This document shows, in pieces, positions 1 through 64,000 of a DNA stretch of 64,000 nt. The notes beneath the pieces are model-generated. The model did not search any database. It was given only the letters and a program-made list of their open reading frames with translations, and was not told the DNA's origin. The position numbers were made by a program, and so were the translations under genes. Within the stretch, counting starts at the first letter, position 1; each line of letters opens with the position of its first letter. This DNA is from Macrostomum lignano (Eukaryota). The stretch covers positions 88,943 through 152,942 of the forward strand of contig NIVC01002652.1 of NCBI GenBank assembly GCA_002269645.1, given 5' to 3'.

Positions 1-1355
1 TCTTCCTTTTTATTTTATTCCCACCGCTTACCTCATTCCGATTTGGATAGCAGAATTGCCACGCAAAAAAAGTAAAAACATAACAATAAACTATTTGCTT
101 CATACTAATTGCCACTGACTGTTAATAAACGCGACGTCAATTTCTCTCAATAACAGTTGGAACATGTTTCTCGTACACTCGTATATTTATTTGAACTGCA
201 AAGCGGTGAAAAAGTCATGATTGGTCGCCATATGTACAAATGTACACTCACAGACTCACTGACTCAGGTACAATCTATGCAATATAAAGGCAGGAATCAT
301 TAAAAATCAAATACTTAAGACAGTTTAAGAGAAGTCCAGGTTTAAACTGGACATGACTAGAATTTGACAAGTTTCTGATGAAAAACAAGGACATGGCAGC
401 TGCACAAATATCGATAAAAATCAGTGAAATTTCTGAATGTGAGTTTGCGCAAAGCAATGCATGTTTAGTGTCGAATATCTCAGCATCAAAGCTGTCTTTT
501 GCGACGCCTGAGGTGTCATTTTAAAGCTGAGACATGCGTATAGAGTAAATCGAAGCATTTTTAAATCCAGTATCTGCTTTTAGGCTGCTACGATCAAAAC
601 AATTTTAGTCAACAGTAAAGCGATTTCTAATCAGAGTGTTGCTAAGCAATTTTAAAATCAATGTATGTCAGAAGGATTTTTACTTCAGTTAATAAATTAA
701 AGCTTATTCGACGACCAACACTTGCGTAAGTATTTGCCAAAAAGATGGTTGAAGCGGGTCAATTTTGTTTAAAGTTACAGACGATCGTTTCAAATGTCTG
801 TCTGAATATCTCTCGTGAAACCCTCACATTCTAAACAAGACTCAAGAGAAATTGCACTCTGAGCCTTAAAATCGCACCTTGAAATTTGGCACAAGGTGCG
901 ATTTCGCACCTTATCTCTGGCGAAAAAAAAACCCAGAAGGCAAAACAAAATCGTTTGTTGCGCTGCTACTATTAGTAGCAGCAAAAAAACTCGGAATTAA
1001 CTTTCGAATAAAAATATAATTTGTCACAGTGGGGGTTATATCAGCTGATACGAATATTGAACAGTGAAAAATTCAATTGAACCGCCCAGTTGCAGGAAAC
1101 AGGAAAATTATTAATAATTGATAACTGCGACACTTGAAGTAATTAATCAATGACGGAGTCGTATACTATAACATCGTACATCGTGTCGAATCACATGAAC
1201 CGCAAATCGTACATACATTACATAACTAGGTATAAAACGTTGCGTGGTCCAAGTTTATTACATGGTTCTAAATTTGCACGAGTATTAAGTTAGACTGGTA
1301 GAGTGGCAGACTAGCTTGTCCTGTCCATCTATCAATAGTCACTAATCTCGACAGA

Positions 1356-1715
<360 letters not shown>

Positions 1716-1783
1716 TCATATACATGCTGTGGGCCGTGGGGACGGGGAGGACTATCTTGCTTCATAGCTTCACTCGCTATCTC

Positions 1784-1841
1784 ATTGGCTGATTGCAGGA
1801 GTTTACGCGCAAAAGTTTAGCTTCAACTCTTCAGCTATTGG
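1784..1841 (-). promoter_or_regulatory. Two CCAAT boxes upstream of LC8
   Basis: attggctgat context at 1784 and 1837 reads CCAAT on the LC8 sense strand. Function is inferred from position only. Confidence 0.35.
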
Positions 1842-2939
1842 CTGATGGGCCTAGGAGTTTTAGCTTCACTGTTCTTTATGCCCAAAATGGTTATTATAGT
1901 AAAAACCAAGGGCGGGAAGGAATTTCCACGTCTCCTTGACAGCCGCGAGCAACCCCCGTTTCTACCCTCCTCCGCTCAAACAGGGGAAGCGAGGGTTGAA
2001 AGAAGAGAGAAGAGAGGAAGGGAAGGCCTGCAGGCTGCGGCCTACATTGCCTTTGCTCTCGCACGCCCAAATGGCGTCAATCGGGGCGAATCTTCTTAAT
2101 TTACAGCTCTGCTCGTCCACGTCTCTCTTAGCTTTCTGTGACTTTCAAGGCAAAGCAGATCGATTTATCTCTCTTGTTTACATGCAGCTAGCTAACTTTC
2201 TTTACAGCCAAGTCTGAACTCTGAAATGCTTCAGTATTTCTTGAGAATGAATCTAATTCAATGGAGAATGTTGAAATTAGCCTTTAGGGCTACAGCCCGG
2301 GCCAATAAAGGAAGAGACGGGTTTTTTGCCTCGCCAAGTATCTTGTATCTATACTACTATAGGAATTAGACGAATGAAATTGCGCCTATGTATATGTAAT
2401 TAAATCATAGATTAGAGGATATAAGATGATAGAGATTATAGAGTATTCTCAGTTAGTCTTGAAAACATTAAATCAAGTCCTAGACTCCTAGTACTAAGTG
2501 GTGGTGTAATAAGTAAATGAGAAATATATTTTATATTCGCAGTTGTGTAGCTAAGGCAGGTAGGTCGTCATGGCTGTCATGACCCCCCTCCCAGACAGCA
2601 GACCATTCAAATTTTGAATCTATTTTAGTAAAAGTAATCTTTAGTTTAGTGTAATTAGAACTACAAAATTATAAAAATCAGCCTATTATGATTTAGCACG
2701 CCTGCTACAAACACGCTACTAACAGTACAAAATGAAGCGTTTCGCGTAACATATGACTACTTTTTCCATATCAATCTGAGCTTAGGTTGAAGGTTGGGGG
2801 GGAGGCAAGGAGAGCCGCGAACTATCACGATTACTTTTCACGATTTCATAATTCACCACGGCAAAAACATAAACAATGTAGCACCCCCTGGTACTTTTTT
2901 TCTGACACTGGCGCCCACTCCAAATGAAATGGCGCCTAC

Positions 2940-4137
2940 AGTGCCGTCTTAGTCAAATGGAATGCCGTCTTGTCAACTGAAATGCCGTCTAGTCAACTGA
3001 AATGCCGTCTTGTCAAATGAAATGCCGTCTTAGTCAAATGAAATGCCGTCTAGTCAAATAAAAAAAAATGCCGTCTAGTCAAATGAAGTGCCGTCTAGTC
3101 AAATGAAGTGCCGTCTAGTCAAATGAAATGCCGGCTAGTCAACTGAAATGCCGTCTTGTCAACGAAATGCCGTCTAGTCAACTGAAATGCCGTCTTGTCA
3201 AATGAAGTGCCGTCTAGTCAACTGAAATGCCGTCTTGTCAACTGAAATGCCGTCTAGTCAACTGAAATGCCGTCTTGTCAAATGAAATGCCGTCTTAGTC
3301 AAATGAAATGCCGTCTAGTCAACTGAAATGCCGTCTTGTCAAATGAAATGCCGTCTTAGTCAAATGAAATGCCGTCTAGTCAACTGAAATGCCGTCTTGT
3401 CAAATGAAATGCCGTCTTAGTCAAGTGAAATGCCGTCTAGTCAAATAAAATGCCGTCTAGTCAAATGAAGTGCCGTCTAGTCAAATGAAGTGCCGTCTAG
3501 TCAAATGAAGTGCCGTCTAGTCAAATGAAATGCCGTCTAGTCAACTGAAATGCCGTCTTGTCAACTGAAATGCCGTCTAGTCAACTGAAATGCCGTCTTG
3601 TCAAATGAAGTGCCGTCTAGTCAACTGAAATGCCGTCTTGTCAAATGAAATGCCGTCTTGTCAAATGAAGTGCCGTCTAGTCAACTGAAATGCCGTCTTG
3701 TCAAATGAAGTGCCGTCTTGTCAAATGAAATGCCGTCTTGTCAAATGAAATGCCGTCTAGTCAACTGAAATGCCGTCTTGTCAAATGAAGTGCCGTCTAG
3801 TCAAATGAAATGCCGTCTAGTCAAATAAAGTGGCGTCTAGTCAAATGAAATGCCGTCTAGTCAAATAAAGTGGCGTCTAGTCAAATGAAGTGCCGTCTAG
3901 TCAAATGAAGTGCCGTCTAGTCAAATGAAATGCCGTCTAGTCAAATGAAATGCTGTCTAGTCAAATGAAGTGCCGTCTAGTCAAATGAAATGCCGTCTAG
4001 TCAAATGAAATGCTGTCTAGTCAAATGAAGTGCCGTCTAGTCAAATGAAATGCCGTCTTAGTCATATGTTGAATGCCGTCTAGTCAAATGAAATGCCGTC
4101 TTAGTCATATGTTGAATGCCGTCTTAGTCAAATGAAT
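2940..4137. repeat. 20-bp minisatellite (tgaaatgccgtctagtcaaa)n, about 60 units
   Basis: Directly visible; variants ctag/cttg/cttag and aaat/aact. Confidence 0.97.
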
Positions 4138-4420
4138 TTCGAAAGGCAAAATTTCGAATTTCAATAAAATAATTGTAGCGTCCGTTAATCGGCTGATGGC
4201 ATACATCAGGCATTAATGTACATGTAGAGCCTGTATTGGGTACAAAAGGCCTAGGATACAGGATGACAGGCCGCGCCATCAGCAGAATCCTTGGCGACAG
4301 CGTAATCAGCAAGCAGTCGACGAACAAAACGCTGCAACACTGAACGCTTGGCCTTGCTCGTATAGGGTGCCGGAATCGTCAGCAGCAGCAGAAACTCCTG
4401 CACATGCGCATATTATGTAC

Positions 4421-4814
4421 TAGCTGGCAGTCACAGTTGGTGTAGCCTACTAGCTGACAGTCTCAGATGGTGTAGCCTACTAGCTGGAGTCTCAGATGGT
4501 GTAGCCTACTAGCTGGAGTCTCAGATGGTGTAGCCTACTAGCTAGCAGTCTCAGATGGTGTAGCCTACTAGCTGACAGTCTCAGATGGTGTAGCCTACTA
4601 GCTAACAGTCTCAGATGGTGTAGCCTACTAGCTGGAGTCTCAGATGGTGTAGCCTACTAGCTAGAAGTCTCAGATGGTGTAGCCTACTAGCTGGAGTCTC
4701 AGATGGTGTAGCCTACTAGCTGACAGTCTCAGATGGTGTAGCCTACTAGCTGACAGTCTCAGATGGTGTAGCCTACTAGCTGACAGTCTCAGATGGTGTA
4801 GCCTACTAGCTAGC
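4421..4814. repeat. 29-30-bp minisatellite (tagctgacagtctcagatggtgtagcctac)n, left part
   Basis: Directly visible; the array is interrupted by the LTR element and resumes at 9389. Confidence 0.97.
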
Positions 4815-4995
4815 TGTGGTAGCGTGGGTCTGCTCAGTTGCTCCGCTTAGTGTAATGTACAGTGCAGGTGTACACCTGCACGCGCGCGTGTGATTGGCTG
4901 ACGCTTTGTCAGACAACCTTTATTGTTGGCCAGCTATATTAAATACAAGCTCTCTGCCTTGGGGGGGGTCTTACCCCCGAAGTGGAGTTTTCACA
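4815..4995 (+). repeat. 5' LTR (181 bp, TG...CA)
   Basis: Starts tgtggtagc and ends ttttcaca; matches 9214-9388 except G8 vs G9 and the last 7 nt. Confidence 0.93.
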
Positions 4996-4996
4996 G

Positions 4997-5006
4997 TGGC
5001 GACGAG
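4997..5006 (+). promoter_or_regulatory. Primer binding site TGGCGACGAG (likely tRNA-Ser GCU)
   Basis: Lies 1 nt after the LTR. Complementary to a tRNA 3' end CUCGUCGCCA, recalled for tRNA-Ser(GCU). Confidence 0.8.
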
Positions 5007-5026
5007 ACTGAAACGATCCTGCGCAA

Positions 5027-8000
5027 ATGAGTAGTGCAAGTGCACTAGGGCTTGTCGGCCCATACGAAGAAGGCTCTGAGCCGTGGCATATGTACCAAGC
5101 AAGGTTAGAACAATATTTTGTTGCCAATGACGTCACTGAGGAAGCGAAAAAGCGAGCGATTCTGCTGAGTTCATGCGGCAAGAAAGTCTTCCATCTGGCC
5201 TTCAGTCTTCTGTCTCCTGCACAGCCATCAGCCAAGAGCTACACCGAAATTTGCGAAGCACTGAAGAGCCATTTCGAGCCTGAGGAGTCCGAGATCGTCC
5301 ATCGTTACCGGTTCTACACCAGAAATCGCAGGGAAGGTGAGGGCGTCGCTGACTTTGTCGCAGACCTCCGAGACCTGGCTCGCGACTGCAAGTTCGGCGA
5401 CAGCCTGACTTCGATGCTTCGCGACAGGCTGGTGCTGGGAATCAACAACGACGGCGCTCAGCGGCGGCTGCTGGCGGAGCCCGATCTCACTCTAGCGAAG
5501 GCATTGAAGCTGGCCCTGGCCCACGAGTCCGCCGCCAAGGGCTGCCAGCTGGTGTCGGGAGCGAGTAAGCCAGATCCAGTCAGTCAGGAGTCCGTCAGCA
5601 TTGTCAAGCAACAGCAGAAGTCATCTTCGACAAGGAGGTGCTTCAGGTGCCTGTCAACGAAGCATCTCGCTAATAAGTGCCCGTTCGCCACCCAGAAGTG
5701 CTACAAGTGCTCAAAGACCGGCCACACTGCGGCTGCCTGCAAATCCCAGTCGAAGGACGATAGAAGAGAGGCTCTGCAGATGCAGGACGGTGAGGAAAAA
5801 GACAGCTGCGAGGAGGAAACGGCCCACTCACTGTACCAGCTGTCCGGCAAGCGAGTGTCGAAGGTGCCGCCGATTACAACGACGGTGCGCATCAATGGCC
5901 GACCTGTTGTCATGGAAGTGGACACCGGAGCCTCCGTGTCCCTGGTATCCTCGAAGACCTACAGGACCGTGCTCAACTCCCAGCCAGCACTGCAGCCTGC
6001 GTCCATGCAGCTGCGAACATACTCCGGTGAGAAAGTGCCAATTGAAGGCTGCATCTGCGTTGCTGTGGAAGCTGCTGAAGCACCGCCCAAGTCACTCAGC
6101 CTCCTTGTGGTCGCCGGCTGCGGATCCGACCTGCTCGGAAGAGACTGGCTGTCCGAGTTGCGGCTCGACTGGAGATCAATCAAGCAAATGGCGGCTGCTC
6201 CGGAGGTGTCGCCCAGACTGCAGCAGCTGCTCGACAAGTACAGCGATGTTTTTTCGCCTGAGCTAGGAAAGTACAACGGACCACCAGTGAGTTTGAATAT
6301 GAAACCCGATGCTCAACCTCGCTTTATGAAGGCCAGGAATCTCCCCTTTGCTGTGAAGGACAAGGTGGAGAGCCAACTGAACCGCGAGATCGAACTAGGA
6401 ATCCTGGTGCCCGTGCAGCACTCCGAGTACGCATCGCCGGTGGTGCCAGTGCTCAAGTCCGACGGCTCTGTGAGGGTCTGCGCCGACTTTAAGCAGACCG
6501 TCAACCCGAACGTGGAGCCCGACTCGTATCCTCTGCCGCGGATCGAAGAGCTGTTCGCGAAGCTGACTGGTGGGCGGCTCTTCACTAAGCTCGACTTGTC
6601 GCAGGCGTACATGCAGCTGCCACTCGATGAGGCCTCCCAGGAAGTCTGCACGATCAATACGCACAAAGGGCTGCTTCGGTACTCGCGGCTGCCCTTCGGT
6701 GTCTCGCCAGCGGTCGGGATTTTTCAGCGCCGGATGGACTGCTTGCTGCAAGGAATCACCAGCACCGCCTGCTTCATCGATGACCTCATCATCACCGGGA
6801 AGGACGACAGCAGTCATCTGAACTCCCTGGAGCAGGTTCTGGAGAAGCTGAGCCAGAGCGGCCTCCGGTGCAAGCTGGAGAAGTGCCAGTTCATGCAGAC
6901 GAGCGTCAGTTATCTCGGTCACCGCATCGATGCCGACGGCCTGCACCCGATCAAAGACAAGGTCGAGGCGATTGTCAGCGCTCCAGCTCCCAAGGACGCA
7001 AGTCAGCTGCGCAGCTTCCTAGGCATGGTGAACTACTATGGCAAGTTCCTACCTAATTTGTCTCAAGTCCTGGCACCGCTGCACCTGCTGCTGCGCGAGC
7101 AACACCGCTGGAACTGGGGCGCTGCTCAGAACGCCGCTTTCGAGAAGTGCAAGGCCCTGCTGTCTTCGGCTCCGGTATTGGCGCACTTCGACCCGAGCGA
7201 AGACCTGCTGCTTGAGTGCGACGCGTCCCCCTACGGTCTGGGCGCGGTCATCAGCCACAGGATCGATGGAGCTGTCCGGCCTGTGGCCTTTTCCTCGCGT
7301 ACGTTGCACGACGCTGAGAAAAACTACTCGCAGCTCGAGAAGGAAGCCATCGCTGTAGTGTTTGCGGTCAAGAAGTTCAACGCGTACCTGTTCGGCCGCC
7401 CATTTCTGCTGGCGAGTGACCACAAACCTCTGCTTGGATTGCTTGCTGAGAACAAGGCCGTGCCGGCCCTGGCATCTGGAAGAATTCAGAGGTGGGCTCT
7501 GCTGCTGTCTGGCTATAACTACCGCATGGTTCACCGAGCCGGAGCCTCACTGCTGTGCGCCGATGCCCTGAGTCGCCTGCCGCTGCCCGACAAGCCGGCG
7601 ACGGTCCCGAAGCTGGCAGAGCTGGTCATGCTGATGGACCACCTGGACGATGGACCTGTCACGGCAGCTCAGATACGCGGCCTGACTCGAAGGGACCCCA
7701 CACTAGCCCGAGCTCTGCACTTCACGCAAATTGGCTGGCCAGAGCGGGTCAGTGACGATCTGCTGCCATACTCCAAGAGAGCGGCTGAGCTCGGTGCGCA
7801 AGACGGCTGCCTCCTGTGGGGCGCTCGAGTGGTGGTCCCGGTCGGAGCGCGAGCTGCACTGCTCCAGGTGCTGCATCAAGGTCATGCGGGGGCGTCACGC
7901 ATGAAGACGCTAGCCCGAGGTTATTTCTGGTGGCCAGGATTAGACTCGGAGATTGAAAACCTGGCCAAGGCCTGCTCTGACTGTCAGGAGTTGCAGAACG

Positions 8001-8950
8001 CCCCGGCGCCTTCGCCAATGTTGTCGTGGCCGTGGCCTGACCGACCGTGGTCTCGAGTGCATATTGACTATGCGGGTCCGGTGACTGGCAAGATGCTGCT
8101 GGTTGTCGTCGATGCTCATTCAAAGTGGCTGGATGTGCATGTGGTGACGTCAGCGACCTCAGCTGTCACCATCCAGAAACTCCGCTCCAGCTTCGCGACA
8201 CACGGGTTGCCAGATGTGCTGGTGTCGGACAATGGGCCCAACTTGGTCAGCGAGGAGTTGTCCGACTTTCTGCGGAGGAACGACATTCAGCACGTGCGCG
8301 TTGCTCCCTACCATCCGGCGTCCAACGGCCTGGCGGAACGAGCTGTCCAGACGCTGAAGCGGTCCCTGGAGAAGCAGCGCGAAGGCTCCTTGGAGGATAA
8401 GGTCGCCCGGTTCCTGCTGAGCTACCGGGTCACTCCGCATGCGACAACTGGTGTGGCTCCCTGCGAACTCCTGATGGAACGGCGCCTGTGCACGTTGCTA
8501 GATCGAGCTCGGCCAGACCTGGGAGCAAGAGTACAGCGTAAGCAAAGTCAGCAAAAAGAGCACCACGACTGCAAAGCTCGGTTCTGGACCTTCGAGACTG
8601 ACGACGCTGTACTCGCCAGAGACTTTGGAGCCAACAGAGGTCGGTGGAAGCCGGCGCGAGTTGTCGGTGCCGCCGGTCCGGCCTCCTACCTGTGCGGCTT
8701 CGATGGCGACGACCGAGTGGTGCGGCGGCACGTTGACCATGTCCGCGGTGGTCCTGAGCAGCCGCGGCCTACAGGAGCTGGCGTGACAGACGGTGCTACC
8801 GACGCCAAGGCCGCACCTGAGCCGGAAGCTGCGATGCCGGCCGTGGACGAGCCGCCAAACCTGGCTGCTCCTGGAGACCCTGAGATCGACGGGTCTCTGC
8901 GCCGATCGTCGCGAGTTCGACGTCCCCCGGAGCGCCTGAGCTACGGGTGA
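5027..8950 (+). CDS. Gag-Pol polyprotein, 1307 aa
   Basis: Two CCHC knuckles (CFRCLSTKHLANKC, CYKCSKTGHTAAAC), protease EVDTGAS, RT FIDD, RNase H LECDASPYGLGAV, integrase HQGH...CSDC plus HIDYAGP / SDNGP / SNGLAERAVQ. Confidence 0.97.
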   Translation: MSSASALGLVGPYEEGSEPWHMYQARLEQYFVANDVTEEAKKRAILLSSCGKKVFHLAFSLLSPAQPSAKSYTEICEALKSHFEPEESEIVHRYRFYTRNRREGEGVADFVADLRDLARDCKFGDSLTSMLRDRLVLGINNDGAQRRLLAEPDLTLAKALKLALAHESAAKGCQLVSGASKPDPVSQESVSIVKQQQKSSSTRRCFRCLSTKHLANKCPFATQKCYKCSKTGHTAAACKSQSKDDRREALQMQDGEEKDSCEEETAHSLYQLSGKRVSKVPPITTTVRINGRPVVMEVDTGASVSLVSSKTYRTVLNSQPALQPASMQLRTYSGEKVPIEGCICVAVEAAEAPPKSLSLLVVAGCGSDLLGRDWLSELRLDWRSIKQMAAAPEVSPRLQQLLDKYSDVFSPELGKYNGPPVSLNMKPDAQPRFMKARNLPFAVKDKVESQLNREIELGILVPVQHSEYASPVVPVLKSDGSVRVCADFKQTVNPNVEPDSYPLPRIEELFAKLTGGRLFTKLDLSQAYMQLPLDEASQEVCTINTHKGLLRYSRLPFGVSPAVGIFQRRMDCLLQGITSTACFIDDLIITGKDDSSHLNSLEQVLEKLSQSGLRCKLEKCQFMQTSVSYLGHRIDADGLHPIKDKVEAIVSAPAPKDASQLRSFLGMVNYYGKFLPNLSQVLAPLHLLLREQHRWNWGAAQNAAFEKCKALLSSAPVLAHFDPSEDLLLECDASPYGLGAVISHRIDGAVRPVAFSSRTLHDAEKNYSQLEKEAIAVVFAVKKFNAYLFGRPFLLASDHKPLLGLLAENKAVPALASGRIQRWALLLSGYNYRMVHRAGASLLCADALSRLPLPDKPATVPKLAELVMLMDHLDDGPVTAAQIRGLTRRDPTLARALHFTQIGWPERVSDDLLPYSKRAAELGAQDGCLLWGARVVVPVGARAALLQVLHQGHAGASRMKTLARGYFWWPGLDSEIENLAKACSDCQELQNAPAPSPMLSWPWPDRPWSRVHIDYAGPVTGKMLLVVVDAHSKWLDVHVVTSATSAVTIQKLRSSFATHGLPDVLVSDNGPNLVSEELSDFLRRNDIQHVRVAPYHPASNGLAERAVQTLKRSLEKQREGSLEDKVARFLLSYRVTPHATTGVAPCELLMERRLCTLLDRARPDLGARVQRKQSQQKEHHDCKARFWTFETDDAVLARDFGANRGRWKPARVVGAAGPASYLCGFDGDDRVVRRHVDHVRGGPEQPRPTGAGVTDGATDAKAAPEPEAAMPAVDEPPNLAAPGDPEIDGSLRRSSRVRRPPERLSYG

Positions 8951-9202
8951 GGTCATCTGTGAAAGAGACTGTTTTGATTTACTGTTGAGTTCGCACGTTT
9001 AATTTTGGATTTTGAACTTTGTTATGGTTATGGTTTATTTTCCTTTATTCTGTTGTGTCGTTTGCTTTCCTATCAGGCGTTTGCGTAGTTTTGGTACTGG
9101 TTAATTATTATTTATTATTAAGTTATTAAGTTTTGAGTTATTGTTCCTCACTAAAATGTGTTGCTCTAATGTATTCTCTTGCGATCCCTGATCCCCATGT
9201 AG

Positions 9203-9213
9203 ATGGGGAGGGA
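9203..9213 (+). promoter_or_regulatory. Polypurine tract
   Basis: atggggaggga directly abuts the 3' LTR start at 9214. Confidence 0.8.
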
Positions 9214-9388
9214 TGTGGTAGCGTGGGTCTGCTCAGTTGCTCCGCTTAGTGTAATGTACAGTGCAGGTGTACACCTGCACGCGCGCGTGTGATTGGCTGA
9301 CGCTTTGTCAGACAACCTTTATTGTTGGCCAGCTATATTAAATACAAGCTCTCTGCCTTGGGGGGGGGTCTTACCCCCGAAGTGGAGT
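9214..9388 (+). repeat. 3' LTR, lacking its terminal tttcaca
   Basis: Identical to the 5' LTR up to gaagtggagt, then runs straight into the minisatellite (ctcagatggtg). Confidence 0.92.
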
Positions 9389-10389
9389 CTCAGATGGTGT
9401 AGCCTACTAGCTGGCAGTCTCAGATTGTGTAGCCTACTAGCTGGCAGTCTCAGATGATGTAGCCTACTAGCTGGCAGTCTCAGATGGTGTAGCCTACTAG
9501 CTGACAGTCTCAGATGGTGTAGCCTACTAGCTAGCAGTCTCAGATGGTGTAGCCTACTAGCTGGAGTCTCAGATGGTGTAGCCTACTAGCTGGAGTCTCA
9601 GATGGTGTAGCCTACTAGCTGGAGTCTCAGATGGTGTAGCCTACTAGCTGACAGTCTCAGATGGTGTAGCCTACTAGCTGACAGTCTCAGATGGTGTAGC
9701 CTACTAGCTGACAGTCTCAGATGGTGTAGCCTACTAGCTGGAGTTTCAGGTGGTGTAGCCTACTAGCTGACAGTCTCAGATGGTGTAGCCTACTAGCTGA
9801 CAGTCTCAGATGGTGTAGCCTACTAGCTGACAGTCTCAGATGGTGTAGCCTACTAGCTGACAGTCTCAGATGGTGTAGCCTACTAGCTGACAGTCTCAGA
9901 TGGTGTAGCCTACTAGCTGACAGTCTCAGATGGTGTAGCCTACTAGCTGACAGTCTCAGATGGTGTAGCCTACTAGCTGACAGTCTCAGATGGTGTAGCC
10001 TACTAGCTGACAGTCTCAGATGGTGTAGCCTACTAGCTAGCAGTCTCAGATGGTGTAGCCTACTAGCTGACAGTCTCAGATGGTGTAGCCTACTAGCTGG
10101 AGTTTCAGGTGGTGTAGCCTACTAGCTGGAGTTTCAGGTGGTGTAGCCTACTAGCTGGAGTCTCAGATGGTGTAGCCTACTAGCTGACAGTCTCAGATGG
10201 TGTAGCCTACTAGCTGACAGTCTCAGATGGTGTAGCCTACTAGCTGGAGTTTCAGGTGGTGTAGCCTACTAGCTGGAGTCTCAGATGGTGTAGCCTACTA
10301 GCTGACAGTCTCAGATGGTGTAGCCTACTAGCTGACAGTCTCAGATGGTGTAGCCTACTAGCTGGCAGTCTCAGATGGCGTAGCCTACC
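9389..10389. repeat. 29-30-bp minisatellite, right part (about 33 units)
   Basis: Same unit as 4421-4814. Confidence 0.97.
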
Positions 10390-11046
10390 ATCAAATGAGC
10401 CATCGCATCACGCCAACTGTGCTGCAATTCGCTGTGTGGAAAAGGCTTAAAATTTTGTGCATTTATAAATAGGCGCCGATGTGGGGATTTCAGTTGATAA
10501 CACCTGAGCGTACTCTATTGTACACAAGTAATTTTTGCTTGGAAATGCAGTGCTGGACTAATCGCGTACAGAGAAGTGTTTAACCTTATGGCGAGCGCTT
10601 ACTCCAGTTTTGGCAGACTTTTTTGGCCTTATTTGCTGGCCTGCGCTGTACTCGTCCAGTCGTCACCCTGACATTGGAATAGCTTTGCACATTAGAAAGT
10701 ACTCACATTGAGAGGGCCATGTATAGAGACGAACAACAGACTTTCTACGGTCCGCTGTAGTACAGTGCTGCTATTAATTAATTTTGCAACGGAATTATTC
10801 TTTTGTGGAGTAGACGGTATAACAAAGTCCATAATTCTCGCAGGTTCAACAAAAACATTCTACACCTAAAAGCGAAATTATTTGTCTTTTTGTGCCTTTA
10901 AGTTTTTCTGACGATTATAGCGAGTGTTTTTCAGTATAGGAGTACTGCAAAATTTTTCAAAAGTCAATAATATCCTCGTCTTTCGTATCGATCTACATAC
11001 ATTCCATTCACTTTTTAGCCTTAATCACTTTTGGTCAAAGATCACT

Positions 11047-13363
11047 ATGCCAGCTGTACTGAATACTCATTTTTACTGGATCCAGCTGTACTCGTACACT
11101 GCTCTGGTCTGTTTCTTCCATCAGCTCATGGTGGCAGAAGCGGGTACGTACGCTCGTATGATTCGTATTGTTATGCTTTTTGAGATGCATCTATGACACA
11201 ATAATATCACACTATTTTCTTGCTTGTAATCCACTGTTCATTTGTTAGCCTTGGATACGGAAAGTTCGAGGGCGTAGTCATTGGCAGTCATAGGAGTTTT
11301 CATTGGCAAGCGCGTCTCTGGCGCGCCGATTGAGTTTAAGGGAGCGCCAACAGCAATCGGCGCCAGCTAATAGCTCAAATCTAGATAATCTGCATGACTT
11401 TGAATTAAAATTTATCTCTCCTTCCAATCCAGCTGTTGCTTCGGACTGCTGGGATCGGTACAACTACATCAGGCAATGCAGCTCCCGTCCCTGCGAGCCA
11501 AATCACTACTTTGGCATCAGTTGCCTCTGTAAGCCCTGTCCGTCGAATCTGAGTGGTCGGGACTGCCTGGTTCAGCTGGGCATCTGTCCGCAGAACCAAA
11601 TACCGAATAACAGACTGGAGTCGGGTGGCAATCGTGCCAGTAGGTCGGGAGACACTATTTCTGCCAACGAGCAGGCCGCAACAGGTAAGGATCGAACGCA
11701 TATTACATGTCTATACTAATTGATCTTTCCTAACACAGTGCAGCAAGCTTTGAATCTGGTACATGTATATTGTATTAATTTTTAAGTTGTCTAGCTTTTA
11801 GTCTAGGTAGCCTTTACTAGCAATTAACATATAAAATGAAAAAGGGCTTTTTGCTAGCCACAGGGTTGGGTAGGTTGGTAGGTAGAGCCCTTTATTGATG
11901 CAGATGGTGAGGATAGATAGATAAATAGATTGATTGATTGACGGACAGATAGAAAGACAGATATAGACAGATAGGTGGACAATTGTGGCAGATACATGTA
12001 GACAGATAGACAATTAGACAGGTAGACAGATGGACAGATGCAGGGATAAACAGACAGATAGATAAGACAGTATTAGATAAACAGAAAGACAGACAGTAGA
12101 TAGAAGGTCGTAGATAGACCCAGATAAACGATCAGTAGAATTAGTCTATGCAAACTTTCTACTTTCCATCATCGAGTAGTCAAAGTGCAGGATTTATACT
12201 TTGAATACCTGCATATAAATTGTAATGAAACCAATTAGCATTCACACCTTAAAGGGCCTTTTCGTTAGCTAGAATTACTTGGTGCAGTGAGCATGCTTTT
12301 ACTATTATGCTGTGCTTTAGCGTATAGATACTATAGACTATAGGCTGTGCTGAGTAAGTAGTATAAGAAGTCTTGCGTTTCAGTTTTTTCACTGTTTTAG
12401 ATAACAGAAATTTATTCTACTTTGTCGATTTTTATTCGCTTTTCTCCCTTAGGTCTTTCTGGTGGAAAAATTGCGGCTATTTCCTGCCCTGTTGTTGCGC
12501 TAGCAATCATCGCTGCTATCGGATTTCTTGTGTTTTACAGACGATGGAAGACAGCTAGGAATGGTAGTGACCATGGTAGCCGGATAGAAGATTCAGAAGA
12601 GAGCCATCCTCTGAATGACCTGCAGGATCACAACAACCAGCCACAGGAGCACAACAACCAGCCGCAGGATCGCAACAACCAGCCACCGGATCACAACAAC
12701 CAGCTGCCGGATCACAACAACCAGCCACCGGATCACAACAACCAGCTGCCGGATCACAACAACCAGCCACAGGATCACAACAACCAGCCGCCGGATCACA
12801 ACAACCAGCTGCCGGATCACAACAACCAGCCACCGGATCACAACAACCAGCCACAGGATCACAGCAACCAGCCACCGGATCACAACAACCAGCCACAGGA
12901 TCACAACAACCAGCCACAGGATCACAACAACCAGCCACAGGATCACAACAACCAGCCGCAGGATCGCAACAACCAGCCACCGGATCACAACAACCAGCCA
13001 CATGATCACAACAACCAGCCGCCGGATCACAACAACCAGCTGCCGGATCACAACAACCAGCCACAGGATCACAGCAACCAGCCACCGGATCACAACAACC
13101 AGCCACAGGATCACAACAACCAGCTGCCGGATCACAACAACCAGCCGCCCGATCACAACAACCAGCCACAGGATCACAACAACCAGCCACAGGATCACAG
13201 CAACCAGCCACCGGATCACAACAACCAGCCACAGGATCACAACAACCAGCCACAGGGTCACAGCAACCAGCCGCCCATGGATCCGATCGCTCGCAATCCT
13301 CAGCCGTTCTCCACTTCAGTCCATGATGCCAAAGCACTCGAGTTAGATCGCAATGTTGCTTGA
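11047..13363 (+). CDS. Putative single-pass membrane protein: signal peptide, 8-Cys ectodomain, TM helix, cytoplasmic (HNNQPxD)31 tail
   Basis: Phase-consistent exons 11047-11143, 11433-11684 and 12453-13363 (donors gtacgt and gtaagg, both phase 1). N-terminus MPAVLNTHFYWIQLYSYTALVCFFHQLMVAEA; Cys-rich CWDRYNYIRQCSSRPCEPNHYFGISCLCKPCPSNLSGRDC; TM IAAISCPVVALAIIAAIGFLVFY followed by RRWK. Confidence 0.7.
11911..12125. repeat. Degenerate (GATA/GACA)n microsatellite in intron 2
   Basis: gatagatag/gacagacag runs. Confidence 0.8.
12626..13276 (+). repeat. 21-bp tandem repeat x31, in frame with the receptor tail
   Basis: Unit gatcacaacaaccagcc(a/g)c(a/c)g; 651 bp / 21 = 31. Confidence 0.97.
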
Positions 13364-14898
13364 CCTTTACATGCGCGTCTTTTAGTTTGTTAGCAGCTTT
13401 TTTTGCTGGACAAACTAAGGCGCAGCGTCTTGTTTATCGTCTTTACACCATGTCTCTCGTCTTTTTAGTTAGCTATGCGGGTTAATACGTCGTAATAACA
13501 ATAGCAACTTGCTGGAGGGCTGTGGCCACTCTGACGCAACGCCTTCGGCGAACTCGACCCACAACCAAGCTCTGAATAATTTTGACCATTCCACTGACTC
13601 CTGAACACACACAAGTGCGCCAAAACTGTACTCAGGCACGGACTCATGCACACGCTCACACAGGGTGTACAGCAGCCCTGACTTTCCAATCGTCAGGCAT
13701 GTACACTCTCTGCGTGCCTTGGAGGTTGGGCCTCATCAGTGTGAATCGCATGACAACCTCCCGTCCAGTTTCCGTGCACACGAACCCCCAATTGAATGTG
13801 GCCACGCAACTGATTCGAATCAAGGGTTTTCCCCTAGCTACGATGATCAATAATGTGTTCGAATCAAATTTCAATGCTTATTTTTTCTATCACAGCTGCC
13901 TGTTTTTATCCAGAGTCATGAGAGACATTCCAAGACTTGCTTAAAGTTTTAATGTCTACTTTATCGTTTTCTAATAATATTTCTTTTGTTGTTATTCTAT
14001 TTTAGTCATCTTAAAGATGGACCACGGTCTGTAACCCCTCGCTGCCTTCCCAAATGCCTTCATGATAGTGTGCCTGGAGTTGTACTTTCCAACAAGCAAA
14101 CTTAATTAGCTAGCAATAATTATGTAGAAACTATTCAACATAACAATCGAGTCTCGATCAACGCTAATCAATTTTTCATTTGTTTGCAATGAATCAAAAT
14201 GCAACCATTTTTAACATCCTATATTACTGCTATTGAAATCTTGTCATTTTATATTATAAAAAATGTAACGAAAGACGCTACCAAAAGATGAATCAGCGAT
14301 TTCTTCAGAGAACACTACATAAGCGCATTGTAGCGATAAGACAAATTACGCGATCCGACCCCCAGCCTTTTCTAAGAAAGTCAAGTGTTGCGTCTTTCCC
14401 ACTTCAGTTGCCGTGTAATGTACTTAAACAAAAATTGGTTCATCTGCTTTCCGTTTTTCTTCTACTGCGATTTTTAACCCACACTGTCTAAAATTGGCTT
14501 CATCTTTTGTGCAATATTGGATCCACGTTCCTCTAATACTCAAGTAAACGTACCTCCCAGAAAAACCTCAGGGTATGCTTTCAGCTAGACTAAATGCAAT
14601 TATTATCCGCGTTGCCAGTTTAGCTAATTAAAGCTGCTTGAAGGAGCTATTTTTTCCGGTCGAGGTTGTACTGACGAAATTCGGCTGTATTTCCATACTT
14701 TTAATTGTGCTTGTCATTTTTTCTCGAATAAAATCTACAATGCGAGTTCATATCTGGTTTTATTTTGTTATGACAATACAAATTATCCTGAGAGGTTAAC
14801 CCTCACTGCAGAGCTTGTGTCTATTATACCATGAGTTGCAGAAATATGTTTTTTGTACAAAATACTAATTCTTTTAATATATTACAATTGGAATGGTC

Positions 14899-15005
14899 AC
14901 TCAGTCTGCTCACTCAGTCCCTAGTTACCTGCTCACATTCATTCCCTAGTACCTGCTCACTCTTAGTCCCTAGTACCTGCTCACTCTTAGTCCCTAGTTA
15001 CCTGT
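14899..15005. repeat. Short degenerate repeat (cctagtacctgctcactcttagtc)
   Basis: About 4 imperfect copies; related to 15894-16003. Confidence 0.7.
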
Positions 15006-15077
15006 GAAGAGTTTGCTTTAGCACAAAAGAGAGAGAGAGAGTGAGAGCGTCACAATGTAATTCGTGGACGTCGTAGT

Positions 15078-15177
15078 ATTCCTCGAGTGCAGAAATCAAT
15101 ATATTCCTCGAGTGCAGAAATCAATATATTCCTCGAGTGCAGAAATCAATATATTCCTCGAGTGCAGAAATCAATAT
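15078..15177. repeat. 25-bp repeat x4 (attcctcgagtgcagaaatcaatat)
   Basis: Directly visible. Confidence 0.9.
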
Positions 15178-15893
15178 CAAAGATGCGCCCCAATAACAAA
15201 GTTAATTCTTTATAACAATAGCGAGGTACTCCAAAAAAGGCGTCTTCTTCTAGAAATAACGGAATCGGAGTCGTGTGCTCCTATCGGTTTAATTACTTTA
15301 GGATAATCCAAATCAATCAATCGATAATCCTCTAAGGGTATCGGAATCGGTCCGCAGATCCTATCCAATCCCTAAGGAAAAGGGGAGGCCTCAAACTCAA
15401 TGAACTCAGTTAAATCAACTGATCAATAACGGCCGGCAATAAAATCGCTCTTAATCAATCAAATAACAAAGGCTTGAACACGGCTTACCGTACGGTATTA
15501 ATTCCTCAGAGATGTAGCCTCGATTAGCTTCTCCAGCAAGCTTTAAGATCTTTGGAGGCTGCTCCGAGTCTGAGATTTTTAGCTCTGATTTTGGCTTGTA
15601 TATATCAAAAAATCTTGTGAGAAACAGGTTATTTTGGGTAGGTGACAGTTTCGCGTTTTGGAAATTTGACCCTTTGAAAATTGAATATAATACGGTACGG
15701 TATGGTAATGGATTTCAAGCATCCATTACCATATTCGGAGTTCTAAATTTAAATGTTGCAAAAGATTATCATTCGTTGTTTTCGTGGTCTTAAAATAGAG
15801 TGTGACCACTTCGAATTTTTAGATTTTGAGTTTTTCGCATTTTTGAGTTACTATACTTATAGTAGTTTACCTTGCACTGTATTTTGGAGATCT

Positions 15894-16003
15894 CTACACC
15901 TGCTCACTCTCAGTCCCTACCTGCTCACTCTCAGTCCCTACCTGCTCACTCTCAGTCCCTACCTGCTCACTCTCAGTCCCTACCTGCTCACGCTCAGTCC
16001 CTC
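15894..16003. repeat. 21-bp repeat x5 (cctacctgctcactctcagtc)
   Basis: Directly visible. Confidence 0.9.
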
Positions 16004-16361
16004 GTACCCCTCCCTCCTTCAAACTCGCTTGTTAACCGAAAGATAAAAAGTCCATATCAATTTGAAATTTCCCTCGAGAATGTCCCAATTAGCCGAAGAC
16101 TTTGTTTGCGTAGCCGATCGTGACTTTCTATTAGCCCTTAATAGTACAAACCCAGGGGCCGGTGGGTCTGAGAGGGGAACGGAACCAAATATTGTTTTTC
16201 ATGGCAATTGTCAAAAACAGGATTTGCGCCGGATCAGGGATTCGCTACTGTCAAGTAGAAACTCCTGAGCTCGCATATAAACTGGAGGCAAATTGCCAAC
16301 CCTGTTGACAGATTAGAGTTATTTCCTAGCCCCAGGTTGAAGATACAGAATTCTTAAAAAT

Positions 16362-17374
16362 ATGGAAGCCAACAATGATGCGACTTGGGAGCACATCGAA
16401 TCGGACGTGTTGAGTCAGCAATCTCCCACAAGGTACTGGCGCGCCTTTATTTTGCACTTTTATTTTTGTTCAGGGGTTGTAGCCTATAGTGGTTAGAGTG
16501 TCAGACACAACTGAGAGGTCGGGGGTTCGATTCTCGACCCACTCGGAGCAATTTGTGTCCTTGAGTAAGACGCTTAACTCCGCATTGCTTCAGTTCACCA
16601 CCCAGCTGTAAAATGGGTGCTAGGTGTGCTATTTGTGGTCTGAATGTTCGCGTATAGAAAATTACAACAAAGGTACGAATTATGCTTTTATCGGAGAGCA
16701 GATTAAATGCTTATATTTTAAAACAACATACCTGTTTTACTGCTCAATTGATACTTTTTAAAGCTGTGGCTTTATTGATAAAAAAGATTTATACATGTAA
16801 TTATATATATTATTTATACATAAAATATTGCAAATATTTTAAACCATTTTTCTCCTGAGCCGTAAATTTCTAAAATGCCGGAAAATTAAAATTATTTTGT
16901 TAATTTAGTTCAATCATAATCATAATCTTGTTAAAGGATTCAGAAAAACTCAGTTTTTTTCGCCATCTTGGAACCTGAAAGCTCCTTAAAAATCATCAAG
17001 CTAATTGCGCTCCTGAAAAGATTTCGTAGTCATGGGATGCCGGATGCGCGATGCAATGAGTCACCCCCATCGGTCCATTCAGGCGTTCAACCGATTCGAG
17101 CGAAGTTGACGAGCCGTCGTTCGACCAGCGGCGACAGTCGTGGGAGCGCATCGCAGCAGCAAAGCCGCATTGTGCCGCCAGCGACCTGGAAGCCAGCAGC
17201 AGCGGAGCCAGGCGGTTCCTTGTCCGATTGTCAGCCCTGGGCAGCCGGATCTACGAGACCATTCTCAGTCACTTCTGCTTCGTGTTTGCCGAATACGACG
17301 GGCATCGGCGGCCGAGCCACTACAGCAGCAACTATGGCGACGAGATCGATAGCGATTCGGTTGGAGAGAGTTGA
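16362..17374 (+). CDS. Hypothetical 120-aa two-exon protein
   Basis: Exons 16362-16432 (MEANNDATWEHIESDVLSQQSPT, donor AG|gtactg, phase 2) and 17083-17374 (RSTDSSEVDEPSFDQRRQSWERIAAAKPHC...GES*) are phase-consistent, and exon 2 is GC-rich. No family recognised. Confidence 0.45.
16473..16625 (+). mobile_element. tRNA-derived SINE with CORE-like domain
   Basis: A-box tagcctatagtgg and B-box ggttcgattct, followed by tgtgtccttgagtaagacgcttaac...cagctgtaaaatggg, which resembles the CORE/MIR central domain. No tRNA acceptor stem closes. Confidence 0.75.
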
Positions 17375-18223
17375 ATCAACCGCGGTTTCCTCAAGGACAA
17401 CTTATTTAAGCCTTTGGGTAACTTCAAGTGGTCCTTGCGACGGCTGTGCAAAAGTCTCATAAGTTTTCTTGTAATCTATAGATTCGATCAGTAGAGAAAT
17501 CTACATTTTGAGGTCAGATGCTTATAAATTCCGCAGGCCCAATCGAACTGATCGCACATACTCGTATTCTGAAATTTTATTTGATTTTCACACCCGCATG
17601 TTGCTAGTATAGTTTATATTATATTATATCATTCCACTCATCCTTACATAAATTTCAAAATTCAGTTTTTTTGCATGGCATATGTGACTCATGGTTCTTT
17701 TTAATGCATCGATTCCATATGCTCGTAGATTAAACGTATGTAAATAAACATGCAATTGATTTATACCTTGCATGCTCAAACCAAACAAGAATCTGATAAA
17801 AAACGTCATGTCATCATCTTAAGCCAATAAAGATATGACAAAAATGGGGATATGACAGCTGAGGGGGGGGCATGACCCCCTTTTGCCCCACCCCTGGATC
17901 CGCCATTATAGCATAGAACAACATGCTAGTTTGACAATGACACCTGCCGGATATTAATCTGAGTGTCCGTCAAAGAGAGAATCAGCTGTCAATGCGAGAC
18001 AGTTTACTGCTGATCAATACCATTACAATCAGCAGTACACTGTAGATCGAGAAGAGCAGCAGAATTTTTGCTACTGCATTTTTTACAGAATTTCGCAGGT
18101 CCTACAGGCTACAGTGTAGTCCAGGCCAGAGAGTACATCCATGTATCAAGATCTGTATTATACTTTTACAACAAACGATGGATCTTTGACGACAGAGAGA
18201 ATTCGCGGTAGTCAGATTGGGGT

Positions 18224-18635
18224 GCTTTCAGAAGGTCGAAATTTCACAACATCGAAACTTTAGCAAAGCTAGGACTTCATAAGGTCGAAATTTCACAAGG
18301 TCGAAATTTCACAACGTAGAAAACTCCAATAGCAGCCACTTTCACAAGGTCGGAATTTCACAAGATCGAAATTTCACAACACCGAAAACTCTAATCAGCT
18401 CGAAATTTCACAACGTCCAAAATTTAATATAACAAGAACCATATACAGTAGTTTTCTACGTTGTGAAATTTCGACCTTGAAGTCTCTTGCTAAAGTTTTC
18501 GGTGTTGTGAAATTTCGATCTTGTGAAGTTTCGACCTTGTGAAAATTGCTGCAGCTGTTTAAGTTTTCTACGTTGTGAAATTTCGACCTTGTGAAAGAAG
18601 GTGCTTTCGACGTTGTGAAATTTCGAGTTTGTGAA
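18224..18635. mobile_element. Foldback/MITE-like element with modular inverted arms
   Basis: Left arm repeats ggtcgaaatttcacaa and right arm repeats ttgtgaaatttcgacc; an approx. 31-nt block at 18294-18324 recurs inverted in the right arm. Confidence 0.65.
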
Positions 18636-20555
18636 CCGGCCCCCGTCAGAATGGGCGAAAAGCAGATCTAAACGTCGCGATGCCAATTTATCATTGCGGT
18701 TTTCACAGCAGTATAAAATCTCAACTTTACTTCTTTACATCAGTGAAAAATTTGATTGTGTATAGTTTTTAGCCACCCTGGAGAAATTTATACTTTCAGA
18801 AACATTAAAATTGTGCTAATTCCACCTGCGGGACCTGATTCCAAACCCGAATAGACAGTATGGAGAAACTTCAAGGGAATTCTTGATTCACCTTTAAACT
18901 GTAGGCTGCGCTTATTTTTTGTGGTACATTTACATATAAAGACTAAATGGGCTTATATGCAAACTGTGGTGCCTACTCAGAATTTCTGGATTCCGGTGTT
19001 AAATAGGTTGCAAATATTCCTTCATAGAAATACAAAGAACTGAACAAGAAATTTTCATATTTTGGTGTAAAGCCGAAAAATACGCGCACTTCCCGGCTTG
19101 AAAACCAAAAGATACATGTATTAATATAGCTTTACCTGTAAAGTTGGCATTGAAAGCCCAACTAATATATTTTAATGCGCACTTATTTAACAAAAGTAAA
19201 AAGTAAGACTCATGAGAAACCAGCAAGAATATCTTAGACGTGTAACACATGTTTCAATGTGTTTTTACTTGAAAATTCGATCTAAAATCAATTCCCATCC
19301 ATAAGGAAAATCATAATCCCTATCCTAAAACCTTTGACTCCCTATATGGTGCCTTAGTGCCTAGTGGTTCTAAGTCATAGTTTGTTTGAAACAACCTAAA
19401 AATGAAACTTAAATTTGAAATTAGGCCTTTAATACTATTAAAACCCCTATAAAACAAAATTATGATATTTTCAAACTATGACTATTTTATATCTATCTTA
19501 GACTTAAGTTCACAAAGTTCACAATAAGAATTCTTAGTCCTTATGGTCTATTTTTATATAGGAATTTTAAAATGTTAAGTATATAGTTTTATATACTAAT
19601 TATAATTATAAAATAATTTTTGTAATATAGGCCTAATGCTATGTTAAAACCTAATGAACTGAAATTTAAAATAGAGGCCTAGCTAACCTTGTTATAGCTT
19701 AATAAAACTATAGTTAAATAACTAAAAAAATAGTTCTTTTTTATTTGTATGAAATAATCTATTGTTACAATCAACCCTCCTCTCTTAATAAAAAATCTTT
19801 AACCATAATTTAGTAACAAGAAAATAATAGACTTTGGCATACAAATTTGGCATATCTTCTTTAATAAGAAATATAATATTTCATTATGATTAATTTATGT
19901 TTATAATATTTACATTATCATTATTTTGAAATCTAGAATTAAAAATAGTAAATCATTCCTGTTATAAAATGACATCTGGCTTTAAATTTGAGTTATAGAG
20001 TAGAACAAATTCAAGTGAACAAAACAAACCCAAAGTTGCACTAGGAGCTGTTGGCACCCTGTCTGGTATATCAAGCATATGGATACTATATGTAGACATA
20101 CACACAAGATTTATAGAGGCTTTGACTTTCTAATTGTAGGCCTAATGTAGACACATATGCAACACAAGGGGCCCAGCCCAGCCAAGGTAAGTTGCAAAAT
20201 GCTTCCCAAAAAACAGACATGGTACTAACTAGATGACAAAGCATTTGGCATTAATAATATGGTCATAGTTAGGCTACTCCAGCCATTTACCCAAAAGTAC
20301 ATTTATTTTGCCTGCATTTTTTTATAGGTAAGTCAAATTTTTTGTCAAAAAGTAAGTCACATGGCTGGTGTAAATCGGGGGGGGGGGGTTGCACATGTAT
20401 GCTCAGGCTATGCAGAGTCAAACCAGGGGGTCAATGGGTCGTGGTCTTAGAGTCAGATGCATTCACCATTGAGCTGCTCCAAACACTTGGCTCACCTTAC
20501 AGCACAATCCACTGCGCTGGCATCCATTCTCTAATCTGCAAGAAATTAAAGCAAA

Positions 20556-23500
20556 ATGGATCATTTAAAAAACATGCGGAGCCTCATCACCCGACCTCGC
20601 ATTGCCATGCTGGCCAGTGCAGCTATCGCCTACTTAGCAACAGCCTCCATCTGCCTGGCCCTCCTGCTGGCCCTGGCTGGCTACGCTGCTGCAGGCGGCT
20701 GGCGGTTCCTTCGCGTGGCTGCTCTGACCGCGCCACGTGATGCCCGCGGCCTCGTTGTACTACTCCGCACCCGCTGGATGCTGCGCCAAATGATAGCGCG
20801 CCGGCGTGGCATCGCCCAGCTGTTTGGCGCCACTGCGGCTGCAAACAGCCATCGGGTTTGCTTCCTGTATGAGGATCAGAGCTGGACATTTCGGCAGGTG
20901 GACGAGTACTCGAATAGGGTGAGCTGCCTTACCTGTCAATTGATTTGTATCAGTCAGTTTAAATATTGTTCCTACCGTGAGTGTAAGAATCCCATTTTAA
21001 TCGCCTTAAAATTCGGCCGAAATTATTGCCTTAAAGTCCTTAAAATTTGGCTCAATCACCCCGATAATTGCTATCTACAATTGCCTCGGTAATTACCCTA
21101 GAGAGTCGCCCTGATAATCGCTTTAGAGATTCGCCCTGATAATCGCCCTAGAGAATCGCCCTGATAATCGTCATAAACAGTCGCTCTAGTTTTTCGCTCT
21201 GATAATCGCCCTGATAATCCTCATAAACAGTCGCTCTAGTTTTTCGCTCTGATAATCGCCCTGATAATCGTCATAAACAGTCGCTCTAGATTTTCGCTCT
21301 GATAATCGCCCTAGAGAGTCGCTTTGATAATCGCCTTAAAGAGTCGCTTTGATAATCGCCTTAAAGAGTCGCTCTGAGAATCACCATAGAAAATCGCCCT
21401 GAGAATCGCCATAGAGATTCGCCATGAGAATCACCACAGAGAATTGCCATAGAGAATCACCATAGAGAATCGCCATAGAGAATCACCATAGAGAATCGCC
21501 ATAGAGAATCGCCATAGAGAATCACCATAGAGAATCGCCATAGAGAATCACCATAGAGAATCGCCATAGAGAATCGCCATAGAGAATCGCCATAGAGAAT
21601 CACCATAGAAAATCGCCAAAGAGAATCGCCATAGAGAATCACCATAGAGATTTGCCATAGAGAATCACCATAGAGAATCGCCATAGAGAATCGCCATAGA
21701 GATTCACCATAGAGAATCGCCATAGAAAATCGCCATAGAGATTCGCCCTTCGAATCACCATAGAGAATCGCCATAGAGAATCACCATAGAGAATCGCCAT
21801 AGAGATTTGCCATAGAGAATCACCATAGAGATTCACCATAGAGAATCGCCATAAAAAATCGCCCTGAGAATCGCCATAGAGATTCGCCATAGAGAATCAC
21901 CATAGAGAATCGCCATAGAGATTTGCCATAGAGAATCACCATAGAGATTCACCATAGAGATTCACCATAGAGAATCACCATAGAGAATCACCATAGAGAT
22001 TCGCCCTTCGAATCACCATAGAGAATCGCCATAGAGAATCACCATAGAGAATCGCCATAGAGAATCACCATAGAGAATCGCGATAGAGAATCACCATAGA
22101 GATTCACCATAGAGAATCGCCATAGAAAATCGCCCTGAGAATCGCCATAGAGATTCGCCATAGAGAATCACCATAGAGAATCGCCATAGAGATTTGCCAT
22201 AGAGATTTGCCATAGAGAATCACCATAGAGAATCACCATAGAGATTCGCCCTTCGAATCACCATAGAGAATCGCCATAGAGAATCACCATAGAGATTCGC
22301 CATAGAGAATCGCCATAGAGATTGCCATAGAGAATCACCATAGAGAATCACCATAGAGAATCGCCATAGAGAATCACCATAGAGATTCACCATAGAGAAT
22401 CGCCATAGAAAATCGCCCTGAGAATCGCCATAGGGATTCGCCATAGAGAATCACCATAGAGAATCGCCATAGAGATTTGCCATAGAGATTTGCCATAGAG
22501 AATCACCATAGAGATTCACCATAGAGAATCACCATAGAGAATCACCATAGAGATTCGCCCTTCGAATCACCATAGAGAATCGCCATAGAAAATCGCCCTG
22601 AGAATCGCCATAGAGATTCGCCCTTCGAATCACCATAGAGAATCGCCATAGAGAATCACCATAGAGATTCACCATAGAGAATCGCCATAGAAAATCGCCC
22701 TGAGAATCGCCATAGAGAATCACCATAGAGAATCGCCATAGAGATTTGCCATAGAGATTTGCCATAGAGAATCACCATAGGGATTCACCATAGAGATTCA
22801 CCATAGAGAATCACCATAGAGAATCGCCCTAAACAATTGCGCAGGTGGCCAACCTTCTAATGGAATCCGGCCACCGTCCCGGCCAAGTGGTGGCCATCCT
22901 GGCCGAGTCGCGGCCCCAGTTCGCCTGCCTGTGGCTGGGTGCAGCTAAAGCCGGGGTAGTCAGCGCCCTGATCAACTCAATCTGCGCGCCCAGTCTCTGC
23001 TGCACTGCCTGCACGCTGCCGACGCGACCAGCCTGATATTCGGCGCTGAGCTGGCGTCCGCGGTGCTGGAGGTGGCGCCAAGCCTGCCAGCGGGCCTGAG
23101 GCTCTACTGCCTGGGCGGTGGCAACGGGGGCCTGTCCAATGCGGCCGATTTGGATGCCAACCTGCTGCGCGCGTCCACTCTGCAACCGGCCTATCCGGTT
23201 AAACAGGGGCCCAATGCTAAGGATCGACTGTTCTATATCTACACCTCGGGTTTGTGGCTTGGTGTTGCTGTCCTTGTTTACTTTGTTAATCATTTAGAAC
23301 AGCTGTTTACCTGGGATCACCGGTATTTTATGATTGAGAACAGCTGTTTACCTGGGATCGCCGGTATTTTATGATTAAGAACAGCTGTTTACCTGGGATC
23401 GCCGGTATTTTATGATTAAGAACAGCTGTTTACCTGGGATCTCCGATTGTTTATGATTGAGAACAGGTGTTTACCTGGGATCAGCGGTATTTTATGATTG

Positions 23501-26500
23501 AGAACAGCTGTTTACCTGGGATCTCCGATTGTTTATGATTGAGAACAGGTGTTTACCTGGAATCACCGGTATTTTATGATTGAGAACAGCTGTTTACCTG
23601 GGATCTCCGATTGTTTATGATTAACAACAGCTGTTTACCTGGAATCACCGGTATTTTATGATTGAGAACAGCTGTTTACCTGGGATCGCCGGTATTTTAT
23701 GATTGAGAACAGCTGTTTACCTGGAATCACCGGTATTTTATGATTGAGAACAGCTGTTTACCTGGGATCTCCGATTGTTTATGATTGAGAACAGGTGTTT
23801 ACCTAGAATCACCGGTATTTTATGATTGAGAACAGCTGTTTACCTGGGATCACCGGTATTTTATGATTAAGAACAGCTGTTTACCTGGAATCACCGGTAT
23901 TTTATGATTAAGAACAGGTGTTTACCTGAGATCACCGGTATTTTATGATTAAGTACAGCTGTTTACCTGGGATCACCGGTATTTTATGATTAAGAACAGC
24001 TGTTTACCTGGGATCTCCGATTGTTTATGATTGAGAACAGGTGTTTACCTGGAATCACCGGTATTTTATGATTGAGAACAGCTGTTTACCTGGGATCACC
24101 GGTATTTTATTATTAAGAATAGCTGTTTACCTGGGATCACCGGTATTTTATGATTGAGAACAGGTATTTACCTTGGATGACCAGTTGTTTATAATTGAGA
24201 ACAGGTGTTTATCTGGGATCACCGGAATTTTATGATCGAGAACAGGTATTTACATTGGATGACCAGTTGTTTATGATTGAGAACAGCTGTTTACCTGGAA
24301 TCACCGGTATTTTATGATTAAGAACAGGTGTTTACCTGAGATCACCGGTATTTTATGATTGAGAACAGGTGTTTACCTGGGATCACCGGTATTTTATGAT
24401 TGAGAACAGCTGTTTACCTGGGATCTCCGATTGTTTATGATTGAGAACAGGTGTTTACCTGGAATCACCGGTATTTTATGATTGAGAACAGCTGTTTACC
24501 TGGGATCACCGGTATTTTATTATTAAGAATAGCTGTTTACCTGGGATCACCGGTATTTTATGATCGAGAACAGGTATTTACATTGGATGACCAGTTGTTT
24601 ATGATTGAGAACAGATGTTTACCTGGGATCACCGGAATTTTATGTTTTAGAACAGGTGTTTACCTGGCATCACGAGTATTTTATGATTAACAACAGGTGT
24701 TTACCTTGAATCACCGGTAGTTTTTTATTTAGAACAGGTGTTTACCTGGGATCACCGGTATCGTATGATTGAGTACAGGTGTCTACCGCGTGGGAGCACC
24801 GGTATTTTATGATTGAGAACAGGTACTTACCTGGGAGCACCGGTATACATGACTGATATCATATATTTGTAATTTTTGATGCTTTATATTTTCTTAAAAA
24901 TTCTATTACTCTATATTTAGGCACCACCGGCATGCCAAAGGCGGCGGTGATATCGCACCTCAGATTCGCCATGATGTCCAACACAATCGGCTTGTTCTTC
25001 GGCTTGGGCCTGGGCGACATTCTGTACGACTGTCTGCCACTGTACCACACTGCTGGCGGCATTCTGGGCATCGGACAGGTGAGTCGCAGGGCTTTTTCAT
25101 TACTCAGGTCCTGTCGCTATTTCTGATCCCATTCCCTAAATTCTGATCCCATTCTGCGATTCCGATCCCATTCCCAAGTTCTGATCCCATTTCCGAATTC
25201 TGATCCCATTCCTAAATCCTGATCCCATTCCTTGAATTCTGATCCCATTCCTTGAATTCTGATCCCATTCCCTGAATTCTGACCCCATTCCCGAATTCTG
25301 ATCCCATCCCGAATTCTGACCCCATTCCCGAATTCTGACCCCATTCCCGAATTCTGATCCCACTCCCAAATCCCATCCTAAGTTGGAATCCCACCCGCCT
25401 CCCAGGCGTTCCTCCGCGGCGTGACGGTGGTGATCAAACGGAAATTCTCAGCCTCGGCCTTCTGGGACGACTGCGCCCGCTACCAGTGCACGGCGGCGCA
25501 GTACATCGGCGAGATCTGCCGCTACTTGCTGGCCCAGCCTGCCAAGCAGTCGGACAGGCGGCACCGGGTTCGCGTCATGTTCGGCAACGGGCTCCGGCCG
25601 CAAATCTGGCGCGAATTTCAGCAGCGATTCGGCGTCGATAAAATGGGCGAATTCTACGGCGCCACGGAGTCCAACTGCAACATGGTGAACATTGACAACA
25701 CGGTTGGCGCTGTGGGATTCCTCAGCCAGATCGCGCCCAGCGTCTACCCGCTCCGGCTGGTCCGGGTCGATCCCGACACTGGCGAGCCGCTCAGGAACCC
25801 GCGGGATCAGCTGTGCGTGCCTGCTGGTCCCGGCGAGCCCGGCGAACTCATCGGCAGTGTCGTGCCCGGCGACGCAATCCGCGGCATCGATGGCTACGTG
25901 TGCAAGCAGGCCACGGAGAAGAAGATGCTGAGAAATGTGCTGCGCCACGGCGATTGCTATTTCTCTACTGGGGACGTGCTGGTCATGGACGAGCTGGGCT
26001 ATATGTACTTTAGGGACAGGACTGGGGATACGTTCCGGTGGAAGGGCGAGAATGTGTCCACCTCTGAGGCGAGTTGCCGCTTTGCTTACTGCTTCAGTAG
26101 GGGGCGGATTGATACAGACAGTCTAGAGTGAGATGAGATTAAGAGGCTAGAGTGAGATTAAGAGGCTGGAGTGAGATGAGATTAAGAGTCTAGAGTGAGA
26201 TTAAGCGGCTAAAGTGAGATTAAGAGGCTGGAGTGAGATTATGAAGCTAGAGTGGGATTAAGAGGCTGGAGTGAGGTAAGAGGCTGGAGTGAGATTATGA
26301 TGATAGAGTGAAATGAAAAAAGAGGCTAGAGTGAGATTAAGAGGCTAGTGTGAGATTAAGAGGCTAGTGTGAGATGAGAATAAGTCTGGAGTGAGATAAG
26401 ATTAAGAGGCTAGATTGAGATGAGATTAAGAGGCTGGATTAAGGTAAGATTAGGAGGCTAGAGTGAGATGAGATAAGGAGTCTAGAGTGAGATTGAGAGG

Positions 26501-27163
26501 CTAGAGTGAGATGAGATTAATAGGCTAGAGTGAGATGAAATTAAGAGGCTAGAGCGAGATGAGATTAAGAGGCTAGAGCGAGATGAGATTAAGAGGCTGG
26601 ATTGAGATGAGATTAAGAGGCTGGATTGAGATGAGATTAAGAGGCTAGATTGAGATGAGATTAAGAGGCTAGATTGAGATGAGATTAAGAGGCTAGAGTG
26701 AGATGAGACTAAGAGGCTGGAGTGAAGATCCTCACCATTTCTCCCTAATCCTGACCTCCTGTTCCCGCATGTGCCCCCCCCCCAGGTGGAGGCCTGCCTG
26801 TCCAACGTACTCTCGCTGGCCGACTGCGCTGTCTATGGCGTCGAGGTGCCCGGCAACGAGGGCCGCGCCGGCATGGCGGCTGTGGCCGATCCCGAGGGCC
26901 GCGGTGTTGAAGTGGCCCGGCTGGCCCAGCACCTGCCCCGTCTGCTGCCAGCCTACGCCAGGCCGCTGTTCCTTCGAATTGTCCGCCACATCGAGGCCAC
27001 CGGCACCTTCAAGATGAAGAAGACCGAGCTGCGCAAGGACGGCTTCGATCCCGACAGGTGCTGCGGAGATCCCCTCTACTACCTGTGCTGCCGGTCTGGG
27101 CAGTACCTGGCCCTGGATGGGCCTGCATTTGCCGCCATCGCTAGGGGAGAAATCCGATTCTAG
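20556..27163 (+). CDS. SLC27A: Long-chain fatty acid transport protein / very-long-chain acyl-CoA synthetase (FATP), 5 exons, one apparent frameshift
   Basis: Exons 20556-20918, 22845-23249, 24921-25078, 25406-26068 and 26786-27163. AMP motif YIYTSG|TTGMPKA spans exons 2-3; [33 protein letters not shown]|VE is the FATP signature. 1-nt deletion at about 22978; GC-AG intron 4. Confidence 0.93.
21095..22830. repeat. 12-13-bp minisatellite (catagagaatc[a/g]c)n filling FATP intron 1
   Basis: Directly visible; starts with a related tcgccctgataa variant. Confidence 0.97.
23295..24850. repeat. 41-bp minisatellite filling FATP intron 2 (about 38 units)
   Basis: Unit gaacag(c/g)tgtttacctgggatcaccggtattttatgattga. 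Confidence 0.97.
25121..25380. repeat. About 20-bp minisatellite (ttctgatcccattcccgaat) in FATP intron 3
   Basis: Directly visible. Confidence 0.95.
26125..26725. repeat. 19-24-bp purine-rich minisatellite (gagattaagaggctagagtgagat) in FATP intron 4
   Basis: Directly visible. Confidence 0.95.
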
Positions 27164-27167
27164 GCGC

Positions 27168-28010
27168 CTGTCACTCCGAGTGGGGACTGGTGGGCCTGTC
27201 ACTCCGACTGGGGATGTTCTGTCACTCTGATTGAGGACTGTCTGTCACTCTGATTGAGGACTGTCTGTCACTCTGATTGAGGACTGTCTGTCACTCTGAT
27301 TGATTGAGGACTGTCTGTCACTCTGATTAAGGACTGTCTGTCACACTTTAATTGAGGACTGACTGTCACACTTACTGAGGATTGTCTGTCACACTTACTA
27401 AGGATTGTCTGTAACTCTTTGGGATTGCCTGTCGCTCTTGTTGGGGATTGCCTGTCACTATTGTTGGGGACTGTCTATCACTCTTGTTGGGGACTGTCTG
27501 TCACTCTTATCGGGGATTGCCTGTCACTCTTGTTGGAGACTGTCTATAACTCTTGTTGGGGACTGTCTGTCACTCTTATCGGGGATTGTCTATCACTCTT
27601 GTTGGGGATTGCCTGTCACTCTTGTTAGGGATTGCCTGTCACTCTTGTTGGGGAATAGGGGATTGCCTGTCACTCTTGTTGGGGAATAGGGGATTGCCTG
27701 TCACTCTTGTTGGGGAATAGGGGATTGCCTGTCACTCTTGTTGGGGAATAGGGGATTGCCTGTCACTCTTGTTGGGGAATAGGGGATTGCCTGTCACTCT
27801 TGTTGGAGATTGCCTGTCACTATTGTTGGGGACTGTCTATCACTCTTATCGGGGATTGCCTGTCACTCTTGTTGGAGATTGCCTGTCACTCTTGTTGGGG
27901 ACTGTCTGTCACTCTTATCGGGGATTGTCTGTCACTCTTGTTGGAGATTGCCTGTCACTCTTGTTGGGGACTGTCTGTCACTCTTATCGGGGATTGTCTG
28001 TCACTCCTAC
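27168..28010. repeat. About 22-bp minisatellite family (ctgtcactcttgttggggattgc) immediately 3' of the FATP stop
   Basis: Directly visible; several subvariants. Confidence 0.95.
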
Positions 28011-28915
28011 TGGTTAATCAAAGAGCTAATTGCAGGTGTCTGGCACTGAGCCAGCCGCCGTGACGATCACATAAGTTTTCCTGCACAGTCTGTGAACAAA
28101 TTTGTCTCATTAATAGAAGTTTCTATTTAGTTCAGGCGTTTCGCCCTCACTCTGTATCCCAGTGTGTGTCCCTCTTAATTATTTACTATGACGCCAAGTA
28201 GTTCCAATTCTCTCTAATCCTCTTAAATGGTTTTATTACTTGACTTATTTGCTTCATTTTTTATATAAAATGCAGTTTAGTTTAAACTTTTTTCAGTTAG
28301 CCACTGTCTTTCATTGTGTTAGAATCCCTGGAGCTGACCTTCTATGTTCACTGAGTAATTCGATCATTAGTACAGGCAAATATGAGAATATTTATCAATT
28401 GACCATGTGCCTGCAGTTTCCTTATGACTGGCCTTTTTTAATTTGTTATCATATTGTAGTAGCCTTTGATTTTTTTAATTTTCTGTAATTGTCGTCACTG
28501 TTTTTCTAGCTTTTTTGTTTCTTAATAACAAGATTACCTTGCGCAGCTGCAGACCATTCCTTCGCATTATTTAGCATGGAATATATATATATAGCCGTGA
28601 GCTATTGCGTCTGAACAACTGACTGACTTTATAATCAGTTTCATTTCTGCTTATTGTTTTGTGTAATTTCCTGTCAGTTAAAATATGTTTTCAAAATATA
28701 TTAACAAAACTCTTGGGTAGGAATACAAAATGCTTTGACTGAAATTAATACTTCATTAAACACGCCGGAAGGAGCCAAACGAGACAAAGTCAGTTGCGAA
28801 AAGCAGGCAGCGGCCGAGAAAGCGGATCCCAGTGGATCAAGCGAAGCGTTTATTTATTAGTTTAAATGAGTTAATATTTACTGGTTTGTAAAAAGAAGAT
28901 AAAAAAAATTGAGAA

Positions 28916-29614
28916 ATGGCGGCGGAGCCAAGCCGGGCCGGGTGCAGAGGCTTTAAGCTGGCTGGCGTGGCCAACCCCCACACCTCAACCCCCCGCCAAA
29001 GTACAGCGATATGTACAGCGGCACCCTCCGGCGCGTCTAACACCCCTTACTCAGAGAGTAACGATTGCAACAATGCTTTGTCACGATTTCGCTTTGATAA
29101 ACTGTTGGCAATTGGGCTTTCAAGTTCTTTTTTAGGACTGGCAACGGGGTCTGTTTGATGTTGCCATGTCTGTCTGTCTGTCTCTTTGTGTCTGTCTGTC
29201 TGTCTGCCTGTCTGTCTCTTTGTGTCTGTCTGCCTGTCTGTCCGTCTGCCTGTCTGACTCTCTGTCTGTCTGTCTGTCTGACTCTCTGTCTGTCTGTCTG
29301 TCTGTCTCTGTCTCTTTATGTCTGTCTGTCTATCTGTCTGTCTGTCTCTTTGTGTCTGTCTGTCTGTCTGTCTGTCTGTCTGCCTGTCTATCTGTCTGTC
29401 TGTCTGTCTGCCTGTCTGCCTGTCTGTCTGTCTGTCTCTTTGTGCCTGCCTGTCTGTCTGCCTGTCTGTTTTTCTCTTTGTCTGTCTGTCTGTCTGCCTG
29501 TCTATCTGTCTGTCTGTCTGTCTGTCTGTCTCTGCCTGCCTGCCTGCCTGCCTGTCTGCCTGCCTGTCTGTCTGTTTGTCTCTTTGTGTCTGTCTGCCTG
29601 TCTGTCCGTCTGCC

Positions 29615-29653
<39 letters not shown>

Positions 29654-30228
29654 TTCTGTCTGTCTGTCTGTCTGTCTGTCTGCCTGCCTGTCTGTCTGTC
29701 TGCCTGCCTGTCTGTCTGTCTGTCTGTCTCTTTGTGTCTGTCTGCCTGTCTGTCCGTCTGCGTGTCTGTCTGTCTGTCTCTGTCTCTTTATGTCTGTCTG
29801 TCTGCCTGTCTATCTGTCTGTCTGTCTGTCTCTTTGTGCCTGCCTGTCTGTCTGCCTCTTTGTGTCTCTTTGTGTCTGTCTGCCTGTCTGTCTCTTTGTG
29901 TCTGTCTGTCTGTCTCTGTCTCTTTATGTCTGTCTGTCTGCCTGTCTATCTGTCTGTCTCTGTCTCTTTATGTCTGTCTGTCTGTCTGTCTGCCTGTCTA
30001 TCTGTCTGTCTGTCTCTTTGTGTCTGTCTGTCTGTTTGTCTGCCTGTGTGTCTGTCTGTCTGCCTGTGTGTCTGTCTGTCTCTCTGCGCCTGTCGTAGTG
30101 TCTGTCTGTCTGATCTCTCTGTACTGTATTGCAGTTTATTATCCGGTCCATATCGCTTTGAACTTCACTGCTTGGATGAGCCAGGCATACCGCGGCCCAG
30201 CTCGCGAGCATTCAAATTACGAGCGTAG
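28916..30228 (+). CDS. Hypothetical approx. 108-aa two-exon protein
   Basis: gaaATGGCG start; exon 28916-29148 (phase 2 donor gtctgt) joins 30135-30228 (acceptor ttgcag) in frame, giving ...LLAIGLSSSFLGLATGLLSGPYRFELHC... No homology recognised; phase agreement could be chance. Confidence 0.3.
29168..30118. repeat. (TCTG)n-based microsatellite, about 950 bp
   Basis: Directly visible; its long ORFs are repeat artefacts. Confidence 0.97.
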
Positions 30229-30418
30229 TTCGAATCGAATATTTAACTCAAATACTTCAGTTTTAAAGTTTCAGCATTTCAAGAAGTCAAGTAAGGAAGG
30301 TCTAATTATAAAAATTACAATAAAATTGCATACAGTACGTGCATTCCAATTAATATGTGCATTAGAAAAGTCAGCCAGCACGTGATGACAAATAAGCACC
30401 GGCCAACCAGCTCTGAGC

Positions 30419-32114
30419 TCATTGCCCTCCACTCCACTCGAACAGCAGCTCCCGGAATCGCGCGATCTCCTTGGCGAACTTTTCCGGCTGTTCTTCCGCT
30501 TGCCGATAGAATTCCGCCGACGTTCGCAGCGCCTCGATGAGCGGCGTCGCCGGCAGCCAATCGCCGCAGGCCTCGGCCGCCTTCTCGACGCTGATTGGTC
30601 CGCTGGTCACGGTGGGGTAGAGCTGGCTGGCCGACTCGCTGAATTCGATTCTCGGCGCCTCGGGCAGCTCCATGGCTTCGGCCAGCCGGCCAACGAACGC
30701 CTCCGCTGTCCAGGTCTCCTGGTAGGCGAAGTTGAAGACCTCCTTGACTGAGCCGAGCGGTCTGGCCAGGCGTCTGTAGCGATCGACAAGGCCGACCAAG
30801 AAGTCGGCCACGTCGCCGACGTAGGCCAGCGACATTCGGGCGTCGCGGCTGAAGCTCGGCAGGTGCACGCGGCCTGCAGCCGCTCCGTGAACAAAGTACC
30901 AGAACCTGTAGCTGGTGTCCCTGGGCCCGAACGTGTCCGGGATGCGCACGATGGTGTAGTCGTAGAGAGCCCCATTGTGCTCTGCGGCCAGCAGGTCGAC
31001 AATGAACTCCGCTGTGAGCTTCAGCTCCGCGTAGCGACGTCCAGCGCGCAGACGGTTGCGTAGCGCCGCGTCAGACGGGAAGGCGCCGTCGGATTCGCGC
31101 GACCTGCCGGCGTGTCGCTTGTCCGACACGTCGTAGACGGAGTCGGTGCTCAGGTACACGTAGTACTGGAACCGGCCGGTCAGCAGCTGAACGCTCTGCA
31201 TCACTGCTACGTCAGCGTAGCCGGAGAGGTCGATGACGGCCAGGAACGGCCGCGCCTCCAGCTGCGAGAGGCTGGCGCAGTCCGTGAGGTCAAAGTTGCG
31301 GTCGCAGGTCAGCACCCGGCTGTGGTGGCTGCTGTGCCACTGCCAGTAGGTGTTGTTCCTGTGCAGGGTGGTCACATTGTAGCCACGCGAGGCCAGGCGC
31401 TCCACAGTGTGGCTGCCGATAAAGCCGTTGCCTCCGAGCACGAGGATGTCTCTGGCGCGGCGGGAGGGGCGGAGTTGGTGCGCAGATTGTGACTTTGGGC
31501 ACTGCAACGATTGAATCAAGGCAAAAGTTGATCCGTCAAGGAAGGGACACAATGATGCGGTCCAGTTCCCAGGAACAGGGACACAATGATGCGGTCCAGT
31601 TCTCAGGAACAGGGACACAATGATGCGGTCCAGCTCTCAGGAATAGGGACACAATGATGCGGTCCAGTTCTCAGGAATAGGGACACAATGATGCGGTCCA
31701 GTTCTCAGGAACAGGGACACAATGATGCGGTCTAACTCTCAGGAATAGGGACACAATGATGCGGTCCAGCTGTCAAGAAAGGGACACAATGATGCGGTCC
31801 AGCTCTCAGGAATAGGGACACAATGATGCGGTCCAGCTGTCAAGAAAGGGACACAATGATGCGGTCCAGCTGTCAGTAATACGGACACAATGATGCGGTC
31901 CAGCTGTCAGTAATACAGACACAATAATGCAAACCAGCTCTACCTAGCCCGCAGACAAAATCCTCAACCCCTGAGTTTACCTGTTCCCCTCGGAGTGGTC
32001 CCTCGGTGCATCGGGATCCGCGTAGCGACTGTTCAGGTGGGCCAGGCTCGGGGAGGCGCAGCAGGCGGTGACCACCAGCAGCACAGTCAGCAGCAGCCAT
32101 CGTTGATGTGGCAT
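30419..32114 (-). CDS. Atypical SDR / NAD-dependent epimerase-dehydratase family protein with N-terminal signal peptide (388 aa)
   Basis: Exons 32114-31981 (MPHQRWLLLTVLLVVTACCASPSLA..., phase 2 donor gtaaac) and 31451-30419. Rossmann motif ILVLGGNGFIG, LSTDSVY and YAELK (YxxxK). Confidence 0.85.
31544..31910. repeat. 34-bp minisatellite (about 11 units) in the SDR intron
   Basis: Unit gggacacaatgatgcggtccagttctcaggaa(t/c)a. Confidence 0.95.
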
Positions 32115-32537
32115 CTGCGCGCCTGTTCTTCGTTTCTGCACTGCTTCCGATGCACGCGGAACCTTTTACCGTGGGGTGTTTTATCCTTCCTCTAGGCTGG
32201 GAGCATCGAATACTTTTCTTCCCCTAATCGGTGCAGTGCACATTCTTTCTTCCCTGCTGATTCATGCATAAATTTCTCCCTCAAGTTCGCACAGTTTCGC
32301 ATCGGAAAAATCCCTATACACACTGTACATTCTCTGAGGCTGTACGCTACTGTACGCTGAGCTTGAGGGGAAGCTGACAGCACGTTGTTTCGAATTAAAA
32401 GCAACAGAATATTGCTACAGTTTTCCCTGCAAAGTAAAGGTTCAACGAATTTCAAGGCTTGATGCAGGGGTCGGCAAAATTCTTAACCTCTAAGGGCCAG
32501 ATTAATATGAGCTAAGATCTAGCTCGTTAGCTCAGGC

Positions 32538-32800
32538 TAGATGAGAGAGGAAAATAGAGGGAACAGAGGAGGAGAGGAAAGTGGATAGGAAAAATGAAAG
32601 AGGAGAGAAATGACGAGAGGCAAGAGAGGTGATGAGATGAGATATGGGAGGAGAGAGAAGAGATGAGAAGATGAGACGAGAGGAGAAGAAGGGAGAAGAG
32701 AGGAGCGAGAAGAGAGGGGAGAGAAGAGAGGAGAGAATAGAGAGAAGGGTTCATGAGATGAAAGAAGATCAAAAGAGAGAAGCGGTGGGACAGTAGGGAA
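32538..32800. repeat. Purine-rich (GA) low-complexity tract
   Basis: Almost exclusively G/A on the + strand. Confidence 0.85.
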
Positions 32801-33499
32801 GAGAGCTGAGATGAGACATAAACCTGAAGAGGACCTGACTGCGATTGTGCTGTTTCAAAGGACCTTTGATTCATGCTTACACCTGCAATCAGTTTCGAAA
32901 GTTTAAAGAGTCGTCTCATTAAGAAGTAAAAATCATAATGCATTTAGAATTTTTTCATCAAGTCCGCCCGCAGAGGTCATCGCAGCAGCTCTTAGCGGAC
33001 CTACAGAAGGGGCTTGTCAGCCGTCAAATCCAGTTTCTTTATAAATTTATTTGAAAGAAAAATAAACGAAATCGCAGAGAAAATTTAATCAAACAGGAAG
33101 AAAACAAATTGTACACACAGGGACTGTAGGGGCAGTGGAGGGAGGGCAAGTCACCTAGGGCAGGCTCTGAACTTTGCTTTCAGCTCGGCCTTCAAATTTT
33201 GATTGGCTGGGTACGGGTCAGTCACGTGATGACTGGGATTTTGGTTTGCCTAAGAAGCTCCATTTTACAGCCGCAAAGTCCCTAATAAAAATATTTTAAA
33301 TAAAATAATAAATATTAATAATGGTAGCGGGACTTGAAGTTTGCCAACATTTATACCATTGAACGGTGCATCAGTAACTCAGAGAGTGATATCAGCATAA
33401 AGCAATAAAACAATTACATAAAGCAGTTCGCGCGAACCCAGCGGTGGCAACAGAGGGGTTTACCGCAATTGACTGCCAATCAACAGGTTGTGTCATCCT

Positions 33500-33777
33500 T
33501 CAGGCCTCCGTTAGGTCGTCATTAAAGTACAGATGCAACTGTTGCAGGTGCTTCTCTTCGTCGATTTTCAATTCGTAGAATTCCTCGTCTTCATCCGGAA
33601 TGTCGTTGTCAGCCAGGGTTTTCTCCATGTCCAGCTCGCGCCTGTCGTATTTCCAGGTGTAGCTGGCGGCGTGGGCGTTGTGCTTCAGGTAGCGCTGCAG
33701 AATCTCCTGCAGGGTCTCCTCTGAGCACACCTGATCGGGGGTTGGGGTTGGTATTAGACTGACTAACAAACTCACTC

Positions 33778-33816
<39 letters not shown>

Positions 33817-33826
33817 GACTAACTAC

Positions 33827-33876
<50 letters not shown>

Positions 33877-33886
33877 GACTAACTAC

Positions 33887-33964
<78 letters not shown>

Positions 33965-33974
33965 GACTAACTAC

Positions 33975-34056
<82 letters not shown>

Positions 34057-34139
34057 GACTAACTAACTAACTAACTAACTCACTAACTCACTCACTAACT
34101 AACTAGCTAACTAACTAGCTAACTGACTAACTAACTAAA

Positions 34140-34188
<49 letters not shown>

Positions 34189-34193
34189 GACTG

Positions 34194-34234
<41 letters not shown>

Positions 34235-34283
34235 ATAAATAAATAACTAACTAAATAAATAAATAGCTAACTAACTAAATAAA

Positions 34284-34331
<48 letters not shown>

Positions 34332-35302
34332 CTCGATGACCTGCTTTTGCTGCGTGAGGGTGTTGATAACCCGCACGAAGCGGGTCTTGACGCTCAGCAG
34401 GCCGATGCAGTAGGCGGCCTCGTCTCGCCACCACGGCCGGCCGAAGTCGTTGCACCAGTCAGAGCTGGGGTAAGGCGGCGCCACGTGAACGAAGCGGCCA
34501 TGCGGCGTGTAGGGCATCCGGCAGCCGGACACAGGGTCCGTGTGCGTGCGAATGTCTCGCGTCTTGGGATCGAACCAGTGGGAAATGTCCTTGCCGGCAT
34601 TCGAAATTATTGGCTTTAACAGAATAGAGCCTGGGAATGGATAATTTGATGAAAAAATAAACTCATTTAATATGGTTTGTTTAAAAGATAATATTCTTAT
34701 GCAACTTTTTATTTAAATTTGAAAGAAATCAAAATGACCATATTTTGGCACTATAACTTAAATTTATATCTATCATAATTTTAACTAGTTTTCGAAATTT
34801 TCACCAACAAGATTAGTGATTTTGTGTTTAAAAATAGTTAAAACAAACCTCAAGTCTCTAAAGAAATTAAAAATCAAACCATATGTATTGGTTTTCTATG
34901 TTATTAAAATTTATCAATTGAGAACACCTTTAAAGTAATTTTGCTTAGCTTGAAATAAATTATTTAAAATTACCCATGCATTTTCACCATAAGAATAATA
35001 AGACAATTGCTACCCATCATTAAAAAATTACAAAAAACATTTTAAAGATATATTTTGGAAAACTTTTTAATAGATACAGCTATTGTAAGAATAGATTAAA
35101 AGCTGGGAAATAATAGAAAAATATATAATCTTCCAAGTTTAAAGGTAAATTCGACTGCAAATGTACGCATACCTTGATGTTTATAGCACAGTGTCGTCAA
35201 GTCATACACTTTTCCAAGGAATGAAACCCAGAGACTGTCAACTGTGTTGTGGACTGCAACTTCATTAGGAGTAAAATATTTTGGTCTAGTTTTGATAGTC
35301 AT
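33500..35302 (-). CDS. CYB5D1: Cytochrome b5 domain-containing protein 1 (219 aa, 3 exons)
   Basis: Exons 35302-35173, 34630-34332 and 33730-33500, phase-consistent. Motifs [11 protein letters not shown]...[51 protein letters not shown] and [12 protein letters not shown] match the family. Confidence 0.93.
33773..34331. repeat. (TAAC)n microsatellite, i.e. (GTTA)n on the CYB5D1 sense strand, filling intron 2
   Basis: Directly visible. Confidence 0.98.
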
Positions 35303-35625
35303 GTCTACACGTTGTTTGTGTCTTCTAAAGCTCAGACAGGTAAAGTTTAGTTTACAAACTTAGCTAATGCAAGATGGAAAATTCGCAAACAAAAGCTATG
35401 TTAAAAATGAACGTCTAAGCAAGTCGTAGCAACGAATCGGTATAACAAAAACGGCATAGTTACGAGAAAAAAATCAGGCGCGGTTTCAAATTTAATTCAT
35501 CGCGATTTTTATACAGCTTCGTCTGCTCGGAGCCATAGCTTACTTTTTTAACTTCTTTATTCTGCCTTTACCGTCTGTCCTTCCTAAGTTTCTAGCGTAG
35601 GTTAAAATAAAGTATTGTTTTCAAT

Positions 35626-37719
35626 ATGCATCGGTACCACTACAACCTTTTTCCATGCCAAAATAGGCTTCTTCAAATGCAATATGACAAAGCTGCTTAT
35701 CAACGTCATATGGATGGGGTATGTACTGCCCGATTCTCTTCGTAGGAGCTTATTTTGTAAAATGGTTTAAAATTATTCCTTATTTTCCTGTCTTATTCGT
35801 CCAATAAAGTTCAAAGTTTTTTAGCCAGGCTTGTGTCATTTAAATGCTTTTTTGTTTGGAATTAGAGTCTGTCTAGAATAATTTCTTCTAAAATTATTAC
35901 ATCATGTACTCTAATTAACAACATAGCCCATTCTCTATTAGAAAAATCATAATTAGTCTTACTAAAGGCGACTTTTTAAGTCACTACAAAGCGTTTAAAC
36001 GTATTCACAAATATCCAGGTTCGAAAGGCTCGCCCAAAGGTGGACACCAGTTCACCGCAAACCTTCATTCATCTGCATCTCAAGCCGAAGAAGCTACAGC
36101 TGGAGGAAGAACGGTTGGCCATCATTGAGCGCGACAACCGCCTGCTGCTGGAGAAGATGTCCACCATCATGCGGAAGCAGAGCAGAGTGGACAATGTTAA
36201 CAATTACGAACCGAAGAGGTCAGTCAATCAGTCTCTCTCACTCAAGTCAGTCAGTCAGTCAGTCAGTCAGTCAGTCAGTCAGTCAGTCAGTCAGTCAGTC
36301 AGTCAGTCAGTCAGTCAGTCAGTCAGTCAGTCAGTCAGTCAGTCAGTCAGTCAGTCAGTCAGTCAGTCAGTCAGTCAGTCAGTCAGTCAGTCAGTCAGTC
36401 AGTCAGTCAGTCAGTCAGTCAGTCAGTCAGTCAGTCAGTCAGTCAGTCAGTCAGTCAGTCAGTCAGTCAGTCAGTCAGTCAGTCAGTCAGTCAGTCAGTC
36501 AGTCAGTCAGTCAGTCAGTCAGTCAGTCAGTCAGTCAGTCAGTCAGTCAGTCAGTCAGTCAGTCAGTCAGTCAGTCAGTCAGTCAGTCAGTCAGTCAGTC
36601 AGTCAGTCAGTCAGTCAGTCAGTCAGTCAGTCAGTCAGTCAGTCAGTCAGTCAGTCAGTCAGTCAGTCAGTCAGTCAGTCAGTCAGTCAGTCAGTCAGTC
36701 AGTCAGTCAGTCAGTCAGTCAGTCAGTCAGTCAGTCAGTCAGGCACAAATTAACAAAAAATCATTCAATAATTGCAGCCTGAACCGAGAGAAGCGACAGC
36801 GCGAACTACTGAAGGTCACGCGCGACAATAAGAGCATGATGGAGCGCATCATCAGCAGGTCAAGCATGCGACAGGAGCGGGAATGGGAGGCCGACTGGCA
36901 GCGGAATCTGGCTTATATGGACAGCATCAGCCGCTACCCCACTGGCTGGTGGGAGAAGGTTCGCGCTTGAATAAAGTCCATGAGGATCTTCTTCTCCGCT
37001 CCCTCAGTCCTTGAGGATCTGCCTCTCCGCTCATTCAGTCCTTGAGGATCTGCCTCTCCGCTCATTCAGTCCTTGAGAATCTGCCTCTCCGCTCATTCAG
37101 TCCTTGGGAATCTGCCTCTCCGCTCATTCAGTCCTTGAGAATCTGCCTCTCCGCTCATTCAGTCCTTGGGAATCTGCCTCTCCGCTCATTCAGTCCTTGG
37201 GAATCTGCCTCTCCGCTCCCTCAGTCCTTGAGAATCTGCCTCTCCGCTCATTCAGTCCTTGGGAATCTGCCTCTCCGCTCATTCAGTCCTTGGGAATCTG
37301 CCTCTCCGCTCCCTCAGTCCTTGAGAATCTGCCTCTCCGCTCCCTCAGTCCTTGAGAATCTGCCTCTCCGCTCATTCAGTCCTTGGGAATTTGCCTCTCC
37401 GCCCCAGTCCTTGAGAATCTGCTCCCCCAGTGCTTGGATCTCCTGTGATCCGGTCTGTCTCTATAATATTCAACTGTATTTAATTTACAACCCCGTCGAA
37501 CTTCAGGAGAAAACGTCCATGTCGCTTCAGTCGCAGAATCGCGGCGGCAGCAGCCGTGACGGAGGTCGCGAACGAACTTCGAAACGCTCTGGCGGCGGTG
37601 GCAACGGCAGCAACAGAAGCCGCGGCTACGACAGCGGCAGCTTCGCCTCCACATCCAAGGGCGACGAGAGCGAGAAGAGCGGCGAGAACCGGTCGCAAGC
37701 AGACATGCAGCAGCAGTGA
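35626..37719 (+). CDS. CFAP97D: CFAP97 domain (KIAA1430-like) protein, CFAP97D1/2 family
   Basis: Exons 35626-35718, 36019-36218, 36778-36958 and probably 37507-37719 (or read-through to the stop at 36970). MHRYHYNLFPCQNRLLQMQYDK, KKLQLEEERLAIIERDNRLLLEKM, SLNREKRQRELLKVTRDN and ISRYP match the family as recalled. Confidence 0.85.
36219..36742. repeat. (GTCA)n microsatellite filling CFAP97D intron 2
   Basis: About 124 perfect copies from 36245. Confidence 0.98.
36984..37420. repeat. 31-bp minisatellite (gaatctgcctctccgctcattcagtccttg[a/g]) in CFAP97D intron 3
   Basis: About 14 units. Confidence 0.95.
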
Positions 37720-37940
37720 TCGCCCCCCCCCCAGACTTTCCAACTCCTTGCACACCTTGCCGGATAAGCATTGTTTCCCAATCCCAAGTGAACTCCGCGT
37801 CACCTGGGGAAATTGAATAACTATTATTCCAATGTGTCCTCCGGTTCAGGCAGCTTCTCGCTCACTCCAGTAGCATCATTAGCGCGAGAAGGAATCGATC
37901 GCTTGCGCTCCAGTTTTGATGGGGTCATGTAAAAAGCTAG

Positions 37941-38498
37941 CTAGAAGTTATTTCCTTCCCCTACCCGCCTCCCCTTGTAAAAACCGTCACTGAGAAATCC
38001 ATCCCCGTCGCTCCCGGGCCCGGTAGCAACCAGCTCGCCCACCTCAGCAACCGCTGTCAAAGCTGTTAGGCTTTCTTTTACGACCTGCGACAGCGGCGGA
38101 GAGGCCCTTGGATGGAGAGCGCCGCTCTCTACATGGCCAGTTTTGCTGAGCGTTCGCTCTGCTTCTCTGCAGATGAGAGACAATTCTATTAATAAAATAT
38201 ATTGTCCAGGACCAAGCCAGAGCAACCCTCACTCCCCGCCCTGTTGAGAATGATTCCAGACTGATTTTTCCGCCCATTTGCCTTGCCGCTTCTGCAAAAT
38301 TTCTCGCGCCAAGGAGCGCAGCTGAAACCGCTTGCACTTTCTTTGTCTGCTGACTTTTTTTCTACCTGCGGGTGTCCAAGGTTTTTTGTCAAACTCTGCT
38401 GCCAATAATGTTTTACACCTTTCTGTTGTCGAGGCAATTTTCGCTTTTTTGCCGCATTCATCTTTTTTGACACAATTTTTTGTTTCAATTTGCACCAC
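37941..38498 (-). CDS. Possible fragment of an unknown Lys-rich gene
   Basis: The ORF ...AEFDKKPWTPAGRKK...SQQGG ends at donor GA|gtgagg and joins an acceptor ctgcag in phase 2 (EEAERTLSKTGH...). No start or homology established. Confidence 0.25.
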
Positions 38499-38914
38499 TG
38501 TCTTTTTTTAGGCTGCCGAAATTGGCATTGCAAAAACTGCTGCGATACTGCTGTACAACAAATCTAGTCCGGCTTCATGCAAATTTAATCGATTTTTTTA
38601 TTTTCACACAGCTTCCAAAGCTGCTCTAAAGTGTCGGGTTGCACCCGAGAACGAGGTGTGCATCGAATCTAAATATACTAAAAATGAAAAGAAAAAACGT
38701 TTTGCACTCATATTAATAGAAAAGAACAAAACGGTGGTGCCCTTGAATAATGCATTTTTGTGTCAAACTAACACACATTTTGCCAAATAAGGCCAACTAC
38801 CCTACTAGAAGTACTGTATAGAGGATTGTGGAGAGATAATAGAGTCCATTAGTTGGCTGGTTATTATCAATCAGGCCGCCAGATAAGAGCGATCCCGTTG
38901 AAAGCGTTGCCATG

Positions 38915-39605
38915 AAAAGGGTCGCTAAAGAGTCATTGCAAACAGCTCTCTAGGGACTCTAGCGACTCTGGGGCGACTATTGTGACTTTTTAACGACTCA
39001 AACGCGTCTAATGCGACGGAGAGGTGAACTGTTGCGTCACAAGCGCGTCACGTCAGTTGTAGAATCGTAAAAGAGTCGCAAGAGTCGTCCAAGACTCGTT
39101 GTCTTGGCGCATACCTTTGTGACTCGAATTCATCAAGCGACGCAAATGCGCTTCACACACAACTCAAGTGACTCAACAGCGACTCAAGCACGCCTCAGAT
39201 ACGACTTTACGGCTCCAGAGTCATTTGCGTCGCCCCAGGGTCGTTTCGGAGTCGCAGGCAAAAGGCTTCAAAGTGATTCTTGAGCGACTCTTTGACGACG
39301 TTTTTTGACGGCTTGTACCGTGACATCTCGTCATCTTAGAGTCTTTTAGAGTCACTTCTTTCCAATTTTACCGATGCCATCTGTAACGACTCTCAAACGA
39401 CTCCGGGGCGACGCAGGTGACTCTGGGACGCTTCTTGGCCTGGGTACCGTTTGCATCGGGGATGAGCGAGTCGTCGTGTTGTGCCGTCGGCGACTCCAGC
39501 TGTCAGGCCAAATCATCCGTCGAGGCTCCTGAGACGCGCCCTGAGAAACAACAGCAGGGACAGGAAGAACAGGTGCGAAGAAGGGTTTTTTGCTAGAGAC
39601 TCTGA
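38915..39605. repeat. Dispersed GACTC/GAGTC motif cluster, probable degenerate transposon internal region
   Basis: Dense gactc/gcgac motifs in both orientations with non-repetitive spacers. Confidence 0.5.
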
Positions 39606-40081
39606 CAGGGTTGCACTTGGGAGGTTTGAATTCCTAGTCTCAAATAAATTGTCAGCACTCATCAAAAAAATCTCAGAAAACGATCAACACGCTTGCCTCG
39701 CAAGATTAGACAATCGGATGTGTCTAATGGAACATCACATTTGGATTCAAATGGAGTGCGTTTTAATTTACGTTTTAAATTGATAAACTACGTGCTTCTA
39801 GAGCGTATTTCCTGAATCCTTTTAAGGGTTTAGACGAAAGCTTTTTATTAAACGCATCATTTCCTGCCTGTTAGCATTTTCATAGCAACGATTTGTTGAC
39901 TGCTCACAGCTTTGAAATAACAAACGGATTTTTTTCACCCTCCGGCGAATCACTTCTCTCGGCTAGCGCTTAACGCGTAGAAGCCTATTTAAATGGACTG
40001 ATTCGTTTGATAGCAGGTTTGAATGTTTTCTGAGACTATAGCTGCAATAACCGCTACCCGCTACAATCCAAGGCTGTAACG

Positions 40082-41098
40082 ATGAGCTCACAGAAGCTTT
40101 GGAAATCTGTTCTCATCGTGTTCGGCCTGCTGACAGGTGTCCGGTGCGCGCAGCAGACCGCAGTATATCAGCAGGCCGATGCCCAGTGCGCACCGGAAGA
40201 TTCACCGATAGTCCGAGCTCGAATCCTTGCAACGGCGACTACACCTTCGGCGACGAGTTGCGCGATAATGGCTTCGCAAACGGCGCAGACTGGCGCTCTG
40301 GTGGCGCAGTTCCGCCGGGGCAGCCGGCAGTGCACCATATTCCAGTTTCAATCCATCTGCCAGCACCTGATGCCTGGCAAAACCTCCGGCTGCTACGTTT
40401 ACTTTCGCTTTCCGATTGACCATGGATTGCTGAACGCCAAGCTCAGCAATGTGTGGGTGGGCGACCGCGCCGGCAAGCTGGAGAACCTGGTTTGCCAGGC
40501 CCATGAGGACACCAATCGGCTCTACCCGTTCAACATCCAGTGGAGCAGCGAGGGCGCCTATTTCGACGGCACAACGGCCTATGCGGTGCTGAACAAGTCG
40601 AGCCTGAACTTTGCCAGCGGACTCACCTGGCTGATGAAGCTAAAGAGGCAGCCTCAGGTTCAGCCGATCCTGGAATTCGCCGACTGCAACGATATAAACG
40701 GCGTCACCGGTTACGGCATTCACCTGTGGGAATATGCCGCCCCTGGTCAGCTGTACATCAGGGCCAACCGAATCACGGGAAGCCTGCTGCCGTTTGTCAA
40801 CTCAGCAACTGATGCGCTGCCGCTGGGCCAAAACGACTGGCTGAACATCGCCTTCACGGCCAATGGAAGCAACTTTGATGTCTTCGTGGCTGATTCCTTC
40901 CTGCCGAGGCACACCCTCTCTCTTTATAGCGACAACAACCCCAATCCCATAACCAACTCGAACGCCTGCCTGTACCTCGGAATGCGAGTGGAGCCAGCCA
41001 ACAATCCCAGGTTCAAAGGCACCATGAAGGCGCTGGCCTTCGCTGGGACGAGCATGTCGGAGGCGGAGATACGCGAGTTCTTCTCCATCTTTGAATGA
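40082..41098 (+). CDS. Secreted PAN/Apple-like + LamG/ConA-like lectin-glucanase fold protein (338 aa, intronless)
   Basis: Signal peptide MSSQKLWKSVLIVFGLLTGVRCA; PAN-like SATSCAIMA...FRRGSRQCTIF; LamG-like GAYFDGTTAYAVL, WLNIAFTANG, LYLG and FKGTMKALAF...MSEAEI. Confidence 0.75.
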   Translation: MSSQKLWKSVLIVFGLLTGVRCAQQTAVYQQADAQCAPEDSPIVRARILATATTPSATSCAIMASQTAQTGALVAQFRRGSRQCTIFQFQSICQHLMPGKTSGCYVYFRFPIDHGLLNAKLSNVWVGDRAGKLENLVCQAHEDTNRLYPFNIQWSSEGAYFDGTTAYAVLNKSSLNFASGLTWLMKLKRQPQVQPILEFADCNDINGVTGYGIHLWEYAAPGQLYIRANRITGSLLPFVNSATDALPLGQNDWLNIAFTANGSNFDVFVADSFLPRHTLSLYSDNNPNPITNSNACLYLGMRVEPANNPRFKGTMKALAFAGTSMSEAEIREFFSIFE

Positions 41099-43582
41099 AG
41101 AGCAAAAATTGCCAAGAGTTTGTGCCTGGCCACAGTAATGAGCATCTGATTGCTGCACACTCGATATCTGCGGTTTGAACACTTGAAGAGGCTTATAACT
41201 TTCCGAACACATTTCCAATGTACGGACTGAAAGTACGATTAAATAAAGATAAGATGCCGCATCAACTTTCTTAGGCTTAAGCAGTCTTAAATTTAATTTT
41301 ACATGCCGGCCTTGAGTCGTAAGAAGAGTGATGGCACGTTAGAAGACCGCGTGATGCGTCGTAAAAAATGATAGTAATAAAAAACTAAATTAAATAATTA
41401 ATATAAGTTAATAGCTAGTGGTTATTGGTCCAGCAGTTCTCCCATTAGCCTAATTCAATGGTAGATTGTATTGTATGCAACTGAGTTGAATAATGGCCAA
41501 AACAGGAGTGCGCGTAGGAGTCTGGGACCCAGTTTACAGTGAGGTTGGCATAGCAGCTAAAACGAACAGCGAAATGATATGAAACTGTCCCTTTTACTGC
41601 TTAAAATGGTACTCAACCGAAAAGTAAATCTCGAAATCTCGAATGAAGCTTTGTGTTGAACTCTGACTCGACTGACTTCGATCATTTACGGACTTTGGAT
41701 TCTGGGTTCAGTGCTCGGGGTGGGTTATTTGTCTGGTGAGGGTCTGCGTACTTTGTGTACATCGTTGCTCATTCTCCCCCTCGTGCAAGCCTTATCTCTG
41801 TCACCCACCCCAATGCAATGCTGCGATGCTTGTTTAAATTTATGTTCTTACCTAAGACTGACTTTAATAACCTTGTGTCAATGCTGAGAGTTAAAGCTAT
41901 TGATTTTCCCTTCGAATTTTAAATACCTTACTGCAGAGGATGAAGTATTTTACCTAATGACTCAAGAAGATAGGGATACGAGCGTACAATGTAAATTCTA
42001 GAAAATTCATCAAAGACATGACGCAAGCCAGAATGCAGCCTAATTGTGTATTAAGGTCTCGTTTGCAATTCTGAGGTACAGCTGTTGTGTTCTGAAGGGC
42101 GTCCTGACCCTCAGTTTCTGCAATTAGCTGGTGTTGGGGCGCAGGAAAACTAGATAAAAATTCATCTACAACGGCACCCTACCCATTGAAGCTTCCATTG
42201 GACTCAAGATCGGTGCAAGAGTGTACTTTGTCTAGCCGTTACGTTGGAAGTCTTACAAACTAGATCGCCGTTAGTTGTATTCAAATCTCTTCTAAATATT
42301 ACTCTGGAAAAACCTCAATGTTCAAATTCGTGTTGTTTTTCGCACTGAAAAGATTGCTGAATTTATCAGTGGTAACAAAACTCTGCCATGCCAAATGAAC
42401 ATTTGCTCACTTGCAAACGCTGTGAACCGCATGAAAATGATTGTTTGAGAATTCTGTAGGAACGATGGCAAAATTAGTTTATTAGTACGTCATGTACATC
42501 ATGGCCTAACAACATACTCTTAACAACCATCTCGCCACGGGGAGTGCTAGTCGCCAACTTTACATTTTTAACCCGCTTAAATAACCGGTTGGAACTCATT
42601 TTTTGTATACTTCTTCCTTATCCACCCAAACTCTTGTACCCACCTCTGTGCTCTTGTATTTTCAATTGCTAACAATTAATTGGTCTTAAGCCTTTATATA
42701 TTCCTTTGTTTCTTTCAAACAAGATGCTCATTGTTGGACGAAATGCACTGGCCAATGAAATGTAATAAAATAATCGAATTTAACACAATTGAACTAATTA
42801 TACATGCTGATTATTTCTTTCGTGTATCTACTTTTCATTAAGCGAGCTTTAATTTAGTGGGCTTTTCCACAACTTTAGATTTCTTAGGCGAAGCTCCGGT
42901 AAAATGTCAGATACGCCGGGGCTGAGGCCTCAGTCGCTTGAATTCTCCGCCCTCTGCCGCCGAGTTGGGCGAGTTGCCGCGAGTAGCCGCGTGGCAGGGG
43001 TTCAAGCAACCAAAACGTGAAGCTCATTTTCATTCCTATCACAGGCGAAAACGTTAAAATACGCAGGCGAAAGCAGATTAGTTGGGCTTGGCCGTTTTCT
43101 TTTGGTTGAGTTAGAGGTTAGTCTTTGAGTCCTTTCGCCGCTCTTTCTCGCGCACTTGGCTTCTCACCCACCGGCCCGGCCACGTGCTGCGCTCGTCAAA
43201 CTTCTCAGACTGACTAACCTCGTCTGTCAACCGCATCGCCTTCGCTCGCCGCCTCACCTTTGCCTTCTACTCGTATCTGCTGGCTGTTACAGTTTTGACA
43301 CGTTTGCATGGTTGCTTTCCACTGTTGGCCTCCATTATTCCATTCATTCGCCAAAGGTAGAAGGTTGTGAAAACTGAGCTTTGAAAGCAGTGTTCGTTGA
43401 TTCAGCTGGCAAATAACTGTCAACTGTGTAGAGATAAGATATTCTAATCTATGCATTAGACTGAAAAAGCGACAGAGTAAGGGTGATAAATATCTAAATA
43501 GCGAGTTGAATTAATTTATTTTTGCAAGTTAACTGGCCCTCGCCAGTTTGAAGACAACTGACAGCCTTTTTCATCTTCTGCG

Positions 43583-46500
43583 ATGGAAGCTCATTCTGCA
43601 ACGGAGTCTGCAACAGCTGCTCAGCAGGAGCAAAAACCGGTGAGCAAATGCAGGAAGTGCAGCAGCCACCTTTTCAAATCAAGCGAAGCAAATTTTGAAT
43701 TTTTGAGAAGAGACATTTGTAACCTTTTGAATTAGGGAAAAAATTGAGCTTACAAAAAATCTCTCGAATTATGCAAATCAAAGCAGACGTCATGCTCTGG
43801 ATTAAGCCGACTGCAGTCGATAATTTGTAGAACGAGTCGACTAGAATGTCATAAAGCTCCTACCTTGGGCTTCTAGGGGGATAATATTGGGATTTACGTC
43901 TTCAATGGGTCGAAAAACTGACGTCGATCAACTGTTGTTCCGCGTTTCTAGGCAACTGCTCCGACAAGTTGCCGATTACAGACAGTCTGGTTCCTGGTTG
44001 CCCCACTGTTTGGGTAGCGTAAAGTATACATACGTTGAAGCGTATATTTCTGCCAATTGTACTTTTTGATGGGATGCAATACGAACGCGAAAATCATGCC
44101 AGAAGAGTAGAACAAAGGGGAACTACCTACTATGCACTCGCTGCCAACCAAATAATTATCAAACTGCTCGTACAATAACGCTAGGCTTAACTAGATGTTT
44201 TTTGTTTTAAATAGTCAATGCAACGACAAAAGAACAGAATGCGAGGGCATGAGTATTTCTAGGAAAGCAAAATCATAGAGAAGTTTAAATTGGCACCATT
44301 TTTATGAGTGTACAAAGACTAGTAGGTAAAGTAGAGTCTACAAGTCCTTAGATTATTTCCTCCCCTTCTTCTTTCCGAAAAAAAGAACACAATGGCTCTC
44401 TCGACGATACTTCGCTTGGCCTTTCAACTACCTCTTTACTAAAGGACATTGTGATGGTCGAAAATTGATATTAACTACAAGAATTTATGTTTTCAGGTTT
44501 GTAGTGATATTTTAAAGTACGAGCGTAAAGAAACAAAGCACCGATCTTCTATGATACAGAAACTTCTCAGAGCTTTTGATATTGGTTCGTTTTCTTACCG
44601 TAAAAAACGTAATTACGGGTTGCGAACTCCAGAAAAGCTACCTGGACGAGCTGCCGTACTACTCAAACTACCAACTGGCCGATGACGAGGTGCCCCTGGC
44701 CAAGTACCTGCTGCCCGCCGACTCTGCCGAAGTGCAGCGAGGCGTCGAGTCCGGCCGCTTCCCGACGCTGGCCGGCTTGGCGCGGCTGCAGCGGCAGCGA
44801 GGCCAGCCGCCCAATCCGTTGGGCGACGCGGCGAACGAGTCGCCTCCGGCTCCGTTTCCACCGCGACGCACCAAAACGGAGCTGCTCGAATCGAAGGACT
44901 TTACAGATACGGACAAGTTCGCCGAGTCGGTGACGCCGTTGCCAAGCGACGACTGGGAGCAGCTGGCGCAGCGGCTGTTCGAGCAGAGCCGCAGCAACCT
45001 CGAGAAGGTGAGGGTCGCGTTCTGCTTCACCTGCGCGCACCGGCAGCTGGCAGAGGTTGCAGAAGAATCTCTGGCATACAAAGCTATCCGGGAAAATGAG
45101 GCGACGGATGTATTTGAGAAGCTGCTTGGGTAAGTTCCACGTTCTGGTCGATGTTTTGGTCTTTTGAATCTTTACATAGAAACTTTTGACGTGAATATTT
45201 TAGTAGTGGCAAAGCAAAAAATGTTGTACTGTATAAGACCAGGTTACAAGTAGATTGTCGAATGAGTTCATCATATCCTCATAGGCGACCCTTAGACCCA
45301 TAGACAAATAGGAAGCCCGTCAGCGGCTGTACCAGCTTCAGGGCAGCATTTGCCGTGCCATCACAGGTGCGTACCCGTCCACCCCTTACGAGGGGCTGAA
45401 CACTATCCTTAACCTACCTCCGCTTCACCTATTTATTAGGGCGGAGGCTATGAAGTCTGCCTCCCGGCTTATCAGAGATAAAACGTTAAATAACGCGCCC
45501 TCTGGCTTTATGCCAATGAAAACATTAATCCCGCATATGGACTTTGTCCGCCGCGACCTTAACAACATCCACATGGACCTGGGCAATGTGGATAGTCGAC
45601 CTCCCGCCCTCAACATCAGGAGGGGCTTCAAGACCGCCATCCCTGGCCGAGACAACATTCCGCTGGATGTCGGTGTGAACCGGCGCAGCCAGGGCATTCA
45701 CTGCTTCACCGACGGCTCGCTGTTCAACGGCCGCGCTGGAGCGGGTATTGCCATTTTCCACGAGGGTAAGATGCTTCTCCAGGAAAGTCTGCACCTCGGT
45801 GAGAACACCTCAGTTTTCCAAGCTGAAATTTGCGCCATTGAGCAGTGTGCCCAGCAACTGTTTCAGGCGAACATTAATAATTTTGACATTAATTTCTACA
45901 CTGATAGCCAAGCTGCTATTAAGGCCTTAACCACTGAGAATATCTCCGCTGCTACAGTATCTCAATGCCACCGCAGTGTGCAATCTCTCTCAGTCCTTAA
46001 CAGGATTAGAATTATCTGGACACCTGGTCACAGCAACATCCTGGGCAACGAGCTCGCGGACTCTCTCGCCAAGGAGGGCAGCAACCCAGACGGCAACCAC
46101 CGTCTGATGAGGCTACCCACCCCCAGGTCGCAAGTCACCCGCCATATCAACAGGTGGCTCCATCAGCAGCACCAGCTCCACTGGAACAGCTGCACCGAGT
46201 ACAGGCAGAGCCGCTCTGCCATGCCTAACCTGAACAGGAAAGTCTCTGATTATCTGATTTCGCTTAACAGAACCGACCTCAGGGAGATGTGCATGGTCCT
46301 AACCGGCCACGGATTCTTCCAGAGACATATATCGTTGCAAACCGGTTGCCCTCCCACCTGTCCCTTCTGTGGCATAGGAGAGGAGACCGCGGAGCATCAC
46401 GTCACCTTCTGCCCTTACTTCAACAAGGCGCGGCACAAATACCTCGGCCACCCCCAGCGGATGGACGAGCTGACCACCGCGGACAATATCCGAGACCTCC

Positions 46501-49500
46501 GCGCCTTCGTCCGGGACTCCGGCCGGATGAGGGTCGCCGATGCCTCCACTGCGGACCTGCCGACTACTGGCGGGGACTGGGCGCACCCCCAAGGCTAATC
46601 CTTGTGCTCTTTTACCTTGGGGTTGCGATAGGGGCCTCACGGCCTATTCGCGGCGCCTGCGCCCCCCGTCAGTAGTAAGTAAGTAAGTAAGACCAGGTTA
46701 CAAGTAGATTGTCGAATGAGTTCATCATATCCTCATAGGCGACCCTTAGACCCATAGACAAATAGGAAGCCCTCTAAGAGCGTAGTACAGAGGCAAACCC
46801 AAAGGAATCCTCACAGTCGACGTTTCAAAATCAATGTTCCATGCTGTACGCTCATTATTCAATGCTTCGGAATCATTATTTAAGGCTACTAAAATTTTTC
46901 GCCACGCGTGAAAAACGAATCATTGTCTACCTCCAAAACCGAATACACAACTAACTATTATTCAAGGCTACTAAAATGCATTCATGGTACAATGGTTAGT
47001 GGTGTAGATGGTTTTTGAGGTTTCGTTTAGGTTTCGTGAGGTTTCGTAACGAAACGACAAGGATTCGTTTTTCGCGAGTGGCTACGCGCACTCGTCTCAT
47101 TGGCCATTAATTTAAATTCTCGCTTCATAATAGCTGTACGAGTATTGATTAAATTGTCTATAGTCGAAACAGGACTTTCAGTTAATGACCAGCCATTAAG
47201 CAAAGGTCATTACCGTGAAGTGACATTTCGATCAATAAAGTTTATTCAGCGAATATTTATCAAGACTATCTGATAATAAAAACAATCGTCCTTGTCTTTT
47301 GCATTGACTTTAGCATTTCGATTCGTTTCCAAGGATTCAAAACCAAATTTTTCAGCTGTGGAAAAGTGCCAAACAAGAAGCTTTACGGCTACAAAAAGGG
47401 TGCGAACTCCGACTCTGGCGTAAAGGCCGAACTCGGTGGCTGTTGGTTCGCGTGCTACGTTGAGGGCGAATGGCGATTCGTGGACCCGCACTGGGGTGCC
47501 ACGGCTGTGATGAATCACGATTCCGGCAGATATGGCTCCATTGACGATAAGGGCCGAGTCAGCAGTGCCAGAGAACAGAAGGGACAGAGCGTATTTCACC
47601 GTGATGAGTTCTACTTCCTGACTGATCCAGAAAGGCTGATCACAAACCATTGTCCACAGCAGCATGATCTGGAGTGGCAGCTGCTAGCGAGGCCACTCAG
47701 TATTGAAGAATTTGAACTGCTTCCTCACTACTTTGGAGGTTTTGCCAAAGAAATGGAATTCTACGATCTGGAGCCGATAAACTATCCTTATAACGTCATC
47801 GTAGCAAAGCCGGGACCCGTTGAGATTCTGTTGAAGGAGCGAGCGGTAGAACAGTATAAGTACAGCGGGCAGCTAAAGATACACAAGAAGCACATCAGCA
47901 GTGAATCGAAGACAGCCATTTTGAGTGCCTATCAGGAGAAGGCCTGCATCAGCAAGGGGATCCGTGTGTCAAAGGATACCGTCAAGTTCATCTTTGAGCC
48001 ACCATATCCAGGACAGTACGCTCTGGAAATCATGCTCTGGCGTCAGGTCAGTGAGGTTACGCTAACTGGATGTAAGTTCCTTACGTATACGATCCACTGC
48101 CCTCAAAACTGGGAATCGGTCGATGTCATCCCGGAGGGCCAGGAAGATCTTCGCGAGTTCGGACCAGGACAAGACCTTCAACGAGCTGGACTAACCTCAG
48201 AAGCGCCCGGAGAGCTGAAAGCTGGCGACGGAGAGGCATCGCTGGAAATTGCACCGCTTCAGGAGGACGAAAGACCTAGTAGTGGCCATCTGAGGTGAGT
48301 GAGTATGAGAGCCACATTCTATGCTGAGAAATCAGAAAGCAAACAGTTAGGGCATGCCTACTATTCAATACAATTCCCTGCAGACAACAAATCACCACAG
48401 CAAACAGACAAGAATCAGTTAGAATCTTCATAAAAACATCATCAGACCAGCAAGACATCATTCTACGATGTCTACGATTCTACGAAGACATCATCGTAAT
48501 ATTGATTTTTGTGGTTATACTAACCAACAGAGAAAAATGAATCAATAAGCAGCCAATTAAAAAATCTGATTCCGACAATATTTACATCGCAGAAATCTGA
48601 CGTGCCAAGCGCTGGGCCCGGACAACAAGCCCCTGCCGACGGGCAGCGTGCTCGTGTGGCGCGACGATCGCCGCAACGCCTTCCTGTTCCTGGCGCCCGA
48701 TTCCGGCTACTACGCTCTGGTGCTCTACGAGAACAGTCGGCCCGTCGGCCAGTTCCTGGTGGACGCCAGCAGCGAAGCCAAGGACGGCGCGAGCTTCCCG
48801 CTGCCCGACTGGAGCCGCGTTGGAGGTCTCGGACTCGCCGCTGCAAGCAAGGCGGACGGCGGAGGCTGTCGGCTGGTGCCACTGAGCCACCAAACGCCGT
48901 ACGTTCGAACCGAAGAGTTCGAGTTGGCGATGCGCTTCGGTGTTGATGGCGCAGGCGAAGAAGGCGACGCAGGCATCGATCTGAAGTCGGAGATGCTTGG
49001 TATCGGAGCAGACGGAGGGACCGAGTCGGTCGGCGACTACTCGTTAGTGAGCGGTGTCGAGGGCGGCGGCTTCGAGGTGCGGTGCCGGTTCCCGAGAGCG
49101 GGCCACTACCTGCTCCGCCTGTCGTTCCGAGAGAGCGGCGGAGACTGGCGCCCGTACTTCACGTACTTCGTGCGAGCGGTGGGCCAGCTGGACGGATCGG
49201 CATCCGCGTTTCCGAGCCTCGGAGCGGACTGGCCGGTCGGCGGAGCGCTCATCGAGCCGCTGGACCGCACGCTATCCGTTGGACAGCCGACGCCAATCCG
49301 CCTCCGCCTTGCAGACGCCGCAGCTATCGGCTCTGTGGAGGTGGTCGACGAGCGAAGCGGCAGTCGGGAGCCGTTGAGTCGCGACCCGCAGGACCCGCGG
49401 TTGTGGTTCGGGTCCGTGACGCCATCTGCGAGCACCGCCGATGGAACGAACGCTGCCGGGAGCGGCGGCGTGACGGTGGTGTCACGCGTCAACGACGGCG

Positions 49501-52500
49501 CTGAGACACAGCTTGTAAAGTTCGACGTCGAGTCGGAGAGCAGCTCGGAGGCCAAGGCGGCGGCACTGCGCGAAGCTCAGGAGCTGAATGAGCGACGTCG
49601 GGTGGCCGAGGAGAATCGGCAGAGGAAGCGGGAGAACCGACGCCGCCGCGAAGAGGGATTGGAGCCACTGCCTACCCAGGTGCATTTTTTAATCCTACTT
49701 GCACATGTATCTCAGATTTTTCCGATTGATTAGTAAATAATGGCACAGATTGATCGCTTATTTCACAAGTTACGGTTTTACTTTTATCTTTATGTAGGAT
49801 TCGCTTAAGAAATTGGCTGAAGCAGAAGCTGCTGCAAAAGCGGCGGCAGAGGCAGAAGCCGCAGCCAAAGCCAATGCGGCGTCCGACAAGACGTTTGAAA
49901 GGGTGGAAGTGGCTTCAAAAAAATCGACTGAATCGAAGACAGCTTCAAATGAGGCCATGAAAGCGGCATCCAGGGCGGAATCTGCCGGTCAGGCGGTGAC
50001 AACGGCGGGTGCCGCAGTAGAGGCGGCTGTTCAGTCAGCGACCGAAGCTGCCAGGACTGCGGCTGAAGCTGCGAAGTCAGGTGAAGTTAAAAAAGCTGCC
50101 AAGGCGGCGAAATTAGCGGAGGCAGCCGCTCTTGAAGCGAAATCTGCCGCTCAGACTGCAGCGAGTGCCGCGACCGATGCGCGTACGGCCGCCAAAGCGT
50201 CTGCGGAGGCGGAGCAAAAAGCCAAGACGGCGGCCGATGCGGCGAGAAACGAAGCGGACCAAGCAGCAGTGGAAGCTGAGAAATCAGGAAATGACGAAAC
50301 CAAAAAGGCCGCTCAAAATGCCGCAACACTGGTCGATGAGGCGCAAGCTAAATTGAAGACGTCAAAGGAGGCTTCAGAAAAGGCTGCCGCGGAAGCTGAC
50401 GCCGCAAGTAAGAAGGCCGCGAAGGCCTCCTCAGATTCTGAGGCTGCAAGCAAATCGTCGGCTGAAGCGAATGCAGCAGCGACAACAGCTGCTGAAGCAG
50501 CAGCAGCGGCAAAGGCAGCCGAGGCAGAAGCTGCGGCGGCAGCGAAAGAAGAGGTCAAACTTCTCATTTCTCAGCTAGACGAGGCGCTGCTTAGTAGAAA
50601 AGTTGTTCAGTTGCGCAAGGCGATCAAGGCTTTGGAGCCGCACGAGTTTGGATTGCACCGCTACCACGAAACGAAACTGCGGGAAGCTCGGCTGACACTG
50701 ACTGCGCTGCAGAATAGGAAGGGTGCGTGAGGAACGGCGAGGTTGTACAGTCCGATTTCAATGAGGAGTTCATAGTTTCGTGGTTTACATTCAGGTTACA
50801 TTCAGTTGAAATTCTCAATGAAGTCATACGAAAGCCTGATACAGGTATAGAGGATTAGAGACAAACCAGATTGGAACCTGATGATTTTGAATGCTTTTGT
50901 TTATCTGATGCATCATTCTTGAGTTACCCGACCAGCTCACCTCCCACCCCTGCAGACATACGGGACGCCATGGCGGACGCTCAGCGAGCCCGCAGCACCG
51001 ACCGCCTGCGCGCGTTGGTGCACCGTCTGGAGGCTGAAGCCGAGTCGCAGCCGCTGACGGAGGCGCAGCTGGCGCTGTTCCGCGAGGACCTGCGGCTCGC
51101 CAGAGAGGCCATCCAGCGAGATGACAAGCTGAAGCGAATTCCCTCACACCGGCTGGAGATGAGTCCGAAGAGTCTGTCCGAGCTGAGGCAGTACAGCCGG
51201 CCAGTGGAAACGGTGCACCGGACGGTTCAGGCGCTGCTGCTGCTGCTCGGGTACTACGAAAAGCGCACACGGGTGAGCGATCCGCGCTTCATCATTGCCG
51301 CTTCTAAGGATTCAGTCTGAGTCTGGGACAAACTATTGAGTTAATCAACCACATTAGGTGTCAAAAGGATTTTTACAAGGTGTTTAGCAATTGCTTAACA
51401 ATGTCCCTTTTGGCGCGAATTTGAATTGGATTTATTTTAATGAACGATTCTTGATGATTTATTAATTATATGGCCCTCTAAAGCAGTGATCGAATTACAC
51501 TACTGCAAGTAGTGGATATTGGTGGAGTGGATTACCATGCATTTTTTTCCACCTGACAGAAATGGCCTCGCTGCCAGCCTCTGTTGAAGAGCATCAACAA
51601 GTCTGTCGCGGACTTTCAGCCGCGCTTCGTTGATCCGCGCATCGCCGCCCGAAGTTCGGAGATTCTGGGCAGCATCGACAAGCGCGAGATCGCCCTGCAG
51701 AGCGCTGCCGCCTTCGCCTTCTATGAATGGGTTTGTTCGAGTTCGAATAAGCAACGTTTTTGAAATTTCGTTCGTAAGCGGAATCGAAAATACGATCTTA
51801 TCGCCCGAAAATACGGGTACTTGAGCCTTGACCGCACAGCGTTCATGTGACAGTCGTTTCCTACAAATGAATTAAGCCGAAAATCATGATCTCACATGTT
51901 ATCTTTACGTTAGACACCATGCATTAGCTACACCCATATCATGCATCCCAAGGTTGGGAGTTTTGGCCTGATCTGACTAATCACGCACAAGTCGCAGACT
52001 CACCATCCGGAAGTTATTAGCGAAAATCGTAATTTCGATTCCGTGGTTAATTGAGTAAATTATTTACAGGTCTTGCTTCATTGGGCCGATAAATAAGAAA
52101 TTCTAGCTCTGAGTTTGCTACATATTGGCCTATTGGTGTGTAAATTTTTGCCTAAATCTGCAGAGAATTGAAGGGTCTCTAAAAATGTTTGACTGCGCTT
52201 ATGTAGAACCTAGAAACCCTGGGGCTACAGGGAACATACTTGGATGGGATCTTCCCTGTGTGCCTGGTCGAACTGCTCTGACAGGATATCGATAGCAGTC
52301 GGCAATTCGGGCTGCATTTTGTCGCTTACAGTAAGTTGACATCCCACTTGGCTTCACAGATTCTAAAATACTTATTCTAGTATTTGTGCTTGGCTTCCGG
52401 TTCCGACTTCTTTGACTGAACCCCCTGTCTCAAAGAGTTTTGACTTTAATTTTCTAATATTCGAATCCTTGCAGGCGGTCAAAACAGCGAACTCGATCAA

Positions 52501-52642
52501 GGAGGCGTCAACACCGGAGACCTTCGTCCCGGCCAGCATGAGGCAGCAGATACAAATCCTCGGCGTCACCGAAGAAGAGGACGCCACGTGGGACTTCGAC
52601 GACGAAGGCATCCGCAGGAGGTCGTCCGTGGTGCCTAAGTAG
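43583..52642 (+). CDS. KY/hillarin-like transglutaminase-like protein, copy 1 (about 1386 aa): TGase-like core, Ig-like repeats, Ala-rich rod, dynein MTBD-like C-terminus
   Basis: Exons 43583-43639 (least certain), 44633-45129, 47356-48294, 48593-49679, 49798-50722, 50956-51272, 51560-51730 and 52475-52642; all phases consistent, 4161 nt total. Motifs [65 protein letters not shown] and [17 protein letters not shown]. Confidence 0.85.
45234..45318 (+). repeat. 85-bp direct repeat, left copy (target-site duplication candidate)
   Basis: Identical by eye to 46688-46772. Confidence 0.92.
45319..46690 (+). mobile_element. 5'-truncated non-LTR retrotransposon with RNase H and C-terminal zinc finger (LOA/R1/I-like group)
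   Basis: Open frame 45321-46598: post-[11 protein letters not shown]...[10 protein letters not shown], RNase H TDGS / QAEI / TDSQA / WTPGH / NELADSLAK, and CPFC...H...C. Ends in a (TAAG)n tail. Confidence 0.92.
46688..46772 (+). repeat. 85-bp direct repeat, right copy
   Basis: taagaccaggttac...ggaagccc; the first 3-4 nt overlap the TAAG tail. Confidence 0.92.
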
Positions 52643-53172
52643 ACTCCAGTCTATCTAAAGACGACGAAAGGCCCCCCAGAAAAACGACTGTGATTTTCCT
52701 AGATGCTGCACAATAGTTATCCAAGGACGTGACACAATCCTGGCTTTCTAAGATCACTTTAATGATCATCAAGCTCATTAAGGAGGGAAAAGGGTTTACA
52801 TCCTCTTTCTTGTAACCAATAATCGTTATTATTTACATTTAAACATGTTTCTTTATATACGAGTAGGTTCTTTGTTTTATGAGCTAAAGTGCCACATGTA
52901 CTTTTAATATATATATCTTTTCCACTTAACCGAAGAGAAGTATATACGAACTAAATAATAATGGCCTAGATTATAGCATTGCAAAGAACTTTTACCCAGA
53001 CACAATGACAAGTCAAAACGGCCATTATTACACCATTCAGCGGCAGATTTTTCCAATTGATAAGAGCAGGCATACTGCTATGATTTTATTAAGCTAATTA
53101 AAAGTTTGACTAAGTTATAGACTCGCCTTTTATCTTATCCGATAGCGAATTCAACTGGCCCTCGCCACGCGT

Positions 53173-53808
53173 AATCAATGTACACCATACTCTCTGTCTA
53201 AGTGACCAATCAGTTCATCCACCCCAATCAATGTACACCATACTCTCTGTCTAAGTGACCAATCAGTTCATCCACCCCAATCAATGTACACCATACTCTC
53301 TGTCTAAGTGACCAATCAGTTCATCCACCCCAATCAATGTACACCATACTCTCTGTCTAAGTGACCAATCAGTTCATCCACCCCAATCAATGTATACCAT
53401 ACTCTCTGTCTAAGTGACCAATCAGTTCATCCACCCCAATCAATGTACACCATACTCTCTGTCTAAGTGACCAATCAGTTCATCCACCCCAATCAATGTA
53501 CACCATACTCTCTGTCTAAGTGACCAATCAGTTCATCCACCCCAATCAATGTACACCATACTCTCTGTCTAAGTGACCAATCAGTTCACCCACCCCAATC
53601 AATGTACACCATACTCTCTGTCTAAGTGACCAATCAGTTCATCCACCCCAATCAATGTACACCATACTCTCTGTCTAAGTGACCAATCAGTTCACCCACC
53701 CCAATCAATGTACACCATACTCTCTGTCTAAGTGACCAATCAGTTCATCCACCCCAATCAATGTACACCATACTCTCTGTCTAAGTGACCAATCAGTTCA
53801 CCCACCCC
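53173..53808. repeat. 53-bp minisatellite x12 between the two KY-like paralogs
   Basis: Unit aatcaatgtacaccatactctctgtctaagtgaccaatcagttca(t/c)ccacccc; no spacers. Confidence 0.97.
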
Positions 53809-54763
53809 ATCTCTCGTTCAATTTAAGTGTAAAAAACGACTTTCTAACTCGTCCTTGTGTCTGTCTGCTGGGTAAAAGTTCTTTATAACGTGCTTTTATA
53901 GCATGCTGCATCGTTGAATAATGGCCAGAAACACACGTGCTACGCGCACTCGTGTTTTTCGCCATTATTAAACTCCGCAACATACTATACAATCTACCAT
54001 GCTGTTCGATTCTTTTAGAACAGATCGCGTTCCTAGATTTTTAAGAGAGTTGATTTTCACATCTAGCTACTTAGCAACAGTGAAAAGTCGCCACCCTTTG
54101 CCCCAGCGAGCAGTGTCTTTCGACCAGCGTCTATCACCTGGCCAACCATTTTGATAGTAAAAAAGCTTGAAAAAACAATGAAAACCGGGCGGAAGCTTCA
54201 AATCCATCCGATCTTTGCCTCCACGAGTCCACTCCTCCAATCCCTCCTCACCCAGCCCAACTCTGCGTCCCGTGGCGCAAGTTGCGTCACTCAAAAATCA
54301 ATATACTGAGCTAGAATTTACTGCGCATTCTCAAATGGTGACGACTTTTTAATTTTGTTGAGTATAGATGTGTCTGCTCCATTCCCAACCTTCTCCTCTT
54401 ATTTATGATTCAATGATTACCAAGTTTTTCGATAGAATTCTCGCATTAATTTGTGACGGAAGTCAACAAGCGGTCTCAATAAACTTTTGCCTGATTTCGC
54501 CTAAAGAGATATGGTGTGAGATTCTTCTTTTCTGAAGTTCTCTTCAAGGTAAAATTACTAAATTAGATTCAAAATTTGATGAGCTGGGCAAGAGATAAGA
54601 ACTCTTCAAAAGCTGATACAGTATCTAAGAGACACTCTGTGACAGCGCAGCGCCAACGGTTAAACACTTCTTGAAAATATTTAAGCATTGGAAACTTGAG
54701 CGAGCAGAGAAGATCCAGGCAAGAGAAAAGGCTTCAGTGATTAGACAGTATCCGCTCCCGACC

Positions 54764-57700
54764 ATGGAAACTGCTGAGTCTGGCATGGTAAGTACTGGCA
54801 CACTTAAATTTCAATTAGCATTGAGTCGTGTTTACAATCCGATTGTTGGTTTCTTTTCATTCAAATAATAATTCATTCATTGAATTTGACTGCATTCTTC
54901 GCTCGTTCCAAAACAAGATTTTGCCTCAAATTTTTTGTAAGTACCGGGTACGACTCTCAGACCCACCAGCTCGTCTTTGACTCCTGTTGTCCTTCATATT
55001 CATCCTCCATCCAACCCCCCCCCCCCATGATACCTATCATGTCGTCTCCAAACCTATTATATCGTCTCCATACCCACCATCTAGTCTCCATACCCTCTGT
55101 CTAGTCTCAATACCCACCATCCAGTCTCCATGTACTCCATCTAGTCTCCATACCCTCCATCTAGTCTCCATTACCCTCTATCTAGTCTTCAAACGCCTGA
55201 GTAGTCTCTAAGCTGGTCCGCAGACATATTTGGTTAGCAGACCTGTAATTGAGCGCAAGGTTGCTTGCTGCTTTCAGTTAAGATGCGCTGAACAGAAATT
55301 TACAATTTAGAAATTTAGCAGTTTTGTCTGAGACAGTGAGCAAATGCTTTTTGTATCAATTGACTTAGGCGAGCTACCTGGACGACTTACCGTACTACTC
55401 CAACTACCAACTGGCCGATGACGAGGTGCCCTTGGCCAAGTACCTGCTTCCCGCCGACTCTGCTGAAGTGCAGCGAGGCGTCGAGTCCGGCCGCTTCCCG
55501 ACGCTGGCCGGCTTGGCGCAGCTGCAGCGGCAGCGAGGCCAGCCGCCCAATCCATTGGGCGACGCAGCGAACGAGTCGCCGCCGGCTCCGTTTCCACCGC
55601 GACGCACCAAAACGGAGCTGCTCGAATCGAAGGACTTTACAGAGACGGACAAGTTCGCTGAGTCGGTGACGCCGTTGCCAAGCGACGACTGGGAGCAGCT
55701 GGCGGAGCGGCTGTTCGAGCAGAGCCGCAGCAACCTGGAGAAGGTGAGGGTCGCGTTCTGCTTCGCCTGCGCGCACCGGCAGCTGGCAGAGGTTGCTGTA
55801 GAGAAGCAACCGTATCAAAATATTCGACTTGGAAACTGCAGCGAGGTTTTTGCCGCGCTACTCATGTAAGATTGCCAAGCCATACTAGAAATCGCTCACT
55901 CGCACCAAAGTTTCAGGTTCCAGAATAAATAAAAATGCAATATTTGACGCGCTTTCAGCAATTATCTACGAGTGCGTCACTAAATTTGGTAACCCACAGT
56001 AAGACAGGCCTGCATGACATTCGAGTTGTGCATGCCAACTATTGTTAAGTGGGCTGAGGACCCAACTGCAAGGCCATGAATGATACACGTATTTCACCAA
56101 CTCTCTTTGATCATACATGCGCACAATCGGCACAATCAGCACTGAGCCTCAGTGCAGCCTTGCCAGGCCTCCAAATTTCATCAGCGCGTCGACCGCATGT
56201 GCCTGCATCAGCTGTGACTTCGTTGGTCACTGGCCTTCACCGAGGCGGAGCTTCTGAACATTCAACAGGTGACACCAGGTAACTATGGACACCCTGTTGC
56301 AACAACAACAACAAAGTACTTCACCCGCCAGCCACGCAGTGGCTAGAAAGAGGGGAAAAGTCAGAGAGCGCGTCTCTGGGCAAAGCCCTCAGAAAGTCAC
56401 AACCCCCAGCTTGGTCCAGGGCGCCAGCATCGGTCAAAAGCCTATCAGGGTATCTCGCCGTTCGCCCTTGGCTTCGCCTGCGCGGTCCCTGCAGCTTGAG
56501 CAGCAGCACCTCGTGCAGCGGCTCAGGGCAGCGAGCCTCCGACCGGATGACGTGGCCAGCCAGTCGAAGTCGCCGCAGGTCAGAAGGCCGCATCATGCCC
56601 TCGTGTAGAAAGCGGCGTTGGTCTCGCTGCCTGAACCGCTGCGCACTCCGAAAGCCCACGCAGCATGGCCGCATGCGCAGCGTCTAGCTGCCTCTCCAAA
56701 GCGTCCGTCAGGGTCCAGATCTCGGCGTTGTACAACAAGACAGTCTCAACGACTACCTGAAACAGCCGAGCTTTGAGCCCGTCATCCAGGGCCTCAGAAT
56801 GGAGCGCGGAGCGCACAGAACGAAACGCGGCCCATGCCAGGCCTTGTCTTCTCACCAGGTTGTCGGCAACGTCCGGCACGAGGCCGCCGAGGTACAGGAA
56901 CCGCTGGCAACGGGTAATCATGATTGCCTCTCGGCAGCGTCTCGGTAGTTGATCTCGACAGGCAGGTTGGAGGACACCGTGAAGACTACCGTCTTCCGTG
57001 CGTTCAGCATGAGGCCGACTCGCGATGCTGCTGCCGTCAGGCCATCCAGCAGCCGCTGAGCGCCTTTTGCCGACGATGACAGCAGCGCGAGGTCGTCCGC
57101 GCAGCCGAGAATGGAGAGCCGCTACTCCGGGTGCCACCGATTTATGCGTCTTCGCAGCAGGAAGCCGTTGGGTACGCCGGTCCTCAGTACCCAATCCAGA
57201 CCAAGCACAAACAGGAAAGGCGCCAGAGTGTCACCCTGCAGCACGCCTGACGACGTGCTAAATTGGTCCGACAGTCCATCTGGCGTCATCACCGAAGCGG
57301 TCGTATCCTGGTACATCAACATGATGGCGGAAATCAGTTGCTCCGGTTGCGGATTTCTCTAGTTTCGCTGATCAAGCCTTAGTGGGCGAATCTCAACTGC
57401 TCGACATCTTCAGCTAGTCTCTCAAGCATTCCGTCATCATCCCGATGCCGTCGACACCTTCAACAGATAGCCCAGATGACTATGCATTTTTCTTCTCTAG
57501 ATACGAGCTACATTTCTGAAACATAAAATTTTTTACCAGTACCTGTTGAAGGACAGAAGCTCTGCCTGGGTGAAGGCCAGTGACCAAAGAAGTCACAGCT
57601 GATGCAAACACGTGTAGTCGATGCGCTGATGAAATTTGGATGCTTGGCAAGGCTGCACTGAGGTGGAGTGCTGCTTGGCGCACAGGGGTGTACTGAATGC

Positions 57701-60700
57701 ACTAGGGAAACTTGGGAATACTCGGGGAAAGAGTCGACCTTCTGGTAGAATCGTTGAATATCTCGACAGTCCAAAAAGCTTGATTTTGTTTGTGAAGGTG
57801 CGCAACAAAAGTTTAGCCCGTTTTCTTGAATTTCGTGTGCCTGCGTTGCTCCGTTCTGGCGCAGCAAAAAAGTTGTCAGGGAGGGGGGTAATTATACCTT
57901 GATAGGTCGACGGGCGGAAAAATGGCTTCGGATTCTTACTGTTAAATAGTCTATGCAAAAAATCCTCTATTAAATTGGGCACTCCTTTCCTGTGTACTAT
58001 TTAACTTGAATAATTTGAAACATTTGCTGATATCATGCGGGAATTATTGAAAAGATCACTTTGAAAATTGCTTGAAAATTTCACCTGACCCTATCGGACA
58101 CAATTTAGCATAGCCGGTGTGCCGATGCAAGTAATTACCGGCTACAAGAAGGGCATCGGTTATGAGTCTGGGCTCAGGGCACCACTTGGCGGCGTCTGGT
58201 TTGCCTGCTACGTCGAGGGCGAATGGCGATTCATAGATCCGCACTGGTCCGCGCAATCCGTCAGCGGTTTCGAGGCAGGCAACTACAGACAGGTGGATGA
58301 GCGCGGCCTTGTGAATGATGTAACAGAAGTCGGCGGCACCACAGTCTACGATCTCAACGAGTTCTGGTTCCTGACTGACCCGCACCAGTTCGTTGTCAGT
58401 CACTTCCCCAGCGAAGACCAGCTCGAGTGGCAGCTGCTGGCCAGGCCGCTGCAATTTGAAGAGTTCGAAGAAATGATCGACTACTTTGACGGCACGGAAA
58501 CGGAGATGAACGTCTACCAGCTAGAAACAGTCAGTCATCCAAAAAACGTCATCATTTCAAAGCCCGGATCCGTAGAAATCCTGCTCCGAGAACTTACTAA
58601 TGAGCAGTACATGTACGAAATGCTGCTGAAAATACACAAGAAGCACATTGCTGACGGATCGAACTTGGCGCATTTGACTGCCTACCAACAGAAGGCCTGT
58701 GTCAGCAAGGCTATTCGGGTGTCCAAGAGCACCGTAAAGTTCATATTCGAGCCGCCGCATGCGGGACAGTACGCCCTGGCCATCAGGCTCTGGCGTTACG
58801 TGTCAGATGAAAGATTAAAAGGCAGCACGTTTGTCACTTACGCTGTTCACAGTCCACAGAGCTGGGTCTCAGCCAATTTTATCCCGGATGGCCATGAAGA
58901 TCTGAACGAATTCGGCTCCGGTCAAGAAATGCGTGAAGAGGGGCTCAGCTCAGATGAGTCAGGCGAACTGAGGGCAGCCAATGGAGAAGCAACTTTCGAG
59001 ATTACTGCACTAGAAGACAGGTTTGGCATAAGGTGAACACTATTGTTAAATTTCGTACGCTTCTACTAAAATTGAAGGTTAGAATACTTCGAATACAGGT
59101 TTCTATTAGCAGGAAATTGGCAGCATAGTAGGCAATTATGAGAAGAGACACTAAAATAGAGACTGTAGCATTATTTCTTACTTTTGAAATACAGGCGTAG
59201 CTACTGAACTATTACCAATTGCAGAAATCTGATGTGCCAAGCGCTGGGTCCGGACAACAAGCCCCTGCCGACGAGCAGCGTGCTCGTGTGGCGCGACAAT
59301 CACCGCAACGCCTTCCTGTTCCTGGCGCCCGATTCCGGCTACTACGCTCTGGTGCTCTACGAGAACGGTCGGCCCGTCGGCCAGTTCCTGGTGGACGCCA
59401 GCAGCGAAGCCAAGGACGGCGCGAGCTTCCCGCTGCCGACTGGAGCCGCGTCGGAGGTCTCGGACTCGCCGCTGCAAGCAAGGCGAACGGCGGAGGCTGT
59501 CGGCTGGTGCCACTGAGCCACCAAACGCCGTACGTTCGAACCGAAGAGTTCGAGCTGGCGATGCGCTTCGGTGTTGATGGCGCAGGCGAAGAAGGCGACG
59601 CAGGCATCGATCTGAAGTCGGAGATGCTGGGTATCGGAGCAGACGGAGGGACCGAGTCGGTCGGCGACTACTCGTTAGTGAGCGGTGTCGAGGCGGCGGC
59701 TTCGAGGTGCGGTGCCGGTTCCGAGAGCGGGCCACTACCTGCTACGCCTGTCGTTCCGAGAGAGCGGCGGAGACTGGCGCCGTACTTCACGTACTTCGTG
59801 CGAGCGGTGGGCCAGCTGGACGGATCTGCATCCGCGTTTCCGAGCCTCGGTGCGGACTGGCCGGTCGGCGGAGCGCTCATCGAGCCGCTGGACCGCACGC
59901 TGTCCGTTGGACAGCCGACGCCGATCCGCCTCCGTTTCGAGGACGCCACAGCTGTCGGCGCTGTGGAGGTGGTCGATGAGCGAAGCGGCAGTCGGGAGCC
60001 GTTGAGTCGCGACCCGCAGGACCCGCGGTTGTGGTTCGGGTCCGTGACGGCATCTGCGGGTAACACCGATGGAGCGAACACTGCGGGGAGCGGCGGCGTG
60101 ACGGTGGTGGCCCGTGTCAACGACGGCGTTGAGACACAGCTTGTAAAGTTCGACGTTGAGTCGGAGAGCAGCGCAGAGGCCAAGGCGGCGGCACTGCGCG
60201 AAGCTCGGGAGCTAAACGAGCGACGTCGGGTGGCCGAGGAGAATCGGCAGCGGAAACAGGAGAACCGACACCGCCGCGATAAGGGACTGGAGTCGCTGCC
60301 TGTTTGGGTACTTAATAAAGTTGTTCTGCCATCGGTTTTATCTCGAAATGCATTTGTTCGAAATATTTTTGGTATTTTTTATCCTTTTCCTGACAGAGTC
60401 ACGCTGAGGTGAGAGCTGCTGCCGATTTGGCTGCAAAAAGGCTGGCCTTGGCGTACGAGAAAGAAGAAAAAAGAGCAAAAGCTTTTGCGAAATCAGCTGC
60501 GGCAGAAAGAGCTCAAGCTCAGAGCCTAGCAGCAGCAAAAGCAGCGGCTGAAGCCAAAGCGGCTTTGAAAGCGGCAGCAATGGAGGCATCAAAGTTGGCG
60601 GCTTTAGCACTCGCGGTGTCGAGGGCGGTGGCCGAGTCCCAATCGGCAGTATTGGCGGCTGCTGATGAGGAACTGGAAACAAAGACCGCGGCTGATGCGA

Positions 60701-62652
60701 AGGATATCTCGGCGGCATCGTATCGATCGGAAATGACTGAGAAGGCGGCTGTCAAAGCCAAATTAGCGGCTGAGTCAGCGAACGACGTGGCAGCCGAATT
60801 GCAGGCGCTTGCAGCTGCAGCAGCAGAAGAAAAAGTGACTGCCAGTTCGGCAGCTGATGCGGCTTCAAAAGCGGCTGAGGCTGCAGCCTTCGATGCGGAG
60901 ATCGCCGGTTCTCCGCTACCCGACGAGGCTGCAAAGTTTGCATCATCAGCGTCGCACGAAGCCGAAGCTGCTGCCAGGGCAGTCACCGAGATCGCTGCAA
61001 AGTCAGCCACCGAGGCCTCCATCGCGAAGAGGGGAGCCCGCATGGCGGCTGCTTCGGCGGAGACGGCAGCAAAGTCAGCTGCGGTTGCGGCTGCTGCAGC
61101 GCAGGAGGCCACAGAAGCGATTGCGGCGGAAAAAGCTGAGCTGAATTATTTGATTGCTGAGCTGGACGTGGCCTTGTTGGACCGAAAGTTAACTCGGGTG
61201 CGCAAGGCCGTTGAGTCGTTGGAGGCTCGCGAAAAGGAGCTGCGCGGCAGTCAGTCGAGAAAGCTGAAGGAGGCACAACAGACTTTAACGGCGCTACAGA
61301 ATAGAAAAGGTTCTGTTTTTCTGTTGACAAAACAAGGCAGTTGTGCTTAAATTCTGATGTATTACTGAAGGTAGCTTGTATTGTAAAACCGTCACATTAA
61401 TTTGGCCAGTGAAAATTTCGATCCGTGCTCTATCCAACCGCAGACCTCCGGGACGCCATGGCGGACGCTCAGCGAGCCGCAGCACCGACCGCCTGCGCGC
61501 GTTGGTGCACCGTCTGGAGGCTGAAGCCGAGTCGCAGCCGCTGACGGAGGCGCAGCTGGCGCTGTTCGCGAGGACCTGCGGCTCGCCAGAGAGGCCATCC
61601 AGCGAGATGACAAGCTGAAGCGAATTCCCTCACACCGGCTGGAGATGAGTCCGAAGAGTCTGTCCGAGCTGAAGCAGTACAGCCGGCCAGTGGAAACGGT
61701 GCACCGGACGGTGCAGGCGCTGCTGCTGCTGCTCGGGTACTACGAAAAGCGCACACGGGTGAGTCAAGGACTACCCAAGTAGAAGGGCGGGAAACTACAT
61801 TTTCGGGGAACTTTTGAGAGGCTTGTTTTATTGAAGAAATACATTACGGAGAATGGAGATTTTCATTTTTTCAGCGTAAAATTTGTAATGATCCATTTGA
61901 TGGCGGACAAACCCAATGATCATTTTGATACGACTTGATTTTCTGTTAGTTCTATAGATATTCGTAGAGCTTTTTTGTTCAGAAAGTTTGTATTTTGTGT
62001 TAATTTTATGAGCGCAATCCTAATTACATGTCCAAACATCGTAAAAATGACACAACTTAATTCATTCGCAATTTCGCATTGAGGGCGGAGAAGCTTTTTA
62101 AATGCTAGGTCGGTGTGTAGTGTACAGAGTGCAGAGCTTGTGTTCTATAGATTGTACTGTGCAGTCATTTTGCTGCCCCTCACTGGGTCTGTTTACTCGT
62201 GAACTTCTCCACGTTACCAACAGAAGTGGCACCGCTGCCAGCCGCTGTTGAAGAGCATCAACAAGTTTGTCGCGGAGTTTCAGCCGCGCTTCGTTGATCC
62301 GCGCATCGCCGCCCGAAGTTCGGAGATTCTGGGCAGCATCGACAAGCGCGAGATCGCCCTGCAGAGCGCTGCCGCCTTCGCCTTCTACCAATGGGTTCGT
62401 TTGAGGAATTTTTCTTGACAATGAGAGTGCAGCATGGCAGCCTGACTCCTTCATCAATCAATTTTACTCCAGGCGGTCAGGACCACGCAGTCCATCAAGG
62501 ATGCGACCTCAGTGGACAGTTTTGTTCCAGCCAGCATGGTTCAGCAAAGGTGGATCCTTCGGGTCACGATGGAGGAGGACTCTGCGTTGGACTTTCAAGA
62601 CAAGGGCATTCGCAAGAAGAGTGCACGTCGTCCTCGGACTTCAAAAATTTGA
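54764..62652 (+). CDS. KY/hillarin-like protein, copy 2; as assembled it carries six 1-nt deletions (sequencing error or pseudogene)
   Basis: Exons 54764-54787 (uncertain), 55369-55865, 58109-59032, 59225-60307, 60397-61309, 61444-61758, 62224-62394 and 62473-62652; same intron phases as copy 1. Deletions versus copy 1 at about 59436, 59692, 59721, 59780, 61477 and 61567. Confidence 0.8.
55010..55190. repeat. Degenerate repeat (ccatctagtctccatac)
   Basis: About 6 imperfect copies. Confidence 0.75.
56137..56270 (+). repeat. About 134-bp inverted repeat, left arm
   Basis: Reverse complement aligns with 57541-57673 with scattered mismatches. Confidence 0.85.
56300..57350 (-). mobile_element. 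Degenerate 5'-truncated RTE-like LINE (reverse transcriptase fragment)
   Basis: GVLQGDTLAPFLF, LGCADDLALL (YADD mutated), GLMLNARKT, FLYLGG, VLLYNAEIWTL and LAGHVIR across frameshifts; (TTG)5 tail at 56314-56300. Confidence 0.88.
57541..57673 (-). repeat. About 133-bp inverted repeat, right arm
   Basis: Partner of 56137-56270. Confidence 0.85.
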
Positions 62653-63151
62653 ACTTTAAACTCGCTCTTCTTTGCTAAAAGTAGGGCAAAGAGTATTTTA
62701 AAACTGAATTTTCAAAACGCATTGAAATAATGGAAATCATCTCAAGTGAAATTTTGCAGTCAAGTTTATCAATCAATTGAGACTACCAGATTCAAACCTG
62801 TCGAATTCCATATGATTTTGTAAACATTACAGAAGATTTTGACTTTTTCATCGTTTTAGCAACATTCGTGTACTGTACGTGCTTTAAATACCTGCCGAAG
62901 TTTTTTCTGTGCAAACGAAAGTCCAAGACTGCCACAGACAACTTTTGGGCTTTCGACCACAGACGAATTTTGTCGGTATTATAGAATTTAACCAGCACGA
63001 GTGAACGTGAAGGAATCCATTGACATATGGCCAAGCATTCTTAAATGGAATTTACTGCACGGCTTGGGATTTACTGCACAGTCGCGTTATCTATCTATGT
63101 CTATGGCTAAAACCAGAAGAATGCTTTGCCCATAAATCAATGAATCTATCA

Positions 63152-63218
63152 CTAGGTTTCGAGTGCGTAAATAGTCTTAGCACGAGTGCCATAGACTATT
63201 TACGCACTCGAAACCTAG
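63152..63218. repeat. Perfect 26-bp inverted repeat with a 15-nt spacer
   Basis: ctaggtttcgagtgcgtaaatagtct (63152-63177) and agactatttacgcactcgaaacctag (63193-63218). Confidence 0.95.
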
Positions 63219-63447
63219 AGATAAATCTACCATTGTTAGATGAGTCATCGCAGGGACAACTAAAACCCTCGGGACGCAAAACGAGCCAATTCATGGCAAA
63301 AAATCTGAGGGGCTCGCTTAAAAGTATTGTTCTATGGCTTTTTCAAGTTTCTCTGCTATCAGGCAAATTAAAATTGCTTTAGTTGCGGCCAGCAGTGAAG
63401 CTAAGCTGAACTATATCAAGAAAAGCATTTTTTATTCACTTGATGAA

Positions 63448-64000
63448 ATGCCAAGAAAGTGCAGCGTATTTCCGTGCTCGTCAAATTACAACTCTGAAGC
63501 CGTTTCGAACACGGACATTTGCGTTTCCCAGAGATCCACAGGAGCGAGAGCGATGGAGAAAGGCGCTGCCAAATATTCTCCAGGTAAGAAACCAGATCAT
63601 TTGCTGTCATTACTGCTGCATAATTCCGCTTCAATTCTGCATGCCAGTCTCGTCCAAACAACTTGAAACCCAAAATTTATTATTTTAGAGAGTGACTGCA
63701 ATATGGGCGTGTGCGTAAAGCATTGGCCAAGCGATGCTCCAATGGTCAAGAAAAACTCTACCGAAAGGCCAATTAATCCTCCTTCTGTTTTTAATGGAGT
63801 TCCTAGCTCGTGTTTTGTTCAGAACCAAGGTACGTAACTTAAAGATTGCTCAACACTAAGCGTCTATATCGATTTTGCCGCTCACAATTATCTTACTTTT
63901 TATTTTACTCGTATTTTAGACCAACCGACAGGCCGAAAAGCGCGCGTGTTCTTTCTGACGCGAGGTGCGGCGACATCGATGAGATGGACGCTTTTCAGCT
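63448..64000 (+). mobile_element. 5' part of an intron-containing THAP-domain gene, probably a P-element-like transposase; frameshifted and cut by the window end
   Basis: MPRKCSVFPCSSNY (frame A), TFAFPRDPQERERWRKALP (frame B), donor gtaaga at 63584, then GVCVKHW...RPINPPSVF (about 63689-63829) and a further exon from 63920. This gives the C2CH THAP signature; the catalytic domain is outside the window. Confidence 0.7.

Follow-up and report, generated by a model that had tools for sequence, protein, structure and literature searches.

Where would one expect to find the microtubule-binding domain (MTBD) of dynein? To our knowledge this domain is normally regarded as restricted to dynein heavy chains, in which the AAA+ ring sets its affinity from a distance of ~15 nm by making the stalk coiled-coil slide. 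The question raised by the present locus from Macrostomum lignano is what such a domain might be doing at the C-terminus of a protein without a motor, built on a scaffold of the KY family, whose members are known for their Z-disc, septin and axon-hillock biology. Having analysed the window (the whole stretch of 64,000 nucleotides from contig NIVC01002652.1), we think, with moderate confidence, that the answer is an eight-exon, non-motor, KY-like gene in which the MTBD module would act as a constitutive, static microtubule tether.

The gene and its scaffold

Eight GT-AG exons, spliced from the window sequence, make up one plus-strand gene, here called gene 1, which runs from 43583 to 52642 and encodes 1386 aa. 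The seven introns all have GT-AG borders and consistent phases, and the resulting open reading frame has its own start and stop. The features are as follows, with a slash at each splice junction and dynein residues numbered as in mouse dynein-1, whose sequence and numbers were verified.

43583 to 43639, + strand: exon 1, initiation codon and opening 19 aa, identical to the N-terminal residues of P0185, an annotated M. lignano homeologue; donor CCG/gtgagc
44633 to 45129, + strand: exon 2, N-terminal region plus the front half of the transglutaminase-like core (splice phases; alignment with relatives in which Pfam detects Transglut_core)
45101 to 45103, + strand: catalytic-Cys position in exon 2, Ala176 in ENEATDVF (alignment)
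47356 to 48294, + strand: exon 3, remaining half of the transglutaminase-like core, then KY-type Ig-like domain (Pfam; tblastn with P0006, P0013 and P0017; alignment)
Within exon 3, + strand: catalytic-His position, Cys214, inside a 20-aa segment (alignment)
47765 to 48109, + strand: KY-type Ig-like domain, residues 322-436 (Pfam Ig-like_KY)
48593 to 49679, + strand: exon 4, beta-rich region, weak second Ig-like_KY match, then start of the spacer at ~residue 817 (Pfam; splice phases; gapless P0185 alignment)
49798 to 50722, + strand: exon 5, Ala/Glu/Lys-rich spacer or 'rod' (composition)
50956 to 51272, + strand: exon 6, last part of the spacer, then CC1 stub (L1207 onwards, at 51069), MTBD helices H1 and H2; in the 33-aa H1-H2 segment E1244, R1246 and P1251 are equivalent to dynein E3304, R3306 and P3311
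51560 to 51730, + strand: exon 7, MTBD helices H3-H6; W1276 (dynein W3333), Q1280, S1322 (S3384) and W1331 (W3393)
52475 to 52642, + strand: exon 8, CC2 stub to ~residue 1342 (52507), 44-aa tail with a 13-aa motif, stop codon TAG at 52640-52642

The last three exons are spliced in frame. Exon 6 closes on EKRTR with the donor CGG/gtgagc; exon 7, reading from KWPRCQ to YEW, lies between the acceptor acag/AAATGG and the donor AATGG/gtttgt; and exon 8, entered at tgcag/GCGGTC, reads from AVKTAN to VVPK and the stop. The spliced C-terminus that the original prediction had read is thus present letter for letter, across junctions that are canonical and phase-consistent. At the upstream border, the last base of exon 5 (donor G/gtgcgt) and the first two nucleotides of exon 6 form one codon, which makes the segment from 50956 to 52642 the 3' portion of a larger gene.

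Like members of the KY/hillarin/Cyk3 family, the product has what appears to be a transglutaminase-like core, followed by one or more KY-type Ig-like domains. The first of these (PF23265, residues 322-436) scores 30.0 bits in Pfam against a cut-off of 27, and the second, in exon 4, is a weak match at E 0.11. Where gene 1 departs from the family is in adding a long Ala/Glu/Lys-rich spacer and a dynein-type MTBD, and in a core too degenerate for the Pfam Transglut_core family (PF01841), although it does align to the cores that Pfam finds in P0006, P0013 and P0017. At what we take to be the positions of the catalytic triad, placed from general knowledge of the transglutaminase core instead of from an HMM alignment, Cys has become Ala176, His has become Cys214 and Asp is kept. 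The Cys position is occupied by Tyr in aligned relatives and by Cys in gene 2, the tandem copy described below; His is missing from the His position in every aligned relative, and most have Asp at the Asp position. With both catalytic Cys and His substituted, the core of gene 1 is, as judged from its residues, catalytically dead. Hillarin is placed at the axon hillock (PMC3081291), and Cyk3 has a role in cytokinesis (PMC3718969).

Between the Ig-like part and the MTBD lie the ~390 aa of the spacer. In residues 861-1206 its composition is 33.5 % Ala, 11.8 % Glu and 10.7 % Lys, with only 2 % Pro and Gly together, so that the long, Pro/Gly-poor segment that had been read as a helical rod is there, its helicity being probable from composition. 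Sequence comparison found no conserved sequence upstream of the MTBD that is common to different architectures, past close paralogues.

Of the 1386 residues, 1-860 and the final 217 were scanned with Pfam and gave no match to an AAA or dynein family, in agreement with the earlier claim that no AAA+ motor is present. The short helix predicted after the MTBD has held up in the relatives too: the chain ends 55 residues past the H6 Trp in gene 1 and at a median of 32 in relatives, being no longer than 60 residues in 95 of 128. Since the chain ends so soon after H6, a long antiparallel stalk of the dynein kind cannot form; and given the length of 1386 aa, the lack of AAA domains in the scanned residues and the short stretch after H6, the product is not a dynein. 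In contrast to a dynein heavy chain it lacks the AAA+ ring, the linker and the tail, and stubs are all that is left of the stalk, the chain ending ~12-60 residues past H6. It is a cytoplasmic, non-motor protein.

Homology to the dynein microtubule-binding domain

The C-terminal ~135 aa consist of a CC1 stub of ~25 aa, a globule of six helices (H1-H6) and a CC2 stub of ~12-20 aa, and their homology to the MTBD of dynein heavy chains is confirmed by sequence profile and by predicted fold. Relatives were needed to see this. A word-indexed homologue search gave almost nothing beyond M. lignano, and the family emerged with an exhaustive HMMER search, which found 187 representatives at E < 1e-3; in all, about 190 protein clusters end in the orphan MTBD. 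When a profile of 60 relatives was compared with the PDB, the best 60 of 85 matches were all MTBD regions of dynein heavy chains (best E 4.9e-14), and hhalign against the mouse dynein-1 MTBD gave a probability of 97.3 % and E 2.4e-11. Structure prediction agrees: the AF2 model of gene 1's own domain (pLDDT 93.7) has helices at 2-22, 33-40, 47-59, 64-78, 80-85, 94-105 and 109-137, matching an H1-H6 bundle that sits between CC1 and CC2 helices running antiparallel to each other. In Foldseek its top 28 PDB matches are all dynein MTBD or stalk structures, with TM scores of 0.46-0.71 (mostly ~0.6-0.7) and probabilities of 0.95-1.00. The dynein stalk pattern that had been recognised by eye at this C-terminus is therefore real.

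What is shared with dynein MTBDs (PF12777; 3ERR, 6RZB, 6KIO/6KJN) is a globule of six helices with CC1 and CC2 on either side, a basic overall charge, and the order and spacing of a signature, E-x-R-S...PP...LLG...W...S...W. For residues E3304, P3311, G3327, W3333, S3384 and W3393, conservation across the family is 93-100 %, and all six are kept in gene 1, which reads E, R, P, G, W, S, W at the signature columns (family conservation 78-100 %); the second Pro, P3312, is 68 % conserved and is Val in gene 1. What differs is the position, C-terminal in gene 1 and between AAA4 and AAA5 in dynein, together with a basic H3-H4 insertion in most members of the orphan family, which the Macrostomum copies lack.

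It had also been suggested that automated annotation may already flag this fold, and for some relatives it does so, weakly: 18 of 60 match Pfam MT (PF12777) at E <= 0.01, and one, the full-length relative P0035, passes the gathering cut-off (26 bits against 24). The suggestion fails for gene 1, whose C-terminus has no Pfam MT match even at E <= 10. Relative P0153 bears a precomputed Pfam assignment, PF28481, which may be a curated family for this domain. As to the affinity state that the AF2 model resembles, the comparison is ambiguous, with 6KJN fitting better than 6KJO, and 3ERR and 6RZB about equal.

Family spread and a candidate function

KY/hillarin-like proteins ending in an orphan MTBD occur in flatworms, molluscs, annelids and amphioxus, and a Helobdella relative carries the module; among the names given by their sources are 'hillarin-like', 'HIL-like', 'KY' and 'Kyphoscoliosis peptidase'. 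The module also sits on unrelated N-terminal parts, in amphioxus, a sponge, a chytrid and a glaucophyte. Ig-like_KY is present in 39 of 60 long matches, and among the 150 matches listed none exceeds 2303 aa. The architecture of transglutaminase-like and Ig-like scaffold plus MTBD recurs in at least 39 proteins from phyla other than that of M. lignano. Most such proteins are now labelled 'hypothetical', 'uncharacterized' or 'KY-like Ig-like domain-containing'. In the literature that we searched we found nothing that connects the dynein MTBD or PF12777 with hillarin, KY or transglutaminase-like proteins, no description of an MTBD in KY, hillarin or Cyk3, and no M. lignano gene ids, so the original remark that no functional description is known for these MTBD-ended proteins still stands.

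Where in the cell might the module be found? In the CLCA/VWA and mucin-like members from amphioxus it is preceded by a signal peptide and a single TM-like segment, an arrangement that places it in the cytoplasm, and the orphan MTBD is cytoplasmic in every architecture.

For microtubule binding the sequence evidence is mixed. In dynein-1, K3298, K3299 and R3382 (also R3342) are key contacts to tubulin or its E-hook (PMC6125590), the role of R3382 being described too in PMC4230729, and it is with H1, H3 and H6 that the domain faces the microtubule (PMC6629372). Pointing to binding are the basic character of the domain (for its core, a net charge of +7 and a pI of 9.9 in gene 1, against +4 and 9.2 in mouse dynein-1; across the family the median charge is +4, with 72 % of members net positive), its cytoplasmic placement, paralogues in which calponin-homology (CH) domains take the same place, and the equivalents of R3306 (basic in 78 % of the family, and kept in gene 1) and R3342 (basic in 52 %, a gap in gene 1). 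Gln stands at the H3 position, and yeast dynein has Gln there too. Pointing away is the lack of conservation at other contacts: the equivalents of K3298 and K3299 are basic in only 20 % and 17 % of the family, with a D/Q consensus and S/P in gene 1, and that of R3382 is basic in 12 %, acidic in 35 % and Leu in gene 1. In this the orphan family differs from dynein MTBDs. Basic residues are shifted one on: the position after K3298/K3299 is basic in 48 % of the family and K in gene 1. Also on this side are the divergence of gene 1 within the family and the lack, in the Macrostomum copies, of the basic H3-H4 insertion.

These substitutions lend some weight to the idea that the dynein-type fold has changed its ligand and docks the scaffold on, for example, septin filaments, another cytoskeletal polymer or a specific protein, and so does the often acidic R3382 position. 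The same idea draws on two family features that dynein lacks, a GKxSLKRR insertion between H3 and H4, found in most relatives and missing from the Macrostomum copies, and a tail motif, PAxxxxQ[KR]x[IL][LF]; and Drosophila hillarin acts via the septin Pnut, according to literature cited in PMC3081291. However, conservation in the family is strongest in H1, at the start of H3 and in H6, the microtubule-facing helices of dynein (PMC6629372), the domain has the basic charge of dynein MTBDs, and nothing links the MTBD-type domain itself to septin binding. We regard a changed ligand as unlikely, yet as a serious competitor.

A constitutive microtubule tether is to our minds the best-supported function. 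The module would bind the microtubule lattice as dynein's MTBD does, on the acidic tubulin surface. Without an AAA+ ring and a long antiparallel stalk, the CC1/CC2 registry could not slide, and for this reason binding would be constitutive instead of nucleotide-gated. Such a static tether might hold a peptide-binding head, made of the pseudo-transglutaminase and the Ig-like part, some tens of nm from the microtubule. There is an analogy, and no more than that, in the motor-homology domain of Vik1 and Cik1, a kinesin microtubule-binding fold without ATPase activity that serves as a passive microtubule anchor: there too a motor's microtubule-binding fold has been reused without the ATPase. The fold and superfamily are different, however, and Vik1 and Cik1 are partners of an active motor, with nothing suggesting this for gene 1.

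Going further, it is a tempting if tentative thought, to which we would give slightly less than an even chance, that orphan dynein-type MTBDs constitute an unrecognised class of non-motor microtubule anchors, of such age that it is common to animals, a chytrid and a glaucophyte, and that KY/hillarin-like scaffolds, as well as single-pass membrane proteins of amphioxus, employ them as naturally 'registry-locked' tethers to microtubules or axonemes. If so, hillarin-type proteins gain a direct microtubule link, and dynein research gains a natural MTBD in a constitutive state. Indeed, a conserved MTBD family without ring or stalk represents a new type of candidate microtubule-associated protein, and a natural experiment in how the domain behaves when its registry cannot be driven. 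It suggests how the KY/hillarin-like scaffolds of many invertebrates may be tied to the cytoskeleton, and it makes the amphioxus CLCA/VWA and mucin-like proteins candidate membrane-to-microtubule linkers.

Gene integrity, controls and paralogues

Might the MTBD-like exons be a separate gene or a decayed dynein fragment, joined to the scaffold by an artefact of the gene model? The tandem copy invites this suspicion, because its frame shifts inside exons and because public annotation gives its MTBD exons alone, as a 'partial' product of 172 aa.

55369 to 62649, + strand: gene 2, tandem paralogue with the architecture of gene 1; MTBD exons at ~61564-61758, 62221-62394 and 62473-62649

Against it, the junctions of gene 1 are canonical and in phase, and the NCBI annotation on NIVC01002652.1, compared over window positions 51591-64000, has at this locus a product of the same 1386 aa with its end at window position 52642. 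The model is tied to that annotation through product length, stop coordinate and the alignment to P0185 (95 % identity, zero gaps, 1367 aa). The recurrence of the architecture in other phyla, and the lack of any AAA or dynein domain in the residues scanned, argue likewise. A separate gene or decayed fragment is thus largely refuted and, in our opinion, highly improbable: as originally predicted, the MTBD exons are part of the KY-like gene.

The C-terminus of gene 2 is identical to P0001. Between gene 1 and gene 2 the MTBD exons are near-identical in DNA and the last exon is highly diverged, which makes pN/pS uninformative.

The resemblance to dynein, visible as it is at the level of profile and structure alone, is far beyond chance. 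A helical, coiled-coil-like sequence might mimic the MTBD pattern by composition, and gene 1 by itself reaches only a marginal E of 0.34 in the PDB (to the human dynein-2 MTBD), while a profile of three Macrostomum sequences lost the dynein match and gave spurious ones to archaeal DNA polymerase II, but this reading is refuted, and its probability negligible, in view of the family profile, hhalign, the nearly invariant signature residues, the dynein-only top of the Foldseek list (unrelated helical bundles have TM < 0.3) and a control profile. That control, built from only the 27 relatives whose parent protein has a KY Ig-like domain, still matches the dynein MTBDs of yeast (45.8 bits, E 4.5e-11) and mouse (35.5 bits), and this excludes that dynein fragments had contaminated the family profile. 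AF2 run on the shallow three-sequence Macrostomum alignment gave an unusable model (pLDDT 49).

Finally, the M. lignano paralogues P0187 and P0188 share the transglutaminase-like and Ig-like scaffold with gene 1 (33-34 % identity over 62 % of the query) and, like it, have a filament-binding module at the C-terminus, which in their case is a set of CH domains instead of an MTBD. Since CH domains replace the MTBD on the same scaffold, this suggests that the cytoskeleton-binding end of the KY-like scaffold has been exchanged in modular fashion.

A single gene with a dynein-type C-terminus

The window covers the final 64 kb of Macrostomum lignano contig NIVC01002652.1 (assembly GCA_002269645.1). 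The domain of interest is encoded at the end of gene 1, an eight-exon gene whose exons are as follows:

43583-43639, 44633-45129, 47356-48294, 48593-49679 and 49798-50722, + strand: upstream exons, with GT-AG introns and fitting phases
50956-51272, + strand: exon, 3' end CGG/gtgagc
51560-51730, + strand: exon, acag/AAATGG ... AATGG/gtttgt
52475-52642, + strand: last exon, tgcag/GCGGTC ... TAG stop

Joined, all eight give an uninterrupted 1386-aa open reading frame in which every intron is GT-AG and all phases are compatible, and the last three splice to exactly the C-terminal peptide of the original prediction before running on to the stop. The public annotation of the contig holds a 1386-aa product with the same terminal base (52642), and its annotated homeologue, P0185 (BOX15_Mlig000318g3, 1386 aa), is 95 % identical to our model and gapless over every junction, with its residues 1-19 encoded verbatim at 43583-43639. 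(The annotated locus of P0001, the 'partial' product of the tandem paralogue, gene 2, matches 51591-64000 exactly.) Because the annotated product, the gapless P0185 alignment and a domain order that recurs in other phyla all agree, 43583-52642 is a single gene, and the exons of the dynein heavy-chain microtubule-binding domain (MTBD), joined in phase, belong to the KY-like gene as predicted, not to a separate one.

The evidence for an MTBD from the window sequence alone is marginal: the gene 1 C-terminus has no Pfam match, and phmmer against the PDB reaches only E 0.34, to the human dynein-2 MTBD, albeit with the correct region aligned. An exhaustive HMMER search of 1.84 billion representative proteins with a three-sequence Macrostomum profile returned 187 matches at E < 1e-3; the 150 of these that were listed are all at most 2303 aa long, and therefore none of them is a full-length dynein. 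We aligned the domain from 60 of the 187, window sequence first, and when this alignment (A2) was compared as a profile with all PDB sequences, its 60 best matches were all dynein heavy-chain MTBD regions, headed by the yeast MTBD (6KJN/6KIO, E 4.9e-14). A control profile was built from only the 27 sequences whose parent proteins demonstrably carry a KY Ig-like domain, which therefore cannot be dynein fragments, and it still scores 45.8 bits against the yeast MTBD (E 4.5e-11 at PDB database size) and 35.5 bits against that of mouse. In addition, hhalign aligns A2 with the mouse dynein-1 MTBD over 100 columns (probability 97.3 %, E 2.4e-11), and, taken one by one, 18 of the 60 aligned sequences reach E <= 0.01 with Pfam MT (PF12777), the lowest value being 4.7e-7. 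AlphaFold2, given the window's 142-aa segment with A2, returned a model (pLDDT 93.7, pTM 0.83) in which six short helices lie between two long ones, at the N- and C-terminus; in Foldseek against the PDB, its ranks 1-28 are dynein MTBD or stalk structures (including 6RZB, 8PTK, 9FQR, 3ERR, 5AYH, 3WUQ and 4RH7), with TM-scores up to 0.71 and probabilities of 0.95-1.00, while the first non-dynein matches fall below TM 0.3. Taken together, the two profiles, hhalign, the Pfam members, AlphaFold2 and Foldseek establish homology to the dynein MTBD, and the predicted resemblance is borne out.

A motor-less family and its scaffolds

The domain itself is known; its conserved, motor-less setting is undescribed. 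Of the 60 matches in which over 300 residues precede the domain, 39 have KY-type Ig-like domains, and most of the KY Ig-like relatives checked have a Pfam-detectable transglutaminase core. The KY/hillarin-like plus MTBD architecture, which we regard as established, is found in the flatworm M. lignano, in many molluscs (Patella, Lottia, Gigantopelta, Pinctada, Argopecten, Pecten, Mya, Ruditapes, Mizuhopecten, Batillaria, Babylonia and Nucella), in annelids (Helobdella, Owenia and Dimorphilus) and in amphioxus; the source records name these proteins 'hillarin-like', 'HIL-like protein', 'KY' or 'Kyphoscoliosis peptidase', or leave them uncharacterised. Source records were looked up for 30 representatives, a sample and not a survey, and vertebrates, arthropods and nematodes are absent from it. 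In the first description of hillarin (Ji et al. 2001), an 'H domain', which may be this module, was reportedly distinguished in addition to the W180 domains.

Full-text literature searches found nothing linking hillarin, KY or transglutaminase-like proteins with a dynein MTBD, nor any account of PF12777 proteins other than dyneins. The suspicion that automated annotation might already flag the fold was partly right: it does so sporadically in relatives but misses the window's protein. The relative P0153 carries the precomputed Pfam label PF28481.1, which may be a recent curated entry covering the orphan MTBD.

Other partners precede the MTBD as well: CLCA plus VWA domains or a mucin-like protein in amphioxus, and GAF plus a Dpy-30 motif in the glaucophyte Cyanophora; MTBD-bearing proteins also occur in a chytrid (Phlyctochytrium) and a sponge (Oscarella). 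The Branchiostoma CLCA/VWA proteins P0077 and P0102 run from a hydrophobic signal-like N-terminus through one TM-like segment and a charged region to the C-terminal MTBD, and the mucin-like P0037 has one TM-like segment, a charged region and the same ending. A single TM-like segment upstream (plus the signal-like segment in the CLCA/VWA proteins) places the module in the cytoplasm, making all three candidate membrane-to-microtubule linkers.

Upstream in gene 1, residues 322-436 score 30 bits for Pfam Ig-like_KY, above the cut-off of 27, and the transglutaminase-like core has degenerated beyond Pfam's recognition, though it is alignable to those of relatives. The catalytic Cys position is Ala in gene 1, Tyr in aligned relatives and Cys in gene 2 (GNCSEVF), and the catalytic His is missing in all aligned members; with both positions substituted, we take the gene 1 head to be a pseudo-enzyme. 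It is presumably a peptide-binding module, a role similar to that proposed by Zhang and Aravind for inactive ciliary TGL domains (PMC3495828). Residues ~817-1206 (Ala 33.5 %, Glu 11.8 %, Lys 10.7 %; only seven Pro/Gly in a stretch of 346 residues) have a composition that would fit a long helical spacer. In the M. lignano paralogues P0187 and P0188, the same KY-like TGc/Ig-like scaffold ends not in the MTBD but in calponin-homology (CH) domains, with as many as four CH stretches, so a 'filament-binding end' is the common theme, and one that appears to be exchanged modularly among paralogues.

Probable microtubule binding and affinity state

The mouse dynein-1 MTBD, with sequence and numbering verified against the PDB, was aligned to the family and its columns tabulated.

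Table. Mouse dynein-1 residue; family; window (rows E3304 to R3342 are the conserved positions)
E3304; 100 %; E1244
R3306; 78 % basic; R1246
P3311; 100 %; P
G3327; 93 %; G
W3333; 97 %; W1276
S3384; 97 %; S1322
W3393; 98 %; W1331
R3337; Gln 67 %, like yeast dynein; Gln
R3342; 52 % basic; gap
K3298; unconserved, 20 % basic, consensus D; S
K3299; unconserved, 17 % basic, consensus Q; P
3300 (next position); listed as unconserved, 48 % basic; K
R3382; unconserved, 12 % basic, 35 % acidic; L

The evidence is mixed. Conservation in the family is highest in H1, at the start of H3 and in H6, the microtubule-facing helices in dynein (PMC6629372), and the core of the window's domain is more basic than that of mouse dynein (net +7, pI 9.9 against +4, 9.2; family median +4). 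Key dynein contacts include K3298, K3299, R3342 and R3382 (PMC6125590), for which the table gives the family states, and of the affinity-tuning pair R3382 and E3378 (PMC4230729) the latter position is Arg in the window. Microtubule binding is the most likely function, at somewhat better than even chances; a dynein-type MTBD with a changed ligand is the serious rival. On that reading, a KY/hillarin-like scaffold tethered to microtubules through its MTBD is a plausible mechanism.

In dynein, the affinity switch is a movement of H1 and stalk helix CC1 driven through the stalk (PMC6629372). The gene 1 protein differs in having no ATPase and only a stub of the second stalk helix, CC2, and therefore no stalk-type drive of H1/CC1, an anatomy from which it follows that its MTBD would be 'constitutive' or 'locked'; Foldseek against high- and low-affinity dynein templates gave no clear discrimination for the model. 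The MTBD is almost always terminal in family chains, with a median of 32 residues from the conserved H6 Trp to the chain end (60 or fewer in 95 of 128). A short motif, PAxxxxQ[KR]x[IL][LF], follows it in at least nine relatives, and the Macrostomum copies have a similar form (in gene 1 at 52517-52555); the motif may derive from dynein CC2, from the stretch around the conserved Pro of that helix.

Gene 2 and neighbouring features

55369-62649, + strand: gene 2, tandem KY-like/MTBD paralogue, C-terminus identical to P0001
45312-46595, + strand: 428-aa open frame in intron 2 of gene 1, RNase H domain (PF00075, E 1.9e-13), weak RVT_3
35980-36750, + strand: ORF with Hemingway/CFAP97 domain (PF13879, E 1e-15), a cilia-associated family
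29167-30127: (TGTC)~244
31543-31941: 34-nt minisatellite x12
33758-34331: (ACTA)~143
36975-37422: 31-nt minisatellite x14
40034-41095, + strand: 354-aa ORF, weak Concanavalin-A-like/Laminin_G_3 match (E 9.5e-5, below threshold)

Relative to gene 1, gene 2 has frame changes inside exons at about 59430, 59720-59780 and 61565, and is either a decaying copy or affected by indel errors near the contig end. In their DNA, the MTBD exons are almost identical between the tandem copies (51081-51730 against 61567-62394, pS 0.02-0.11) while the last exon is strongly diverged (52475-52642 against 62473-62637, pS 0.63, pN 0.29), a pattern that points to gene conversion confined to the MTBD exons or else to a mosaic history. 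The intron 2 open frame, which has the same orientation as gene 1, is what remains of a retroelement, and long open frames are also present in the corresponding gene 2 intron (about 55.9-58.1 kb). The Hemingway/CFAP97 ORF continues into a (GTCA)131 microsatellite (36219-36742) that would translate as a long SVSQ repeat, and the ORF at 40034-41095 is probably a separate gene upstream of gene 1.
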